Origin: a virus
DNA length: 36,337 nt
Direction: 5' to 3' (one strand)
IMG/VR virus record: IMGVR_UViG_3300013947_000013
Coordinates: 1-36,337 of that record
Part shown: one piece after another, positions 1-36,337 of the stretch
Layout: every line of letters begins with the position of its first letter
Position numbering within the stretch: position 1 is the first letter of the stretch
Position numbers and translations under genes: made by a program
Notes under the pieces: generated by a model
What the model was told of the DNA's origin: nothing
The model's input: only the letters and a program-made list of their open reading frames with translations
Databases searched by the model: none

Positions 1-77
1 GCATTTAATATTATGGAAAGAATGACACCTGAAGGTATGGTAAAATATGCTCAATCTGAATTATCTGAAGCTTATGA
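1..77 (+). repeat. Left copy of the 77-bp terminal overlap (identical to 36261..36337)
   Basis: Base-by-base comparison: gcatttaatattatggaaag...ttatctgaagcttatga occurs at both ends. Confidence 0.95.
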
Positions 78-2553
78 CAAAATGGTTAAGAATAAATCTA
101 AAGAATGGATAGATAAATATAGAAAAGACTTTGACTTAAAGCCTGATGAGGTAAAGTTTATCATGGATACAATGCAAGAAGTACAAAATATGGAAGATGG
201 CTATGATAAAAGAGTTAAACTTGCAGAAATACAAAAATTAATGACCGATAAACTGCCACCTGAAAAAGGTGCAAAAATTAGATCTTGGATGAGAATATCT
301 ATGCTGTTTAATCCTAAGACTCAAGTAAGAAATGTTGCTGGTAATGCTTTAATAATGCCAGTTAATTCTTTTGGCGATTTATTCTCTAGTTATGCTGATA
401 AGTTAATTGCTAAGAAAACTGGTGTAAGAACAACCGGCACTACTAATGTAAAAGCAATGCTTAAAGGTATTAAAAAAGGAGCCTATGAGGCTACTAACGA
501 CTATAAAAAAGGAATCAATACCAAAGATATGGAAGGCAATAGATTTGAAATATCAGATGGTAAATCATTTAGCGAAAAAAATTTAATGGGAAGGACTCTA
601 AATAGAACAGAGTCTTTATTAAATTATGTTATGGATGTCGGTGATAGAGTATTTAGTGAAGCGGCTTTTGAAAATTCATTACAAAACCAATTAGTATTAA
701 ACAATACTACCGAAATCACACAAGAAATGATAGATATAGCACATCAAGAGGCTTTATCTAGAACTTGGAATGATAATAATAACTATACCAGATTTGTTTT
801 GGGTGTAAGAAAAGGACTAAATAAATTAAATGTTAATGGTTATGGTCTTGGTGATATATTGATACCATTTGCCAAAACACCAGCTAATTTAACAAAGGCA
901 ATTGTTGATTATTCACCTGCCGGTTTGGTTAGTGCCATAAATAAAGGTATTAATTTAAAGAGGTCACTTGCAAATGGACAATACACTGCCACTATGCAAC
1001 ATGAATTTGTTCAAAGTTTAGGAAAGGCTACTGCTGGTACTATGTTATATATACTTGGTATTGCACTTGCGAAGGCTGGAATAACAAGCGGTGATAGTGA
1101 TGATGACAAAGATACTGCCAATTTCTTAAAAAATACTTTAGGAATTAATTCTTATTCAATTAAAATTGGTGGTAAGTCATTTACTTATGATTGGGCTCAA
1201 CCTTTGGCTGCTCCATTATCAATAACTGCTGATGTAGTTAATTCTAAAAGTAGCGATTCTAAAGCATTATTAGAAGGAATAGTCGGTTCCTTAGATAGTG
1301 CTGGAAGTATTTTGCTGGAGCAATCATTTTTGCAAAGTATAAATGATGTTCTTAATGATAATGATGGTGTTGTATCCGGAATTATTAATGAAATATTAGA
1401 ATTACCTGCTAGAGCAGTTCCTACTTTTTCTAAGCAAATAGCAGATTTAGTAGATGGTACTCAAAGAACTTCATTTGAATATGGAAAGCCAATTCAAAGC
1501 GCGGTAAATAGCATAAAGGCAAAAATACCTTTTGCAAGTAAAACTCTAAATCCTGTAGTAGATACTATGGGCAGAGAAATACAAAAATATGGTGGAAAGA
1601 ATAATATCTTTAATGTATTTTTAAATCCTGCCAATGTTAGCACAGAAAATATAAGTGAATCTGCTGAGGAAATATATAGGCTGTACAAAGAAACTGGAGA
1701 GACAGATGTTATGCCTAGAGTAGCCCCTTACTATATAAATCAAAAAGGCGAAAAGATTATGATGACAGGTAAAGATAGAGTTGAATATCAAAAAATATCT
1801 GGTGAAATAATAGAAGATAATATCAAAAAACTAATTAATAATGTATCTTATTCAAATATGTCCGATTCAGATAAGGCAAATGTTGTTAAAGATATAGTTA
1901 ATTATTCTTATAACATCGCCAAAAAGGATGTATTAGGATTAGAACTTTCTAATACATATCAAAAAGCATATGAATATTCTGAAATAGGAGATATAGGAGA
2001 TTATTATACATTTAAAGAAAGTATTGATAATACTGATAAAGATACCAAAAAGGCTAGTATAACTAAATTCTTGATAGATAGTGATTTGACTAATGAACAA
2101 TTAGCATATTTATATGGTAATTATTATTCAAGTGATAAAGTTTTAAATGCTTTGGTACAATCAAACATACCAATTAAAGAATACATAAAGTTTAATTCTG
2201 AAACATTTGAGAGTGATTATTATACAAATGGCAAGACTGTACCTAATTCTAGAAAAAATAAAGTGATTAAGTATATTAATAGTTTAAATCTTAGTATTCC
2301 TCAAAAAGCAATGCTTATTAAAATGGAATATAGTAGTTTTAAGCAATACGACAACCAAATAGTTAAATATGTTAATAATATTGATTGTTCTTCCTATGAT
2401 AAAAAAGTAATACTAAAGACTATCGGATTTACTAGTTATGATAAGGATATAATTAATACTATCAACTCTAAAAATATATCTGTTGAAGAAAAGGCCAAAG
2501 AGTTAGAAGAATTAGGTTTCAAAGTAAGAAATGGTAGGGTGTATACAAAATGA
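1..2553 (+). CDS. Giant polyvalent virion protein, C-terminal 850 codons (continuation of 31719..36260)
   Basis: Position 1 is in frame with the track ORF 13..2553, and codons 1-12 have no stop. 36261 is in frame with 31719 (4542 nt = 1514 codons). TGA at 2551-2553. The Met at 13 in the track is an internal residue. Confidence 0.9.
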   Translation, partial: AFNIMERMTPEGMVKYAQSELSEAYDKMVKNKSKEWIDKYRKDFDLKPDEVKFIMDTMQEVQNMEDGYDKRVKLAEIQKLMTDKLPPEKGAKIRSWMRISMLFNPKTQVRNVAGNALIMPVNSFGDLFSSYADKLIAKKTGVRTTGTTNVKAMLKGIKKGAYEATNDYKKGINTKDMEGNRFEISDGKSFSEKNLMGRTLNRTESLLNYVMDVGDRVFSEAAFENSLQNQLVLNNTTEITQEMIDIAHQEALSRTWNDNNNYTRFVLGVRKGLNKLNVNGYGLGDILIPFAKTPANLTKAIVDYSPAGLVSAINKGINLKRSLANGQYTATMQHEFVQSLGKATAGTMLYILGIALAKAGITSGDSDDDKDTANFLKNTLGINSYSIKIGGKSFTYDWAQPLAAPLSITADVVNSKSSDSKALLEGIVGSLDSAGSILLEQSFLQSINDVLNDNDGVVSGIINEILELPARAVPTFSKQIADLVDGTQRTSFEYGKPIQSAVNSIKAKIPFASKTLNPVVDTMGREIQKYGGKNNIFNVFLNPANVSTENISESAEEIYRLYKETGETDVMPRVAPYYINQKGEKIMMTGKDRVEYQKISGEIIEDNIKKLINNVSYSNMSDSDKANVVKDIVNYSYNIAKKDVLGLELSNTYQKAYEYSEIGDIGDYYTFKESIDNTDKDTKKASITKFLIDSDLTNEQLAYLYGNYYSSDKVLNALVQSNIPIKEYIKFNSETFESDYYTNGKTVPNSRKNKVIKYINSLNLSIPQKAMLIKMEYSSFKQYDNQIVKYVNNIDCSSYDKKVILKTIGFTSYDKDIINTINSKNISVEEKAKELEELGFKVRNGRVYTK

Positions 2554-3689
2554 TAAATAAAAGAGATATAAATAAGTTACGAACACCAGAAGATTTAGAG
2601 AGAAAGTACAATAAGACACTTAATGATATTTTGACATTAAAAGAAAACTATGAATTGCAAAAAAACGGACTTAATAAAGTAGAAAATGAGTTAAATGGCT
2701 TTGTTATTGCAACAGGTAAGAACTTAAAAGAACTTCAAGACCAGGTAGATGGCAACATTACTACCTGGTTTTATTCTGGGGTTCCTACGGATGTTAATGA
2801 GCCTGCTAAAGATTGGACTACTGATAATGAAAAAAATAGTCATTTGGGCGATCTTTACTACGACAAAGATACTGGCTATGCTTATAGATACTCACTTGAT
2901 AATGATGTTTATAGTTGGAGAAAAATTACCGACAATGATGTTACTCAAGCTCTTGCAATAGCAAATAGTGCTAAAGATACCGCTGATAGTAAGAGAAGAG
3001 TTTTTGTGGTTGAGCCAACAACACCTTATGATTGCGGAGATTTATGGATTAAAGATGAAGAATTATATAGATGCCAAACCACTAAATCAAAGGATGAAAC
3101 ATTTGAAGAAAATGATTGGATAATTGCTACTAAGTATACCGATGATACAAAAGCAAATCAAGTAGGAGAAAATCTTACTATATTAAGTGGAACAGTTACT
3201 GAAATAAGAAATGATGTTGATAAATTAAATACTACTATGACAAATACAACTTCACTTGTTGATGAACAAGGTAGAAGCATAGGTATTTTGCAAGAACAAC
3301 AATCAGAGGTTACCCAAACAGTAAACAATTTTGATATATCTATGAAAAATGTACAAAAAACATTAGATACTCAAAATGGTACTATTCAAACACTTGAAGG
3401 CAAAATAACTGATATGAATTTTAGTTTCAGTACTAAAGGTTTATCTGTAGGGACATCTAATGATGCAAATAATTCATTGCTTGACAACAGAGGTATAAAA
3501 GTATATAACTACGAAAAATTAAATGCAATCTTCAACAATAAAGGTTCTGGTATAGAAAAGCTTATAGTTACCGGAACTGCACAAATAGGATATTTGAAAT
3601 TCATTAAATCTACTAAAAATGGTGAAAAAGGAACAAAAATATTCCATTTGAAAGAATTAATTGAAGATTTGGAAGATTTGGAGGTGTAA
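2550..3689 (+). CDS. Tail fibre / minor structural protein
   Basis: ATGA overlap with the giant gene's stop. Sits in the tail module. N-terminal coiled coil, then a W/Y/D-rich segment (GDLYYDKDTGYAYRY, GDLWIKDEELYRC) of the kind seen in Firmicute phage fibre proteins. Confidence 0.55.
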   Translation: MINKRDINKLRTPEDLERKYNKTLNDILTLKENYELQKNGLNKVENELNGFVIATGKNLKELQDQVDGNITTWFYSGVPTDVNEPAKDWTTDNEKNSHLGDLYYDKDTGYAYRYSLDNDVYSWRKITDNDVTQALAIANSAKDTADSKRRVFVVEPTTPYDCGDLWIKDEELYRCQTTKSKDETFEENDWIIATKYTDDTKANQVGENLTILSGTVTEIRNDVDKLNTTMTNTTSLVDEQGRSIGILQEQQSEVTQTVNNFDISMKNVQKTLDTQNGTIQTLEGKITDMNFSFSTKGLSVGTSNDANNSLLDNRGIKVYNYEKLNAIFNNKGSGIEKLIVTGTAQIGYLKFIKSTKNGEKGTKIFHLKELIEDLEDLEV

Positions 3690-3692
3690 CAT

Positions 3693-5129
3693 ATGGCAAC
3701 ATTAACAACAAGTTTTCAAAAGTTAGGAGAAGCCTATATTGGTACATCCGGTGGTAGTTTATATGTAAGAATATATGCAAAGTATACAAAACAAGATATA
3801 GCAAACAATAGAACTTATGTAGTTTATGAAGCCAGAAGTTACTACGATAAAGCAAGTTATATATATGACCAACAAGGTAGTATTGGTGTAAGTGGAACAA
3901 GTGCTGATTATCAAAGTGCCGGATGTACTAGACCAACTGGTATAGGGGAAAGCGTATCTGTTTCTACTGAGGGTTGGGTATATCACAACAATGATGGAAC
4001 AAAGAGTATTAGTTGTGCTGCTTCAATTAGTTTTCCAAACTGGGGTTGGGGTAATACAGCATATGGCAGCGCAGACTTACCTAGAATACCAAGAGCCAGC
4101 GGTGTTGCTTGCAGTAGTCCTTACATTGGTGATAATGCCATCATTAGTATTGACAAAAAAGCATCATCATTTACAAGCAGAGTTACTTACAAGATTAAAA
4201 ATTTGGTGGGAAATATTGAAGATAAAACTAGTGAAACTACGATACAATTTAAAACCAGTGAAATAGAAGATAAAATATATGCATTAATACCTGATGCTAA
4301 AGAGATAAAAGGTAATATTTTGTGTACAACCTACAATGGTGATACACAAATCGGTGATACACAAGCTACAGAATTCAATTTATATGCTAAAGAAAGTGTG
4401 TGTAAGCCTGATGTAACCGCTACTATAGTTGATACTAATACAAGTGTTACGAGTATAACTGGCAGTAATACTAAATTTGTTAAGTATATATCTAAACCAA
4501 AAGTAACTGTATCTGCTACTGCTAAAAAGAGTTCAACAATTAAAAGTTATTCTATTAATTTGAATGATGGTCAAACTTCAAACTTACAAGAGAATACTTT
4601 TGATAGCATTGGCTCAAACAAAGTAACTGTATCTACTACTGATAGTAGAGGATATTCTAGTTCATCAGATGTTGAGTTAGATATGATTGATTACATTAAG
4701 TTACACATAAATACTATATCAATAACAAGACCAGAGGGTACTTCCAATGAGGCTATTTTAAATTGCAATGGTGCATATTACAATGGTTCATTTACTGATA
4801 CTACTGCTAATACTCTTAGTGGTAGTTTTAAATATAGAAAATCAGGAACTACTGACTGGATTGATGGTGGAAGTATAATTCCTACTATTACTGATAATAC
4901 ATTCAAAATAGCCAATTTATCACTGGGGTCTTCTTTTAATTATGAGGAAGAATATCAATTTGAAATATCATTTGAAGATAAGTTCGTTATTGCTAAAGAA
5001 GTTGTATCTTTGGAAAAAGGTAGAGAAACTATTTTTGTTGGCGATAACAAAGTTTATGTATATGGTAGTGCATATTTAAATGATTATCCAATTCTTTACT
5101 TCACTGAAGAAGAGGAATGGGAAGAATAG
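3693..5129 (+). CDS. Tail / receptor-binding structural protein
   Basis: 478-aa ORF 4 nt after the previous stop. Ser/Thr-rich, beta-type composition with an internal repeated KVTVS(A/T)T segment. Assigned by position. Confidence 0.5.
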   Translation: MATLTTSFQKLGEAYIGTSGGSLYVRIYAKYTKQDIANNRTYVVYEARSYYDKASYIYDQQGSIGVSGTSADYQSAGCTRPTGIGESVSVSTEGWVYHNNDGTKSISCAASISFPNWGWGNTAYGSADLPRIPRASGVACSSPYIGDNAIISIDKKASSFTSRVTYKIKNLVGNIEDKTSETTIQFKTSEIEDKIYALIPDAKEIKGNILCTTYNGDTQIGDTQATEFNLYAKESVCKPDVTATIVDTNTSVTSITGSNTKFVKYISKPKVTVSATAKKSSTIKSYSINLNDGQTSNLQENTFDSIGSNKVTVSTTDSRGYSSSSDVELDMIDYIKLHINTISITRPEGTSNEAILNCNGAYYNGSFTDTTANTLSGSFKYRKSGTTDWIDGGSIIPTITDNTFKIANLSLGSSFNYEEEYQFEISFEDKFVIAKEVVSLEKGRETIFVGDNKVYVYGSAYLNDYPILYFTEEEEWEE

Positions 5130-5140
5130 GAGATGTGAAA

Positions 5141-5266
5141 ATGAAAAAAGTAAACTATGAGTTAATGAGGGGGGGGTCGTTTACTAACAAAAACGATAAT
5201 CTCTCTAACGATTGGAGGGAGTATTATTTAGTATCTACTCCAATGGGAGCAAGTTATGGCTTGTAA
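5141..5266 (+). CDS. Small ORF (41 aa) containing a G8 tract
   Basis: SD GGAG (5129-5132) lies 8 nt before ATG 5141. Below the track size cutoff. Overlaps the next gene's SD and start. Confidence 0.35.
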   Translation: MKKVNYELMRGGSFTNKNDNLSNDWREYYLVSTPMGASYGL

Positions 5267-5663
5267 AGGTGGTACACTAAAAAGTGGTACTGATGACTAC
5301 TATCCAAATGCTTATTATAAAGTTGGAGATTTATTTCTAACTACAAGAAATGAAAATCCATCTTTAAGGTTTGGTGGTACTTGGGAGTTGTTCGGTAAAG
5401 GTAAAACTTTGGTGTGTGTAGATGATAGCGATTCTGATTTCAATGCAGTGAAAAAGACAGGTGGAGAAAAGAAACATGTTTTAACAACTTCTGAGTTGCC
5501 TAATCATGCAAAAGATGGAGCTACAACGGATGGTGGATGGTATGCTGGAGAAATTAAAAATTATTCTTCAGGAAATTATAAACTAACTACCGCCGGAAAT
5601 GATAGCCCGCACAACAATTTACAGCCATATATAACTTGCTATATATGGATTAGGACTGAATAA
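5256..5663 (+). CDS. Tail-fibre tip / collar-like domain protein
   Basis: SD GGGAG (5245-5249). Motif GGTWELFGKGKTLV...TGGEKKHVLTTSELPNH resembles the phage tail-collar / fibre C-terminal motif (GG..xH.LT..ElP.H). Confidence 0.55.
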   Translation: MACKGGTLKSGTDDYYPNAYYKVGDLFLTTRNENPSLRFGGTWELFGKGKTLVCVDDSDSDFNAVKKTGGEKKHVLTTSELPNHAKDGATTDGGWYAGEIKNYSSGNYKLTTAGNDSPHNNLQPYITCYIWIRTE

Positions 5664-6115
5664 TGCGAACTTTGATGAAAGTATTAAAAAATTTGTTTGG
5701 AAATAATACAAAAATATCTGCAAATGACATAGCAATTAAGAATTTAAATAATAAAAGTATGAGTCTTGACAATTATCTAAAAAAGACTACCTTGTATGAT
5801 AATTCAGATGGAACAAATGCCAACTTTACATTAACTGACAGTGCTTCTAACTATGAATATTTAGAAATATTTTTCGGTTATGGTAAAAACGGTAATTTCG
5901 GAAACAGCAGTGTAAAACTTTTTTATGAATACCAACAAAGTGCAAACTTGATATTAGGAATATATGATGGTACTAGTGCTCAACAAATGATGACTACTGT
6001 TGATGTAAATAATAGAAGTGTGTCAATTAGAAAATGCGGTTTGGTAGATTTAGTTACACACGATAAATATACAATAAGTTATATAAAAATATACAAGGTT
6101 GTTGGTTATAAATAA
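5663..6115 (+). CDS. Tail-associated protein, paralogue A (shared N-terminus, unique C-terminus)
   Basis: TAATG coupling to the upstream gene. N-terminus MKVLKNLFGNNTKISANDIAIKN is homologous to that of the next gene. Confidence 0.6.
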   Translation: MRTLMKVLKNLFGNNTKISANDIAIKNLNNKSMSLDNYLKKTTLYDNSDGTNANFTLTDSASNYEYLEIFFGYGKNGNFGNSSVKLFYEYQQSANLILGIYDGTSAQQMMTTVDVNNRSVSIRKCGLVDLVTHDKYTISYIKIYKVVGYK

Positions 6116-6133
6116 AATAGAGAGAGATTAGAT

Positions 6134-6619
6134 ATGTTAGTAAATAAAATTATGAAAGTATTAAGTAATTTGTTTGGATTAAATAAAAAAATTAGTGCTA
6201 ATGATATAGCAATAAAAGATAGCAATAGTAAAACAAAGACATTGGATGTATTTTTGAATAGTGGATATAGTAATATATATTCCACAAATGAAATGATAAT
6301 TGGGAGATGGATAGATGGGAAACCTTTATATCAAAAGGTAATGAGTTTTGATAATACAATCTCACAATCGTACGAAAGTAATTCTTTTTCTCATAATATC
6401 TCTAGTGTTGATGTTATTTTTGTTAGGCACGCTTTTGCTTATAGTAAAAGTGAACGCAGAACTTATACAATACCTGTTACTTTGTATAATAGCAATACTG
6501 CAACTGATGACTTGAGCATAATGGTAGACAAAACAAATGTTAATTTTTTTGTAAAATCCGGTTGGAATACTTTATGGCAGAAAATTGTAATTTTGAATTA
6601 TACAAAAACGACAGATTAA
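6134..6619 (+). CDS. Tail-associated protein, paralogue B (shared N-terminus, unique C-terminus)
   Basis: N-terminus MKVLSNLFGLNKKISANDIAIKD matches paralogue A. The C-terminal part (IGRWIDGKPLYQKV...) is unrelated to A. Confidence 0.6.
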   Translation: MLVNKIMKVLSNLFGLNKKISANDIAIKDSNSKTKTLDVFLNSGYSNIYSTNEMIIGRWIDGKPLYQKVMSFDNTISQSYESNSFSHNISSVDVIFVRHAFAYSKSERRTYTIPVTLYNSNTATDDLSIMVDKTNVNFFVKSGWNTLWQKIVILNYTKTTD

Positions 6620-6638
6620 AAAGAAAGGAATTAAAAGT

Positions 6639-6911
6639 ATGGATAAAATAACTAAAAAAGTAAAATTGGCAATTACTTGGGGAGGATGGGTTATAGCTGT
6701 AGTAGTATTTCTATGGTCTGCTTTTGGTGTATATTACAAATTTAGTGAAAATATGAAAGTGATCCAAAAGTCAACATTGAGAAATACTATTTGGAATGAA
6801 AATATTCCAATGCACGATAGACTAGAAAGTTGTGATAGTTATCTAGTATTAGGTTATAATTCTGAAACAAAAAAGTTTTGTAATAAATTATTAGAAAGAG
6901 GTGATAATTAA
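6639..6911 (+). CDS. Holin-like membrane protein (single N-terminal TM)
   Basis: Hydrophobic helix LAITWGGWVIAVVVFLWSAFGVYY. Lies immediately upstream of the holin and endolysin. Confidence 0.45.
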   Translation: MDKITKKVKLAITWGGWVIAVVVFLWSAFGVYYKFSENMKVIQKSTLRNTIWNENIPMHDRLESCDSYLVLGYNSETKKFCNKLLERGDN

Positions 6912-7117
6912 TGAAAAAAGGATTAAGTGATGTGAAGAGTTACGTAACTGTATTATTTGCTACTGCTTTAGTAATATTACTATTTATAGCAGTATTTAAA
7001 TCAGAAAGTATATTTGAAACAGTATTCTTATTGTTTACTAATTTGTGTACAGCAGTGTTTACATATTTTTTCACAAGAAAAGCAAAAGAAGTTAAGGAGA
7101 GTGATAGTAATGAATAG
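6911..7117 (+). CDS. Holin (two TM helices, charged C-terminus)
   Basis: 68 aa with two hydrophobic segments and a KAKEVKESDSNE tail. TAATG coupling. Adjacent to the endolysin. Confidence 0.6.
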   Translation: MKKGLSDVKSYVTVLFATALVILLFIAVFKSESIFETVFLLFTNLCTAVFTYFFTRKAKEVKESDSNE

Positions 7118-7186
7118 CGAAGATTTAGTAATGAAACCAATTAAAGAGGAAGAAATGAAAGCAGAAATATATGAGGAGGAAATATA

Positions 7187-7921
7187 ATGAGTTTAAAAAA
7201 TAGAGTTTTAGAAAGTGGTTTATTAGAAGTTACACAAGAATATAAACCTGGGGTACACAATGGAATAGATGTGGTAAATCAAAATTATACATTAGGCAAT
7301 ATTGTTGCTCATAGTGATGGGGTAGTAGTAGGTTGTAGAAATAATTGCAATGGCTTTGAAAATGGAAGTTATGGAAATTATGTTAAGATAAAACACGATA
7401 ATGGTTATTATACACTATATGGTCATATGGCTTATAATACAGTTAGAGTATCAGTAGGCCAAAGAGTCTCTAGAGGACAAGTATTAGGCTATATGGGTAA
7501 TACTGGTATGAGTTATGGAGGACACTTACATTTTGAAGTTAGAACACCTGATGATGTAAGAATTAATCCTACAGAGTACTTAAATTCAGATTTACCTAAT
7601 TCACAATCTGTACCTACAAAGTCAGTTGAAGAGTTAGCACAAGAAGTTATAGCGGGCAAATATGGCAATGGCGGTGATAGAAAGAATGCCTTAGGTGATA
7701 GATACGCAGAAGTGCAAGCTAGAGTTAATGAAATATTAGCACCTGCACCAAAACCAAGTATAGATATCCTAGATTTAGTTAGAAAAACTATTAGAGGAGA
7801 CTTTGGTAATGGTGAAGATAGAAGAAATTCACTAGGTTCTAACTATGATGAGGTTCAAAAGCAAGTTAATCTTAATTTTCAAAATGGAACTACAAATTGG
7901 GATAATGTAAGATTATATTAA
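7187..7921 (+). CDS. Endolysin: M23 (LytM-type) peptidase plus two CW_7-like wall-binding repeats
   Basis: HNGID (HxxxD) and GHLHFEV (HxH) motifs. Two C-terminal repeats: AGKYGNGGDRKNALGDRYAEVQARVN and RGDFGNGEDRRNSLGSNYDEVQKQVN. Confidence 0.8.
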   Translation: MSLKNRVLESGLLEVTQEYKPGVHNGIDVVNQNYTLGNIVAHSDGVVVGCRNNCNGFENGSYGNYVKIKHDNGYYTLYGHMAYNTVRVSVGQRVSRGQVLGYMGNTGMSYGGHLHFEVRTPDDVRINPTEYLNSDLPNSQSVPTKSVEELAQEVIAGKYGNGGDRKNALGDRYAEVQARVNEILAPAPKPSIDILDLVRKTIRGDFGNGEDRRNSLGSNYDEVQKQVNLNFQNGTTNWDNVRLY

Positions 7922-7925
7922 AATT

Positions 7926-7959
7926 GGTAACGACATTAATGTCGCTACCTCTTTTTTTG
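7926..7959 (+). terminator. Intrinsic terminator after the lysis genes
   Basis: GGTAACGAC / GTCGCTACC stem (one mismatch) followed by a T7 run. Confidence 0.7.
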
Positions 7960-7969
7960 TGGCCATAAT

Positions 7970-7998
7970 TTGCATTTTCCACCAATTTATGCTATAAT
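7970..7998 (+). promoter_or_regulatory. Sigma-A type promoter, TTGCAT-17-TATAAT with TGC directly upstream of the -10
   Basis: TTGCAT 7970-7975, 17-nt spacer, TATAAT 7993-7998. Lies just after the lysis terminator. Confidence 0.65.
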
Positions 7999-8021
7999 AT
8001 CTAGCCAAACGAGGGGATAAT

Positions 8022-8189
8022 ATGGTTGAAAAAAGAATAAATGATAAAGATATTATTTATAGATTAACAAGAAGAAAAGATAATATTTTAATTATTAAAT
8101 ATAATATGAGGAATAAAAGAGCATGGTTTCAAACCAATAGCATGCCAAAAAGAAAAGCTATAGATATTAACAGAGTAGTTAACCTATAG
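8022..8189 (+). CDS. Small basic protein (55 aa), autonomous moron unit
   Basis: SD GAGGGG (8011-8016), ATG 8022, TAG 8187-8189. Own promoter and own terminator. Below the track cutoff. Confidence 0.55.
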   Translation: MVEKRINDKDIIYRLTRRKDNILIIKYNMRNKRAWFQTNSMPKRKAIDINRVVNL

Positions 8190-8197
8190 TTTTTTTT
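8158..8197 (+). terminator. Intrinsic terminator of the 55-aa unit
   Basis: CTATAG..TTAAC / GTTAA.CTATAG interrupted stem followed by a T8 run. The stop codon lies in the stem. Confidence 0.55.
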
Positions 8198-8256
8198 ATT
8201 TACTTTATAATTAATTTATGTTAGGATAAACAATTAAATGGAAAGAAGGTGATAAT

Positions 8257-8535
8257 GTGAAAGTAACTTTTAAAATTGAGAATGACTTAACTCATTGCTC
8301 TTATGAAAATTGTAAAAATAATTCTGCTGTATATTATTCTTTCGATGGTAGAGAAAAACATCTTTGCAGAAAGCATTTTAATGATGAGATTGATGCTTTA
8401 AATAAACAGAGCATAGAGACTAATGTTGATGAGATTAATAATTATTTTTCAAAAGTTAAAAAACAGAAAAACAGACCAAAAAATTCTTGTTTAAATCAGT
8501 CTGATTTCAATGATTATTCTCATTATCTTAAATAA
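8257..8535 (+). CDS. Hypothetical Cys/His-containing accessory protein (GTG start)
   Basis: SD GAAGGTG before GTG 8257. HCSYENC...LCRKH suggests a small zinc-binding motif. The 3' end overlaps the convergent gene by 13 nt. Confidence 0.45.
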   Translation: MKVTFKIENDLTHCSYENCKNNSAVYYSFDGREKHLCRKHFNDEIDALNKQSIETNVDEINNYFSKVKKQKNRPKNSCLNQSDFNDYSHYLK

Positions 8536-9119
8536 TTTTTTCTAAATGCCTTAATAAACTCTTCTCTAGAGCCAATATTTTCTTCCCAGTATAATTGTCC
8601 TTGCTTGTGCCAATAATCATTAAATATGGGATTATTTTGATTGCTAGAATGGCATTCTCTGCATAATGGTAAGATGAAATTATATTTGATGGAGTTAATT
8701 CTATTGCGACCTCCGAAAACTTCGTGAAGGTCGTTTTTCTTTTTACCACATAAATAGCAGTGCTCTAAATCTTCAGTAAAGATAGATTTTCTATTTCTTT
8801 CTAAACTCGCTAGTTTATTTGATTTGTTTTTCATTTTTGCTGGCTTTTGTTGTTTTTTTGCCAATGTTTGTGAATGTTTTCTTATTTGATTGTTATTTGA
8901 TTTTTGTTGTCCGCTTGTAACCAGACTTTTTTTGTCAGAAGTGGACTTTTTTCGTTTTATCTCTGCAGAACACTGTTTTTTTTTGCAAAGGTCTGCAGAG
9001 ATTTTCTTATATTCTTTATTATCACATTCCCTACAAAGGGAAAATGTTATTTCTTTATTTAGTAATTTACAATATGGTTTATTCTTTCTTTTCTTTAAGT
9101 TTATACAATAGTTCTTCAT
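8523..9119 (-). CDS. Zinc-ribbon / HNH-like protein with NinG(Rap)-like architecture
   Basis: SD AGGAG before the ATG. N-terminal CxxxC...CRECDNKEY, a long K/S/Q-rich basic linker, and C-terminal CYLCGKKKNDLHEVFGGRNR...LPLCRECH. Confidence 0.4.
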   Translation of the reverse strand: MKNYCINLKKRKNKPYCKLLNKEITFSLCRECDNKEYKKISADLCKKKQCSAEIKRKKSTSDKKSLVTSGQQKSNNNQIRKHSQTLAKKQQKPAKMKNKSNKLASLERNRKSIFTEDLEHCYLCGKKKNDLHEVFGGRNRINSIKYNFILPLCRECHSSNQNNPIFNDYWHKQGQLYWEENIGSREEFIKAFRKNYLR

Positions 9120-9180
9120 TATTAATTTCTCCTATTCTATAGGAAAAAAGTTTGTATAAAATTGTGTGTTGTTAATAACC

Positions 9181-9200
9181 GTAGCATACTGGTAGCATAC
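9181..9200 (+). repeat. Left arm-type repeats: 2 x GTAGCATAC, 11-bp phasing
   Basis: Copies at 9181-9189 and 9192-9200, in the same orientation as the right-hand set. Confidence 0.6.
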
Positions 9201-9239
9201 AAATCGTTTGTAATTCCTTTAAATTATGCACTTGCTATA

Positions 9240-9287
9240 TGGCTGTTAACCGATAGGTCGTAGGTTCGAGCCCTACATTGGCCGCCA
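9240..9287 (+). other. attP core: 3' half of a tRNA-Asn(GUU) gene (anticodon loop to CCA)
   Basis: CTGTTAA loop (GTT at 9245-9247), CCGAT, variable AGGTC, T-arm GTAGG-TTCGAGC-CCTAC, acceptor ATTGGCC, discriminator G, CCA. There is no matching 5' acceptor or D-arm upstream, so this is a fragment and not a gene. Confidence 0.75.
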
Positions 9288-9300
9288 TTTAGATAATTAA

Positions 9301-9334
9301 CAAACCCTTTAAATATAAGGGTTTGTTTTATTTT
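9301..9334 (+). terminator. Intrinsic terminator downstream of the tRNA fragment
   Basis: CAAACCCTT / AAGGGTTTG stem, 7-nt loop, then TTTTATTTT. Confidence 0.65.
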
Positions 9335-9389
9335 ACTTGTTTTTGATATATTTTTGTAATTCTTGTGGAATTGTCTGATTATAACAACG

Positions 9390-9420
9390 GTAGCATACAA
9401 GTAGCATACAAGTAGCATAC
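9390..9420 (+). repeat. Right arm-type repeats: 3 x GTAGCATAC, 11-bp phasing
   Basis: Copies at 9390-9398, 9401-9409 and 9412-9420. Directly adjacent to the integrase 3' end. Confidence 0.6.
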
Positions 9421-9435
9421 ACAAACTTTTAATTC

Positions 9436-10509
9436 CTAATATTTAATTTTTTCAATTTCTTTTTTTAACTCTTCTATAGTTTTGTGAATATAAACATTGT
9501 TGGTAACATCATTTGATAAACTATGGCCTAATAATCTTTTAATAATTACATCAGGTATTCCTACGGAAGAACACTCTGTTGCAAAAGTATGTCTTGTGTC
9601 GTAAGCAGTATGTTTCATTTTGTTTTCTTCCATAAATTGTTCAAATCTTTTTTTATATGTGTCATATGTCATTTTTTTATTGGTACTTTCATTTATAATT
9701 AAATATTTTTGTCCTTTGTTTTTATTATATATTTTTTCAATTAATGGTTTAATTTTTGAATGGATTGGTATTATTCTGTTTCTACCTGCTTCTGTTTTTT
9801 CTCCACCAATCATATAATTATCTTCTATAAATACATTTTTTTGCTCTATATTGAGCAATTCACTTGGCCGTAGTCCTGTAAATAGGTAAATTACAATTAG
9901 TTCTGCTATGGGACTAAAAATGGCCTTTTCTTTGATTATTTCGATTTCTGTTTTGCTAAATGGAATATGCTTGTTTGATTTTTCCTTTTTTCCTACTTCT
10001 AATTCGCATATTGCTTTATTGATATTTAGTTCCAATTCATCAATTGAATAGTCAATTATTCTTTGAAATGTATTTTTTATGTATCCTCTACCAGTATGTT
10101 TTAATCCTGAATTATTTATAATATTTTGAACATCTTTCTTTTTGAGTTCCAGTATTTTTTGATTTTTAAGTTTTATTAAATGATTGTTGTAAACAGAAAG
10201 CATATTCTTATAATTACTTTTTGACATTTTATTATTTAAGTACATTTCTTTTAATTTTGGTTCTAATTTATCGAATACTTCTCCTAATGTTATATTTTTA
10301 TTTTCTATGTTAAATGGTACATTGTTATATTCTAGTAGCTTTTGATAGGCTTTGTTATAAGTCTCTTCATATGCTATATATTTTTTTATTTGTTTTCCCT
10401 CATTGTCCCAGCCTATTGTTTTTAAAGCACCCCACGGTTTCCTTCTATTTTCACCTAAATAGACTATTGATCCAAATCCATTTGGTAATTTCATTTTTTT
10501 TCTTTTCAT
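9436..10509 (-). CDS. int: Tyrosine integrase
   Basis: TGLRPSEL (Arg I), RHTFAT, LLGHS, and the Tyr in NNVYIH. Adjacent to attP. Confidence 0.9.
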   Translation of the reverse strand: MKRKKMKLPNGFGSIVYLGENRRKPWGALKTIGWDNEGKQIKKYIAYEETYNKAYQKLLEYNNVPFNIENKNITLGEVFDKLEPKLKEMYLNNKMSKSNYKNMLSVYNNHLIKLKNQKILELKKKDVQNIINNSGLKHTGRGYIKNTFQRIIDYSIDELELNINKAICELEVGKKEKSNKHIPFSKTEIEIIKEKAIFSPIAELIVIYLFTGLRPSELLNIEQKNVFIEDNYMIGGEKTEAGRNRIIPIHSKIKPLIEKIYNKNKGQKYLIINESTNKKMTYDTYKKRFEQFMEENKMKHTAYDTRHTFATECSSVGIPDVIIKRLLGHSLSNDVTNNVYIHKTIEELKKEIEKIKY

Positions 10510-10525
10510 TTTTTATCACTCCTTA

Positions 10526-10554
10526 TTGCATTTTGTTTATTTATTTGCTATAAT
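10526..10554 (+). promoter_or_regulatory. Sigma-A type promoter, TTGCAT-17-TATAAT with TGC directly upstream of the -10, pointing away from int
   Basis: TTGCAT 10526-10531, 17-nt spacer, TATAAT 10549-10554. Very similar to the promoter at 7970. Confidence 0.6.
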
Positions 10555-10560
10555 TGGAGT

Positions 10561-10655
10561 ATGTAAAAAAGAATTGTCTTTGGTTGGACTAATTTAATTT
10601 TACATACACTTTTTATAGTGTTTGAGTCGGTGTTGGTAGCACTGGCTCTTTTTTT
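10561..10655 (+). ncRNA. Candidate ~95-nt structured small RNA (three hairpins, the last an intrinsic terminator)
   Basis: Hairpin 1: ATGTAAAA / TTTTACAT (10561-10568 / 10598-10605). Hairpin 2: ACACT / AGTGT (10606-10621). Hairpin 3: GAGTCGGTG / CACTGGCTC (10624-10648) plus a T7 run (10649-10655). There is no ORF (ATG is followed directly by TAA). Confidence 0.45.
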
Positions 10656-10836
10656 ATTTATTTGAATTTTGATATTTTATATAATAATAAAATCCTATAC
10701 ATAATAAAATGATATTTAATATTAATAACCAATTTTCTTTAAATATAAAATGATCATTGTTTACTATTAATGCTCCTATTAAAAAAATATATGCTAGTAT
10801 AATAATTCCATTTAAAATATCTTTTAATTTTTCCAT
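10654..10836 (-). CDS. Small two-TM membrane protein co-transcribed with the repressor
   Basis: 60 aa with two hydrophobic helices. Starts 6 nt after the repressor stop. Confidence 0.6.
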   Translation of the reverse strand: MEKLKDILNGIIILAYIFLIGALIVNNDHFIFKENWLLILNIILLCIGFYYYIKYQNSNK

Positions 10837-10842
10837 AATCTA

Positions 10843-11643
10843 TCAACTTTCTATTTCTGATATATATTTTTCATATAAAGGTGAATTTGTAAAATTATTC
10901 CATTCTTTTAAATATTCTTTATAATTATTATCTAATATTTGTTTTAGCATATTTGAATTATTATTAATAAAATCATTAATATTGTCAAGTTCATTTTCTT
11001 TTAAAAGCCTTCCTTTTTTTATTAAGTTTAAGGAAATTAATGTATCATATAATTTTTTTATATTTGAGTAACTATTTAAATCAAAATCCATTTCTGCTTC
11101 TGTATTAGGTTGATATTCAAAATCTAATTTTAATAGTGAATATATATTTTCAGATACTTTATTTAAAATGTTTTCTTGATTTTTTAAATCATTACTAAGT
11201 TCTTTCCATTCTTTTTTTGAAATGTTTAACATAGTCTTTTTTTTAGGATTGTTTTTAATCCAATTTTGTATATGTTGTTTAATATTATTATAGGTTAACT
11301 CTTTATTATCATCAGTTTTAATATTTAAAAATATATCTTCTACAATTTCTATTGGTAAATTAAATTCATTACTTATTTTATTCAAAGTATTTTCGACTTC
11401 ACTACCAAAAGTGAACTCTTTTTTTGATTCTTCAATAGATGCTATTTTTCTTTTATTTAATAGATCATCTATTGATATATTTAAAGAATTGCATATTCTA
11501 ATAATATTTTCTACATTTGAATTATCTATACCTCTTTTTAATATACTATCTACGGTGGTATAAGGAATATTAATTTTAATAGAAAATTGTCTTACTGAAC
11601 CATACTTTTCGATTATCATTTCTTTTATTTTTTCTTCTAACAT
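10843..11643 (-). CDS. XRE-family HTH repressor (CI-like), 266 aa
   Basis: HTH in GSVRQFSIKINIPYTTVDSILKRG. SD AGGAGG lies 7 nt before ATG 11643. The longer track ORF (to 11754) would run through the promoter/operator region. Confidence 0.75.
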   Translation of the reverse strand: MLEEKIKEMIIEKYGSVRQFSIKINIPYTTVDSILKRGIDNSNVENIIRICNSLNISIDDLLNKRKIASIEESKKEFTFGSEVENTLNKISNEFNLPIEIVEDIFLNIKTDDNKELTYNNIKQHIQNWIKNNPKKKTMLNISKKEWKELSNDLKNQENILNKVSENIYSLLKLDFEYQPNTEAEMDFDLNSYSNIKKLYDTLISLNLIKKGRLLKENELDNINDFINNNSNMLKQILDNNYKEYLKEWNNFTNSPLYEKYISEIES

Positions 11644-11664
11644 AGTTTCCCTCCTTACATATAT

Positions 11665-11693
11665 ATTATAATATATAAAATACGAAAAATCAA
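11665..11693 (-). promoter_or_regulatory. Leftward repressor promoter, TTGATT-17-TATAAT
   Basis: On the minus strand: TTGATT (11693-11688), 17-nt spacer, TATAAT (11670-11665). Overlapped by operator O1. Confidence 0.5.
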
Positions 11694-11809
11694 ATATTTT
11701 TTTTAAAATACTAAAAAGCATATTGACAATATATGAAAAATCGTATATAATCATATTGTAGTCAGAAAATTAAATATTTTTTTTAAAGACTACATACGAA
11801 AAATCGTAT
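11680..11809. promoter_or_regulatory. Three 16-bp operators, consensus ATACGA-AAAA-TCGTAT
   Basis: O1 11680-11695 ATACGAAAAATCAAAT. O2 11731-11746 ATATGAAAAATCGTAT. O3 11794-11809 ATACGAAAAATCGTAT (perfect palindrome). Confidence 0.65.
11723..11751 (+). promoter_or_regulatory. Rightward early promoter, consensus TTGACA-17-TATAAT
   Basis: TTGACA 11723-11728, TATAAT 11746-11751. O2 lies in the spacer. Confidence 0.7.
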
Positions 11810-11829
11810 ATAATAGGAGGTGAGATTAA

Positions 11830-12036
11830 ATGGTTCAATTAAAAGATGTTTTAAAAGAAGCAAATATAACTCAATTAGATATTGCTAACGAATTAGGAAT
11901 ACGATCTTTAAGTACAGTAAATCAAAAGTTGAATAATAAAAGTGATTTTACTGTAAAAGAAGCAAAAATTTTAATAGAACTTATAAGAAAAAAGACTTCT
12001 AAAAAATATCGTGTTGAAGAATTATTTCAAGAGTAA
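11830..12036 (+). CDS. Cro-like HTH regulator
   Basis: SD AGGAGGTG. 68 aa. HTH in ITQLDIANELGIRSLSTVNQKLN. Divergent from the repressor. Confidence 0.65.
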   Translation: MVQLKDVLKEANITQLDIANELGIRSLSTVNQKLNNKSDFTVKEAKILIELIRKKTSKKYRVEELFQE

Positions 12037-12069
12037 AAATCCAACCAAAGACAAAAAAAGGAGAAGTGT

Positions 12070-12294
12070 ATGGAAAAATTAAAAGAAATGAAAACTATTC
12101 CTATACCAATAGTTGCTGACTTACTAGGTAAGACTCAACAATATGTAAGAATAGGATTGCAGCAACAACGACTACCAATCGGAAGCGCTGTAAAAATGTC
12201 ATCAGAGTGGACTTATCATATATCATATGAGTTACTAAAAAATTATATTGGGGAAGAAAGGATAGTAAAATATGAAAACGAAAGTCAATTATAA
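12070..12294 (+). CDS. Small HTH DNA-binding protein (excisionase- or regulator-like)
   Basis: SD AAGGAG (12058-12063). IVADLLGKTQQYVRIGLQQQRLP resembles MerR/Xis-type HTH proteins. Confidence 0.45.
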   Translation: MEKLKEMKTIPIPIVADLLGKTQQYVRIGLQQQRLPIGSAVKMSSEWTYHISYELLKNYIGEERIVKYENESQL

Positions 12295-12511
12295 AAATGT
12301 TTTGAAACTTGTTATATTAATATTTTGTCTTGGTGTTATTATTCATGATATGTATATGTTACTAATTTATCCTTTAATATCAAAGACTTTAACACAATTT
12401 ACTCTTTATGGTTTTTTAACATTTGTATTATCTATGTATATATCTTTAAATATCTTTTATCAAATAAAAAATGTGTCTAACACTGGAACTGTTAAACACA
12501 CAGATAAATAA
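12272..12511 (+). CDS. Small membrane protein
   Basis: 79 aa with two hydrophobic helices. Confidence 0.5.
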   Translation: MKTKVNYKNVLKLVILIFCLGVIIHDMYMLLIYPLISKTLTQFTLYGFLTFVLSMYISLNIFYQIKNVSNTGTVKHTDK

Positions 12512-12572
12512 TTTGTATCAATTATTTACTATTAAAGTATAACACTTTTTATAGTAAAAATCAAATGGAAAA

Positions 12573-13991
12573 ATGAAAATAAAAAATACGATATTAGATA
12601 CATTTAAAGATTATGAGTTTTTTGATAGCACTCACACTTATTTCTATAAAGGAAATAGAGTGACTATTAGTACCACAGGTCTTATACACCAATATTCAAA
12701 TGAATTTGATAAATGGGAAATGTCAGCTAATGTAGCTCGTAAAAGAGGAGTTAGTCAAATAGATGTACTGAAAGAGTGGAAAATTGAAAACTTGCATAGT
12801 ACCATCAAAGGATCAATGATTCATGAGTTTGCACAAAGCCTGTGGGAAGGCAAAGATTATATATTCAAATATGATAATTTACCTGATGTTATTAACAAAA
12901 GAAGATTACAAGAAGAATTATGCAATATGAGTAGGCAAGCCATTAATTTCTACAATGATTATAAAGATATGTATGAATTAATAGGCTGTGAAATATATCT
13001 TGGAGTGCCTGATTATGATGAATGTGGTGCTACGGATATGTTACTTATGAATAAGTTTACAAATGAACTTTTAGTAATTGATTTTAAGAGTAATAAAAAA
13101 ATTGATTATGAAAGTTTCGGACATAAAAAAATGAAAGTTCCTTTACAAAAATATGAAGATTGTAATTATATACATTACTCACTTCAATTGAATGCTTATG
13201 CTTATAAAATTGAGTATATGACAGGAATAAAAGTAAAGGACAAGTTACTAATTTATTTTGATTGTAACAAAGATAACTATGAGGTTATTGAGCCTCTAGA
13301 ACTTCGTAAAGAAGTTATTGAAATATATGAAAATAGGAGAGTGAAAAATATGAATAGTGTACCAGTACTATTAATTGGTAAAAGTGGAAGTGGAAAATCT
13401 GCTTCAATGAGAAATTTTAAGAAAGAAGAAATAGCAATAGTAAATGTTTTGGGTAAACCATTACCATTTAAAAATGATTTAAAGGCACCTAAATGTGATG
13501 ATTATAAAACTATTTTAGCAGCTATTACAAAAACTGATAAAAAGACAATTGTAATAGATGATGCTAACTATCTTATTACAAATGAGTTTATGGCTAAATC
13601 AAGTATAAAAGGTTTTGATAAGTATAATGAGTTAGCCAATAACTTTTGGAATCTTATACAAGGAATTAAGGCTATCGATGGTGGCAAAACAGTTTACCTT
13701 ATAATGCACGAAGATTGTGATGATGATGGAAATGTAAAACCTAAAACAATAGGCAAACTATTGGATGATAAAGTAAATGTGCAAGGAATGTTTACTGTAT
13801 GTATTAGAAGTATGTTTGAAAATGGAAATTATGTATTTAAACTTAAAACAAATGGTCAAGACTGTGTTAAGACACCAATTGGTATGTTTGATGTTGAAGA
13901 GATAGAAAACGATTTAAAGAAAGTCGATGAAATAGTTAGAGATTATTATGATTTAGATAAAAAAGAAAGTGAGGAAACAAATAATGAATGA
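12573..13991 (+). CDS. Fusion protein: PD-(D/E)xK exonuclease domain plus P-loop (Sak4/AAA_24-like) ATPase domain
   Basis: N-terminal half: GSMIHEF, ATDMLL, VIDFKSNKK, YSLQLNAYAY (QxxxY). C-terminal half: LLIGKSGSGKS (Walker A) and IVIDDANY (Walker B). An internal SD-like GGAGAG sits before Met codon 13350. Confidence 0.6.
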   Translation: MKIKNTILDTFKDYEFFDSTHTYFYKGNRVTISTTGLIHQYSNEFDKWEMSANVARKRGVSQIDVLKEWKIENLHSTIKGSMIHEFAQSLWEGKDYIFKYDNLPDVINKRRLQEELCNMSRQAINFYNDYKDMYELIGCEIYLGVPDYDECGATDMLLMNKFTNELLVIDFKSNKKIDYESFGHKKMKVPLQKYEDCNYIHYSLQLNAYAYKIEYMTGIKVKDKLLIYFDCNKDNYEVIEPLELRKEVIEIYENRRVKNMNSVPVLLIGKSGSGKSASMRNFKKEEIAIVNVLGKPLPFKNDLKAPKCDDYKTILAAITKTDKKTIVIDDANYLITNEFMAKSSIKGFDKYNELANNFWNLIQGIKAIDGGKTVYLIMHEDCDDDGNVKPKTIGKLLDDKVNVQGMFTVCIRSMFENGNYVFKLKTNGQDCVKTPIGMFDVEEIENDLKKVDEIVRDYYDLDKKESEETNNE

Positions 13992-14376
13992 TATTATAAA
14001 TAAATTAAATGATGTAGAACTATTAATAAATAATTTAGAAAATCAAAAAAATGAATTAAAAAATCAATTAATTGAAGAATTAAAAAAAACCGAAACTAAA
14101 AATTATAGAACTGATAAGGCTTTATATAGTTTAGTTATAAAAAGCAATGATAAGTTTAATGAAGATAAACTTAAAGAAGAAAATGAAGAAGTTTATAATA
14201 AATATTTAAAAACAAAAGTTAGTTTTGATATTACTACATTTAAAAAGAAAGAAAAAGAGTTAACTGATAAATATACTGAAAAAGGTAAAATAACTTATCA
14301 ATTGATGATTAAAGAAAATAAAGTAGAACAAGAACAAAAGATTGAAAATAAAGAAGTAAAGGAGATTGAATTATAA
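13984..14376 (+). CDS. Coiled-coil early protein
   Basis: SD GAGGAAA before ATG 13984 (the track start at 13969 is less likely). K/E-rich heptad-like sequence. Confidence 0.55.
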   Translation: MNDIINKLNDVELLINNLENQKNELKNQLIEELKKTETKNYRTDKALYSLVIKSNDKFNEDKLKEENEEVYNKYLKTKVSFDITTFKKKEKELTDKYTEKGKITYQLMIKENKVEQEQKIENKEVKEIEL

Positions 14377-14996
14377 TGATAATACCAAATAACTGGAATG
14401 AAATTGAAGCAAAAGAAGTAGGGGATTTTACAAGTTTAACTTTAGGAGGACATATTTGTAAGATACTTGATGTAAGAGAGTATACAAGTGAATTAACTGG
14501 TAATACATCACTTAAGGTATCTGTTGATATAGATGAAAAAGGTGAGTTCGATGGCTATTTTAAAAAGCAATATGAAAATAATACATTATCTGAAAGGAAA
14601 TGGCCAAGTGGAGCTGTAAGATATTTATCTTTGAAAGAAGAGCAAACTGCTTACTTAAAGGGCTTTATTACAGCAGTTGAAAAATCTAATAATGTTAAAT
14701 TGGCTGAACCTGGCAAAGAATTAAATTATGAAAAGTTTAAAGGTTTAAAAATTGTTGGAGTATTTGGATTAGAAGAATACGAAAATGATAAAAAGGAAAT
14801 TAAAACAACTACTAAACTTACCAATTTTAGAAGTTTAGATAAATTAAGTGAGGTAAAAATACCAAAAGTTAAATTAATAAGTGGGGAAATGGTTGAATAT
14901 GAAGAATATCAAAAAAATAAGAATACTTCTAATTCAAGACAATTAACGGATAAGGAGATAGATGATTTTTTAGATAAAAGTGGAATTGAATTGTAG
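14376..14996 (+). CDS. DUF669-like putative ssDNA-binding protein
   Basis: ATAATG coupling. N-terminal pattern (...G.F.SLTLGGHICKILDV.E..S..G..SLKVSVDI) and position next to the ATPase match the DUF669 genes of Firmicute phages. Confidence 0.4.
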   Translation: MIIPNNWNEIEAKEVGDFTSLTLGGHICKILDVREYTSELTGNTSLKVSVDIDEKGEFDGYFKKQYENNTLSERKWPSGAVRYLSLKEEQTAYLKGFITAVEKSNNVKLAEPGKELNYEKFKGLKIVGVFGLEEYENDKKEIKTTTKLTNFRSLDKLSEVKIPKVKLISGEMVEYEEYQKNKNTSNSRQLTDKEIDDFLDKSGIEL

Positions 14997-15008
14997 GAGG
15001 TAATTCTT

Positions 15009-16757
15009 ATGACAAAAGAACATTTATTAGATAATGCAACATTCATTGAAATATTTTCTATCTCAAGCGAAATAGAGAGAGCAAGAAAAGTAATAGAATT
15101 AACTGAAAAAGCAAAAGAACTTAAATGTCAAAGAGAATTCAGTCGAATGTTAAAAGTTTATGAAAAGGAATTAGCAAATAAAGTATCGTTTGATAATGAA
15201 ATTGTCATAAAAGATATACCACTTAATGGATTACACTTGAATAGTTTTACCTGTAATAATAAGGGAATTTTTAAAAAAGGTGAAAAAGTATGTTATACAC
15301 CAGTCATTATTTGTGAGATTCTTACAAATAAGGAAACTAAAAATGAAAAGGTTAGATTGGCTGTTTATAATATCAGAACGAAAAAATGGGAAACCTTTGT
15401 TGTAGATAATAAATGTTTAACTTCGAATAGTAGGATTTTACGACTTAACGATTATAAAGTCAGTGTTGATTCTGAAAATGCTAGGGAAATGGTAAAGTAT
15501 TTTACTGAATTAAAAAATGAAAATATTAATATTATTCCGACAGGAGAGTGTTTTTCCTCTCTTGGTTGGAATGGCAATGATTTTGCCCCTTATAATAATT
15601 TGAATATATTAGATAATGCTGATGATTTTAAACAGATATTTAATTCAATAAGAGAGCAAGGTGAATACAATAAATGGCTAGAAATTGTAAAAGAAACTAG
15701 AAAGAATAAATATGTAAAACTAGCGATGGCAACAACTTTTGCTAGTCCTTTATTGGAAAAACTAAATGTAATGCCTTATATAGTGAATCTGTGGAGTTCA
15801 AAGAGTGGCAATGGTAAAACTGTTGGCTGTATGATTGCAATGAGTTGTTGGGGAGATCCATCGACTAAAGGGTTACAGTTTAGTTCTGATAGTACTTTAA
15901 ATTACTATATGAAAGTTGCTAGTTTTTTAAAAAATATAACTATGTATTGTGATGAGTTTCAAAAGGTTAGAAGTAGTAATTTGGATGAACTAGTAATGAC
16001 ACTTGCAAATGGTAAGGATAAAGGAAGATTAAATATTGATAGAAAATCAGAAGAAGAATGTTATTGGAATAATACTTTTTTATTTACGAATAATGAGAAA
16101 GTTACTAAAGAAAATTATGGGGAACAAGTTTTCAACAGAATTGTTGATGTAGAATGTGATGGTGTTGTTGTTGAATCAAACGAAGGAAATAAAATTGTTG
16201 GAATAATAAAAGAAAACTTTGGCTTCGCTGGAAAGATATATATTGAATATATTACTAAAGTTGGATTTAAAGTAATCAATGAAAGAGTACAAAAGTATGT
16301 TGAAAAATTATGTAATGATTATTCTGCTACAGCAAAGCAAGCGGTTTGTATAGCAACATTATTGGTTGCAAATGAATTAAGTCAGGAATGTTTATTTCCT
16401 AATGAAGATAATTTAACTATTGATGATATTAAAGAAAGTATTAATTCTAAACAAGAAACTGAAACTTGGAGAAAGGCTTATCGATATATTATTAATGATT
16501 TTACAGCAAATGATAATCATTTTGATACATCATATACAGAATGTTGGGGTCGATCTGCTGATTACTATTATGAAGTTAATAAAGGAAAACTTGTTGAAAG
16601 ACTTAAAAATGGTCAATTTGAGTTTGACAGTATAAAAAAAGATTGGGAAAAAAATGGAATACTTGAAAAAAATTCTCAGGGAAGATATGCCACTTATACA
16701 AAATTTGGAGATTTAAAAAAAGCATATTATGTACATATAAACAAAATAGAGGTATAA
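15009..16757 (+). CDS. Replication initiator / SF3-type helicase (DUF927- or D5-like)
   Basis: Walker A SKSGNGKT and Walker B MYCDEFQ. The iteron origin lies immediately downstream. Confidence 0.6.
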   Translation: MTKEHLLDNATFIEIFSISSEIERARKVIELTEKAKELKCQREFSRMLKVYEKELANKVSFDNEIVIKDIPLNGLHLNSFTCNNKGIFKKGEKVCYTPVIICEILTNKETKNEKVRLAVYNIRTKKWETFVVDNKCLTSNSRILRLNDYKVSVDSENAREMVKYFTELKNENINIIPTGECFSSLGWNGNDFAPYNNLNILDNADDFKQIFNSIREQGEYNKWLEIVKETRKNKYVKLAMATTFASPLLEKLNVMPYIVNLWSSKSGNGKTVGCMIAMSCWGDPSTKGLQFSSDSTLNYYMKVASFLKNITMYCDEFQKVRSSNLDELVMTLANGKDKGRLNIDRKSEEECYWNNTFLFTNNEKVTKENYGEQVFNRIVDVECDGVVVESNEGNKIVGIIKENFGFAGKIYIEYITKVGFKVINERVQKYVEKLCNDYSATAKQAVCIATLLVANELSQECLFPNEDNLTIDDIKESINSKQETETWRKAYRYIINDFTANDNHFDTSYTECWGRSADYYYEVNKGKLVERLKNGQFEFDSIKKDWEKNGILEKNSQGRYATYTKFGDLKKAYYVHINKIEV

Positions 16758-16779
16758 AAATAGCACAAAATGTATTTTT

Positions 16780-17027
16780 TCTCACATCAAAAAAAGTTTG
16801 TAAACCCTTATAAAATAAAGCAGTCTCACATTCTCACATAATTTTTAGTACATAGAGTTATATATAAGTATATTAAATTATTTAATACAAAAAAGTTTAA
16901 TATATATTACTTATAATAAAAAGATGTGAGAAATGTGAGATTAAATGAAAAAACATATTTAAATAAATGTTTTTATTAAATATCAATATGTGAGATAAAA
17001 TGTAAGAAAATGTAAGAATATGTGAGA
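16780..17027. repeat. Origin of replication: inverted sets of ATGTGAGA iterons around an AT-rich palindrome
   Basis: TCTCACAT at 16780, 16824 and 16832. ATGTGAGA at 16924, 16933, 16988 and 17020. ATGTAAGA variants at 17000 and 17010. Palindrome TATTAAAT-T-ATTTAATA at 16871-16887. Confidence 0.65.
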
Positions 17028-17073
17028 ATTAATATATAAATATATATTATTATAAAAAAAGAAAGGAATAAAA

Positions 17074-17571
17074 ATGATTAATTTAGATATAGAATCAATT
17101 GAATGGGAGTATGAAAATCCTAGTAAGTTAGTTGGTAGAAAGGTAGTTAGTTTAGAAGAATCAATATTAAGTTGTCTATTACAAAAGCCTGAACTTATGA
17201 ATAAATTAATTGTTGATGAAACTGATTTTAATGATTATCCAAAGCAATTCAAGTTTTTTCAAAACTTTTATGAAAGGTTTGGATGTTTAGATTTAGTATT
17301 AATGGCAAATAAAATAAGACCAAGTGACAGACATAAAATTATAGATGTTTTTGATAAATTAATTGATTTTGAACCATCACCAAGTTGTTTTAGATTATAT
17401 CAAGAGGCTTTGCTTGAATATAACAAAGAAAATCATAAAAAGATATTAGAAAATAAAATGAAAGAACAAATATTACAAACTATTGTAGAATTAAATGAAA
17501 AAAATGAAGGTTTAGATATTTGGTTTAAAAAGATAGAGGAGATAAAAAATGAATATGATAAAGAAAAATAG
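17074..17571 (+). CDS. DnaB N-terminal-domain-like protein
   Basis: LEESILSCLLQKPELMNKLIV...F resembles the start of replicative helicase N-terminal domains. No ATPase domain is present. Confidence 0.4.
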   Translation: MINLDIESIEWEYENPSKLVGRKVVSLEESILSCLLQKPELMNKLIVDETDFNDYPKQFKFFQNFYERFGCLDLVLMANKIRPSDRHKIIDVFDKLIDFEPSPSCFRLYQEALLEYNKENHKKILENKMKEQILQTIVELNEKNEGLDIWFKKIEEIKNEYDKEK

Positions 17572-17590
17572 CAAAGAGGTGAAAAAAACA

Positions 17591-18046
17591 ATGATAATTG
17601 AAATGGATACTCGTAATCAAAAAGATGAATATGTAACTGAGTATTTAGATAATCAAAATATAAAGTGGATTCGTAATAAACTTTATTCAGGTGATGTTAA
17701 GTTGGTTAATAGCACAAAAGTGATTATTGACTTAAAGAAAGATTTACTAGAAATGAGTGGCAATCTTACTAGCTTAAAGGAACATGAAAGAGTTAAAAGA
17801 GAAATAGCAAGAGCTAGAGAAATAGGATGCGAAAGATTTATATTTCTTATTAAGGAACAAAAAATAAAAGAAATTAATGAAGTGGCTACTTGGAGTTCTA
17901 AAAGAACAAAAGTTAAAGGTGAAACATTGATGAAAATAATGAACACTATGGCTGAAAGATATAATGTTGAATTTGTATTCACTACTAAAGAAAATGCAGG
18001 TTCAAAAATAGTAGAGTTGTTAAGTAGTGAAGAAATAAGATTTTAA
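17591..18046 (+). CDS. Putative ERCC4/Hef-type nuclease (resolvase-like)
   Basis: YSGDVKL...VIIDLKKDLLEMSGNL is similar to the GDY...ERK..DL motif pattern. Start chosen at ATG 17591, after SD AGAGGTG. Confidence 0.35.
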   Translation: MIIEMDTRNQKDEYVTEYLDNQNIKWIRNKLYSGDVKLVNSTKVIIDLKKDLLEMSGNLTSLKEHERVKREIARAREIGCERFIFLIKEQKIKEINEVATWSSKRTKVKGETLMKIMNTMAERYNVEFVFTTKENAGSKIVELLSSEEIRF

Positions 18047-18062
18047 AAGTGAGGTTGATATA

Positions 18063-18257
18063 GTGAAAAATATTAGTGATGAAAAATCTTTAGATACAAT
18101 AGAGAAATTAAAGGAAGAAATAGAAGAACTAAAAGAGGAAATTAAGAAGAAAAATAAAAAAATTAAAGAATTACAAGAATTTCAAAAAGAAGTTTGTGAT
18201 GACATTGAAAGATATCCATATGGATATTTTGGTGTTAGTGAAAGTGATTTTCATTGA
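18063..18257 (+). CDS. Hypothetical coiled-coil protein (GTG start)
   Basis: SD GAGG lies 8 nt upstream. 64 aa. Confidence 0.45.
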   Translation: MKNISDEKSLDTIEKLKEEIEELKEEIKKKNKKIKELQEFQKEVCDDIERYPYGYFGVSESDFH

Positions 18258-18268
18258 TAGGTGTGATT

Positions 18269-18499
18269 ATGAATGAAAGTGAATTTAAGTTACAGTTTTA
18301 TTTCAACCTTTATAAAGATAAATCAATGATTAATTCAAGTATGTTTAGAGCAAAGTTTAAGAAATTACATGGTGATTTTAAGTATTTGGACAAGCTAGTT
18401 GTAGCAATAGAAAACTACCAAATAAAAAAGTATGGATGTACTTTAGGAAATGGATCTATGGATAAAAATAGTAGACCGGAAAGGATTAGAAAAATATGA
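18269..18499 (+). CDS. Hypothetical early protein
   Basis: SD AGGTG lies 5 nt before ATG 18269. The track uses the upstream TTG at 18254. Confidence 0.5.
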   Translation: MNESEFKLQFYFNLYKDKSMINSSMFRAKFKKLHGDFKYLDKLVVAIENYQIKKYGCTLGNGSMDKNSRPERIRKI

Positions 18500-18720
18500 A
18501 ACCAAATGAATTAACTGAAAAAGAAATAAAAAAAATGCAAAAAAAGTTCCCACAAATTAAAAAGAGAAAAAGATTAAACAAAGAAGAATTACAAATAAGA
18601 AAAATAAAAAGAGATATATTAATGCAAACAACGATAGAGTTTTTAATAATAATGTTCTTTATTATAGCAGGAGCAATGTTGTTAGTATCATTAATTCTTA
18701 TGATTCAATATAAGTGGTAA
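18496..18720 (+). CDS. Hypothetical protein with C-terminal TM helix
   Basis: ATGA coupling. Basic N-terminus, then the hydrophobic stretch FLIIMFFIIAGAMLLVSLILMI. Confidence 0.5.
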   Translation: MKPNELTEKEIKKMQKKFPQIKKRKRLNKEELQIRKIKRDILMQTTIEFLIIMFFIIAGAMLLVSLILMIQYKW

Positions 18721-18730
18721 GGAGATAAAA

Positions 18731-19174
18731 ATGAGAAATATAGAAGAAATTAGAAAGACACCTAACTTGTTCATAGAAGCAGAAGCAGAAAATGATGGAA
18801 TGGGTGGTAAATATTATGATAAATATACTGGCAAATGGTTAAACTTTATTTTTAGTTGTCAAATGGGTTGGGAACATTTATCAGTTAGTATGCCAAATAG
18901 AACTCCTACTTGGGAACAGATGTGTATTATGAAAGATATATTTTGGAAAAAAGATGAGGCTTGTGTTGAATATCATCCAAGAGAAGAAGATTATGTAAAC
19001 AATCACAAACATTGCCTACATATATGGAGACCAACACATGAACCACTCCCTACTCCACCAAGTGTATTAGTTGGATTTAGAAGTGAAGAAGAAAAGCAAG
19101 CCTTCTTAATGATGGCAAATGCTATGGGGGTTGAAATAAACAAATGGAAATATAACAAAAGGGAGAAACAATAA
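18731..19174 (+). CDS. Conserved-looking phage protein of unknown function
   Basis: SD AAGGAG. W/H/C-rich core: WEHLSVSMPNRTPTWEQM...HCLHIWRP. Confidence 0.55.
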   Translation: MRNIEEIRKTPNLFIEAEAENDGMGGKYYDKYTGKWLNFIFSCQMGWEHLSVSMPNRTPTWEQMCIMKDIFWKKDEACVEYHPREEDYVNNHKHCLHIWRPTHEPLPTPPSVLVGFRSEEEKQAFLMMANAMGVEINKWKYNKREKQ

Positions 19175-19425
19175 TGTTAAAAATTAAAGATAATGTTGAT
19201 TTAAAACAATTAGAAAAGTATGGGTTTAAAAAAGAACCTGAAAAAAGTTATTATTATAAAAATTGTGTTGATTATGAATTATTTGTATGGATTACAAAAG
19301 GTTATGACTATAAGCCAAAATATATTTATATTGAACCAAAAGAATATTCAATGATAATTTCCAATTTTAATATATTATATGACTTAATAAAAGATGGTTT
19401 AGTAGAAAAGGTAGATGATAAATAA
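19174..19425 (+). CDS. Hypothetical early protein
   Basis: TAATG coupling. 83 aa. Confidence 0.5.
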   Translation: MLKIKDNVDLKQLEKYGFKKEPEKSYYYKNCVDYELFVWITKGYDYKPKYIYIEPKEYSMIISNFNILYDLIKDGLVEKVDDK

Positions 19426-19730
19426 TGACTGCTAAAGAAAGAAAGAACAATTTTAATATTGTTAAAAAAGAATATCAAGTGGATGAAATTAATAAAATAC
19501 TTGGAAAAATAAATGACCAAATCGAAATTTATAGGAAAATATATAGAACTATGCCAACATTTATAATTATATCAAATGAATTGCAAAAGTTATTAAGTTT
19601 AAATAATAATTTAATGGGTCAATATGAATCGATATTTATAAATGATGGATACTTAGTAGCAAATAGAATATTTGGAATAATATGTTTTGTTACCCCAACA
19701 CTAAAAGACCTAGAATTTGAAATTAGATAG
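19425..19730 (+). CDS. Hypothetical early protein
   Basis: TAATG coupling. 101 aa. Confidence 0.5.
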   Translation: MTAKERKNNFNIVKKEYQVDEINKILGKINDQIEIYRKIYRTMPTFIIISNELQKLLSLNNNLMGQYESIFINDGYLVANRIFGIICFVTPTLKDLEFEIR

Positions 19731-19755
19731 CAAGGTTGGAATAAGGAGGATTAAA

Positions 19756-20046
19756 ATGACTAAAGAAGAGTTTATAGGCAAAATGCCAATGGCATATACA
19801 AATAATAATGTATATCAATTAGAAAAAGATATGAAAATAAGAGATATTGCTGATAATTGTGAAAATGAAATGAAAGAATTATTACTTAAATACGGAAGTG
19901 AAATTATTATAAATACATTTAGTGATAAAGAATATCTCCAAAGACCTGAAAATAGATTCACATTCGAGAATCAAAAACAGGCAACAAAAGAAGTCACTGG
20001 TGAGGAATTAACATTAGAAGAGTTTATGGAAAAGATAGACAAATAG
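19756..20046 (+). CDS. Hypothetical early protein
   Basis: SD AAGGAGG lies 6 nt before ATG 19756. The track start at 19717 has no SD. Confidence 0.5.
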   Translation: MTKEEFIGKMPMAYTNNNVYQLEKDMKIRDIADNCENEMKELLLKYGSEIIINTFSDKEYLQRPENRFTFENQKQATKEVTGEELTLEEFMEKIDK

Positions 20047-20193
20047 TGGAGCCACATAGAAGAAGAGAACTATTAAAGATAAGACAATCTTTTTTAGAAA
20101 GATATAAACTTGCCAAACAATTTAAAGATAGTTTTTATACTGAATATTTTGCTAAACAAATAAGAGACATAGATGAAGAATTGGAGGAAAACG

Positions 20194-20475
20194 ATGGAAA
20201 GAAAAATAATTTATAAAGAAAATAGTGAAGAGTATAGAGCAATTAAATTATTAGAAAAAAAGACTAGAAATTATAGTTTAGATGGTGAAGATTTACACTA
20301 TGCGATAATACTTTACAATTTAATTATTAATCTATCAATTAAAAATCAACAACTAAAAGAAGAAGTTGAAGCAGTAAACAAAGGCTTAAGAAAAGTACAG
20401 GAAAGAAGTATTAAATACAAAAATAGATGCTTTGAGTTGAATAAAAAAATTTATGAATTAGAAGAGCAACTTTAA
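20194..20475 (+). CDS. Coiled-coil protein (upstream half of a frame interrupted by TAA)
   Basis: SD GGAGG lies 6 nt before ATG 20194. TAA at 20473-20475. The same frame stays open to 20754. Confidence 0.5.
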   Translation: MERKIIYKENSEEYRAIKLLEKKTRNYSLDGEDLHYAIILYNLIINLSIKNQQLKEEVEAVNKGLRKVQERSIKYKNRCFELNKKIYELEEQL

Positions 20476-20541
20476 GATATAACCTTATGTAGAGATATAG
20501 CAAGTGGACACAGAAAAGAAGTTCAAGATAGAGAAACCATA

Positions 20542-20754
20542 TTGTTAAATCAACAAAAGGAGTTTATAAAATGGCTAGAAGATAAAATACAACAACAAGA
20601 AACAGCAATAGCAGAAAATCAAGAAAAATTATATTTCTTAATATATGAAGATGAGAAAGAGGATTTAAAGTCATCTTCACAAAAAGCATATATAAGAAGA
20701 ATAATTCTTATAGAAATTTTACAAAAATATAAAGAAATAATAGGAGGTAAATAA
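20542..20754 (+). CDS. Coiled-coil protein (downstream half; only a TTG start is available)
   Basis: No ATG and no clear SD. In frame with 20194..20475. Confidence 0.35.
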   Translation: MLNQQKEFIKWLEDKIQQQETAIAENQEKLYFLIYEDEKEDLKSSSQKAYIRRIILIEILQKYKEIIGGK

Positions 20755-20993
20755 TGAAGTTAATATTAGGAAAATTAAACAATGGTGCTATATTTTACTG
20801 GGATATATCTCATATGCAATTGAAACCAGTAGTAGGAGATTATGCAATAGTAGGAAATAAAAATGATTATGATCTAGTAAAGATAATAGGAATAGTAGAA
20901 ACTAGTGAAAAATATTATAAACAATTAACTCATGATTGTGAATTAAAACAAGCTGTATGCTTATTAAAAAGAAATATGATTAGAAATGATTAA
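20754..20993 (+). CDS. Hypothetical protein
   Basis: TAATG coupling. 79 aa. Confidence 0.5.
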   Translation: MKLILGKLNNGAIFYWDISHMQLKPVVGDYAIVGNKNDYDLVKIIGIVETSEKYYKQLTHDCELKQAVCLLKRNMIRND

Positions 20994-21031
20994 CAATATC
21001 AGGGGAATAAGGTTATGGAAAGGGGAAGTAA

Positions 21032-21478
21032 ATGTATATAGAATACAATGAGCTGTTAAAGCAATTCAAAAAAGCAGAGAGAAACTATAACGAAGCATTA
21101 GAAAAGAAAAGCGAATTAATATTATCTGTAATGCCAGGAGCGGTAAAGCCTAAAGAAGTTATGGTAACCATAAATACTTCACCAGACACTAATTTAATTA
21201 ACTACACGAGTGAAATAGATGAAGTTGATAAATTGATTAACCAAAGTAGAAATACACGAGATATGCTAAATTATGAGCTTAAGAAGAAGTTAATCAAAAT
21301 GAAAGAAGAAGGGGATGTATATGACAAAATATACATTTATAGATGGATAGAGCATAGATCTGTGTATAAATTTCATAAATTAGTTGGTTATAGTAAAACA
21401 CAAGTATATGATTATATTTCAGAAATGAAGAAAAAATTATATAAAAATGAAAGTTCGGACAAAATCGGACAAATCTAG
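21032..21478 (+). CDS. Late-gene transcriptional activator (sigma region 4 / ArpU-RinA-like)
   Basis: C-terminal HTH in IYRWIEHRSVYKFHKLVGYSKTQVYDYISEMKKKL. It is the last gene before the packaging module. Confidence 0.5.
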   Translation: MYIEYNELLKQFKKAERNYNEALEKKSELILSVMPGAVKPKEVMVTINTSPDTNLINYTSEIDEVDKLINQSRNTRDMLNYELKKKLIKMKEEGDVYDKIYIYRWIEHRSVYKFHKLVGYSKTQVYDYISEMKKKLYKNESSDKIGQI

Positions 21479-21833
21479 GTATACAATGATATTGTGATAA
21501 TATATAGTTCACATATTATACCTCACACTACCTATTAGTAGGTAGTATACTGATAATATATAAAAAGCGCGGGTTGAAAGTTAAGGTTAATTTGCTTTTA
21601 ATATCACTATAAAAATCAAAGTACAAGATTAGTGGTTACTTTCAAGAGAGTTAGGTTGAGTATGGCCAACAAAACACCTATAAATACCTTTATATTATTA
21701 GTATAGTACTTACTAATACGAGATTACATACCTCCTTTACTCTATTAAATGATATTTATCTTTTTCATTTAGTATGTAATCAGAATATGGATACACTAGT
21801 GTCTTTTTATTATGTAAAAAAGGGTTGATTAGT

Positions 21834-21965
21834 ATGAACTATAAAAAGTGTATGAAGAATAATACTTGCAAAACTTGTAGTGATTATTTGTTTTGTAAAG
21901 AAGAAACACCAAAAAGGGGTAAAAAGAAAAACAAGAAGGCAAACTTGTATAAAAATAGGAAGTGA
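21834..21965 (+). CDS. Possible 43-aa Cys-rich basic micro-protein
   Basis: CMKNNTCKTCSDYLFC followed by a K-rich tail. The SD is weak. Its stop overlaps the terS start region. Confidence 0.3.
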   Translation: MNYKKCMKNNTCKTCSDYLFCKEETPKRGKKKNKKANLYKNRK

Positions 21966-21970
21966 TGAAG

Positions 21971-22402
21971 ATGGCTTTAAATATGAGACAAGAAAAATTT
22001 ATTCAAAACATAATTAAGGGTATGAGTCAAAGGCAAGCTTATAAAGATGTTTATAAATCTAAATACAGCGATAAAGCAATAGATGAGCATGCAAGTACTT
22101 TATTTAATTCTGCAAAGGTTCAGGAAAGGTATAAGGAACTATTGAAAGAATTAGAAGATAAGGCTATTATGAGTGCTAAAGAACGAATGATATGGTTATC
22201 AAAAGTTGTAAATGGTGAAATATTAGAAGATGTACCATTAATGACTGATATTAATGAAGATAAAGTAAATACAATAAAATGCCCTACAAAATTAGACACT
22301 AGACTTAAAGCTTTGGATACACTTAATAAAATGAGTGGAGAATATACAACAAAGGTTGAAGCTGATTTAGATTTTAATATAAGAGTTGAATTAGATGACT
22401 AG
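21971..22402 (+). CDS. terS: Terminase small subunit
   Basis: SD AGGAAG lies 8 nt before ATG 21971. The N-terminus (LNMRQEKFIQNIIKGMSQRQAYKDVY...) fits the Terminase_2-type pattern. Overlaps terL. Confidence 0.7.
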   Translation: MALNMRQEKFIQNIIKGMSQRQAYKDVYKSKYSDKAIDEHASTLFNSAKVQERYKELLKELEDKAIMSAKERMIWLSKVVNGEILEDVPLMTDINEDKVNTIKCPTKLDTRLKALDTLNKMSGEYTTKVEADLDFNIRVELDD

Positions 22403-23897
22403 AGAAATTAAAATATCAATATCAAAAAAGGTATTTAATAGTGTATATATACCTTATTTAGATAATATAAGCAGATATTTGATATTTTATGGTGGTGCTG
22501 GTAGTGGTAAGTCCTTCTTCGTTGTTGAAAGATACATATATAAAATACTTAATTCAAAATTAATGAACTTATTAACAGTTCGTGCTACTGGTAAGAGTAA
22601 TAGAGATAGTACATTTGCTTTGTTCAAGCAGGTTATTAATAAATGGCATTTAGGTATGCACTTCAAAATAAATGAAAGTGATCTAAGAATAAAGTGTTTA
22701 CTTAATGGCAATGAAATAATATTTAGTGGACTAGATGATGTTGAAAAGTTAAAATCAGTTACTTTTAGCAAAGGTGAACTTACTGATATATGGATAGAAG
22801 AAGCTTCTGAAATACTAGAAAGTGATTTCAATCAATTAGATGTCAGATTAAGAGGAAAAGGAACTAAAAAGCAAATAGTTATATCTTTTAATCCGATTGA
22901 TATTAATCATTGGCTAAAAAAGAAGTTCTTTGATGTACCAAGAGATAATTTAACTATAGTACATACAACATATAAGGATAATAAGTTCTTAGATGAAGAT
23001 TATAAGAAGTTACTAGAAAGTTATAAGTATACTGATGAGTATTATTATAATGTGTACTGCTTAGGTCAATGGGGTGTTCTAGGAAAGACTGTATTTGATG
23101 CGAGAGCAGTAAGTAGAAGATTGCAAGAAATAACTAGACCTATTAAGACTGGTTATTTTGAATATAAATATGATGATACAATGCCTGCTGGAAAAAAGAT
23201 TACTGATGTAAAATGGGTAAATGATGAAAATGGTTATATAGAACTATATGAATTGCCTAACCTATACAAATATTGCATAGGTGGTGATACTGCTGGTGAT
23301 GGCTCTGACTGGTTTACTGGGCATGTACTTAATGCAAAAACTGGCAAACAAGTTGCAAGGCTAAGACATCAAATGGATGAGGATCTATATGTAAGGCAAA
23401 TGTATTGTTTAGGTTGGTATTATGCTAATAAAAACTTAAAAACTGGTGTAGTAACACCTGCTCTTATGTGCATTGAAAGTAACTTTAGCAGTTTTCCTAA
23501 TAAAGAACTAGTAAGGCTTGGTTATCCTAATATGTTCGTAAGGGAGAAAGAAGATAGATATACAGGTATAATGGACAAGTCTTATGGCTTTAAGACCACT
23601 TCATTAACAAGACCTGTTATAATAGCAGAACTAGTTAAAATAGTTCGTGAATCTGTTGAACTAATAAATGATAAATTAACACTTGAAGAGATGCTAACTT
23701 TTGTCAGAAATGAAAAAGGAAGGCCAGAAGCACAACAAGGAGCCCATGATGATTTGGTTATGGGGCTTGCTATAGCCTATTATTCAAGGACACAAGTAAT
23801 ATTTGATGTTGAGCCGATAGAAGTAAGCCAAGCATTCAATTTCAAGTCAGAAGAGCCACTAGAGGCTGATTATGGAGAGGAGATAGTGATTGTATAA
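22395..23897 (+). CDS. terL: Terminase large subunit (PBSX / Terminase_3-like)
   Basis: Walker A FYGGAGSGKS, Walker B-like DIWIEEA, and a C-terminal nuclease-type acidic segment (GGDTAGDGSD...AHDD). Confidence 0.9.
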   Translation: MTREIKISISKKVFNSVYIPYLDNISRYLIFYGGAGSGKSFFVVERYIYKILNSKLMNLLTVRATGKSNRDSTFALFKQVINKWHLGMHFKINESDLRIKCLLNGNEIIFSGLDDVEKLKSVTFSKGELTDIWIEEASEILESDFNQLDVRLRGKGTKKQIVISFNPIDINHWLKKKFFDVPRDNLTIVHTTYKDNKFLDEDYKKLLESYKYTDEYYYNVYCLGQWGVLGKTVFDARAVSRRLQEITRPIKTGYFEYKYDDTMPAGKKITDVKWVNDENGYIELYELPNLYKYCIGGDTAGDGSDWFTGHVLNAKTGKQVARLRHQMDEDLYVRQMYCLGWYYANKNLKTGVVTPALMCIESNFSSFPNKELVRLGYPNMFVREKEDRYTGIMDKSYGFKTTSLTRPVIIAELVKIVRESVELINDKLTLEEMLTFVRNEKGRPEAQQGAHDDLVMGLAIAYYSRTQVIFDVEPIEVSQAFNFKSEEPLEADYGEEIVIV

Positions 23898-24043
23898 TGA
23901 AAAAGAAAATGTTAAGAAAGTTAAGAGAAACTTGCAATGAATTAATTGGAGAGAAAGAAACTAATAAGATAATAACTGAAGCGATAGAGGAAGTATTAGA
24001 AGAAACTAAACCTAAAAAGAAAACAAAAAAAGGTGATAAGTAA
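23897..24043 (+). CDS. Small basic/acidic ORF (48 aa) coupled to terL
   Basis: TAATG overlaps at both ends (23895-23899 and 24041-24045). Below the track cutoff. Confidence 0.45.
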   Translation: MKKKMLRKLRETCNELIGEKETNKIITEAIEEVLEETKPKKKTKKGDK

Positions 24044-24294
24044 TGGAAACAATAGCATTACTTTTTTTATTTGGTATTTTTATAATTTTATCTTATACTT
24101 TAGGACTTAAAAATGGTCAAAAGTTAAAGAACGAAGAAGAAATAAAAATACCAGAAATTAATCCTGTTAAGATAGTTAGAAATGAAATAGAAACTTTTGA
24201 ACAAAAGAAGAAACAAGACGCCTATGATACTATGATGGCTAATATTGATAACTATGATGGAACAGGACTAGGACAGAAAGATATACCTAGTTAG
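24043..24294 (+). CDS. Small protein with N-terminal TM helix
   Basis: IALLFLFGIFIILSYTLGL. Translationally coupled to the upstream ORF. Confidence 0.5.
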   Translation: METIALLFLFGIFIILSYTLGLKNGQKLKNEEEIKIPEINPVKIVRNEIETFEQKKKQDAYDTMMANIDNYDGTGLGQKDIPS

Positions 24295-24305
24295 GAGGTG
24301 TCAAG

Positions 24306-26012
24306 ATGGATTTAAATGAATTAAAAGAAACTGATATATGGGAATTATATGAAAAAGGTAGAAACTATAATCGACTAAAGAATCTATATTCAGATACTGA
24401 TAAGAATTATAGAATGTACAATGGCAATCAGTGGGCTGGATTAAAGATTAGTGGAATAGAGCCTATCCAGTTAAATATAATTAAACCTATAGTTAAATAT
24501 AAAATATGTGTTATAAACGAGAATGAGTTTATGGCTGTATATAGTGCAGAAAACTTTGAGAATAAAGAGTTTAAAGAAGTGGCAAATAAAACTTGCGAAC
24601 TTCTTAATAAATTAGCTGCTAAAACATGGGAAAAAAACAATATGGACTATAAGACCAGAGCCATAAGTAAACATTCTGCTATTAATGATGAATGTCCTAT
24701 TTATGTAGATTATGATGAAGAAACAAATTTGCCAATAGTTGAAATATTGTCAAAAAACGATGTGTATTATGGCAATGAAAATGATTCGGACATACAAAAC
24801 CAACCATATATTTTAATCAAACATAGAAAACCAGTTATTAATACTATTGAAATGGCTAAATTATCAAAAATATCAGAGGACAAATTAAAGTATATAGTTG
24901 GTGATAATGATACTTTTGAAGAGGCTGGAGAAGATTCTAGAGAAGAAAAAGATGATATGGTGACTATCATCACTAAGCTATATAAAGAAAATGGTACAGT
25001 CCATTTTAGTCAAGCAACAAGATATTGTGATATTAGAGAAGACAAGGACACTGGACTAACCCTTTATCCGTTAGAGCATATGCTTTGGGAAGAAAAAGAG
25101 GGATATGCTAGAGGAGAAGGTGAGGTTAGATATTTAATACCTAATCAGTTAGAGATTAACAAAACCATAATGAGAAGATTAATATCTGCCAAAACTACTG
25201 CTTATCCACAAAAGATTGTTGATGTATCTAAAGTTCAAAACCCTAATGCAATAGACAAAGTCGGAGGCACTATTAAAGTTAATGGCCAAACTGTAGATGA
25301 TGTTAAAAAAGCAATTGGAGTTCTTCAACCAGCACAGATGAGTGCAGATGTCGAAAAGGTAATGAATGAGTTAATATCTACTACTAGAGAATTAGCAGGT
25401 GCGGGTGATATCGCTACTGGTGATGTTAATCCAGAAAGTGCAAGTGGCAAAGCAATACTTGCAGTTCAAAGAGCCTCACAAATGCCTGTAACCGAACAAA
25501 CAATATCACTAAAAGCAACTTTAGAAGGATTGGCAAGAATATGGTTAGATATGTGGAAAACATATGCTACAGATGGTTTAGTAATAGACTATGAAGAATC
25601 TAATCCAACTACTGGGGAAGTAAGTTCTAGACCGGTTAAGGTACCTTATAGTGTATTGCAAGAACTACAAGCAAATGTAAAGATAGATATTACACCTAAG
25701 AGTCCTTATGATAAATATGCACAAGAGTTATCGTTAGAAAATATGTTAAAGGCAGGATACTTTACTGCTGAAAAACTAGCAGAACTAGAAGTATATGTAA
25801 GTTTATTAGATGATGACAGTTCGATGCCTAAATCTAAGTTAGAAGAAGCAATAAAGAAAATGAAAGAATCTCAGCAAAGAATAGCAGACATTCAGACACA
25901 GGCTCAACAATTAAAAATGCAAGCCAATAACTTTATTGCTAATCAGCAAGATATAACAGGTATAGGGCAATATGGAAATCAATTAATTAATCAAGCAATG
26001 GCTACTAGATAG
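24306..26012 (+). CDS. Portal (head-tail connector) protein
   Basis: SD AGGAGGTG. 568 aa. Lies after the terminase and before the scaffold. Confidence 0.8.
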   Translation: MDLNELKETDIWELYEKGRNYNRLKNLYSDTDKNYRMYNGNQWAGLKISGIEPIQLNIIKPIVKYKICVINENEFMAVYSAENFENKEFKEVANKTCELLNKLAAKTWEKNNMDYKTRAISKHSAINDECPIYVDYDEETNLPIVEILSKNDVYYGNENDSDIQNQPYILIKHRKPVINTIEMAKLSKISEDKLKYIVGDNDTFEEAGEDSREEKDDMVTIITKLYKENGTVHFSQATRYCDIREDKDTGLTLYPLEHMLWEEKEGYARGEGEVRYLIPNQLEINKTIMRRLISAKTTAYPQKIVDVSKVQNPNAIDKVGGTIKVNGQTVDDVKKAIGVLQPAQMSADVEKVMNELISTTRELAGAGDIATGDVNPESASGKAILAVQRASQMPVTEQTISLKATLEGLARIWLDMWKTYATDGLVIDYEESNPTTGEVSSRPVKVPYSVLQELQANVKIDITPKSPYDKYAQELSLENMLKAGYFTAEKLAELEVYVSLLDDDSSMPKSKLEEAIKKMKESQQRIADIQTQAQQLKMQANNFIANQQDITGIGQYGNQLINQAMATR

Positions 26013-26102
26013 TTATTGCTTTTTAATAGTCCAAGCATTGTAAGACTTTAAAAGAAGATGGAATAGTGAAGTCAAACACTTAAAAAAATAGGAGGAAAGA
26101 AA

Positions 26103-26966
26103 ATGAACGAAGAATATGATGTTCAAACACCTGTTACAGATGTAACTGAAAATACTGAAGCTCAATCAGTAGAAGAAAATGAGGAAGGTATAGAATTAAC
26201 TGATACCACTTCTCAAAAGGAAGAAAAACAAGAAGTTAAAACTTATACTGCAGAAGAAGTAGAAAAGATGGTTAATGATAGATTAAATACTTTACTTCCA
26301 AAGAAAATCGAAAGAGAAAAAAGGAAGATGGAAAAGCAATATTCTGATAAATTAGCCAAGTATGAAGAAACTGACAGTATATTAAAGGCAGGCCTTGGAA
26401 CTAAAGATATCTCTGAATCTAATCAAAGAATGAGAGAATTCTATAAAGAACAAGGAATTGATATACCTGCTTATTCAAAACCTAAATATTCTGAAGAAGA
26501 TGAAAAGATTTTAGGCAAAGCAGAGGCTACTAAAATCATTGATTTAGGATTTGAAGAAATGCAAGAAGAGGCAAATAGACTAGCCACTATTGGTGTTGAT
26601 AAAATGACACCTAGAGAGAAAGTTATATTTAATACTCTTGCAGATGAACTAACTCATCAAAAACAAGTTAAAGAGTTAGCAGAATTGGGTGTAAAAGATG
26701 ATGTGTTAAAAGATGATAATTTTAAATCTTTTGCTAGTCAATTTAATTCAAATACACCTATTAAAACAGTATATGAAATGTATACAAAAATAAATCAACC
26801 TGTTAAGCCAACGGTTGAAAAGATAGGAAGTATGAAGTCAATGGCTCAAGATAAGGTTAAGGATTATTATACAGAAGATGAAATAAGAAAATTAACTGAT
26901 GAAGAACTTGACAATCCTAAAATATGGGAAGCAGTTCGTAGATCTATGACTATGACTCAAAAATAA
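26103..26966 (+). CDS. Scaffolding protein
   Basis: SD AGGAGG. Acidic, helical, E/K-rich. Lies between portal and capsid. Confidence 0.65.
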   Translation: MNEEYDVQTPVTDVTENTEAQSVEENEEGIELTDTTSQKEEKQEVKTYTAEEVEKMVNDRLNTLLPKKIEREKRKMEKQYSDKLAKYEETDSILKAGLGTKDISESNQRMREFYKEQGIDIPAYSKPKYSEEDEKILGKAEATKIIDLGFEEMQEEANRLATIGVDKMTPREKVIFNTLADELTHQKQVKELAELGVKDDVLKDDNFKSFASQFNSNTPIKTVYEMYTKINQPVKPTVEKIGSMKSMAQDKVKDYYTEDEIRKLTDEELDNPKIWEAVRRSMTMTQK

Positions 26967-26996
26967 TTTCTATCTATATAGAAAGGATGTGTTAAA

Positions 26997-27854
26997 ATGG
27001 CTGTAACTAATTTCCAACAAACGATTTGGAGTAAATCGATTTTAAAAGCATTGGATACCATTACATCTCTAAGAAACCATTGTGATTTCAAATATGAAAA
27101 GGATAGCAAGAATGCTAAAGAAGTAAAGATTTTAAGTGTTTCTAGACCTACTATAAAGAATTATGTTAAAGGTACAGAAATAGAACTTGAAGGTTTAACT
27201 GATTCTAGTCAACTATTGCAACTTAATCAATACAGATACTTTAATTTTGAGGTTGAAGATATTGATAAAGCACAATCAGTTCCTGGTTTAATGGAAGAAG
27301 CTTCAAGACAATCTGCTATCGGATTAAAAGAAGAAGGAGATAAATATGTTGCTTCTATTGTAAAAACTGCAACAGAGGCTACATCAGATGCTTTAGCACA
27401 AAGTTCATCAGTTATTGCATTAACTGCAAGTAATGCTATGGCTAGTGTCGAAGCAGGATTTACTAAATTATATGAGAATAATGTTCCAGTATCAGAATCA
27501 TTATATCTTGAAGTATCTCCAAAAGTCTTTACTACTTATAGACAATCTTTAACCGAACTATCTACAAATAATCCTGAAATAATCAAGAAAGGTGCTGTTG
27601 GTAAGATTAACAATGCTTTTGTTTGCATTGAAAATCTATTACCTACTGGTAAAAAGGCTGCTGCTTCTACTACTGATGATGTAACTTATAACATCTTAAG
27701 AACAGGAAAAGCTATTGCTTTCGCTGAACAAATTGAAAAGGTAGAAGCATATAGACCAGAAAAAGCTTTCCAAGATGCATTAAAAGGATTATATGTATTC
27801 GGTGCTAAAATTGTTAACCCTAAAGAAATCTATATAATGAAAACTGAGATGTAA
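26997..27854 (+). CDS. Major capsid protein
   Basis: 285 aa. Assigned by position after the scaffold, by being followed by a terminator, and by composition typical of small HK97-fold coat proteins. Confidence 0.75.
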   Translation: MAVTNFQQTIWSKSILKALDTITSLRNHCDFKYEKDSKNAKEVKILSVSRPTIKNYVKGTEIELEGLTDSSQLLQLNQYRYFNFEVEDIDKAQSVPGLMEEASRQSAIGLKEEGDKYVASIVKTATEATSDALAQSSSVIALTASNAMASVEAGFTKLYENNVPVSESLYLEVSPKVFTTYRQSLTELSTNNPEIIKKGAVGKINNAFVCIENLLPTGKKAAASTTDDVTYNILRTGKAIAFAEQIEKVEAYRPEKAFQDALKGLYVFGAKIVNPKEIYIMKTEM

Positions 27855-27857
27855 AAT

Positions 27858-27880
27858 AAGAGGAGCAATCCTCTTTTTAT
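27858..27880 (+). terminator. Short intrinsic terminator or attenuator after the capsid gene
   Basis: AGAGGA-GCAA-TCCTCT stem-loop followed by TTTTTATT. Confidence 0.45.
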
Positions 27881-27955
27881 TGCCATATGGTGAAGTGGTA
27901 ACACATTGCACTTTGACTGCAACATTCCCTAGTTCGAATCTAGGTATGGCAACCA
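27881..27955 (+). tRNA. tRNA-Gln (anticodon UUG), 75 nt with encoded CCA
   Basis: Acceptor TGCCATA / TATGGCA (U1:A72). D-arm GTG-AAGTGGTAA-CAC. Anticodon arm TTGCA-CTTTGAC-TGCAA. Variable loop CATTC. T-arm CCTAG-TTCGAAT-CTAGG. Then A-CCA. Confidence 0.9.
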
Positions 27956-27971
27956 ATTAGGAGGAAAAATA

Positions 27972-28325
27972 ATGAACAACGAATTATTTACAATAAAACC
28001 AAGTTTAAGACAATATTACGGAAGAACTATAACTAAGGAAACTGAGTTCGATGAATATACAGATGATAAAACAGTGCATCAAACTTTAAAAGATTTAATA
28101 TTAACCACTGAGATTAATAAAGAAAATGAATATGATGGAATAAAGAGTATAGAGTATAGTAAATTAACTCAAATAATACCAGAAGAAACGATTTTAATTT
28201 GGAGTGAGACAGATGGTTATATTATTCCCAATGTACCTGTTTATAAACTAAAGGACTTGGAAAAAGAAATTAAAGAAATTAAAGAAATATACAAAGATAA
28301 TACAGATATTAATCCAAAAGGATAG
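27972..28325 (+). CDS. Hypothetical virion/head-completion protein
   Basis: SD AGGAGG. 117 aa. Assigned by position only. Confidence 0.45.
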   Translation: MNNELFTIKPSLRQYYGRTITKETEFDEYTDDKTVHQTLKDLILTTEINKENEYDGIKSIEYSKLTQIIPEETILIWSETDGYIIPNVPVYKLKDLEKEIKEIKEIYKDNTDINPKG

Positions 28326-28333
28326 GTGATAGT

Positions 28334-28888
28334 ATGACATTACTAGAAATGAAGAAAAAAGTATTGAGACTGATTGAGGAAATAAATGATAAAAGTGCCT
28401 TATTAACTGATGATCCTGACATAGCAAACAAAATAAATGATGTTATAAATCAGATTCAAAATGAACTTGCCAGAATAAAAAAAATACCTGCTAAAGAAGA
28501 ATTAGAAGTAACTAAAGGTGATGAGATTGACTTTTCTGAGATAGCAAAGGATTTATTTCAAATTAACATTGTTAGGGGAGTTGAAAATGATATTATAGGT
28601 AATACTATTAATTTCTATGGTGATGGTATTGCTAAAATATATTATTACAAGTATCCTAAACAAATAACTGCTGATACAAAAGATAGTGAGTTTACTTTTG
28701 ATTTATCAACAGATGTACTTGAAATAATGCCTTATGGTGTGGCTGGTGATTTACTTAAATCTGATATATCAGCTAGTTATGGACAAGTTTATTCAAATAG
28801 GTATGAACAAATGTTACAAAGATTAGATCCAAGATTTCATACTGGTAGTATTTATCTAGAAGGAGATGGTACTTATGAGTTCTTATAG
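28334..28888 (+). CDS. Putative head-tail adaptor
   Basis: 184 aa. Occupies the position of the adaptor in a T7-like gene order. Confidence 0.35.
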   Translation: MTLLEMKKKVLRLIEEINDKSALLTDDPDIANKINDVINQIQNELARIKKIPAKEELEVTKGDEIDFSEIAKDLFQINIVRGVENDIIGNTINFYGDGIAKIYYYKYPKQITADTKDSEFTFDLSTDVLEIMPYGVAGDLLKSDISASYGQVYSNRYEQMLQRLDPRFHTGSIYLEGDGTYEFL

Positions 28889-30596
28889 TAGTTCTGGCGG
28901 TGTTCCTAGTGGAGCATTAGTTACTAGAAAAGTAGATAACTTTGCAGGTGTTGATTTCAGTAATAGTGATACTAATTTATCTAGAAGTCCTGATAGCTTA
29001 AATATGTGGAAAAATTACAAAAATAATAGTGCTGGAATAGAAACAAGACCTGATATGGAATTAGTAGAAGAATACAATAATACCATATTAGGTCTCTTTT
29101 TTTATGATATAGGCAATACTACTCATAAAATAGTCCATTCAGGAACTAAACTTTATGATAATGGTACCGAAATATTTAGTGGTATGAATTTGATTAGAAG
29201 TCAGGCTTTTATATTTAATAATATATTTTATATAAAAGATGGTTTAAATTATCTTGAATACAATGGAACTGAAATAAAAGAAGTAGAAGGCACTATACCA
29301 ACTACTACCATAGGAGATCCTACTGGGGAGGGAACAACATATCAAGATGTAAATTTACTTACTGGACTTAGAAAGAATCTAAGAATAGGTGATGGTGTAA
29401 CGACAAAGTTTAAACTAGATACCGAAAACATAGATAGTGATTATGTGGTAACTGCTAAAGTAACTATAGGACTAGACACACTTACTTATGTTCAAGGCAA
29501 AGACTTAACAGTAAATGTTACAGAAGGAAGTATTACTTTTAATACTGCTCCTGCTAAACCTACTACTGATGGTCAACACAATGTTGAAATATTATTCAGA
29601 AAGACTATTCAAGGATATAGAGATAGAATTAACAAATGTACTATGCTAGCAGTATTTGATAACAGAGTATTTTTTAGTGGAAATCAAGATTATCCTAATG
29701 CTATTTTCCATAGTTCATTGGAAGATCCTAGATATATTAGTGATTTAGATTATTACAACGAGGGAATGGATTTAGCAAAGGTAAAGGCACTGATACCTAG
29801 TAATAATGCTCTATGGGTGTTAAAAGAGCCATCACAAGCAAATACTACAGTCTTTTATCATAATCCAGTTGTTGATAGCACATATGGAAAAATATATCCA
29901 TCAGCACATTCAAGCATAACAACAGGTTGTGTCTCTACTGGAATTAACTTTAATGATGATATAGTTTTCTTTTCTGATAGAGGTATGGAAGCAATTAGTG
30001 GAAATATTACTTCAGAGCAATTACTAGCGCATAGATCTAGTATGGTTGATGGTAAATTATTAAAAGAATCAAATTATAAAAATATGATGTTAGAAGAATG
30101 GGAGGGCTATCTTTTAGTAATTATAGATAACAAAATTTATTTAGCAGATAGTAGACAAAAATATCAAAATATAAATGTTGAATATGAATGGTATTATTGG
30201 GAGTTATCTTGTAATATTACTTGCACTTCAGTTAAAAATGGAGTGCTTTATTTATGTGGTAACAATAAGATTTATAAGTTAACCAAAACTAATGGTGAAA
30301 TAAGTTCTTATTGGACTACTAAGCATGATGATTTCAAATACTCAGAATATCAAAAGACAACTAATAAAAGGGGCGGTACTGCTGAAGTAAAAGGTGAAAA
30401 CATAAAAATAGAAGTTAAAACAGATAATAACGACTTTGAAGAGGTTAATACTTATGACAATGTTAAGGGATACATAGTTTATAGAATTAAAAAGAAAAAA
30501 TGGAAACGATTACAAATGAAATTTAGTTCTACTAAACCATTTGGTTTAAATAATTATACATTAGAATCATTTGTAGGCGGATATGTAAAGAGGTGA
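28875..30596 (+). CDS. Putative tail tubular / nozzle protein with beta-propeller-like repeats
   Basis: SD GGAGATGG before ATG 28875 (the track start is 28866). Recurrent blade-like segments: NIFYIKDG, NRVFFSGN, ALWVLKE, DIVFFSDRG, NKIYLAD, GVLYLCGNNKIYKL. Confidence 0.4.
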   Translation: MSSYSSSGGVPSGALVTRKVDNFAGVDFSNSDTNLSRSPDSLNMWKNYKNNSAGIETRPDMELVEEYNNTILGLFFYDIGNTTHKIVHSGTKLYDNGTEIFSGMNLIRSQAFIFNNIFYIKDGLNYLEYNGTEIKEVEGTIPTTTIGDPTGEGTTYQDVNLLTGLRKNLRIGDGVTTKFKLDTENIDSDYVVTAKVTIGLDTLTYVQGKDLTVNVTEGSITFNTAPAKPTTDGQHNVEILFRKTIQGYRDRINKCTMLAVFDNRVFFSGNQDYPNAIFHSSLEDPRYISDLDYYNEGMDLAKVKALIPSNNALWVLKEPSQANTTVFYHNPVVDSTYGKIYPSAHSSITTGCVSTGINFNDDIVFFSDRGMEAISGNITSEQLLAHRSSMVDGKLLKESNYKNMMLEEWEGYLLVIIDNKIYLADSRQKYQNINVEYEWYYWELSCNITCTSVKNGVLYLCGNNKIYKLTKTNGEISSYWTTKHDDFKYSEYQKTTNKRGGTAEVKGENIKIEVKTDNNDFEEVNTYDNVKGYIVYRIKKKKWKRLQMKFSSTKPFGLNNYTLESFVGGYVKR

Positions 30597-30602
30597 TAAG
30601 AA

Positions 30603-31706
30603 ATGGCAATTTATGATGTTAATTACGATGACAAAAGATTCAAAGATGTCGAAAATGAAAAACAAAGTGAATTAAATAAATATAATGAAACTTATGATAA
30701 TTTAATAAATGAAAGAAATAACTTTACTAAAGAACAACAAGATATGGTTGATAGATGGGAGAACACTCAAAAAGATGTAGCAAATAAAAATCTTGAATAT
30801 CAGAAAGATTTAATCGAACAACAAAGAAAAAAATCTGAACAAGCATATCAAAATGAGGCTAAAGCATCTTATATTGATTATCAAAAAGAAGTTGATAAAT
30901 ATGGTGTTAGTAGAGAAAATGTTGTAAATAATGGATTATCTAATAGTGGTTATGCTGAAAGCTCAAAAGTTGATATGTATAATACTTATCAAAATAGACT
31001 TGGTACTGCAAGAAAGAGTATGCAAGATGCTGGAATAGAGTTTGATAATGCAATTAGACAAGCACAATTATCTAACGATGAAACACTAGCCCAAAATGCT
31101 TTAAAAGCATTACAAGATAAATTAAATATTGCATTAGAAGGATTTAATTATAAATCAGATCAGGAAAATAATAGATTGAATTGGAATAATACGATTAATA
31201 ATAATTATTACAACAGATATAAAGATGTTGAAAGTCAAATTAATTATGAAAATGAAACTGCTGAGAAAATTAGACAATACAATGAGAATATGGCTTATCA
31301 AAAGGAACAACAAAGATTAGAACAACAAAGATGGGAACAACAAATGGCATACCAAAGAGAACAAGATGCTATTGCTAATGCTCAAAAATGGGCTAGTATA
31401 AATGCTAGTTACAGCAGTGGTGGAAGTTCTTTGTCAGATGGTGGAAGCCTTAATGATGGTGGCAATAGTAGTTCTTCTAGTAGTTCGTCATCAAATAACA
31501 ATTTAATAAAGAGTAAATATAATAGTTGTCCAGCATTATCTAGCAAAAAAGCTAATAACTGGTCTAATTCTAATATATTTACTTCTAATACTATAAAAAA
31601 TGGTATTTCTGAATCTGAATTAGAAAGAAAAATATCTGCAGGTTTAAAAAATAAATCTATTACTAAAAAAGATGCAGATAAAATATTAACTTGGTTTGGC
31701 CTATAA
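30603..31706 (+). CDS. Coiled-coil, Q/N-rich putative internal virion protein with a Ser-rich tract
   Basis: 367 aa with long heptad-like Q/E/K-rich regions and SSGGSSLSDGGSLNDGGNSSSSSSSSS. Lies directly upstream of the giant gene. Confidence 0.4.
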   Translation: MAIYDVNYDDKRFKDVENEKQSELNKYNETYDNLINERNNFTKEQQDMVDRWENTQKDVANKNLEYQKDLIEQQRKKSEQAYQNEAKASYIDYQKEVDKYGVSRENVVNNGLSNSGYAESSKVDMYNTYQNRLGTARKSMQDAGIEFDNAIRQAQLSNDETLAQNALKALQDKLNIALEGFNYKSDQENNRLNWNNTINNNYYNRYKDVESQINYENETAEKIRQYNENMAYQKEQQRLEQQRWEQQMAYQREQDAIANAQKWASINASYSSGGSSLSDGGSLNDGGNSSSSSSSSSNNNLIKSKYNSCPALSSKKANNWSNSNIFTSNTIKNGISESELERKISAGLKNKSITKKDADKILTWFGL

Positions 31707-31718
31707 GGTGGTGATTAT

Positions 31719-34700
31719 ATGAGTAGTATTCGAGAGAGATTACTTGGGAAATCAAAAAGAAATTCTAGTATAAGAGATAGACTAGAATTGAATAGTTCAT
31801 ATTATAAACAAGAATATAATGATCAATTATCAAAAAGAAATAATATTCAAAAAGATATACAAAAAAACACTTATGAAAAGGGAGTTCAAACTACAGTAAC
31901 TCCTTTTTCAACACAAAGAAATATTTTACCTATTCAAGAACAGACTGAAATTACTAAAAACAAAAGATTTGAAGTAACTGCTGGTCAAGATAAATTGGGG
32001 CAAAATAAAAGCATAGAAAATAAGTATCAAGAAATAAAAAAATCAAATGAATATAAAAATCAGATGAAACAATTAGAAGAGCAATCAAATGAAGTTGGTT
32101 ATGCTAAATATAATTACGATAAACAAAGAATTGCAGAAGATGATATTGGCTGGTATGATAAATCTATAGGAAGACTTACAGGCGGTATAGGAAGCCTTTT
32201 TGATTATAATGGTGGATTAATAAAAAATGAAAATGGTGACTTAGAATATTTACCTACATTTAATCAAATGAAACACCAAAAAGTTAAAGAAAATTATAAA
32301 ACTGGTATAGGTAGATTTGTTGGTGATGTTTTATATGAAAGTGGTAAAATAGCGGGATCAACATTGATTAATCAAGCTTTACCTGGTGTTGGTTCTACTA
32401 TGTATTTTGGAAAAATGTTTGTGGATAGTACCAATCAAGCGGTTTCAGATGGTTATGATACTAGTAGTGCTACAATGTATGGTTTGGTTAATGTTGGACT
32501 TGAATATGGTGTTGGTAAGATGCTCGGTAGTGCAACTAAAGGATTGACTGGAGGCAAGACTAGTGAATATGAAAAATTACTAAAAGAAACATTTACTAAT
32601 ATAACAAAGAAGCCTAAAATTGCAAATATTTTAGCAAATGCAGGCAGTGAGGCTACTGAAGAATTTGTTCAAGAATATTTAGATAATATTAGTAAATTGC
32701 TTATTTTAGATAAAAATACTAATATTAAAGATTATGCTTCTGTTTTCTTAGATGGTGGTGTACTTTCTGATGCTTTATATTCTGCTGCTATAGGTGGTGT
32801 TACAGGTGGAATTATAGGTACTGCTACTGGCAAAGATACAAATGTAGAGAATAAAGATGTAAATCTATATAAAACATTTAAAGAAGAGTTAGAAGAAACA
32901 AAGAAAAATACTACAAACAAAGAAACCATTAATAAAATAGACACAATTATTTCTAATATTAATAGTAATATTAATAATAATTCAAATGTTAATACTAATG
33001 TAGATACGATAACTTCACAAATTAGTGAATATGAAACATTAAAAGAACAAAATAAATTGACTAATGAACAAGAAATAGAATTGAACGAACTTAAGAATCA
33101 ATTAAGTGCTATTCAAAATCAAAATACTGACACAAGTACTTCCATAAAAGAAGAGGCAAACTTACCAACAGTACAAGATATAGTTAATCAAGAAAAATCA
33201 AGACAAAGTGGCCTTAATTTGCCAGTATATAATCAACAAAGTAATGTTAATAACTCTGATAAGGTTATTTTGCCAACTGTGAACGATTTTAATAGTTCTA
33301 GTATAAATATACCTACTAGTGATATAAAGGTTGATATGGCTAAAATAAACCCTGAAATATTAAATGATATTAAAGGATTTAAATTAGGAGATCCTAGTAT
33401 TGAAAGTTATAAAGGTAGTTACATTAAAACAATGTTAAATGAAGTTGGTATAAAAGTGCCTACTGCTATGAATTATGTAAGTGAAGTAAGACCAGACATG
33501 AGTTTTACTACAACTAAAGATTTAACTAGACAACAATATGCTTCAATTGGAAATGCTCTTCAAAAACTAAGAAGTGTAGATGTGACTAGTGTTAATAATG
33601 CTAATTATAGTATTCCAATAGGCAATTATCAATATGTTAAAAGCTCTAATGCAAATATAAATGAATTAAGAAGAACTGCAAGTATGTATTTAAACAATAC
33701 TGCTAGATCGAACAATACTATTAAGTTGCTAGAGAATATAATAAAAGATAGGAATTATATAATAAGATTCAATCCTAATATAACTAATGAACAAGGTGTA
33801 CCTGTTAATGGATTAATTACAAAAGAAAATGGTAAAACTATAATTGAATTAAATCCTAATGCTGATAATTATGTTGAATTTTTGGTTGTTCATGAAATAA
33901 CTCATGACATAGCAACAAAAGAAATGAAGGAATTAATACTTGATTATGCTAAACAAGATCCTGAGTTTGAAAAATCATTAGAATCACTAAAAGAAAGATA
34001 TAAAACTAATGATGTATCAGATGAAGTCGTAGCAGATGTATGCGGTGAATTGTTTGGTAATAGAGAATTTATTCAGTCAGTAGTAGAAAAGAAGCCTAAT
34101 ATATTTAAGAAAATACTAAATAATATTAGAAAATTAGCAGAAAAAATTAAGGGCACTGGTGCTAATGAGTATGTAAGTTTTGTTGAAAAGTTAAAAACTA
34201 TGTGGGAAGATGCTTATTATAGTAATAAGAGTAACCTTAAGAAAACTGAATATATGATGACAGGAATAAAAGGTGCTAGAAATGCTATAAAAAATGATAG
34301 TTATAATCAATTTTTAAATGACAATTATAATAAAGCATTAATATATAAGAAAAATAATATTGAAAATGAGCAAATTCGTAGAAGGACTGGATGGTTTCAA
34401 GACAGCAAAGGTGATTGGAAATTTGAGCTTAGTGATGACGAGGCCAAAATTATTAAGAAATTAGAAAAAAATAATACATATCAATTGAATGAAATATTAA
34501 ACCATAATGATTTATATGAAATGTATCCTAATTTAAAAAATAATAAAGTTAAATTTACTGATTTTGGCATAAGAACTGATGAAGATGGAAAAAAATACAT
34601 AAAAAAAGGTAGAATTAATAATATAACAAATACTATATCATTGAATAATGAATTAATATCTAAGGGAAATGATGCAGTATTAGATACATTAATACACGAG

Positions 34701-36337
34701 ATTCAACATAGAATACAAAAAATTGAAAAGTTTACACAAGGAACTACTTCTGCTATTGGATTTGAAAATTATCAAAATAACTTTGGTGAAAAAGAAGCAA
34801 GAGATACATCAAATAGAAGAAAAATGAACTATGAAACTAGACTCAAAACACCACCTATATCTTCGTTAACTGATAATATAATTGACAAAAACAAAAACAA
34901 ATGGTATTCTTTAAATGAGGTTGAACAAGATGCTCAAGAAAATAATACAATTTCTTCGCAAAATGTATCTGAAAATATTTATAGCAGAGGAAAATTGGGA
35001 AGAAATACCAAAGGACAAGAACTAGAAAATAGTTCTTTTTCTTTCGATAATAAAGGCAGAAAATTATCAAAAGGGCAACAAGAATACTTTAAAGATAGTA
35101 AGGCTAGAGATGAAAATGGAAATTTAAAGGTTTTATATCATGGCACACCAAACGATTTTACTAAATTTAGCTATGATAAATTAGGAACAAATGGAACTTT
35201 GTTAGGTAAAGGATTTTATTTAACTGATGATATTAATGTTGCCAAAGCCTATGCTAGTAAAGGCGAAAAAGGGAAGGTAATGGAATTGTACGCTGACATT
35301 AAAAAGCCTTTAAAATGGGGAGAAAAATCTATTTCTAAACAACAATATAAATCTTTTGTAGAATCAATAAATGAAATTACAAATGGTACGTTGTTTGCTG
35401 ATTACAGTGGTGAATATAGTGAAAAAGGAAGCACACAATATAATTCTACACTGAATGACATATTGATGGATTATGAATATGGTGGAGATGATATTGATTT
35501 AGTATCTGGAATATTAAATACAACTGGTATGTCTTGGAATAAGGGATACAAGATTTTAAAAGATACAACAGGTTATGATGGAATAATAGTTACAACTGAT
35601 GTTTACGATAGTGGTGAAGGTAATGTATATATACCATTTCAAAGTAATCAAATAAAAAATGTGGATAACACTAATCCAACTTCAAATGAAGACATAAGAT
35701 ATTCTCAAAACACTAAAGAATGGAATGAATATTTAAAAGAGAATTTTCCATCAGCAGGAACAAAAACTAAAATGTCTGATATTAAGTTACCTGTTAGGGA
35801 AGATATAGAAAGTAGTTCTAAAAAGAGCAAGATTTTAAATCCAAATGAAATATCAAAATTAACTAAAGAAGATGCCAACACTACACCAATATTACCTAAA
35901 AGAGGAAGTGCAAATAAAGTTAATGATGGCAATAGCCATTTTGCTAAAAACATTAAAGATAAAGTTAATATGCTAAATGTAGAACAAAAGGCTGAAATAC
36001 TTTCAAAAGAAGATGTTAGATATTATGATAAAGTAACTAATAAAGAAAGTTTGGAAAAAGCTTTCAAAAAAATAAATGATGGTGGCAGTTCAGAAACATT
36101 AAGATGGGTAAAACAAGATAGTAAGAATGCAAATGCTACAGATGTAGCAGAAGGCTGGATTTTACTAAAACAATATGCTGATAATGGTGATTATGATAGT
36201 ATGGTAGAAGTTGCTAAAAAAATGAGAGAAATTGGAACAACTGCTGGTCAAACAGTACAGGCATTTAATATTATGGAAAGAATGACACCTGAAGGTATGG
36301 TAAAATATGCTCAATCTGAATTATCTGAAGCTTATGA
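31719..36337 (+). CDS. Giant polyvalent virion protein, N-terminal 1,514 codons plus overlap (ORF open at the window edge; continues at position 1)
   Basis: ATG 31719 follows SD AAGGTGGTG (31705-31713). I read every codon to 36337 and found no stop. HEITH at 33891-33905; HEIQH at 34695-34709; ART-like YHGT...GKGFYLT...GYDGIIV...GEGNVYIPFQSNQIKNV...DIRYS at about 35040-35705. The ORF is not in the supplied track because it has no stop inside the window. Confidence 0.9.
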   Translation, partial: MSSIRERLLGKSKRNSSIRDRLELNSSYYKQEYNDQLSKRNNIQKDIQKNTYEKGVQTTVTPFSTQRNILPIQEQTEITKNKRFEVTAGQDKLGQNKSIENKYQEIKKSNEYKNQMKQLEEQSNEVGYAKYNYDKQRIAEDDIGWYDKSIGRLTGGIGSLFDYNGGLIKNENGDLEYLPTFNQMKHQKVKENYKTGIGRFVGDVLYESGKIAGSTLINQALPGVGSTMYFGKMFVDSTNQAVSDGYDTSSATMYGLVNVGLEYGVGKMLGSATKGLTGGKTSEYEKLLKETFTNITKKPKIANILANAGSEATEEFVQEYLDNISKLLILDKNTNIKDYASVFLDGGVLSDALYSAAIGGVTGGIIGTATGKDTNVENKDVNLYKTFKEELEETKKNTTNKETINKIDTIISNINSNINNNSNVNTNVDTITSQISEYETLKEQNKLTNEQEIELNELKNQLSAIQNQNTDTSTSIKEEANLPTVQDIVNQEKSRQSGLNLPVYNQQSNVNNSDKVILPTVNDFNSSSINIPTSDIKVDMAKINPEILNDIKGFKLGDPSIESYKGSYIKTMLNEVGIKVPTAMNYVSEVRPDMSFTTTKDLTRQQYASIGNALQKLRSVDVTSVNNANYSIPIGNYQYVKSSNANINELRRTASMYLNNTARSNNTIKLLENIIKDRNYIIRFNPNITNEQGVPVNGLITKENGKTIIELNPNADNYVEFLVVHEITHDIATKEMKELILDYAKQDPEFEKSLESLKERYKTNDVSDEVVADVCGELFGNREFIQSVVEKKPNIFKKILNNIRKLAEKIKGTGANEYVSFVEKLKTMWEDAYYSNKSNLKKTEYMMTGIKGARNAIKNDSYNQFLNDNYNKALIYKKNNIENEQIRRRTGWFQDSKGDWKFELSDDEAKIIKKLEKNNTYQLNEILNHNDLYEMYPNLKNNKVKFTDFGIRTDEDGKKYIKKGRINNITNTISLNNELISKGNDAVLDTLIHEIQHRIQKIEKFTQGTTSAIGFENYQNNFGEKEARDTSNRRKMNYETRLKTPPISSLTDNIIDKNKNKWYSLNEVEQDAQENNTISSQNVSENIYSRGKLGRNTKGQELENSSFSFDNKGRKLSKGQQEYFKDSKARDENGNLKVLYHGTPNDFTKFSYDKLGTNGTLLGKGFYLTDDINVAKAYASKGEKGKVMELYADIKKPLKWGEKSISKQQYKSFVESINEITNGTLFADYSGEYSEKGSTQYNSTLNDILMDYEYGGDDIDLVSGILNTTGMSWNKGYKILKDTTGYDGIIVTTDVYDSGEGNVYIPFQSNQIKNVDNTNPTSNEDIRYSQNTKEWNEYLKENFPSAGTKTKMSDIKLPVREDIESSSKKSKILNPNEISKLTKEDANTTPILPKRGSANKVNDGNSHFAKNIKDKVNMLNVEQKAEILSKEDVRYYDKVTNKESLEKAFKKINDGGSSETLRWVKQDSKNANATDVAEGWILLKQYADNGDYDSMVEVAKKMREIGTTAGQTVQAFNIMERMTPEGMVKYAQSELSEAY
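36261..36337 (+). repeat. Right copy of the 77-bp terminal overlap (identical to 1..77)
   Basis: Same as above. The overlap lies inside a coding frame, so it is a linearisation artefact rather than a biological terminal repeat. Confidence 0.95.

Follow-up and report, generated by a model that had tools for sequence, protein, structure and literature searches.

A predicted small RNA beside the integrase gene of a temperate gut phage matches the leader of a Xis/Cox-like gene and suggests a possible RNA lock on excision or induction of the prophage

The window, by which we mean the whole stretch of DNA analysed here (36,337 nucleotides; IMG/VR virus record IMGVR_UViG_3300013947_000013), is the very AT-rich genome of a temperate gut phage. 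Its integrase gene int is followed to the right by a short cassette consisting of a promoter, hairpins and a terminator. Beyond this cassette lie a small membrane-protein ORF and a repressor-like ORF on the − strand, and then the divergent early operon on the + strand. The features of this region, together with one candidate site far downstream, are listed here in the order of their positions.

9181–9420: attP and arm-type repeats, on the far side of int, away from the cassette.
9436–10509, − strand: int, tyrosine integrase, with its Shine–Dalgarno sequence (SD) at 10517–10522; conserved divergent neighbour of the small-RNA gene.
10526–10531, + strand: −35 box TTGCAT of the small-RNA promoter, 3 nt from the int SD and 16 nt from the int ATG.
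10546–10554, + strand: extended −10 element TGcTATAAT, in which TGC (10546–10548) closes the 17-nt spacer and TATAAT occupies 10549–10554.
10559–10655, + strand: predicted small RNA of approximately 95 nt, with a start placed at about 10560 ± 2 and an end within the T-run.
10559–10607, + strand: hairpin 1, in which an internal loop separates the 10-bp basal stem from the upper stem and its apical loop (RNAfold).
10574–10588, + strand: putative target-recognition segment TTGTCTTTGGTTGGA, running from the 5′ half of the upper stem of hairpin 1 through the apical loop into the 3′ half.
10608–10619, + strand: hairpin 2, small and optional, present in the minimum free energy (MFE) structure and missing from the centroid.
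10624–10655, + strand: intrinsic terminator, a stem-loop (10624–10648) that includes two G·U pairs, with T7 (10649–10655) behind it.
10654–10836, − strand: 60-aa ORF for a two-helix membrane protein, convergent with the small RNA; a neighbour that is not conserved and stands outside the system.
10843–11643, − strand: HTH repressor-like ORF.
11830–12036, + strand: cro-like gene, the first of the divergent early operon.
12040–12054, + strand: putative target site TCCAACCAAAGACAA in the early rightward transcript, 3 nt past the stop codon of the cro-like gene and 5 nt before the SD of the next gene.
12060–12072, + strand: start of the putative target gene, with the SD GGAG at 12060–12063 and the ATG at 12070.
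12070–12294, + strand: putative target gene, encoding a 74-aa winged-helix protein with a Xis/Cox/PrtN-like fold (phrog_6058, no annotated function).
21838–21854, + strand: candidate second site, a 17-nt complement of positions 10603–10619 of the small RNA, in codons 2–7 of a small Cys-rich ORF preceding terS.

Direct reading of the sequence reproduced exactly the coordinates that the first-pass annotation had given for the promoter, the spacer, the terminator stem-loop and the T-run. Its description of the promoter as near-consensus holds for the extended −10 element and fails for the −35 box, TTGCAT agreeing with TTGACA at only three of six positions. For this reason the promoter was omitted by a consensus promoter scanner, which found 56 promoter-like sites in the region compared with 46 expected. 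The promoter at position 7970, which had been singled out as nearly identical, is indeed close and has TTGCAT, the 17-nt spacing and TGCTATAAT in common with the small-RNA promoter. Also in agreement with the earlier description, 10556–10655 contains no + strand ORF of at least 30 aa, and the scan found no promoter-like site on the − strand between 10524 and 10650. The 13 related sequences compared (class A, see below) all keep TT in the −35 box and TA-AAT in the −10 box, with a spacing of 17 nt between the boxes, and the −35 variants TTTACA, TTGCAA and TTTACT occur at this identical spacing. The repressor operators are three copies of a ATACGAAAAATCGTAT-like sequence. Since none of them overlaps the promoter of the cassette, the RNA is expected to be made in the lysogen.

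RNAfold reproduced the three hairpins that had been proposed, the middle one only weakly. The segment 10558–10660 (103 nt) folds with −31.5 kcal/mol (z = −5.46), and none of 200 shuffled sequences folded equally well. Hairpin 2 recurs with differing sequences in the related loci L011, L012, L092, L095, L178 and L190 and is missing in L008, L014, L016 and others among the relatives inspected. The terminator had been called asymmetric, and the scanner did find the stem-loop and T-run on the + strand only; when read on the − strand, the stem contains two C·A mismatches and no T-run lies behind it. In total, five terminator-like sites were found by the scanner in 6 kb, where 1.1 would be expected. 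A search of the whole window against Rfam, including the C4 model, returned nothing at the gathering score. Matches at E ≤ 10 between 10400 and 10800 were chance matches only, far below the threshold (L20 leader, 22.7 bits; AniS, 16.9 bits).

Among 50,697 phage records, a BLAST search with the region revealed no relative, an exact search of IMG/VR with the terminator sequence had no match, and a search of IMG/VR with int returned one distant locus. Relatives were reached by way of integrase homologs, the cultured-phage records being without any. On gut-metagenome contigs, the integrase homologs with 99%, 75%, 74% and 73% identity are all accompanied by a promoter–hairpin–terminator cassette, which directly precedes int and is encoded on the other strand. 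A further 160 int-relative loci came from scans of metagenome collections and of collections with one genome per species; they belong mostly to uncultured Bacilli, Mollicutes-like bacteria and Clostridia. The cassette again lies upstream of int in many of these, and at least two sequence classes (A and B) can be distinguished. A covariance model built from seven sequences had its sole match in the window at 10556–10655 (109 bits). Across the loci (679 kb) it gave 16 matches, all upstream of int except for a weak one in L025.

On its far side the cassette is flanked by varying neighbours: the 60-aa ORF, a 153-aa DUF3862 protein, 75-aa and 157-aa proteins, a DUF4429 protein and others. This bears on a possible type I toxin-antitoxin system, in which the 60-aa membrane protein would be the toxin and the convergent RNA the antitoxin. 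The T-run had been reported to overlap the stop codon of this ORF, and T7 (10649–10655) does meet the TAA at 10654–10656 on the − strand; the ORF, small and encoding two membrane helices, is convergent with the RNA, and the 3′ ends of the two touch. A small RNA converging on a small membrane-protein gene is likewise the arrangement of prophage type I antitoxins such as those of Clostridium difficile phiCD630-1 (PMC7699646). In contrast to these, the overlap here is 2 nt, no extended complementarity exists between RNA and ORF, and relatives keep the RNA while carrying unrelated genes in place of the membrane gene. Given this lack of conservation of the 60-aa ORF, a toxin-antitoxin role for it was rejected, and we regard this explanation as extremely improbable.

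For pair counting, a structure-guided alignment of ten class-A RNAs was used. Being built on the individual fold of each sequence, this alignment favours structure; standard pairs filled 95.3% of its cells compared with 75.1% in shuffles and 35–52% in slid controls. Changes on both sides were seen in 13 of the 19 stem pairs, and none of 500 shuffles reached the observed values. Double compensatory changes affected half of the basal stem of hairpin 1 (5 of 10 pairs) and nearly all of the terminator stem (8 of 9). Even with an alignment derived from the folds, the covariation signal is judged real in view of the slid controls and the variety of pair types. The expectation that the region is structured and conserved in relatives, for which RNAfold and covariation had been named as the check, was thereby borne out: the cassette is kept beside int and its stems covary. 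The slight excess of promoter-like sites (56 against 46) would by itself suit chance promoter- and terminator-like sequences in AT-rich DNA. Conservation, covariation, the fold (z = −5.46) and the co-variation with the target described below already contradict such an origin, the probability of which is practically negligible.

Because the stems contain 15 G·U wobbles versus 1 A·C, and because promoter and T-run are found on the + strand, we assign the functional RNA to the + strand, divergent from int. The alternative of a DNA-level or int-sense element, namely an inverted repeat for recombination or a structure in the 5′-UTR of int, draws on the position upstream of int and on the fact that Watson–Crick hairpins form on either strand. 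It is opposed by the wobble count and by the confinement of promoter and T-run to the + strand. In addition, the attP and arm-type repeats (9181–9420) lie beyond the other side of int, and G·U wobbles occur within the intermolecular duplexes described below. Such an element appears very unlikely to us. The proposal of a self-contained small-RNA gene on the + strand stands, with a conserved promoter, covarying stems, a strand-specific terminator and a conserved int-adjacent position.

The window was searched for complements of the small RNA and the top non-trivial match was taken. Positions 10574–10588 and 12040–12054, which lie approximately 1.5 kb apart on the same strand, are perfectly complementary over 15 nt. 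The core duplex has a calculated energy of −22.8 kcal/mol, compared with a cost of about 9.6 kcal/mol for opening the top of the hairpin. The window's duplex ends 5 nt short of the SD. Pairing is composed of a near-constant part (UUGUCU with AGACAA, adjoining the SD), which accounts for the conserved AAGAATTGTCT in the RNA, and a variable part, which suggests phage-specific 'addresses'. The possibility that the paired sequence is a repressor operator was rejected, as the operators (ATACGAAAAATCGTAT-like) differ from it. For the complementarity at 21838–21854, no counterpart was seen in the relatives inspected.

A complement of at least 13 nt was found in 20 of the 147 int-relative loci surveyed and one of at least 15 nt in 10 of them, the maximum being 26 nt. 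The corresponding numbers for control windows were 16 and 1 of 705. In approximately 20 lineages the loops and the targets differ in sequence and each loop fits its own target. The matching sites of the relatives are located 1.2–2.9 kb downstream of the RNA and, in every resolved case, precede the start codon of the homologous gene (62–84 aa) by 9–33 nt. In class A the duplex mostly abuts the SD with a gap of 0–3 nt, while in the window and in class B it lies upstream of the SD. Perfect complements were of the following lengths.

L018: 26 nt.
L034: 23 nt.
L021 and L022 (class B): 21 nt.
L092: 19 nt.
L019: 17 nt.
L027 and L102: 15 nt.
L011, L095 and L127: 14 nt.
L008, L009 and L012: 13 nt.

L013 also has a 14-nt complement, but no target-gene homolog was identified downstream of the site. 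When each RNA was compared with each leader, the cognate diagonal of the matrix ranged from 13 to 26 nt and off-diagonal values were mostly 6–9 nt; the few higher ones are probably matches between A-runs and T-runs. The comparison relied on exact complement length, because on long, AU-rich sequences the noise in the RNAduplex energies prevented a clean distinction between cognate and non-cognate pairs. Five extra lineages (L172, L174, L176, L178 and L190) were fetched independently by means of target-protein homologs, and these conform: 14 nt are complementary in L176, 11 + 3 nt around a bulge in L178 and 10 nt in both L172 and L190, and L174 forms 14 bp including one G·U wobble. By reading of the alignment, L019 has an apparent G·U where L018 has A-U. 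Wobbles of this kind in intermolecular duplexes fit selection on an RNA duplex, not on a DNA repeat. Between close relatives, the paired segment is 47–80% identical compared with 73–83% for the adjacent coding sequence. No complementarity was found in L016, L186 and L187, although both the cassette and the winged-helix gene are present there.

The AlphaFold (AF2) model of the 74-aa protein (pLDDT 93) is a winged helix of H-H-E-E-H-H topology. Structural matches in BFVD included phage proteins named PrtN, P2 Cox and excisionase (E from 5e-5), and the Xis of mycobacteriophage Pukovnik (4j2n) was matched with a probability of 0.94 and a TM score of 0.61. The Xis/Cox/PrtN fold class also includes plain regulators. 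Sequence searches were less informative. Against Pfam, nothing was obtained at E ≤ 0.1, and the excisionase/HTH_17 profiles (PF12728, TIGR01764) were not matched above threshold; NCBIfam gave only one unrelated weak family, and a profile search of PDB sequences gave no significant family. Below threshold, DUF3173 was matched by 10 and HTH_17 by 9 of 42 family members. A profile search of a large protein database returned 2607 relatives, and among the 120 matches listed none had an informative name or a Pfam domain. One homolog, in Butyrivibrio phage Idris, was annotated by its depositors as putative Xis and scores 25.5 bits with HTH_17 (cut-off 27); this phage has a small ORF where the RNA would be. 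PHROGs named no other excisionase among the early genes. On these grounds the protein can be described as Xis/Cox-like, and a role as excisionase is plausible.

Taken together, we consider it probable that the cassette is the gene of an approximately 95-nt trans-acting antisense RNA and that the top of its hairpin 1 pairs with the early transcript before the ribosome binding site (RBS) of the Xis/Cox-like gene, most likely blocking translation. That the outcome would be a translational block, i.e. repression and not activation, is the most likely reading and is taken from the position of the site only. With a promoter and a terminator of its own, and with rightward transcription that diverges from int, the RNA would be present in the lysogen. 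There, its segment 10574–10588 would pair, at 12040–12054, with stray early transcripts from the repressed lytic promoter. Pairing next to the SD would block ribosome loading or trigger cleavage, and no Xis/Cox-like protein would be produced. During lysogeny and its establishment, Int would then act without its directionality or lytic-commitment factor. Upon induction, the burst of early mRNA would outnumber the RNA and lift the block, and the threshold would be passed only with the lytic promoter fully de-repressed.

An RNA that pairs at the identical site could instead activate its target or stabilise the early transcript. The location of the duplex upstream of the SD, and not over it, in the window and in the class-B relatives would agree with activation, as would the small hairpins found just upstream of many target sites. 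However, the leader in the window is not significantly structured by itself (z = −0.42) and hence has no inhibitory structure to relieve, the gap between duplex and SD is 0–3 nt in most class-A relatives, and a constitutive-looking promoter driving an activator of a lytic or excision gene would destabilise lysogeny. Activation is in our view distinctly unlikely. We return to the antisense block: because the matching of loop and target has been kept in approximately 20 related phages though the sequences differ, the comparison suggests that prophage excision or induction may be under an RNA lock of a kind not yet described.

RNA motifs at integrase genes have been noticed before. The Lacto-int motif was described upstream of integrases in lactococcal and streptococcal phages, with no Rfam accession given there (Weinberg et al., 2010; PMC2864571). 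Its authors drew it in the int-sense orientation and, assigning it no function, considered a cis-regulatory or a DNA-level role; an inverted repeat for recombination or a structure in the int 5′-UTR was proposed in the supplement (PMC2864571). Like Lacto-int, which is found immediately upstream of integrase genes in Firmicutes phages and prophages, the cassette of the window directly precedes int. Lacto-int has a long first hairpin with covariation and an ambiguous second one; in the window, hairpin 1 likewise covaries and hairpin 2 is weak and optional. In TP901-1, Tuc2009, MM1, EJ-1 and P9, the strand opposite int is arranged as in the window, with an extended −10 element (TGnTAAAAT), a hairpin at the transcript start and a terminator with T-run. 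The stem base of the hairpin, GGTATAGTAAA.../...TTTACTATAC in the Lacto-int phages, is similar to GTATGTAAAA.../...TTTTACATAC in the window RNA. With the covariance model R1, the best match in 6.5 kb of TP901-1 was the Lacto-int site, at only 20 bits and E = 0.04. Differences are seen as well. The apical loop of Lacto-int is conserved (UUUAAU/UUAAAA) whereas that of the window family contains a variable address, and the published motif is int-sense whereas the window RNA is opposite to int. Moreover, no complement of at least 11 nt was found at any early-gene RBS of TP901-1, Tuc2009, MM1, EJ-1 and P9. The window RNA may be a distant relative of Lacto-int with a different or additional action, and we do not file it as a member.

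Regulation of int itself also has to be considered. The first-pass annotation suggested that the RNA is antisense to read-through from the repressor operon into int. By geometry this is unavoidable: as the −35 box lies 3 nt from the int SD with no leftward promoter or terminator in between, any int mRNA is antisense to the whole small RNA. As the main function the suggestion was not supported, nothing specific marking int as the target. Inspection of the relatives and the scan of the window revealed no conserved leftward int promoter inside the small-RNA gene. Seen from this arrangement, a second, cis-antisense effect on int would be likely. Were this all that the RNA does, int mRNA would be reduced or processed through its action, by way of RNase III or transcriptional interference. 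Such a purely cis-acting RNA would suit the close spacing of −35 box and int SD, the lack of a leftward promoter or terminator between the 60-aa ORF and int, and the presence of the cassette beside int in all relatives and likewise beside the unrelated serine integrase of TP901-1; the Lacto-int cassettes without a trans target would agree with it as well. Nevertheless, it leaves unexplained why the tip is complementary over 10–26 nt to one particular gene, 1.2–2.9 kb off, in approximately 20 lineages, a match that no cis-antisense RNA needs, and we hold it to be unlikely. The Lacto-int cassettes, with their like architecture and no such target, imply in turn that pairing with the target gene is not the sole cause of the linkage to int.

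The direction of recombination, by Int alone or by Int plus Xis, is controlled via promoters, proteolysis and RNA processing in cis. A trans-acting RNA gating the Xis/Cox-like gene would, if true, add a new layer to this control and would provide the first functional lead for the integrase-adjacent RNA motifs of Gram-positive phages. Integrase and excision are both absent from a 2025 review on phage small RNAs (PMC12197685). The approximately 20 natural loop–target pairs represent a ready series of compensatory mutations, testable by reporter fusions though the hosts are uncultured. A more general scheme is conceivable, which we put forward with more doubt than confidence. An 'address RNA' might belong to the integrase modules of many Firmicutes phages, its variable tip and the site before the excisionase/Cox-like gene diversifying jointly in the manner of immunity specificity. 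A prophage would then lock its own factor and that of an incoming phage with the same address, and Lacto-int would be the same device, drawn on the wrong strand, with targets yet to be found. If addresses do set specificity, this would bear on prophage stability, on cross-immunity in the gut and on the design of small orthogonal regulators for engineering.

In phage lambda, control of int and xis involves the pI promoter inside xis and sib retroregulation through an RNase III site in cis. Should the target in the window be an excisionase, the outcome would be similar, with Int acting without Xis at integration and stray excision being avoided; lambda reaches it by promoter placement and the cis-acting RNase III site, and not by a trans-acting RNA. 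Closer in kind are sar of P22 and OOP of lambda, short RNAs with their own promoter and terminator that repress genes of the lysis–lysogeny decision by base pairing (PMC12197685). By geometry, the window RNA is fully antisense to any int leader transcript, and int may or may not be regulated in this way. sar and OOP are cis-encoded opposite their targets, whereas the putative target here is located 1.5 kb off on the same strand and complementarity within the family spans 10–26 nt.

The c4 RNA of phages P1 and P7 is processed from the transcript of its own target and uses two loops and two sites. The window RNA differs in having its own promoter and terminator beside int and in using one hairpin; it is encoded 1.5 kb from its target, across the repressor gene, and gave no match to the Rfam C4 model. 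The targets differ as well, an antirepressor in the case of c4 and a Xis/Cox-like protein here, and the hosts here are Gram-positive-type gut bacteria. c4 is a trans-acting phage RNA whose loops pair near an RBS of an early operon and thereby keep ant, a gene that threatens lysogeny, silent, and its loop and target sequences differ between related phages, which defines specificity, i.e. heteroimmunity (PMC12197685). A loop complementary to an RBS-adjacent site, co-varying with it between phages, is what we found for the window RNA and its relatives, a likeness that speaks to the way of working and not to membership. By analogy, then, the window RNA would resemble c4 of P1/P7 or sar of P22 in its mode of action, while standing outside those families.

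The segment of the small RNA that comprises the base of hairpin 1 and hairpin 2 (10603-10619) shows a perfect 17-nt complementarity to window positions 21838-21854. These positions span codons 2-7 in a small ORF that is Cys-rich, has its ATG at 21834 and is directly followed by the gene for the terminase small subunit. The 472-aa exonuclease/Sak4-like gene is preceded, at a distance of 18 nt, by a 14-nt direct copy. This may indicate a second target of the small RNA or, alternatively, a shared protein-binding motif. Further positions are:
12542-12555 and 21811, belonging to the same observation as 10603-10619 and 21838-21854
27881-27955, tRNA-Gln (UUG) gene in the phage late region (a separate feature)

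The first-pass annotation had pointed to a second promoter of the small-RNA type near 7970, and positions 7969-7998 contain the same TTGCAT -35 element, 17-nt spacer and TGCTATAAT as the small-RNA promoter. Two further features are:
8022-8189, 55-aa ORF downstream of the promoter at 7969-7998
10960-10988, minus strand, leftward near-consensus promoter-like site (TTGACA-17-AATAAT, 11/12) within the repressor ORF, towards its 3′ end
From the latter site, the 60-aa ORF and int could be transcribed without the repressor promoter. In L118, a locus of a distant integrase relative (about 32% identity), the promoter of the int-divergent cassette is repeated from -35 to -10 as an inverted copy approximately 20 nt downstream of the original. 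This copy would be a second promoter, directed towards int and face to face with the cassette promoter.

Downstream of int, the window contains an attP-like region:
9181-9420, attP-like region
about 9242-9287, tRNA 3′ fragment with CCA end, within this region (97% identity to tRNA-Asn over 36 nt)
9299-9327, plus strand, terminator within this region
9181, 9192, 9390, 9401 and 9412, five copies of the repeat GTAGCATAC, on both sides of the tRNA fragment and terminator
The five repeats probably represent arm-type sites for the integrase.

The interval from the repressor gene to the cro-like gene contains the following elements:
11680-11809, three copies of the palindromic operator-like sequence ATA(C/T)GAAAAATC(G/A)(T/A)AT
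11723 (TTGACA) and 11751 (TATAAT), promoter with perfect consensus
One of the operator-like copies overlaps the -10 element of this promoter. In relatives, the leaders of the target gene carry a small hairpin of 5-6 bp that overlaps or follows the cro-like stop codon, and most target sites begin 5-15 nt downstream of it; in the relative's locus L095, this hairpin is similar to the operator palindrome (GTACGAAAATCGTAC).

The published Lacto-int motif (PMC2864571) looks like the reverse complement of a small-RNA cassette divergent from int. The Lacto-int loci of TP901-1 (L180, 1508-1607) and of L182-L185 display TGnTAAAAT followed by a hairpin plus a T-run terminator, and the MM1 record carries an annotated plus-strand terminator at its Lacto-int site. 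The cultured Butyrivibrio phage Idris (L181) shares the int family of the window and encodes a target-protein homolog, but has a short protein-coding ORF upstream of int where the window has the small RNA:
2363-2650 (Idris), int-upstream region with the short ORF, its own SD and a terminator

Follow-up and report, generated by a model that had tools for sequence, protein, structure and literature searches.

The window, as we call the whole stretch of 36,337 nt analysed here, is a temperate phage of an uncultured gut Bacilli/"Mollicutes" host. Beside its integrase gene (int) lies a gene for a small RNA (sRNA), the seed of which is complementary to a site next to the Shine-Dalgarno (SD) sequence of an early gene. 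We describe the anatomy of this sRNA gene, the conservation of the unit in related prophages and the covariation of seed and target. The best explanation, to which we assign a probability of about 0.7, is that the int-linked sRNA pairs beside the SD and blocks translation of a probable excisionase; expression, repression, the identity of the target as a recombination directionality factor (RDF) and the biological role are inferred. Most likely, a trans-acting antisense sRNA represses translation of an excisionase-like gene and gates excision, or serves as an immunity determinant resembling the c4 RNA of phages P1/P7, or does both, with expression and direction again being inferences. As a way of controlling prophage behaviour through RNA, the pairing appears not to have been described before.

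An sRNA gene beside int and its complementary site

The tyrosine integrase gene (PF00589; 9436 to 10509, minus strand) is the constant neighbour of the sRNA gene. Directly upstream of its start codon at 10509 we read a divergent promoter (10526 to 10554, plus strand) that consists of the -35 element TTGCAT (10526 to 10531), a 17-nt spacer and the extended -10 element TGcTATAAT (10546 to 10554). Because the -35 element matches the consensus at only 3 of 6 positions, this promoter was missed by a simple promoter scan. The candidate sRNA of ~95-99 nt (10557 to 10655, plus strand), which is supported by its hairpins, its terminator and a covariance model (R1, see below), comprises hairpin 1 (10559 to 10607), the small hairpin 2 (10608 to 10619) and a terminator stem-loop (10624 to 10648) that was found by scan and is followed by a run of seven T residues (10649 to 10655). 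Its fold has a minimum free energy of −31.5 kcal/mol (z = −6.0 versus shuffles). With its own promoter, stable structure and intrinsic terminator, the gene is predicted to be an independent transcription unit. No Rfam family matched the sRNA at gathering score when the window was searched, and a search of 10450 to 10750 against Rfam even at E ≤ 10 returned no c4 and only chance-level L20_leader and AniS matches; the sRNA represents an RNA family absent from Rfam.

A hydrophobic 60-aa ORF (10654 to 10836, minus strand) is convergent with the sRNA gene and ends at its terminator. The ORF is small and membrane-like and the two 3′ ends would overlap, as would fit a type I toxin-antitoxin system with the sRNA as antitoxin of the 60-aa protein. 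This reading is scarcely tenable and was rejected on the data from relatives: gene callers did not call the ORF in near-identical contigs, and in the related lineages L139, L140 and L142 (handles with L denote relatives throughout) the neighbour is replaced by unrelated genes, encoding a 153-aa DUF3862/BLIP, a 75-aa and a 152-aa DUF4429/SHOCT protein, while the sRNA is kept.

Because the sRNA gene fills the position upstream of int, an int promoter, if there is any, must overlap it. The sRNA might consequently act in cis on int, either through transcriptional interference or by antisense pairing with the int leader, and the 15-nt match in trans described below would then be secondary. In favour of this, int and the sRNA are always linked, 17 nt separate the -35 box of the sRNA from the start codon of int, and the 15-mer of the target would also be present in a minus-strand int leader. 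However, a promoter scan detected no minus-strand promoter in 10510 to 10660, and action in cis leaves unexplained why a site that tracks the loop is found 1-2.8 kb away at the SD of a gene of the same family in at least 15 lineages; we consider it improbable.

The seed (10574 to 10588, plus strand) comprises the 5′ arm of the upper stem of hairpin 1, the complete 6-nt loop (UUGGUU, 10580 to 10585) and 3 nt of the 3′ arm. Re-reading of the DNA confirmed the claim of the sequence-only reading that the seed TTGTCTTTGGTTGGA is the exact reverse complement of TCCAACCAAAGACAA at 12040 to 12054, and the positions that it had given for both 15-mers, for the stop codon TAA of the preceding cro-like gene (12034 to 12036), for the SD AAGGAG (12058 to 12063) and for the ATG at 12070 are all correct. 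The complementary match is exactly 15 nt long, without extension at either end. The target site (12040 to 12054, plus strand) is part of the early transcript, separated by 3 nt from the cro-like stop codon and by 3 nt from the SD. The early promoter (11723 to 11751) is a perfect sigma-70 consensus, and the first gene of the operon encodes the cro-like protein (11830 to 12036, plus strand), which has weak matches to HTH_3/HTH_19 and to PHROG transcriptional-repressor families. The sRNA gene lies ~1.4 kb from the target site on the far side of the gene for a CI-like repressor of 266 aa (HTH_26; 10843 to 11643, minus strand), the operators of which, TA(C/T)GAAAAATCGTATATAAT, are unlike the paired 15-mers in sequence. 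An energy of about −23 to −24 kcal/mol is predicted for the 15-bp duplex of sRNA and target. Little structure is predicted for the target region; the seed is partly base-paired within hairpin 1, which would have to open before pairing.

The sequence-only reading had held that six G/C positions make a chance match unlikely. This was not borne out, because an inverted repeat of at least 15 nt with at least 6 G/C was present in 15% of 300 dinucleotide-preserving shuffles of the whole window, and the argument from composition is not significant alone. Inverted runs of at least 15 nt numbered 12 in the window versus 5.6 ± 2.2 expected from shuffles. For the sRNA alone, we counted complementary matches of at least 15 nt to the plus strand of the remaining window, of which the real sRNA has two; dinucleotide-shuffled versions of 10557 to 10648 had at least one in 1.9% and at least two in 0.05% of 2000 trials. 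The corresponding values for real 92-nt windows from the same minus-coded module were 17% and 1.6%, and the T-rich composition of this module complements that of the rest of the window, which is A-rich. The second match (21838 to 21854) was rejected as a pairing site for lack of support: when the L225 lineage was examined for covariation, it had neither the 43-aa ORF nor a match of at least 10 nt. The proof that the predicted pairing exceeds chance is comparative and does not come from window statistics.

A conserved unit with covarying seed and target

The relatives are metagenomic contigs of uncultured hosts for which there are no transcript data. BLAST of 9400 to 12600 against GenBank phages yielded distant integrase similarity only and no relative, the integrase as a single-protein query on IMG/VR identified one distant locus, and exact 14- and 15-mer scans of IMG/VR gave, among the matches listed, only single chance ones. 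The near-identical relatives L121-L138 (98-100% identity) keep both partners and are too close to be informative, their sole variation being the length of the A-run after the target.

The unit of promoter, hairpin and terminator is present, divergent beside int, in at least 15 related prophages of gut Bacilli/"Mollicutes", the integrases of which share 37-77% identity. It lies 40-60 nt upstream of the homologous int genes on the opposite strand and is conserved beside int in every examined relative that still carries the unit. In L139, L140, L142, L225, L226, L399, L401 and L405, the int SD is followed by TTGC/TTTACA, ~17 nt, TG-n-TATAAT, 5-6 nt and GAGTA; the promoter of L419 is similar, but ATGATAAAAT and GTAAGTA replace TG-n-TATAAT and GAGTA. 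An RNAalifold analysis of 12 lineages found compensatory changes in 10 of 20 consensus pairs, and U-G pairs of the sRNA would be A-C mismatches on the opposite strand, so only the plus strand fits. The covariance model R1 matches exactly the sRNA span with 95 bits and has one match per related locus, always adjacent and opposite to int; elsewhere in 1.6 Mb, it found nothing further at E ≤ 0.1. On this comparative evidence, the RNA gene is real.

Because both partners change together in related phages, we conclude that the pairing is under selection. The seed retains a 5′ UUGUC across lineages, and its loop part varies and covaries with the target. Equivalents of the target site that complement the cognate sRNA occur in L139, L140, L142, L145, L149, L150, L225, L226, L228/229, L230, L236, L399, L401, L405 and L419, so loop and target change together in at least 15 lineages. 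Directly 5′ of SD and start codon, the longest runs complementary to the 190 nt upstream of int measure 13 nt in L139, L140 and L419, 14 nt in L145, L230 and L399, 16 nt in L405, 18 nt in L225, 21 and 13 nt in L150, 22 nt in L149, 27 nt in L228/229 and 28 nt in L236. The weakest cases are L226, where the 11-nt site is tied with two other 11-nt runs, L401, where the longest match is an 11-nt run, and L142, where only duplex prediction and inspection of the sequence revealed the 10-nt site. Sites lie 1-2.8 kb from the sRNA, and the genes behind them are homologues of the 74-aa protein encoded at 12070, except in L230, where the site abuts the ORF directly upstream of the homologue and not the homologue itself. 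L398 and L402 have a clear sRNA without a match of at least 10 nt at the ribosome-binding region of the homologue, and the L171 sRNA matches two other gene leaders instead. Within the integrase coding region, GC-rich 11-nt matches in L463 and L472 and one of 10 nt in L398 were dismissed as chance.

RNAduplex applied to long regions gave uninformative long-range duplexes, and perfect-run and anchored-pair counts were used instead. Cognate sRNA and target regions share runs of 10-28 nt (mean 16.6) versus a non-cognate median of 9. For the anchored count, regions were aligned on the conserved GUC/GAC and Watson-Crick pairs were counted in 15 variable positions, which gave 9-13 pairs for cognate combinations and a mean of 5.8 for non-cognate ones. 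When targets were permuted among 11 lineages, none of 100,000 permutations reached the observed pairing total. Complementarity to the translation initiation region of the target is, as judged from these lineages, kept through compensatory change. Conservation of both partners in relatives, a check named by the sequence-only reading, bears out its proposal: a plus-strand sRNA that pairs in trans immediately 5′ of the SD at the 12070 gene is supported by the conserved unit, the U-G pairs and the covariation.

Two further readings were rejected on the same data. Chance complementarity in an AT-rich genome could draw on the 15% frequency of comparable repeats in shuffled windows and on the opposed T- and A-rich compositions, but it is refuted by the covariation, by the permutation result and by the fixed position at the SD, which leave it a practically negligible probability. 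The 15-mers could also be DNA sites, an inverted pair bound by a phage protein (a regulator, Int at arm-type sites, or Xis) for looping or recombination; the cI-cro module is flanked by the inverted copies, which change along with it. Against this very unlikely reading, one copy invariably occupies the apical loop of a hairpin between promoter and terminator, its counterpart on the same strand is in every case at an SD, a range of match lengths from 10 to 28 nt would be odd for a protein site, the pairing extensions include G-U positions, the repressor operators differ in sequence, and attP is on the opposite side of int from the sRNA gene.

The target gene and the proposed role of the pairing

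The target gene (12070 to 12294, plus strand) encodes a 74-aa protein with a predicted winged-helix fold that belongs to phrog_6058, a family of unknown function. The protein had no match reaching threshold in Pfam and NCBIfam. Its AF2 model (pLDDT 91) has the topology H-H-beta-beta-H-H and fits best to a PDB chain of the Pukovnik Xis (4j2n; probability 0.93, rmsd 2.7 Å over 52 columns), with an E value of 0.17 that is not significant; Foldseek returned no match for the model at E ≤ 0.001, and a profile of the family found nothing among PDB sequences. Weak HTH_17 (PF12728) matches occur in 10 of 45 family members (best E 0.035). The homologue of L227, which is part of an xis-int tandem, scores 27.5 bits against HTH_17 (cut-off 27), and the Idris homologue is annotated as putative Xis, with 23 bits for TIGR01764 being below the cut-off of 28.8. 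Homologues are located in tandem just upstream of int in L227, L156 and L169, divergent from int within ~100-400 nt in L196, L241, L242, L231 and L247-251, and just downstream of int in L195. In the sRNA-bearing clade, the target gene is remote from int and is linked to it through the int-adjacent sRNA. Because homologues adjoin integrases and one reaches the HTH_17 cut-off, the protein is probably an excisionase (RDF), in agreement with the Xis- or regulator-like HTH protein suggested from the sequence alone; this identity is inferred.

According to our proposal, an RNA of ~95 nt would be made from an independent gene between int and the lysogeny genes, with transcription leading away from int. 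Through the apical part of hairpin 1, this RNA would pair over 15 nt with the early (cro-side) transcript, probably starting at the 6-nt loop and spreading into the upper stem. Because the position beside the SD falls inside the 30S footprint, the duplex should block translation initiation; it could also be a substrate of a double-strand RNase, most clearly in relatives with duplexes of 21-35 bp. Repression and activation cannot be distinguished from sequence, and we infer repression; the brake on early genes in the lysogen suggested by the sequence-only reading, whether through repressed translation or through RNase cleavage, is likewise an inference. Leaky or early transcription from the lytic promoter would then yield no excisionase-like protein until the early mRNA outnumbers the sRNA after induction, and the integrase would act without a directionality factor during establishment and maintenance of lysogeny. 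The ORF that follows and overlaps the end of the target gene (12272 to 12511) would probably be silenced along with it.

The same pairing could also confer RNA immunity of the P1/P7 c4 kind, whereby the sRNA shuts off the early operon of the resident phage and of incoming relatives through the second gene and polarity, and loop and target define immunity specificity. This and excision control differ in role alone and are not mutually exclusive. Immunity is favoured by the diversification of loop and target against a conserved background of sRNA scaffold, SD and target coding sequence, which is the pattern expected under selection to escape cross-reaction; the sRNAs of the window and L140 have near-identical scaffolds and differ substantially in the loop alone. 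Phages with non-homologous repressors at the CI position (124 aa in L139, 232 aa in L140 and 130 aa in L142) also have different seeds, and polarity is plausible because of the overlapping ORF at 12272. On the other hand, the phage already has a protein repressor and operators for it, the target is consistently an Xis-like gene and not cro or a replication gene, a block of excisionase would not stop the lytic growth of an incoming phage, and the sRNA is linked to int and not to the repressor module. We regard an immunity role as possible but rather unlikely. More tentatively than the translational block itself, and at somewhat below even odds, we suggest for excision control that the RNA sets the directionality of recombination: in a family of such phages, the int-linked sRNA would silence a remote excisionase gene, and its short seed, re-matched time and again after exchange of the intervening repressor and cro, would also define hetero-immunity or compatibility groups among co-infecting relatives.

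Comparison with known systems and implications

The c4 RNA and its target derive from one transcript, from which c4 is processed, and two c4 loops pair with two sites before icd/ant. The c4 RNA acts in addition to a protein repressor, and the specificity of the system derives from matched changes in RNA and target between related phages. The sRNA described here is likewise a short structured phage RNA with a loop that pairs at an early-gene ribosome-binding region in the presence of a protein repressor, and related phages again differ by matched RNA and target changes. The likeness to c4 (RF01695) is one of working and not of family membership: the RF01695 covariance model matched the sRNA neither in sequence nor in structure. 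Unlike c4, the present RNA has its own promoter and terminator (10526 to 10554 and 10624 to 10655) apart from the early promoter, lies beside int, pairs mainly at one site, has an Xis-like target and belongs to phages of low-GC Bacilli.

The P4 CI RNA arises by cleavage from the leader of the operon under its control and causes premature termination, and the P22 sar RNA is a cis-antisense RNA that overlaps ant. Both resemble our sRNA as small phage RNAs that restrain lytic or anti-repressor functions by base pairing, but the present RNA is trans-encoded and has limited complementarity (10-28 nt). In PMC12197685, the c4 antisense RNA of P1/P7 (immI; Citron & Schuster 1990) and the P22 sar RNA are both cited.

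The RCd1 sRNA of Clostridioides difficile has been proposed to lower the RDF CD1234, which partners a serine recombinase, and hence excision of the skin element; RCd1 is host-encoded, binds Hfq and also targets spoIIID, and its effect on CD1234 may be indirect (PMC8583004). Both sRNAs are thus proposed to reduce RDF output and excision of an integrated prophage-like element. Unlike RCd1, the present RNA is encoded by the element itself, lies beside a tyrosine integrase and coevolves with its target.

In lambda, sib acts in cis as an RNase III site in the 3′ region of int, and the OOP RNA is antisense to cII in cis. As proposed for our system, a temperate phage thereby controls its Int/Xis balance or a lysis-lysogeny regulator after transcription, but the present system is a trans-acting seed-target pair. 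The plasmid copy-number systems CopA/CopT and RNAI/RNAII control replication through cis-antisense transcripts of full complementarity. Pairing that starts at the loop of a stable hairpin ('kissing'), with new specificity groups arising by loop changes, is a common feature, whereas the target of the present RNA lies in trans, in the early operon of a phage.

Accounts of how temperate phages regulate their excision usually invoke transcription and protein stability. If the directionality factor were gated by an sRNA, a threshold device would be added, with Xis being made only when the early mRNA exceeds the sRNA, and this would explain how integration is possible at all for phages that have xis within the lytic operon. 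The seed/target series is a clean case of RNA-RNA coevolution, and its at least 10 different matched pairs on a near-constant scaffold would amount to ready-made orthogonal RNA repressors. The work adds a new RNA family from abundant but uncultured human and animal gut bacteria and provides a first functional handle on phrog_6058. If the more tentative reading is true, in which the RNA sets directionality and the seed also defines specificity groups, these phages would have the first sRNA-RDF circuit encoded by an element itself and, outside Proteobacteria, the first specificity system of the c4 kind.

The phage and its candidate RNA gene

At about 36 kb, the window comprises a complete temperate phage, whose genes are also carried by an ENA contig of 36,315 bp; host flanks in other contigs place the element directly past gatCAB. 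The integrase gene int (9436-10509), a 60-aa hydrophobic ORF (10654-10836) and the CI-like repressor gene (10843-11643) are located on the minus strand. On the plus strand follow a perfect sigma-70 consensus promoter (11723-11751), the cro-like gene (11830-12036), the gene for a 74-aa protein (12070-12294), a 79-aa ORF that overlaps its end, and replication genes.

The candidate RNA gene lies between int and the 60-aa ORF. Reading the plus strand, we found a -35 box TTGCAT (10526-10531), a 17-nt spacer, an extended -10 element TGcTATAAT (10546-10554), hairpin 1 (10559-10607) with the 6-nt loop UUGGUU inside the putative seed, the small hairpin 2 (10608-10619), and a terminator (10624-10648) followed by T7. 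The predicted fold has -31.5 kcal/mol (z = -6.0 versus shuffles), and no Rfam family matched the RNA even at E <= 10. For 12 RNAs from relatives, RNAalifold predicted the lower stem of hairpin 1 and the terminator, with compensatory changes in 10 of 20 pairs; several U-G pairs would become A-C mismatches on the opposite strand. A covariance model built from these aligned RNAs matched once per related locus, each time adjacent to int and on the strand opposite to it, with no further matches at E <= 0.1 in 1.6 Mb and none in more distant Firmicutes prophages. Judged by its conserved structure, the RNA gene is real, its expression being inferred without transcript data. A role as type I antitoxin to the 60-aa ORF was rejected, since the ORF is not kept alongside the RNA in relatives.

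Several further features of the phage were recorded. The cI-cro intergenic region contains two direct copies of TA(C/T)GAAAAATCGTATATAAT (11732-11751 and 11795-11814), each including the palindrome-like ACGAAAAATCGT and a TATAAT, the first overlapping the consensus promoter; they are unrelated to the 15-mer described below and resemble early promoters arranged in tandem and combined with repressor operators. An 18-nt inverted repeat joins 10820-10837 and 12069-12086. The 60-aa ORF (minus strand), which diverged relatives lack, and the 74-aa gene (plus strand) open with identical UAUGGAAAAAUUAAAAGA, and both proteins start MEKLK, which could reflect past recombination or merely chance, the genome being AT-rich. 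A tRNA-Gln (UUG) gene (27881-27955) lies within the structural/late region. Comparison with a near-identical contig shows that the ORF opening the window (13-2553) covers the C-terminal portion of a 2364-aa protein, unusually large for a phage, with LPD23 and ART-PolyVal (ADP-ribosyltransferase-like) domains. Because the prophage is inserted directly downstream of gatB of the gatCAB operon in metagenomic contigs L122, L124 and L132-L135, attP is predicted in 9120-9435, its core being unmapped; a terminator-like hairpin (9299-9327) lies there, between int and an HNH-like ORF.

Complementarity and covariation of seed and target

The seed at 10574-10588 (TTGTCTTTGGTTGGA) is the exact reverse complement of 12040-12054 (TCCAACCAAAGACAA) over 15 nt, without extension on either side. 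This target begins 3 nt past the last base of the cro-like stop TAA (12034-12036), and the SD AAGGAG (12058-12063) starts 3 nt past its end, ahead of the ATG at 12070. The sequence-only reading had reported this match, which we reproduced in sequence and coordinates, and had argued that its GC content made chance uncommon; that argument is weak on its own, since in this window of 28% G+C an inverted run of at least 15 nt with at least 6 G/C was present in 15% of whole-window dinucleotide shuffles. Inverted runs of at least 15 nt numbered 12, compared with 5.6 +/- 2.2 in the shuffles, and most have one arm in the minus-coded block 8500-11750, which is T-rich on the plus strand and hence compositionally complementary to the remaining window. 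Given the shuffle frequency and this skew, composition alone is insufficient to support the finding. Restricting the test to the candidate RNA gave a stronger result: shuffled versions of 10557-10648 had a complementary match of at least 15 nt elsewhere in 1.9% of trials and two in 0.05%, while real 92-nt windows from the block had one in 17% and two in 1.6%. The actual RNA has two, 12040-12054 and a 17-mer at 21838-21854.

In the latter, 10603-10619 (CATACACTTTTTATAGT), comprising the 3' arm of hairpin 1 and hairpin 2, is perfectly complementary to a site starting 2 nt past the ATG (21834) of an uncalled 43-aa Cys-rich basic ORF, the first ORF ahead of terS (21962). Both partners are kept in the near-identical L133 and L137. 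Because L499, of the L225 lineage, has neither the ORF nor a match of at least 10 nt upstream of terS/terL, this pairing has no covariation support. A direct 12/13 copy of the RNA 5' end (TATGTAAAAAAG) lies at 21811-21822.

Contigs with identical Cro-like or 74-aa proteins were 98-100% identical in both regions and hence uninformative; they keep both partners, and only the A-run after the target varies in length. Related prophage loci L139, L140 and L142, reached via integrase homologues of 61-77% identity, carry the same promoter-hairpin-terminator unit, placed upstream of int in opposite orientation, but with another loop. An integrase-profile scan of GTDB genomes and IMG/VR (integrases 37-58% identical) and a scan of metagenome contigs with the 74-aa family added L145, L149, L150, L171, L225, L226, L228/229, L230, L236, L398, L399, L401, L402, L405 and L419. 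The carrier genomes are MAGs labelled uncultured Bacilli, Mollicutes, Tenericutes or Mycoplasmatota.

For each locus, the longest complementary run was sought between the 190 nt upstream of int and same-strand DNA further on, or, for some loci, starting from the leader of the 74-aa homologue. The top match was located directly 5' of an SD and start codon, ending 9-27 nt ahead of the latter, and measured 11 nt (L401), 13 nt (L139, L140, L419), 14 nt (L145, L230, L399), 16 nt (L405), 18 nt (L225), 22 nt (L149), 27 nt (L228/229), 28 nt (L236), or 21 + 13 nt separated by one mismatch (L150). Weaker cases were L226, whose 11-nt site is equalled by two other 11-nt runs, and L142, whose 10-nt site (UGUCGUGUGA / UCACACGACA) was seen only by duplex prediction and sequence reading. 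The gene 3' of the site encodes a homologue of the 74-aa protein, except in L230, where a 76-aa ORF intervenes directly before the homologue.

Seed and target read UUGUCUUUGGUUGGA / UCCAACCAAAGACAA in the window, UUGUCUGUCGCAA / UUGCGACAGACAA in L140, UUGUCUGUAGUGG / CCACUACAGACAA in L419, UUGUCUAGCCGACAUUUU / AAAAUGUCGGCUAGACAA in L225, UUUGUUUGUGGUUAAA / UUUAACCACAAACAAA in L405 and UCGUGGUAGAUUU / AAAUCUACCACGA in L139; conservation covers GACAA on the SD-proximal side and its partner UUGUC, and the distal portion, the loop, is variable. Cognate regions share 10-28 nt of complementarity (mean 16.6) versus a non-cognate median of 9, and form 9-13 Watson-Crick pairs over 15 variable positions anchored on GUC/GAC, versus a non-cognate mean of 5.8. 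When targets were permuted among 11 lineages, 0 of 100,000 permutations reached the observed pairing total; after removal of near-duplicates 1 of 100,000 did, probably the identity permutation itself. This covariation indicates that the pairing is under selection and excludes chance complementarity. Conservation of both partners, the check proposed by the sequence-only reading, was therefore borne out, and its proposal of trans pairing with the early mRNA gained support. The homology breakpoint sits within the target, which suggests that each cro-module exchange brought new sequence beside GACAA, to which the loop was afterwards re-matched.

If the 15-mers were instead DNA sites for a protein, their positions in a hairpin loop and beside an SD and the 10-28 nt spread of match lengths would remain unexplained, and the separate operator sequence between cI and cro also speaks against this. 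A cis effect on int, for which any promoter must overlap the RNA gene, likely coexists with trans pairing but cannot explain the trans covariation.

Some loci deviate from this pattern. L398 and L402 have a clear sRNA adjoining int (1491-1575 and 4651-4711, respectively), yet the leader of their 74-aa homologue offers no match of at least 10 nt; loss or switching of the target is possible. A 12-nt match occurs at 3905 in L398, and a 10-nt match 6 nt upstream of the SD of another gene (locus 7181) in L402. In L171, the seed matches two other leaders over 17 and 12 nt (rc coordinates 8068-8084 and 10120-10131), which front a cro-like and a membrane-protein gene, not the Xis-like gene, and share a repeat of about 40 nt, GCTGGAACAC-N-TAAAT-CATACACGAATA-N-GGAAGGAG. 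L146-148 have the sRNA and no 74-aa homologue within the available sequence. L139 also has a second site of 10 nt, TGCTGGAACA, which lies 7 nt upstream of its main target and is complementary to the terminator loop UGUUCCAGCA; this is a hint of two-loop pairing by analogy with c4, the antisense RNA of phages P1/P7.

The target protein

The 74-aa protein matched no Pfam or NCBIfam model and belongs to phrog_6058, of unknown function. Its homologues share the motif Q-F-V-R-I-G-L-Q-x-x-x-L-P-x-G-S-A-V ... W-x-Y, and AlphaFold2 with 45 homologues gave a confident small winged-helix model (pLDDT 91). Foldseek returned no significant match for this model; the best geometric fit was Xis of mycobacteriophage Pukovnik (4j2n; rmsd 2.7 A over 52 columns, probability 0.93, E 0.17), and MerR-type winged helices were also among the non-significant fits. 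In other Firmicutes prophages, homologues directly adjoin int, in a xis-int tandem (L227, L156, L169), divergently within 100-400 nt (L196, L241, L242, L231, L247-251) or just downstream (L195). The Xis- or HTH-like nature first proposed for the product is supported by the L227 homologue, which passes the HTH_17 gathering score (27.5 versus 27 bits); weak HTH_17 matches occur in 10 of 45 family members, and the homologue of Butyrivibrio phage Idris is annotated 'putative Xis' (TIGR01764, 23 bits, below the cut-off of 28.8). The protein is thus probably an excisionase, or recombination directionality factor (RDF), an identity inferred rather than demonstrated that we hold with only somewhat better than even confidence.

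Mechanism and biological role

At the level of sequence, the analysis establishes an int-linked RNA gene of conserved structure whose seed coevolves with an SD-abutting site of one gene family on the same strand. By analogy with c4, CopA and similar RNAs, pairing is inferred to start at the loop, and a duplex of 13-28 bp ending 3-20 nt from the SD, inside the 30S footprint, would block initiation; RNase III might additionally cleave the longer duplexes seen in the L149 group. The 15-bp duplex is predicted at about -23 to -24 kcal/mol versus -16.9 for hairpin 1, with the target region open. Translation of the ORF at 12272 may be coupled to that of the target gene, with which it overlaps.

Two roles, not mutually exclusive, fit the data. 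The int-linked sRNA may gate the RDF, permitting integration and preventing spurious excision until induction brings early mRNA in great excess; xis of this clade lies in the lytic operon behind cro and would therefore be transcribed from the onset of infection and on promoter leak. The constant int-sRNA-xis triad around non-homologous repressors (266, 232, 124 and 130 aa) favours RDF gating. In the second role, the sRNA would be a c4-like determinant of immunity or compatibility, for which the loop-only difference between the window and L140 on a near-identical scaffold and the seed diversity are evidence. The original observation is confirmed and its interpretation supported, with repression inferred. 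Weaknesses are the lack of expression data, an uncultured host, the few lineages without a match, and a target function that is inferred only.

P1/P7 c4 is closest in logic, but the candidate has no match to RF01695, is not a member of that family and differs from c4 in carrying a separate promoter and terminator rather than arising by processing of the target transcript. The only precedent found in the literature for sRNA control of an RDF is RCd1, a host-encoded, Hfq-bound sRNA that acts on CD1234 of the C. difficile skin element (PMC8583004). The phage sRNAs named in a 2025 review are c4, sar and OOP, with nothing resembling an int-linked sRNA/xis pair (PMC12197685), and no published report of such a system was found. 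Phage trans-antisense regulators are known; the RNA family, its location and the class of target are new. As far as comparative evidence reaches, the 15-mer is the most conspicuous part of a conserved sRNA-mRNA pair whose members coevolve across a clade of gut prophages.

Follow-up and report, generated by a model that had tools for sequence, protein, structure and literature searches.

The T7 protein gp16 is soluble and helical, and it contains two latent transmembrane regions and an enzyme domain (PMC8954989). In the N4 vRNAP, the N-terminal region serves in injection and the C-terminal region in encapsidation (PMC5512222). Giant polyvalent proteins have been found experimentally in the virions of two podoviruses, namely gp47 of phi24B (bioRxiv 10.64898/2026.04.10.717836) and gp69 of JC1 (PMC9144972). 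The window analysed here, a 36,337-nucleotide stretch of viral DNA, contains, as its largest gene, one late polyvalent gene of a temperate podovirus-like phage. The product is likely to be an ejection protein, packaged in the virion, that acts as a chassis on which early effectors can be swapped.

The original prediction held that this gene had been overlooked as the contig was linearised inside it. Indeed, re-listing the ORFs of the window (at least 70 aa) again left the + strand empty in 31707–36337, where there are only three short minus-strand ORFs. The frame beginning at ATG 31719 is stop-free up to the window end; when 31719..36260 and 1..2553 are joined, it spans 7,095 nt (divisible by 3), i.e., 2,364 codons with a single stop, TGA 2551–2553. 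The 5′ part (31719..36337, + strand) encodes aa 1–1514 in 31719–36260 and repeats positions 1–77 in 36261–36337; it is missing from the list because ORFs running off an end go unlisted. The 3′ part (1..2553, + strand; aa 1515–2364 plus the stop) is listed in truncated form as 13..2553. Since the nearest upstream in-frame stop lies at 31704–31706, no start earlier than ATG 31719 is possible. The same TAA ends the upstream 367-aa gene and is overlapped by the expected Shine-Dalgarno sequence, read as AAGGTGGTG at 31705..31713 (+ strand), 5 nt before the ATG. At its other end, the gene forms an ATGA overlap with a tail gene starting at 2550. It occupies 19.6% of the 36,260-bp non-redundant circle.

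Positions 1–77 and 36261..36337 are exactly identical, and this was the sole terminal-repeat length found among the lengths of 10–399 tested. The duplicate is most simply an assembler k-mer overlap marking a circular path, not extra sequence or a physical terminal repeat; 77 is a standard SPAdes k. The title of one related MAG record contains "K77". Continuity inside the window depends solely on this overlap, as it would if a false circularisation or a chimeric join had fused two genes. However, this artefact is effectively refuted by independent assemblies. A 1,077-bp stretch spanning the junction aligns without gaps and with 99.4% identity to a 105-kb human-gut contig (L001), in which the gene is one continuous 2,364-codon CDS within an integrated prophage and the 77-bp duplication is absent. 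The junction is also contiguous in two further loci (L011 and L012), and hundreds of full-length homologues of the protein exist. Equal-length orthologues are already public: proteins of 2,361–2,364 aa with 94–99% identity were called on four other contig sets, and one is named "Large polyvalent protein associated domain 23" in nr. The pN/pS ratio against the L001 orthologue is 0.11, and the sequence on either side of the junction shows purifying selection. The giant gene is thus real, contiguous, and under purifying selection.

All the modules foreseen for the protein were found, in the proposed order. The constant N-terminal part (aa 1–845) consists of a Gly-rich domain, a low-complexity linker, and a zincin-like module with an HEITH motif. 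The conserved Gly/Ala/Ser-rich domain (aa ~130–400; 32106..32918, + strand) includes the predicted hydrophobic stretch (aa ~195–375) and a moderately hydrophobic helix (aa 348–366; Kyte-Doolittle hydropathy 1.38 in a 19-aa window). All 120 of 120 close relatives and at least 38 of 120 distant ones have it, its consensus motifs are retained family-wide, and the Pfam Gly-zipper matches it with an E-value of only 0.52. The domain is a candidate latent membrane-active region. The N/S/Q/T-rich linker (aa ~400–560; 32916..33398, + strand) has an N+Q+S+T fraction of 0.49 in aa 401–500.

On the other side of the enzymes lies a constant and almost entirely α-helical C-terminal core (C-core) of about 1,000 aa, and a conserved tail of about 100 aa completes the protein. 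The first part of the C-core (aa ~1333–1514; 35714..36260, + strand) shows 85–100% identity in close and 47–72% in distant relatives, and its main body covers aa 1515–2259 (1..2235, + strand). The segment of aa 1800–2116 (856..1806, + strand) contains IPFAKTPANL (aa 1802), YSIKIGGKSFTYDWAQP, and a hydrophobic helix at aa 1855–1878 (window positions 1021–1092; Kyte-Doolittle hydropathy 1.47), which carries the anticipated hydrophobic segment, GKATAGTMLYILGIALAKAGITSG at aa 1855. Both hydrophobic peaks of the protein (1.4–1.5) fall under the usual transmembrane threshold. The C-core matched 9,026 representatives (clusters at 50% identity) at E ≤ 1e-3; these are mostly large proteins, and the match almost always lies at their C-terminal end or close to it. 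In Pfam and NCBIfam, the C-core gave no match. The tail (aa 2260–2364; 2236..2550, + strand; ending ...LEELGFKVRNGRVYTK) is present in 93/120 distant relatives and persists even where a different type of core takes the place of the C-core, as in the giant protein of L007, which has an LPD38-type core and whose tail aligns with an hhalign probability of 99.5%. This tail is a candidate packaging or docking signal.

The segment of aa 1800–2116 connects the C-core with internal virion proteins. An hhalign comparison with ProddE protein D gave a probability of 93.7% and an E-value of 1.9e-7 over 265 columns, the hydrophobic helix included. Phrog_6651, "internal virion protein", matched at 4e-7, and in a relaxed tblastn search 8 of 11 weak matches fell within "internal virion protein (D)" genes of T7-like phages. 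The AF2 model of the C-core is of moderate quality (pLDDT 68.9) and poor exactly around the hydrophobic helix. In a Foldseek search of BFVD, it matched the C-terminal parts of viral polyvalent proteins and cyanopodovirus "internal virion proteins", including those of S-CBP2, S-RIP1, and S-CBP3 (E 1e-8 to 4e-6), with low TM-scores of 0.26–0.41 against predicted rather than solved structures. Neither this model nor that of the first zincin-like module described below matched a solved structure, and T7 gp16 itself showed no detectable similarity (hhalign 0.3%). By sequence comparison, "internal virion protein D" (gp16 class), as encoded by some T7-like podophages, is a homologue of the C-core, a link made by one profile match (93.7%), annotators' labels in T7-like phages, and structural matches of low TM-score.

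The surrounding genes agree with a virion role. The genome encodes TerS, TerL, portal, MCP, tail proteins, endolysin, and integrase, and the giant gene lies in the late/structural module with terminase and portal. Orthologous loci show a P22_portal match and a faint SU10_adaptor match. The closest cultured relatives are Page-like phages (Pagevirus), and the Page portal is annotated as "podovirus-type". The genome therefore looks like that of a temperate podovirus of uncultured low-GC human-gut Bacilli and a distant relative of Bacillus phage Page, although its morphology is read from gene content. The two upstream genes (28866..31706, + strand), for which no PHROG match was found, encode a 576-aa homologue of the "virion structural protein" Page_15 (27.6% identity) and the 367-aa protein, which is Q/N/S-rich and coiled-coil and is translationally coupled to the giant gene. 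Downstream are two tail/fibre genes (379 and 478 aa; 2550..5129, + strand) matching tail PHROGs at 1e-50 and 3e-67. The giant gene adjoins them on their upstream side, and this gene order is also that of T7 and ProddE, where the tail fibre directly succeeds gp16.

A position immediately 5′ of the tail genes would also suit the tape measure protein of a long-tailed phage, as would a very long, helical product with Gly-rich hydrophobic stretches; tape measure proteins can, moreover, carry embedded enzymes. However, no ORF of the genome matched a tail tube, sheath, major tail, tail-chaperone, or tape measure family, and the portal and adaptor matches, the Page-like relatives, and the gp16-class core all speak against this reading. 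Natural variants on the same backbone range from 2,063 to 2,461 aa; if the protein were a ruler, tail length would shift by ~20%. A tape measure function is highly improbable.

Between the conserved flanks lie the enzyme modules. Zincin-like module 1 (aa ~620–845; 33576..34253, + strand) belongs to the constant region and contains HEITH at aa 725–729 (33891–33905) and a downstream acidic helix, SDEVVAD, at aa 767. Its AF2 model (pLDDT 83.8) predicts a helix, three strands, the HExxH helix, and further helices, including one bearing Glu/Asp. The module itself has no Pfam match; 4/40 homologues match DUF6782, a "putative metallopeptidase" (1.7e-5 in L008). Variable slot 1 (34254..35040, + strand), a region with 27% identity to giant proteins of F116-like podophages, combines LPD23 (PF18838; aa 875–911; 33.8 bits against a cut-off of 27, E 3e-8) with zincin-like module 2, containing HEIQH at aa 993–997 (34695–34709) and GEKEARD at aa 1023. 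For this module, SprT-like and DUF3920 remained sub-threshold in Pfam, and SprT-like was found in 8/40 homologues. Both HExxH motifs are thus present as predicted, but no curated metallopeptidase cut-off was reached in the query; the modules are assigned as zincin-like from the motifs, the predicted topology, and homologues reaching SprT-like or DUF6782. Variable slot 2 (35041..35713, + strand) is an ART-PolyVal ADP-ribosyltransferase cassette (PF18760; aa 1131–1321; 89 bits against a cut-off of 31.2, E 6.5e-25). Its candidate H-Y-D residues are H1141, Y1167, and D1287, and the motifs YHGT, GKGFY, and GYDGI are conserved in three divergent versions of ART-PolyVal. In close relatives, the same slot holds MuF_C/PBECR, LPD3, or alternative ART-PolyVal versions, and 18 diverse C-core giants carry ART-PolyVal (8), PBECR3/5, MuF_C, GNATs, Pol-beta NTases, and RadC/JAB. 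With its structural-module context, the protein is a polyvalent protein of the Iyer type, as originally proposed.

These enzymes are swapped between near-identical phages. The central 0.7–1.8 kb form a cassette region with at least 16 architectures on 97–99% identical backbones, and clean DNA breakpoints (34234/35695 and 35040/35714) sit within short conserved linker-coding stretches. Slot 1 content is replaced in relatives by MuF_C, LPD3, or uncharacterised modules. The ART cassette is precisely absent in L011, whose flanks are 99% and 94% identical; against L001, it differs by 1 nt in 657 nt, while pS in the flanks is ~0.06. This pattern is consistent with early effectors being exchanged by recombination during an arms race against host defences. 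It refines the first reading: the flanking regions form a conserved scaffold of the gp16 class, and the enzymes are variable cargo.

Polymorphic cassettes with conserved flanks also resemble polymorphic toxin loci, and HYD2-family ARTs are shared with such toxins and could act during (pseudo)lysogeny (Iyer and colleagues, PMC9503650). The protein would then be a prophage toxin or lysogeny factor, released at lysis or secreted, that hits competitors or benefits the lysogen instead of being injected from the virion. Such a function is very unlikely. The gene lies within the late structural operon with translational coupling on both sides, and the constant core of its product has a homologue in an internal virion protein. 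Neither an immunity gene next to it nor a secretion signal or MuF/Rhs/LXG-type trafficking domain was found.

Alternatively, the protein might serve purely as an ejectosome or wall-breaching component and carry no cytoplasmic effectors: its peptidases would digest peptidoglycan or other wall material so that the short tail reaches the membrane, with the ART either inactive or of incidental importance. The phi24B authors propose such a role for the gp47 metallopeptidase (bioRxiv 10.64898/2026.04.10.717836), and T7 gp16 has a wall-degrading domain (PMC8954989). Zincin-like module 1 is constant, and the commonest natural variant (55/118 clusters) carries only LPD23 and the zincin, without the ART. 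Yet the swappable modules (ART-PolyVal, PBECR/MuF_C RNases, GNATs, NTases, and ParB-like domains) are typically intracellular-acting, the ART has kept its H-Y-D motifs in a cassette that is under constraint, and the phage already encodes a separate M23 endolysin. Furthermore, SprT-like and DUF6782 zincins are not known to be wall hydrolases. This restricted role is unlikely.

As an effector-carrying ejection protein, the giant protein probably travels in the virus particle and enters the cell together with the DNA. It would be made alongside the structural proteins, packed inside the capsid, and expelled via the portal and short tail on infection. The latent hydrophobic regions (aa ~348–366 and 1855–1878) may help to form or anchor a conduit across the envelope, a role also proposed for gp16, so that the central enzymes would arrive in the cell right as infection begins. 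The ART could then ADP-ribosylate a host target, and the zincin-like peptidases may cut the polyprotein at its conserved linkers or cleave host proteins.

Collectively, the giant protein is of a known kind, with published precedents in phi24B gp47, JC1 gp69, and N4 vRNAP. Its architecture parallels those of T7 gp16 and N4 vRNAP.

The giant gene occupies 31719..36260 joined to 1..2553 on the plus strand, i.e., 7,095 nt and 2,364 codons, and is cut by the ends of the contig. The original prediction held that this ORF spans the circle junction and had been missed, and it was confirmed in every detail: positions 1–77 are exactly identical to 36261–36337, 77 being the only terminal-repeat length found; the frame opened by ATG 31719 is stop-free to the end of the window; position 36261, equivalent to position 1, lies in this frame; and a single stop is present, at 2551–2553. 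The gene cannot start before ATG 31719, because the frame is closed upstream by the stop codon at 31704–31706, with which the preceding gene ends. That stop overlaps the SD sequence of the giant gene, AAGGTGGTG (31705–31713, plus strand). Because ORFs running off an end go unlisted, the ORF list contains no plus-strand ORF in 31707–36337 and gives 13..2553 as a truncated ORF. Linearization of a circular contig inside this gene hid 20% of the genome’s coding capacity, including its most informative gene, from the ORF track; in annotation pipelines, circular contigs should be rotated or wrapped before genes are called.

A false circularization is ruled out by independent loci in which the junction is contiguous. 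A 1,077-bp junction-spanning stretch matches L001, a 105-kb human-gut metagenome contig, gap-free with 99.4% identity, and the giant gene of L001 is a single CDS of 2,364 codons within an integrated prophage. The junction is likewise contiguous in two further comparison loci, L011 and L012. Proteins of 2,361–2,364 aa with 94–99% identity have been called on other assemblies; orthologues of identical length are already public, one of them named after LPD23. The giant gene and its L001 orthologue differ by 82 synonymous and 36 non-synonymous substitutions (pN/pS = 0.11), and constraint is seen on either side of the junction. The likeliest source of the 77-bp repeat is a k-mer overlap left by the assembler on a circular or circularly permuted molecule. 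Since some relatives are binned as ‘Mollicutes’, an alternative genetic code in which TGA is read through was also considered. It was set aside because ORFs read with table 11 are tiled across the genome, TerL, portal, and MCP among them at full length, and because the stop of the giant ORF overlaps the start of the following gene (ATGA).

The genome was mapped by PHROG and Pfam scans of the window ORFs. The minus strand encodes a tyrosine integrase (9436–10509) and a repressor-like regulator (10843–11754), and these are followed by a primase-helicase (15009–16757), TerS (21962–22402), TerL (22395–23897), the portal (24306–26012), and the major head protein (26997–27854). Four unnamed genes (117, 184, 576, and 367 aa), with one PHROG of unknown function among them, lie between the major head protein gene and the giant gene, and tail/fibre proteins (2550–3689, 3693–5129, and 5256–5663) and an M23-type endolysin (7187–7921) come after it. 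A single 472-aa ORF (12573–13991, plus strand) combines an exonuclease-like N-terminal half (phrog_298) with a Sak4-like C-terminal half (phrog_2872, 1e-72), Sak4-like denoting an ssDNA-annealing ATPase; it is apparently a fused recombination module. A tRNA-Gln gene (anticodon UUG, 27881–27955, plus strand) separates the major head protein gene from the structural gene that follows. The 367-aa protein encoded immediately upstream of the giant gene (30603–31706, plus strand) is Q/N/E-rich and coiled-coil-like, contains a run of nine Ser, and has no family match in profile scans. Possibly, it is a further internal or ejection protein.

The sole cultured relatives of the portal are Page-like phages (24–26% identity), as are those of the 576-aa protein, which shares 27.6% identity with the ‘virion structural protein’ Page_15. 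Page-like phages (genus Pagevirus) have genomes of ~40 kb, infect Bacillus megaterium, and carry a portal annotated as ‘podovirus-type’. In orthologous loci, precomputed annotation gives P22_portal and a faint SU10_adaptor match. No window ORF matches a tail tube, sheath, tail chaperone, or tape measure protein. The giant protein itself was considered as a tape measure and rejected: no tube or chaperone gene was found among the ORFs, and it has no match to a TMP family. The MAGs of human and rabbit gut in which relatives of the giant gene occur are labelled as uncultured Bacilli, ‘Mollicutes’, and Clostridia. We infer a temperate phage of low-GC gut Bacilli that is podovirus-like by its P22-type portal, its kinship to Page-like phages, and its apparent lack of tube and TMP genes.

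Similarity to the window stops near 9139 in L001 or 8200 in L011, where host genes for a LysR regulator, a CTP-transferase-like protein, and an MBL-fold protein follow (L001 from 23573 onward, L011 from 22680 onward); the two integrated prophages share one host integration site. attP is therefore probably located at ~9140–9435, between a 198-aa minus-strand gene and the tyrosine integrase gene, and the contig junction is thus unrelated to the integration site. The surrounding lysogeny region (~9000–12500, minus strand) has a GC content of 0.21–0.24, versus 0.26–0.32 elsewhere, and reversed GC and AT skew.

Set against 120 close relatives, the giant protein falls into constant and variable parts. 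The constant N part (residues 1–845) consists of a K/Q-rich start, a Gly/Ala/Ser-rich domain (residues ~130–400, with a hydrophobic peak at 348–366), an N/S/Q-rich linker (residues ~400–560), and zincin-like module 1 (HEITH 725, SDEVVAD 767). Variable slot 1 (residues ~846–1107) contains LPD23 (residues 875–911) and zincin-like module 2 (HEIQH 993, GEKEARD 1023), and variable slot 2 (residues ~1108–1332) contains ART-PolyVal (residues 1131–1321). The constant C part (residues ~1333–2364) comprises a helical core, here termed the C-core, with a hydrophobic helix at 1855–1878, and a C-terminal tail of ~100 residues. The two hydrophobic peaks are moderate (Kyte-Doolittle hydropathy 1.38 and 1.47).

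Two of these modules exceed their Pfam cut-offs: ART-PolyVal (PF18760; Tox-ART-HYD2 clade) scores 89 bits against 31.2 (E = 6.5e-25, profile positions 1–139 of 140), and LPD23 scores 33.8 bits against 27. Together with the two HExxH modules, they uphold the assignment of the ORF product to the polyvalent proteins, also part of the original prediction. Polyvalent proteins combine at least two domains of disparate activity, signature domains included, as do ART-PolyVal, LPD23, and the HExxH modules here, and they are encoded among the late or virion genes of (pro)phages with a portal–terminase system, or else in conjugation loci; TerS, TerL, portal, and MCP are encoded upstream of the giant gene and tail genes downstream, and the gene sits in an integrated prophage in both L001 and L011. 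Scans of the whole giant protein and its neighbors against NCBIfam gave nothing relevant, and a PDB sequence search with the giant protein gave a chance match alone (E = 0.37). When the whole protein was compared by tblastn with 50,697 phage records (E ≤ 1e-5), matches were confined to the LPD23-zincin module, in F116-like Pseudomonas podophages and one Bacillus phage; thus, the giant gene has no close cultured relative in this set.

The ART-PolyVal active site consists of His in strand 1, Tyr in strand 2, and Asp in strand 5 (Iyer et al.; PMC5512222), to which His1141, Tyr1167, and Asp1287 of the giant protein would correspond, with putative strand positions. YHGT (His1141) and GYDG(I/V) (Asp1287) are kept in all three divergent versions of the ART cassette and GKGFY (Tyr1167) in two of them, the third (P0096) having GFW at this position. 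Zincin-like module 1 has no Pfam match, and module 2 matches SprT-like (E = 0.13) and DUF3920 (5e-4) below threshold; in the Pfam scans, MPTase-PolyVal was seen weakly and solely in a relative’s version of module 2. Among 40 homologues of the zincin modules, eight reached SprT-like (3e-7) and four DUF6782, a ‘putative metallopeptidase’. In an AF2 model of the two-zincin region (pLDDT 83.8), each HExxH lies on a helix after a small sheet and is followed by a Glu/Asp-bearing helix, so that, as modelled, both modules have the zincin core topology of a helix plus three-stranded sheet with a third-ligand helix. Since a Foldseek search of the PDB with this model gave no usable match (best E = 0.35), the two modules are regarded as probable peptidases.

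The central region differs widely among relatives, with 16 architectures in 118 close homologues. LPD23-zincin only is found in 55 clusters, LPD23-zincin plus an unnamed 133-aa module in 31, and LPD23-zincin plus ART, the architecture of the giant protein, in four; further cassettes contain MuF_C (a PBECR-type RNase domain), LPD3, two more versions of ART-PolyVal, and several family-less modules. At the DNA level, L011 matches the window with 99% identity between TerS and 35040, lacks exactly 35041–35713, i.e., the ART cassette, and then continues with 94% identity. L012 is 98.3% identical up to 34234, carries a different 1.7-kb cassette block, and regains similarity at 35695. Cassettes have thus been exchanged between phages. 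The breakpoints coincide with short, conserved stretches that encode linkers (...AYYSN[KR]S, ...ELENSSF, and ...KEWN[ED]YLK), and the cassette boundaries show no long direct repeats or microhomology beyond this conserved linker-coding sequence and no compositional break (GC 0.25–0.30). The ART cassettes of the window and L001 are identical except for 1 of 657 nt, compared with a pS of ~0.06 in the flanking parts of the gene, which suggests that the cassette recently spread horizontally between backbones. This is a clean population-level example, from the human gut, of effector-cassette exchange on a near-identical phage backbone.

Differences are also present elsewhere in these genomes. L001 (4041–4304) and L011 (4032–4304) have an additional gene of 87–90 aa between portal and scaffold, with a Tad2-like (anti-Thoeris) Pfam match; the window is without it, the alignment jumping at 26025 (gap ~26013–26102). 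L012, a 37.6-kb Logan contig (SRR9866675) with a head module 98% identical to that of the window, has a large serine recombinase in place of the tyrosine integrase, a 648-aa collagen-repeat tail protein where the window has one of 379 aa, and an Amidase_2 rather than an M23 endolysin. Module swapping therefore extends to integration, host recognition, and lysis.

The C-core belongs to no Pfam or NCBIfam family, and it is widespread. A search seeded from a 52%-identical relative retrieved 505 proteins at E ≤ 1e-10, mostly of 1,500–1,780 aa and on contigs of 35–40 kb, and an exhaustive C-core scan of 1.84 billion representatives (clusters at 50% identity) gave 9,026 matches at E ≤ 1e-3 and 3,176 at E ≤ 1e-30. 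The listed proteins measure ~500 to 3,261 aa (mostly 1,300–3,260), and nearly all of them are matched at or close to their C-terminal end. In 18 diverse members, the core is preceded by ART-PolyVal (eight members), LPD23, MuF_C, PBECR3/5, GNATs, Pol-beta NTases, or RadC/JAB. Because of this wide distribution and the diversity of the preceding modules, the C-core can be considered a general chassis for polyvalent cargo.

The C-core is connected with internal virion (ejection) proteins by four independent leads, and it appears to be gp16-class-like. The giant protein weakly matches phrog_6651 ‘internal virion protein’ (4e-7). An AF2 model of the C-core (pLDDT 68.9) matches, in a Foldseek search of BFVD, predicted structures of other viral polyvalent proteins and of Synechococcus podophage ‘internal virion proteins’ (E = 1e-8 to 4e-6, TM 0.26–0.41), and eight of 11 weak matches in a relaxed tblastn search (best 1e-5) fall in T7-like phage genes for ‘internal virion protein (D)’. 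The hhalign comparison with internal virion protein D of Desulfovibrio phage ProddE gave a probability of 93.7% and an E of 1.9e-7 over 265 columns, an alignment that covers IPFAKTPANL, the hydrophobic helix, and the YSIKIG..F.Y motif. In all these matches, the label was assigned by annotators. The giant gene is located directly upstream of tail-fibre genes, in the same order as in T7 and ProddE. No similarity of the C-core to T7 gp16 itself was detected by hhalign (0.3%), and a Foldseek search of the PDB with the C-core model gave no significant match (best E = 0.26; cyanophage A4 pre-ejectosome, E = 3.3).

A different core is found in the giant protein of comparison locus L007 (9377–15976). 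Its N part and LPD23-zincin module resemble those of our protein (53% identity), whereas the C-core is replaced by an LPD38-type core, and the last ~100 residues alone are retained of the C part. Homology of the C-core to the LPD38-type core of the L007 protein and of Bacillus phage Page gp20 was rejected, at the sensitivity available, by a non-significant BLASTP comparison with Page gp20 and by hhalign (0.2% and 0.05%); in Pfam scans, the giant protein has no LPD38 (PF18857) match. Because the ~100-residue tail is kept in L007 despite the unlike core, it is a candidate packaging or docking element and may be what matters for assembly.

The giant gene is a translationally coupled member of the late operon, its product is modular, and the ART motifs are intact. 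The giant protein would be carried inside the capsid and leave it by way of portal and tail when infection begins. As in gp16, two latent hydrophobic regions would help to bridge the envelope, so that the ART and peptidase modules would enter the cell before any phage gene expression. The zincins may either process the polyprotein itself, at its conserved linkers, which Iyer et al. proposed by analogy with P1 DdrB, or cleave host proteins. Giant polyvalent proteins have been found experimentally in podovirus virions (phi24B gp47 and JC1 gp69), and N4 vRNAP is a precedent for a layout of N-terminal injection and C-terminal encapsidation. Tentatively, and with slightly less than even confidence, we propose that the N-domain, C-core, and C-tail form one very large ejection-protein chassis (at least 9,000 clusters at 50% identity, outside Pfam and NCBIfam) of podovirus-like phages of monoderm gut bacteria, distantly homologous to the gp16 class, which would serve as a plug-and-play vehicle whose internal effector cassettes lie between linker ‘handles’ and recombine among co-circulating phages.

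Linking the conserved part of a polyvalent protein to the gp16 class suggests a concrete, testable delivery mechanism. If packaging and ejection occur as proposed, the modules that alternate in the variable slot, namely ART, PBECR RNases, zincins, GNATs, NTases, and unnamed modules, would be candidate early anti-defence effectors for phages of uncultured gut Bacilli. If the chassis reading is correct, first-minute enzymes of anti-defence or host takeover could easily be mined from the slot as from a natural catalogue, and gp16-class ejection proteins would not be limited to phages of diderm hosts; the chassis may also be of interest for protein delivery. Current views are not overturned: the framework of Iyer et al. 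and the recent virion-proteomics precedents are extended by the podovirus-like context, the apparent link of the C-core to gp16-class ejection proteins, and cassette exchange on near-isogenic backbones.

Polyvalent proteins of phages and conjugative elements were described by Iyer, Burroughs, Anand, de Souza, and Aravind (2017, J Bacteriol; PMC5512222). Like these, the giant protein is large and multidomain, is encoded in a phage late-gene context with portal and terminase, contains ART-PolyVal, LPD23, and zincin-like HExxH modules, has mosaic architectures among orthologues, and is predicted to be packaged and delivered with DNA. It differs in that its constant parts (~845 N-terminal and ~1,000 C-terminal residues), which make up most of the protein, match no Pfam family, LPDs included, that its C-core can apparently be tied to gp16-class internal virion proteins, and that exchange is documented at the DNA level in near-isogenic gut prophages. 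Giant podovirus polyvalent proteins encoded with structural genes have also been reported for phi24B (gp47, 2,811 aa, with LPD5, LPD1, LPD38, and MuF-C, a proposed ejection protein; bioRxiv 10.64898/2026.04.10.717836) and Burkholderia podovirus JC1 (gp69, DarB-like, with LT, MTase, helicase, LPD3, and LPD38; PMC9144972). Both were found in virions by mass spectrometry, whereas packaging of our protein is predicted from sequence; their hosts are Gram-negative, their cargo domains are others, and their C-terminal region has LPD38, without detectable similarity to the C-core (hhalign 0.05–0.2%).

T7 gp16 is soluble and helical, with two latent TM regions and one enzyme domain (PMC8954989). The giant protein shares with T7-group internal virion protein D (gp16 class; ProddE gp34 and pelagiphage and cyanopodovirus homologues) a gene directly upstream of the tail fibre, a helical, soluble-looking character with latent hydrophobic helices, apparent profile homology over ~300 residues including the hydrophobic helix, and the fusion to an enzyme module, which in T7 gp16 is a lytic transglycosylase. 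In contrast, it is about twice as long and has interchangeable, non-muralytic enzymes and a monoderm host; a 2022 review states that ejection proteins were not found in phi29-like podophages of Gram-positive hosts. The N4 vRNAP gp50 is also giant (~3,500 aa), encapsidated, and ejected, and includes a zincin-like HExxH module; its N-terminal region serves injection, its center is the enzyme, and its C-terminal region serves encapsidation (PMC5512222). Yet, its cargo is an RNA polymerase and not swappable, and no sequence similarity to our protein was detected.

MuF polymorphic toxins and MuF-fused effectors of temperate phages likewise combine a conserved virion-associated scaffold with variable effectors (ART, RNases, RelA/SpoT) and are predicted to be injected. 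Their scaffold, however, is the MuF/SPP1 gp7 head protein with the effector at its C-terminus, whereas the giant protein lacks a MuF N-domain, carries its variable modules internally, and has a MuF_C/PBECR nuclease as just one optional cassette among its relatives. Finally, gp20 of Bacillus phage Page (1,679 aa, ‘hypothetical protein’; NC_022764, 19786–24825, our locus L010) is the giant gene product of the closest cultured group and is likewise encoded at the end of the structural module. It differs in showing no significant pairwise or profile similarity, in gene order, and in being without ART and zincin modules. Since Page gp20 contains LPD38 (3e-27), it appears to be an unannotated polyvalent or ejection-type giant protein, here from a phage with a Gram-positive host and a portal annotated as ‘podovirus-type’, and phage Page thus offers a tractable cultured model for testing packaging.

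Follow-up and report, generated by a model that had tools for sequence, protein, structure and literature searches.

An ART-PolyVal domain in an exchangeable slot of a giant protein from a temperate, podovirus-like gut phage

The last gene in a viral contig encodes a very long protein, part of which reads like an ADP-ribosyltransferase (ART). Is this part a true member of the ART-PolyVal family, which of its residues would carry the chemistry, and could the virion deliver it to a host? The first-pass annotation had proposed an NAD-dependent effector on a virion protein, with a candidate role in host takeover or counter-defence. The window analysed here is the whole 36,337-nucleotide stretch of IMG/VR record IMGVR_UViG_3300013947_000013.

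The phage genome and its giant protein

The ends of the window are identical over 77 nt, and this terminal overlap makes it circular. The circle of ~36.26 kb is the complete genome of a podovirus-like prophage from MAGs of gut Bacilli/"Mollicutes", and encodes terminase, portal, capsid, integrase and lysin. Contigs that contain the prophage are as long as 680 kb. A megablast search with the structural block gave no match among cultured phages. The "Mollicutes" labels raised the possibility of genetic code 4 (UGA as Trp), which was excluded because TGA terminates several genes, the giant gene included. The giant gene runs across the ends of the window in two parts.

31719..36337, + strand: opening 4,619 nt of the giant polyvalent-protein gene, which crosses the window end; codons 1-1539 plus two bases of codon 1540
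78..2553, + strand: continuation of the giant gene past the overlap (last base of codon 1540, residues 1541-2364, TGA stop)

The gene starts at an ATG (31719) preceded by a stop codon and a ribosome-binding-like GGTGGTGA. Translation of the circularised sequence gives 2,364 aa, the length also called for the gene on five independent contigs (L001-L005); the protein is 100% identical to its counterparts in L002, L004 and L005, and its cluster has 77 members. What was listed as a separate 846-aa ORF (13-2553) forms the C-terminal portion of the giant. The first-pass coordinates of the ART are right (residue 1108 at 35040-35042, H1141 encoded by CAT at 35139-35141, E1300 by GAA at 35616-35618), but the giant ORF as then read, within the window, was incomplete.

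Gene order is TerS, TerL, a P22-like portal, a scaffold-like protein, the major head protein and an SU10-type adaptor, followed by a 576-aa protein, a 367-aa protein, the giant, and tail proteins (DUF859, Gp10_C). The giant gene therefore lies between head-tail adaptor genes and tail-fibre genes, as expected for podovirus ejection proteins; P22-like phages encode their ejection proteins at this position. A related prophage on a 486-kb Bacilli MAG contig has its giant gene at the same place. Signatures of tail tube, sheath, chaperone and tape measure were sought among the phage genes and none was found. PHROGs places the giant protein in "unknown function" families only. Published work, drawing an analogy to T4 Alt, predicts that polyvalent proteins are packaged and then injected (PMC5512222, PMC9503650). 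From gene position and this published model we infer that the giant is a packaged virion protein and the ART its effector.

Three modules other than the ART were recognised in the giant protein.

33891..34025, + strand: first HExxH...E, in the conserved scaffold, a putative metallopeptidase of gluzincin type; H725, E726, H729 and E769
34341..34451, + strand: large polyvalent-protein-associated domain 23 (LPD23, PF18838), 34 bits where the cut-off is 27; residues 875-911
34695..34709, + strand: second HExxH, in the cassette, a putative metallopeptidase of zincin-like type; HEIQH at residues 993-997, motif read from sequence

LPD23, two HExxH modules and the ART thus share one phage polypeptide, which is the polyvalent-protein context. 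Both HExxH modules are putative peptidases, named from their motifs. At the first, H725, E726, H729 and E769 are invariant in 18 homologous segments, and in the model three strands lead into the HExxH helix (pLDDT 79); a fold search with this module returned helical-bundle noise and MATCAP at E 0.5, none of it significant. The second gave weak, below-threshold Pfam matches to SprT-like and DUF3920. Residues 813-1046 resemble the giant proteins of F116-like Pseudomonas phages (24-28% identity). Searching PDB sequences with the N-terminal and C-terminal scaffold parts brought up no relative among solved structures. The giant also has glycine-rich hydrophobic segments, near residue 348 and at 1853-1878, of a kind that would be typical of membrane-inserting ejection proteins.

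The ART-PolyVal domain and its candidate active site

The ART unit consists of an N-terminal strand and helix extension, the ART core, a helical insert and a C-terminal NxxPTxxxDIRYS tail.

35040..35705, + strand: ART-PolyVal unit, residues 1108-1329; PF18760 at E 3.5e-27, 96.3 bits on the 222-aa stretch
35109..35681, + strand: stretch matched by Pfam ART-PolyVal, residues 1131-1321, aligned to positions 1-139 of the 140 in the profile
35337..35570, + strand: insert of five helices (DSSP on the model), residues 1207-1284; separates core strand 3 from the GYDG strand

Residues 1108-1329 are almost certainly a genuine ART-PolyVal domain. The profile search proposed with the first-pass assignment returned PF18760 as the top Pfam match, over its full length, with the conserved family residues kept, and well above the gathering cut-off of 31.2 bits; on the whole ORF the match has E 4.5e-25 and 89.5 bits. 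That 191 residues match a 140-position profile is due to the five-helix insert (helices 1207-1220, 1224-1230, 1239-1254, 1258-1269 and 1273-1284 by DSSP). Every motif named earlier is present in the unit: VLYHGT (1138-1143), FTKFSY...GKGFYLTDDINVAKAYA (1147-1179), GYDGI (1285-1289), E-G-N-VYIPFQSNQIK (1300-1313) and DIRYS (1325-1329), although in the fourth the acid lies two residues farther from VY than the pattern had it. Sub-threshold Pfam matches of the same stretch, to PARP and DUF3990, come from the same clan; an NCBIfam search of the giant protein gave nothing useful.

The family is large. A phmmer search of 1.84 billion cluster representatives with the ART domain gave 5,790 matches at E<=1e-3, 242 of them at E<=1e-30, and nearly all relatives lie within proteins of 2,000-4,900 aa, with up to 17 copies apiece. 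A tblastn search with the same domain returned 11 records only (Dickeya, Brevibacillus, F116). ART-PolyVal was described in 2017 by computational prediction (Iyer et al., PMC5512222), and the literature searched held no biochemical characterisation of any member. Family, architecture and predicted role were already described there, and as an instance of them the present domain leaves knowledge unchanged.

The AlphaFold2 model of the unit has pLDDT 91.7 and pTM 0.88. Against BFVD it gave 79 structural matches with E no higher than 1e-3, the best at 1.7e-14, and most of them bear the name ART-PolyVal. With Foldseek against the PDB, 33 of the best 50 matches are ART catalytic domains (PARP1, tankyrase, diphtheria toxin, Tpt1), individually non-significant (E 0.4-2.2, TMq 0.22-0.34, with the helical insert in the model). 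A profile search of PDB sequences gave weak matches to PARP12, PARP4 and PARP10 (E 0.03-1.7). The top Foldseek PDB match is a cyanophage A4 pre-ejectosome chain (9k3a_B, E 1.1e-3). We rejected it as evidence for ejection: Pfam finds Peptidase_M23 only on A-4L gp26-28, and hhalign of the ART profile against A-4L gp28 gave nothing.

Four positions bear on the active site.

35139..35141, + strand: H1141 of YHGT, strand 1, predicted NAD-binding histidine; 96% of 163 copies
35217..35219, + strand: Y1167 of GKGFY, strand 2, predicted nicotinamide-stacking tyrosine; 85% Y, 12% F
35577..35579, + strand: D1287 of GYDG, the family's invariant acid; 99%, 162 of 163 copies
35616..35618, + strand: E1300, just past the hairpin turn; position not conserved

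The first-pass annotation had named H1141 and E1300 as catalytic candidates, and these fare differently. H1141, within the modelled strand 1139-1143, is paired by hhalign with PARP1 H862 and TNKS2 H1031. At the E1300 position, over 162-163 family copies, 18% are identical and 30% acidic, and glycine is commonest; the glutamate is thus not supported as catalytic, whereas the histidine is. Y1167 was absent from the earlier candidates; its hhalign counterparts are PARP1 Y896 and TNKS2 Y1060, and Y1178 pairs with PARP1 Y907. The alignment to PARP1 and TNKS2 keeps H, Y and Y in register but is limited to this N-terminal, NAD-binding half, so profile alignment cannot fix the third catalytic residue.

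The slot of the PARP catalytic glutamate was instead anchored by motif spacing, since hhalign cannot align the C-terminal half. With Q1311 set equal to PARP1 Q996, the slot falls on V1303 (35625-35627), adjoined by N1302 and three residues downstream of E1300. The PARP-like H-Y-E arrangement (PARP1 E988, with Q996 at +8) is not found here, the slot holding valine. Family members have V48, I37, E33 and Q9 in the slot; an acid at the PARP-Glu offset or next to it occurs in 38% of the copies and is lacking in the window copy. All near-invariant family residues are kept, namely H1141, G1142, Y1167, Y1178, D1287, G1288, Q1311, K1313 and N1317. D1287 directly precedes the first strand of the terminal hairpin in the model, and is also kept in Dickeya JA11_190, Brevibacillus Jenst_175 and Pseudomonas F116 gp60. 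An H-Y-D configuration has been published for ART-PolyVal, with the "D in strand 5" (PMC5512222), and D1287 is most likely this D; the 2012 and 2022 papers of the Aravind group do not state which Asp is meant. The catalytic set of the family may then be non-canonical, an H-Y pair with the invariant GYDG aspartate and a hydrophobic residue in the PARP-Glu slot.

An exchangeable slot among sister phages

Sister phages are 97-98% identical to the window on both flanks of a region where they have no ART, or have other modules instead.

34241..35713, + strand: variable payload region that sister phages have replaced, residues ~842-1332; spans LPD23, the second HExxH module and the ART
35019..35039, + strand: ELENSSF junction (residues 1101-1107), directly preceding the ART slot

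Nucleotide homology (blastn) to L006 and L010 breaks off at 34240 and restarts at 35714 or 35699; that to L009 breaks off at 34245 and that to L008 at 34540, both restarting at 35696. The right breakpoint, at 35696-35714, is common to these phages. The left junction of the ART recurs as ELENSSF (followed directly by YKEWN) in L006, ELDNSSF in L008 and ELNNSSF in L009, with different content after each. The ART thus occupies a recombination slot, which is new in this analysis. It is accessory, because the sister phages manage without it. Between proteins whose flanking scaffolds are just 28-35% identical, the ART is 82-84% identical, and conservation of the module so far above that of the scaffold (84% versus 35%) argues for selection on the module itself.

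A wider reading is tentative, and we hold it doubtful as a whole. The locus would be a two-slot, swappable payload site in a conserved ejection-type scaffold, combining effector shuffling with the non-canonical catalytic set. At least four haplotypes would circulate among closely related gut prophages: the LPD23-zincin with the present ART (ART-A); the LPD23-zincin with a divergent ART-like module in which Arg replaces His; an LPD3-like module with that same divergent module; and the LPD3-like module alone. Recombination would take place at short conserved junctions (ELxNSSF, [KR]YSQxxKEWN), much as in the tip exchange of polymorphic toxins, with host defence diversity as the driver. The phi-[KR]-[YF]-S junction, which recurs, might also be where the co-resident metallopeptidases cut.

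Proposed role, alternatives and known systems

We lean, by a little, towards a virion-delivered, NAD-dependent mono-ADP-ribosyltransferase effector. In this reading the ART is a swappable payload that a temperate, podovirus-like phage of gut Bacilli carries within its 2,364-aa protein. The giant would be made late, with the structural proteins, be packaged in the capsid as an internal (ejection-type) protein and enter the cell together with the DNA; its own HExxH peptidase modules would then possibly cut it. Early in infection the ART would bind NAD+ through H1141, G1142, Y1167 and Y1178 and place a single ADP-ribose, rather than a polymer, on some macromolecule of the host, most likely a protein. 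Host takeover or the neutralisation of a defence would be the purpose.

The chemistry could differ from this. An active ART might be an NADase or might ADP-ribosylate nucleic acid (DNA, tRNA or RNA ends), which we consider unlikely. The superfamily does contain DNA-, RNA- and NAD-directed enzymes such as DarT and Tpt1/KptA (PMC9503650), a Tpt1 structure stands at rank 45 of the fold matches of the model, the hydrophobic residue in the canonical Glu slot goes with an unusual invariant set (D1287, Q1311, K1313), and nothing in the data points to a target. The closest sequence and profile relatives outside ART-PolyVal are, however, the protein-modifying PARPs; Iyer et al. place ART-PolyVal among the protein-modifying ARTs (PMC5512222), and NADase-type ARTs are reported to be under-represented in viruses (PMC9503650). 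The same slot raises the thought of a pseudo-enzyme, a catalytically dead ART fold kept as a structural or binding module. V1303 in the PARP-Glu slot with N1302 beside it, the unconserved E1300 position and the sister phages that dispense with the ART would all agree with it, but the near-invariant H, G, Y, Y and D are all kept, and the excess conservation of the module over its scaffold also speaks against it. So do human PARPs of the H-Y-I/L/Y type, which lack the Glu and are still active mono-ARTs. We regard a dead enzyme as very unlikely.

Delivery is the other part of the mono-ADP-ribosyltransferase reading that has a rival. The giant might be an external tail or baseplate protein, a tape-measure-like protein or a late protein outside the virion, and the action of the ART would then be extracellular or confined to the producing cell. 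Packaging is deduced from synteny, related giants fall in "unknown function" or "tail protein" families of PHROGs, the downstream DUF859 is named for siphoviruses, and the sole pre-ejectosome fold match (9k3a_B) is uncorroborated. Set against this are the absent tail signatures, the P22-like portal and SU10-like adaptor, both podovirus types, the ejection-protein-like character suggested by the glycine-rich hydrophobic segments, and the cytoplasm that NAD-dependent chemistry requires. A giant that stays out of the capsid or is not ejected, with its ART so confined, seems to us distinctly unlikely.

ART-PolyVal is among the commonest predicted enzymatic payloads in the giant proteins of phages and conjugative elements, and its activity, target and delivery all go back to the 2017 computational prediction. 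The present phage is a compact and tractable case, a 36-kb temperate genome with well-defined domain boundaries, and its near-isogenic natural variants with and without the ART would allow a direct comparison of host range or defence evasion.

The prototype of the family is in the virion RNA polymerase of Roseovarius Plymouth podovirus 1 (Iyer et al. 2017, PMC5512222). The window copy shares with that family the full-length profile match, YHGT, GxGFY and GYDG, a place within a giant phage protein beside HExxH peptidase and LPD modules, and the prediction of packaging and injection, but its giant has no RNA polymerase module. Relative to the Pfam model it adds the insert of ~78 residues, common to its subfamily, and extensions conserved across that subfamily (N-terminal DxxGxxLxxxQxxYF, C-terminal NxxPTxxxDIRYS). 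The giants of Pseudomonas F116 (gp60) and Hollowayvirus are likewise from temperate podoviruses and have the LPD23/HExxH region at 24-28% identity; F116 gp60, of 1,649 aa, has an ART-PolyVal domain (95.7 and 21.1 bits with a local HMM). F116 differs in its proteobacterial host, in Glu rather than V1303 at the PARP-Glu slot (REFVVF) and in a much shorter insert.

Under the proposed model the ART would resemble T4 Alt, a head-packaged ART that is injected with the DNA and modifies host proteins (PMC5512222). Alt differs as a member of the R-S-E (Alt/VIP2) clade rather than H-Y-D and as a stand-alone protein, not a polyvalent giant; Alt/VIP2 profiles (R, S-T-S, E-x-E) gave no Pfam, PHROG or NCBIfam match here, where the active-site half is of the H-Y type, and sequence similarity to Alt was likewise absent. 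With PARPs of the PARP4/10/12 type and tankyrase, the NAD-binding half (H...GxGxYF...Y) aligns, and PARP GYDS/GHHS...(E/I)FVVY...NQVK resembles GYDG...VYIPF..NQIK of the window at almost equal spacing. In several mono-ADP-ribosylating PARPs, too, the Glu slot is occupied by a hydrophobic residue. Differences are that the PARP matches are below the family threshold (18.6-23.9 bits against 26.7), that hhalign fails on the C-terminal half and that PARP regulatory domains are absent from the window protein.

Iyer et al. assigned ART-PolyVal to the Tox-ART-HYD2 clade (PMC5512222). The phage genome has no evident immunity gene, and a search of it for a macro or ARH antidote gene came back empty. Tox-ART-HYD2 of bacterial polymorphic toxins (Zhang et al. 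2012, PMC3482391) is likewise an exchangeable effector cassette; compared by description, it is C-terminal on its carrier, whereas the window cassette is internal.

The giant protein and its phage

The first 77 nt of the window (1-77) recur unchanged at its end (36261-36337), which marks it as a complete circular phage genome of about 36,260 bp with 28% GC. The long ORF starting at ATG 31719 crosses the circular junction and ends at window 2553, encoding 2364 aa; because it reads through the junction, the '846-aa ORF' at 13-2553 is the C-terminal third of this giant protein and no separate gene. Because TGA is read as a stop codon, the code in use is the standard bacterial one.

Profile matches give a gene order of small and large terminase, P22-like portal (66 bits), scaffold-sized protein, major head protein, SU10-type adaptor (29 bits, cut-off 27), a 576-aa protein, a 367-aa protein (window 30603-31706), the giant protein, tail proteins (PHROG tail families, DUF859, T4 Gp10_C-like), M23/amidase endolysin, integrase and repressor, and last a Sak4/exonuclease protein, primase-helicase and ERCC4 nuclease. 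These matches included no tail tube, sheath or tape measure; the phage is temperate and podovirus-like. The 576-aa and 367-aa genes sit where nozzle or tail-hub proteins are expected; the 576-aa protein has no assignment, and the 367-aa protein, directly upstream of the giant gene, had only a sub-threshold AlkZ-related Pfam match (E 5e-4, 20 bits, cut-off 26.5) and no PHROG match. The single 472-aa ORF at 12573-13991 joins an exonuclease-like N-terminal part (phrog_298) to a Sak4-like single-strand annealing C-terminal part (phrog_2872), and is by these matches a fused recombination module.

Through the upstream 367-aa gene the locus was recovered on 15 metagenomic contigs, five of which have a 2364-aa gene marked LPD23 and ART-PolyVal. 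The 90% cluster of the giant protein comprises 77 members, some labelled 'hypothetical', on contigs of up to 680 kb; every one comes from a metagenome, NCBI and UniRef contributing none. Relatives were found in human-gut MAGs labelled Bacilli, Mollicutes and Tenericutes, and one 486-kb contig carries a syntenic prophage with such a relative. Uncultured Bacilli, 'Mollicutes' or 'Tenericutes' of the human gut are the apparent hosts. No close relative was found among cultured phages.

Features of the giant protein (window coordinates)
32760-32816 (residues ~348-366): glycine-rich hydrophobic stretch
33516-34238 (residues 600-840): HExxH scaffold module
Residues 875-911: LPD23, a large polyvalent-protein-associated domain
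34241-35713: polymorphic payload region
35040-35705 (+) (residues 1108-1329): ART-PolyVal unit
~940-1017 (residues ~1853-1878): glycine-rich hydrophobic stretch

Of the two HExxH motifs, the first (H725, E726 and H729, with E769) lies in the conserved scaffold and does not vary across 18 homologous segments. Its module, common to 25 of 150 related giants, has the invariant HExxH and a Glu 40 residues downstream, with three strands and a helix; it is probably a zincin-like peptidase of polyvalent proteins, and searches for a Pfam or PDB fold match confirming a peptidase returned none. Over 19 residues the Kyte-Doolittle mean of both hydrophobic stretches exceeds 1.2, and they may insert into the membrane during ejection.

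The ART-PolyVal domain and its active site

The ART unit translates without stops into the peptide quoted by the first-pass annotation, and the residues numbered there as 1108, 1141 and 1300 fall exactly on the positions quoted. The family named there was borne out by profile search: ART-PolyVal (PF18760) is the top Pfam-A family on the ORF (hmmscan, E 4.5e-25, 89.5 bits, gathering score 31.2), where the match runs from residue 1131 to 1321 and takes in profile positions 1-139 of 140. The 222-aa stretch by itself scores E 3.5e-27. Two families of the same clan, PARP (up to 23.9 bits, cut-off 26.7) and DUF3990, gave weaker sub-threshold matches at residues 1119-1187.

The domain is an additional member of a known, very large family. 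A phmmer search of 1.84 billion cluster representatives with the 222-aa unit found 5790 proteins at E<=1e-3, of which 242 reach E<=1e-30; the best 150 are nearly all 2000-4900 aa in length, and many carry multiple copies (17 matched stretches at most). Iyer et al. 2017 defined ART-PolyVal, described it as more common than any other protein-modifying domain in 'polyvalent proteins', assigned it to the Tox-ART-HYD2 clade, and placed its active site at His of strand 1, Tyr of strand 2 and Asp of strand 5 (PMC5512222). Full-text literature searches turned up no member that had been characterised experimentally.

We aligned 163 full-length domain copies, the window's and 162 from 132 of the best 150 representatives. 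The window copy retains all 12 near-invariant positions: H1141 (96%), G1142 (92%), Y1167 (85% Y, a further 12% F), Y1178 (85%), Y1191 (95%), P1197 (97%), D1287 (99%), G1288 (94%), Q1311 (97%), K1313 (99%), N1317 (98%) and P1320 (97%). Outside the Pfam model, an N-terminal DxxGxxLxxxQxxYFxxS and a C-terminal NxxPTxxxDIRYS are 82-98% conserved in the subfamily.

An AlphaFold2 model of the unit (30-sequence alignment; pLDDT 91.7, pTM 0.88) has the LYHGT strand (1139-1143), a short strand after GFY, a helix (1172-1179), a strand (1186-1192), a five-helix insert (1207-1284), a long hairpin (1288-1296 paired with 1299-1306) and a short strand (1312-1314). Compared with predicted viral structures, it matched 79 at E<=1e-3, the best at 1.7e-14; most of these are proteins named ART-PolyVal. 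Of the top 50 PDB matches, 33 are PARP1, tankyrase, diphtheria toxin or Tpt1, each weak (E 0.4-2.2), probably because of the large helical insert. The top Foldseek PDB match was a cyanophage A4 pre-ejectosome chain (9k3a_B, E 1.1e-3, TMq 0.42), a likeness to which Pfam and hhalign on A4 gp26-28 gave no support; the second was an anti-CRISPR crystal structure (6kyf, E 9e-3).

The first-pass interpretation stands overall, with its catalytic acid replaced. When the family profile was aligned to PARP1 and TNKS2 (hhalign), only the NAD-binding half aligned, pairing H1141, the proposed catalytic histidine, with PARP1 H862/TNKS2 H1031, Y1167 with Y896/Y1060, and Y1178 with Y907/Y1071. At the proposed acid, E1300, 18% of copies share the Glu and 30% have an acidic residue, glycine being commonest there. 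The only invariant acid is D1287, kept in distant Dickeya, Brevibacillus and F116 members and directly preceding the first strand of the terminal hairpin; we take it to be the 'D' of the published His-Tyr-Asp active site. A second reading comes from a weak HMMER alignment to PARP4 and motif spacing against tankyrase, which suggest that GYDG is equivalent to the PARP GYDS/GHHS strand, VYIPF to the Glu-bearing strand and NQIK to the conserved Gln segment. With Q1311 taken as the anchor, V1303 falls in the PARP-Glu slot, where the family has V (48), I (37), E (33) and Q (9); an acid occurs there or one residue earlier in 62 of 162 copies, and anywhere within four residues in 118 of 162. Under that reading the window copy would resemble the H-Y-hydrophobic PARPs, which are mono-ADP-ribosylating, and D1287 would be an extra family-specific invariant. 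By either reading of the alignments, E1300 is a poor choice of catalytic acid.

Exchange of payload cassettes

The payload region, which undergoes modular exchange under selection, is polymorphic among closely related (pro)phages, here four sister loci on metagenomic contigs (L006 4288-4899, L010 848-1852, and equivalents in L008 and L009).

Limits of DNA homology to the window at the payload region
L006: stops 34240, resumes 35714
L010: stops 34240, resumes 35699
L009: stops 34245, resumes 35696
L008: stops 34540, resumes 35696

Protein identity to the window in the flanks is 97-98% in L006 (residues 1-841 and 1319-2364), 94-97% in L010 and 49-76% in L008 and L009. In L006 residues ~842-1332 give way to ~200 residues that lack an ART and match LPD3 below threshold. 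L008 retains the LPD23/HEIQH part, followed by a shared ELxNSSF junction and a different ~165-residue module; L009 has an LPD3-like part and the same module. At least four combinations of two adjacent cassettes occur, with the right breakpoint (35696-35714) common to all, and those of L006, L008 and L009 imply that the two slots assort independently. The ART coincides with the second slot, its right boundary being the shared breakpoint. It is 82-84% identical to ARTs of giants whose flanking scaffolds are only 28-35% identical, consistent with slot exchange.

The alternative module in the ART slot (L008 giant ORF ~1065-1235, L009 ~1070-1235) is shorter than the ART and has AYRG (Arg at the family's His), GLGLYTT..YAKKYG and GYDG. 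It had no Pfam match; alignment to the ART profile (hhalign, 58.6% probability, E 9.5e-5, 30 columns) gives partial support for kinship with ARTs, and the module is possibly a divergent ART-like paralogue.

Module boundaries in ART-bearing giants are marked by a phi-[KR]-[YFH]-S-phi motif that occurs about ten times as often as expected (208 observed, 21 expected from shuffling), with 127 of the 208 at ART C-termini and 35 just upstream of an ART; the window instance is at 35694-35705 (IRYS). It might serve as a linker or a recombination junction, or be cut by a peptidase. Of modest novelty, the slot polymorphism nevertheless makes this an attractive system for experiments.

Proposed mode of action and known systems

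The best-supported account is the published model for the polyvalent-protein class. Virion packaging and injection were predicted for ART-PolyVal by analogy with T4 Alt (PMC5512222), a view the same group repeated in 2022 (PMC9503650). The giant protein would be expressed late, held inside the capsid and delivered with the DNA, possibly processing itself by its HExxH modules before the ART acts; the ART would then use NAD+ to ADP-ribosylate, putatively with mono-specificity, a host component early in infection. The analysis establishes that the domain belongs to the family and keeps its conserved residues, along with the protein's architecture, the position of its gene and the modular exchange; enzymatic activity, mono-specificity, packaging, processing and target are predictions.

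F116-like Pseudomonas podoviruses have giant proteins resembling window residues 813-1046, and F116 gp60 likewise bears an ART-PolyVal domain. T4 Alt is the closest functional analogue of the window ART but no relative, being of the R-S-E clade; closest by descent are ART-PolyVal domains such as that of F116 gp60, together with the PARP-like H-Y-E/D ARTs.
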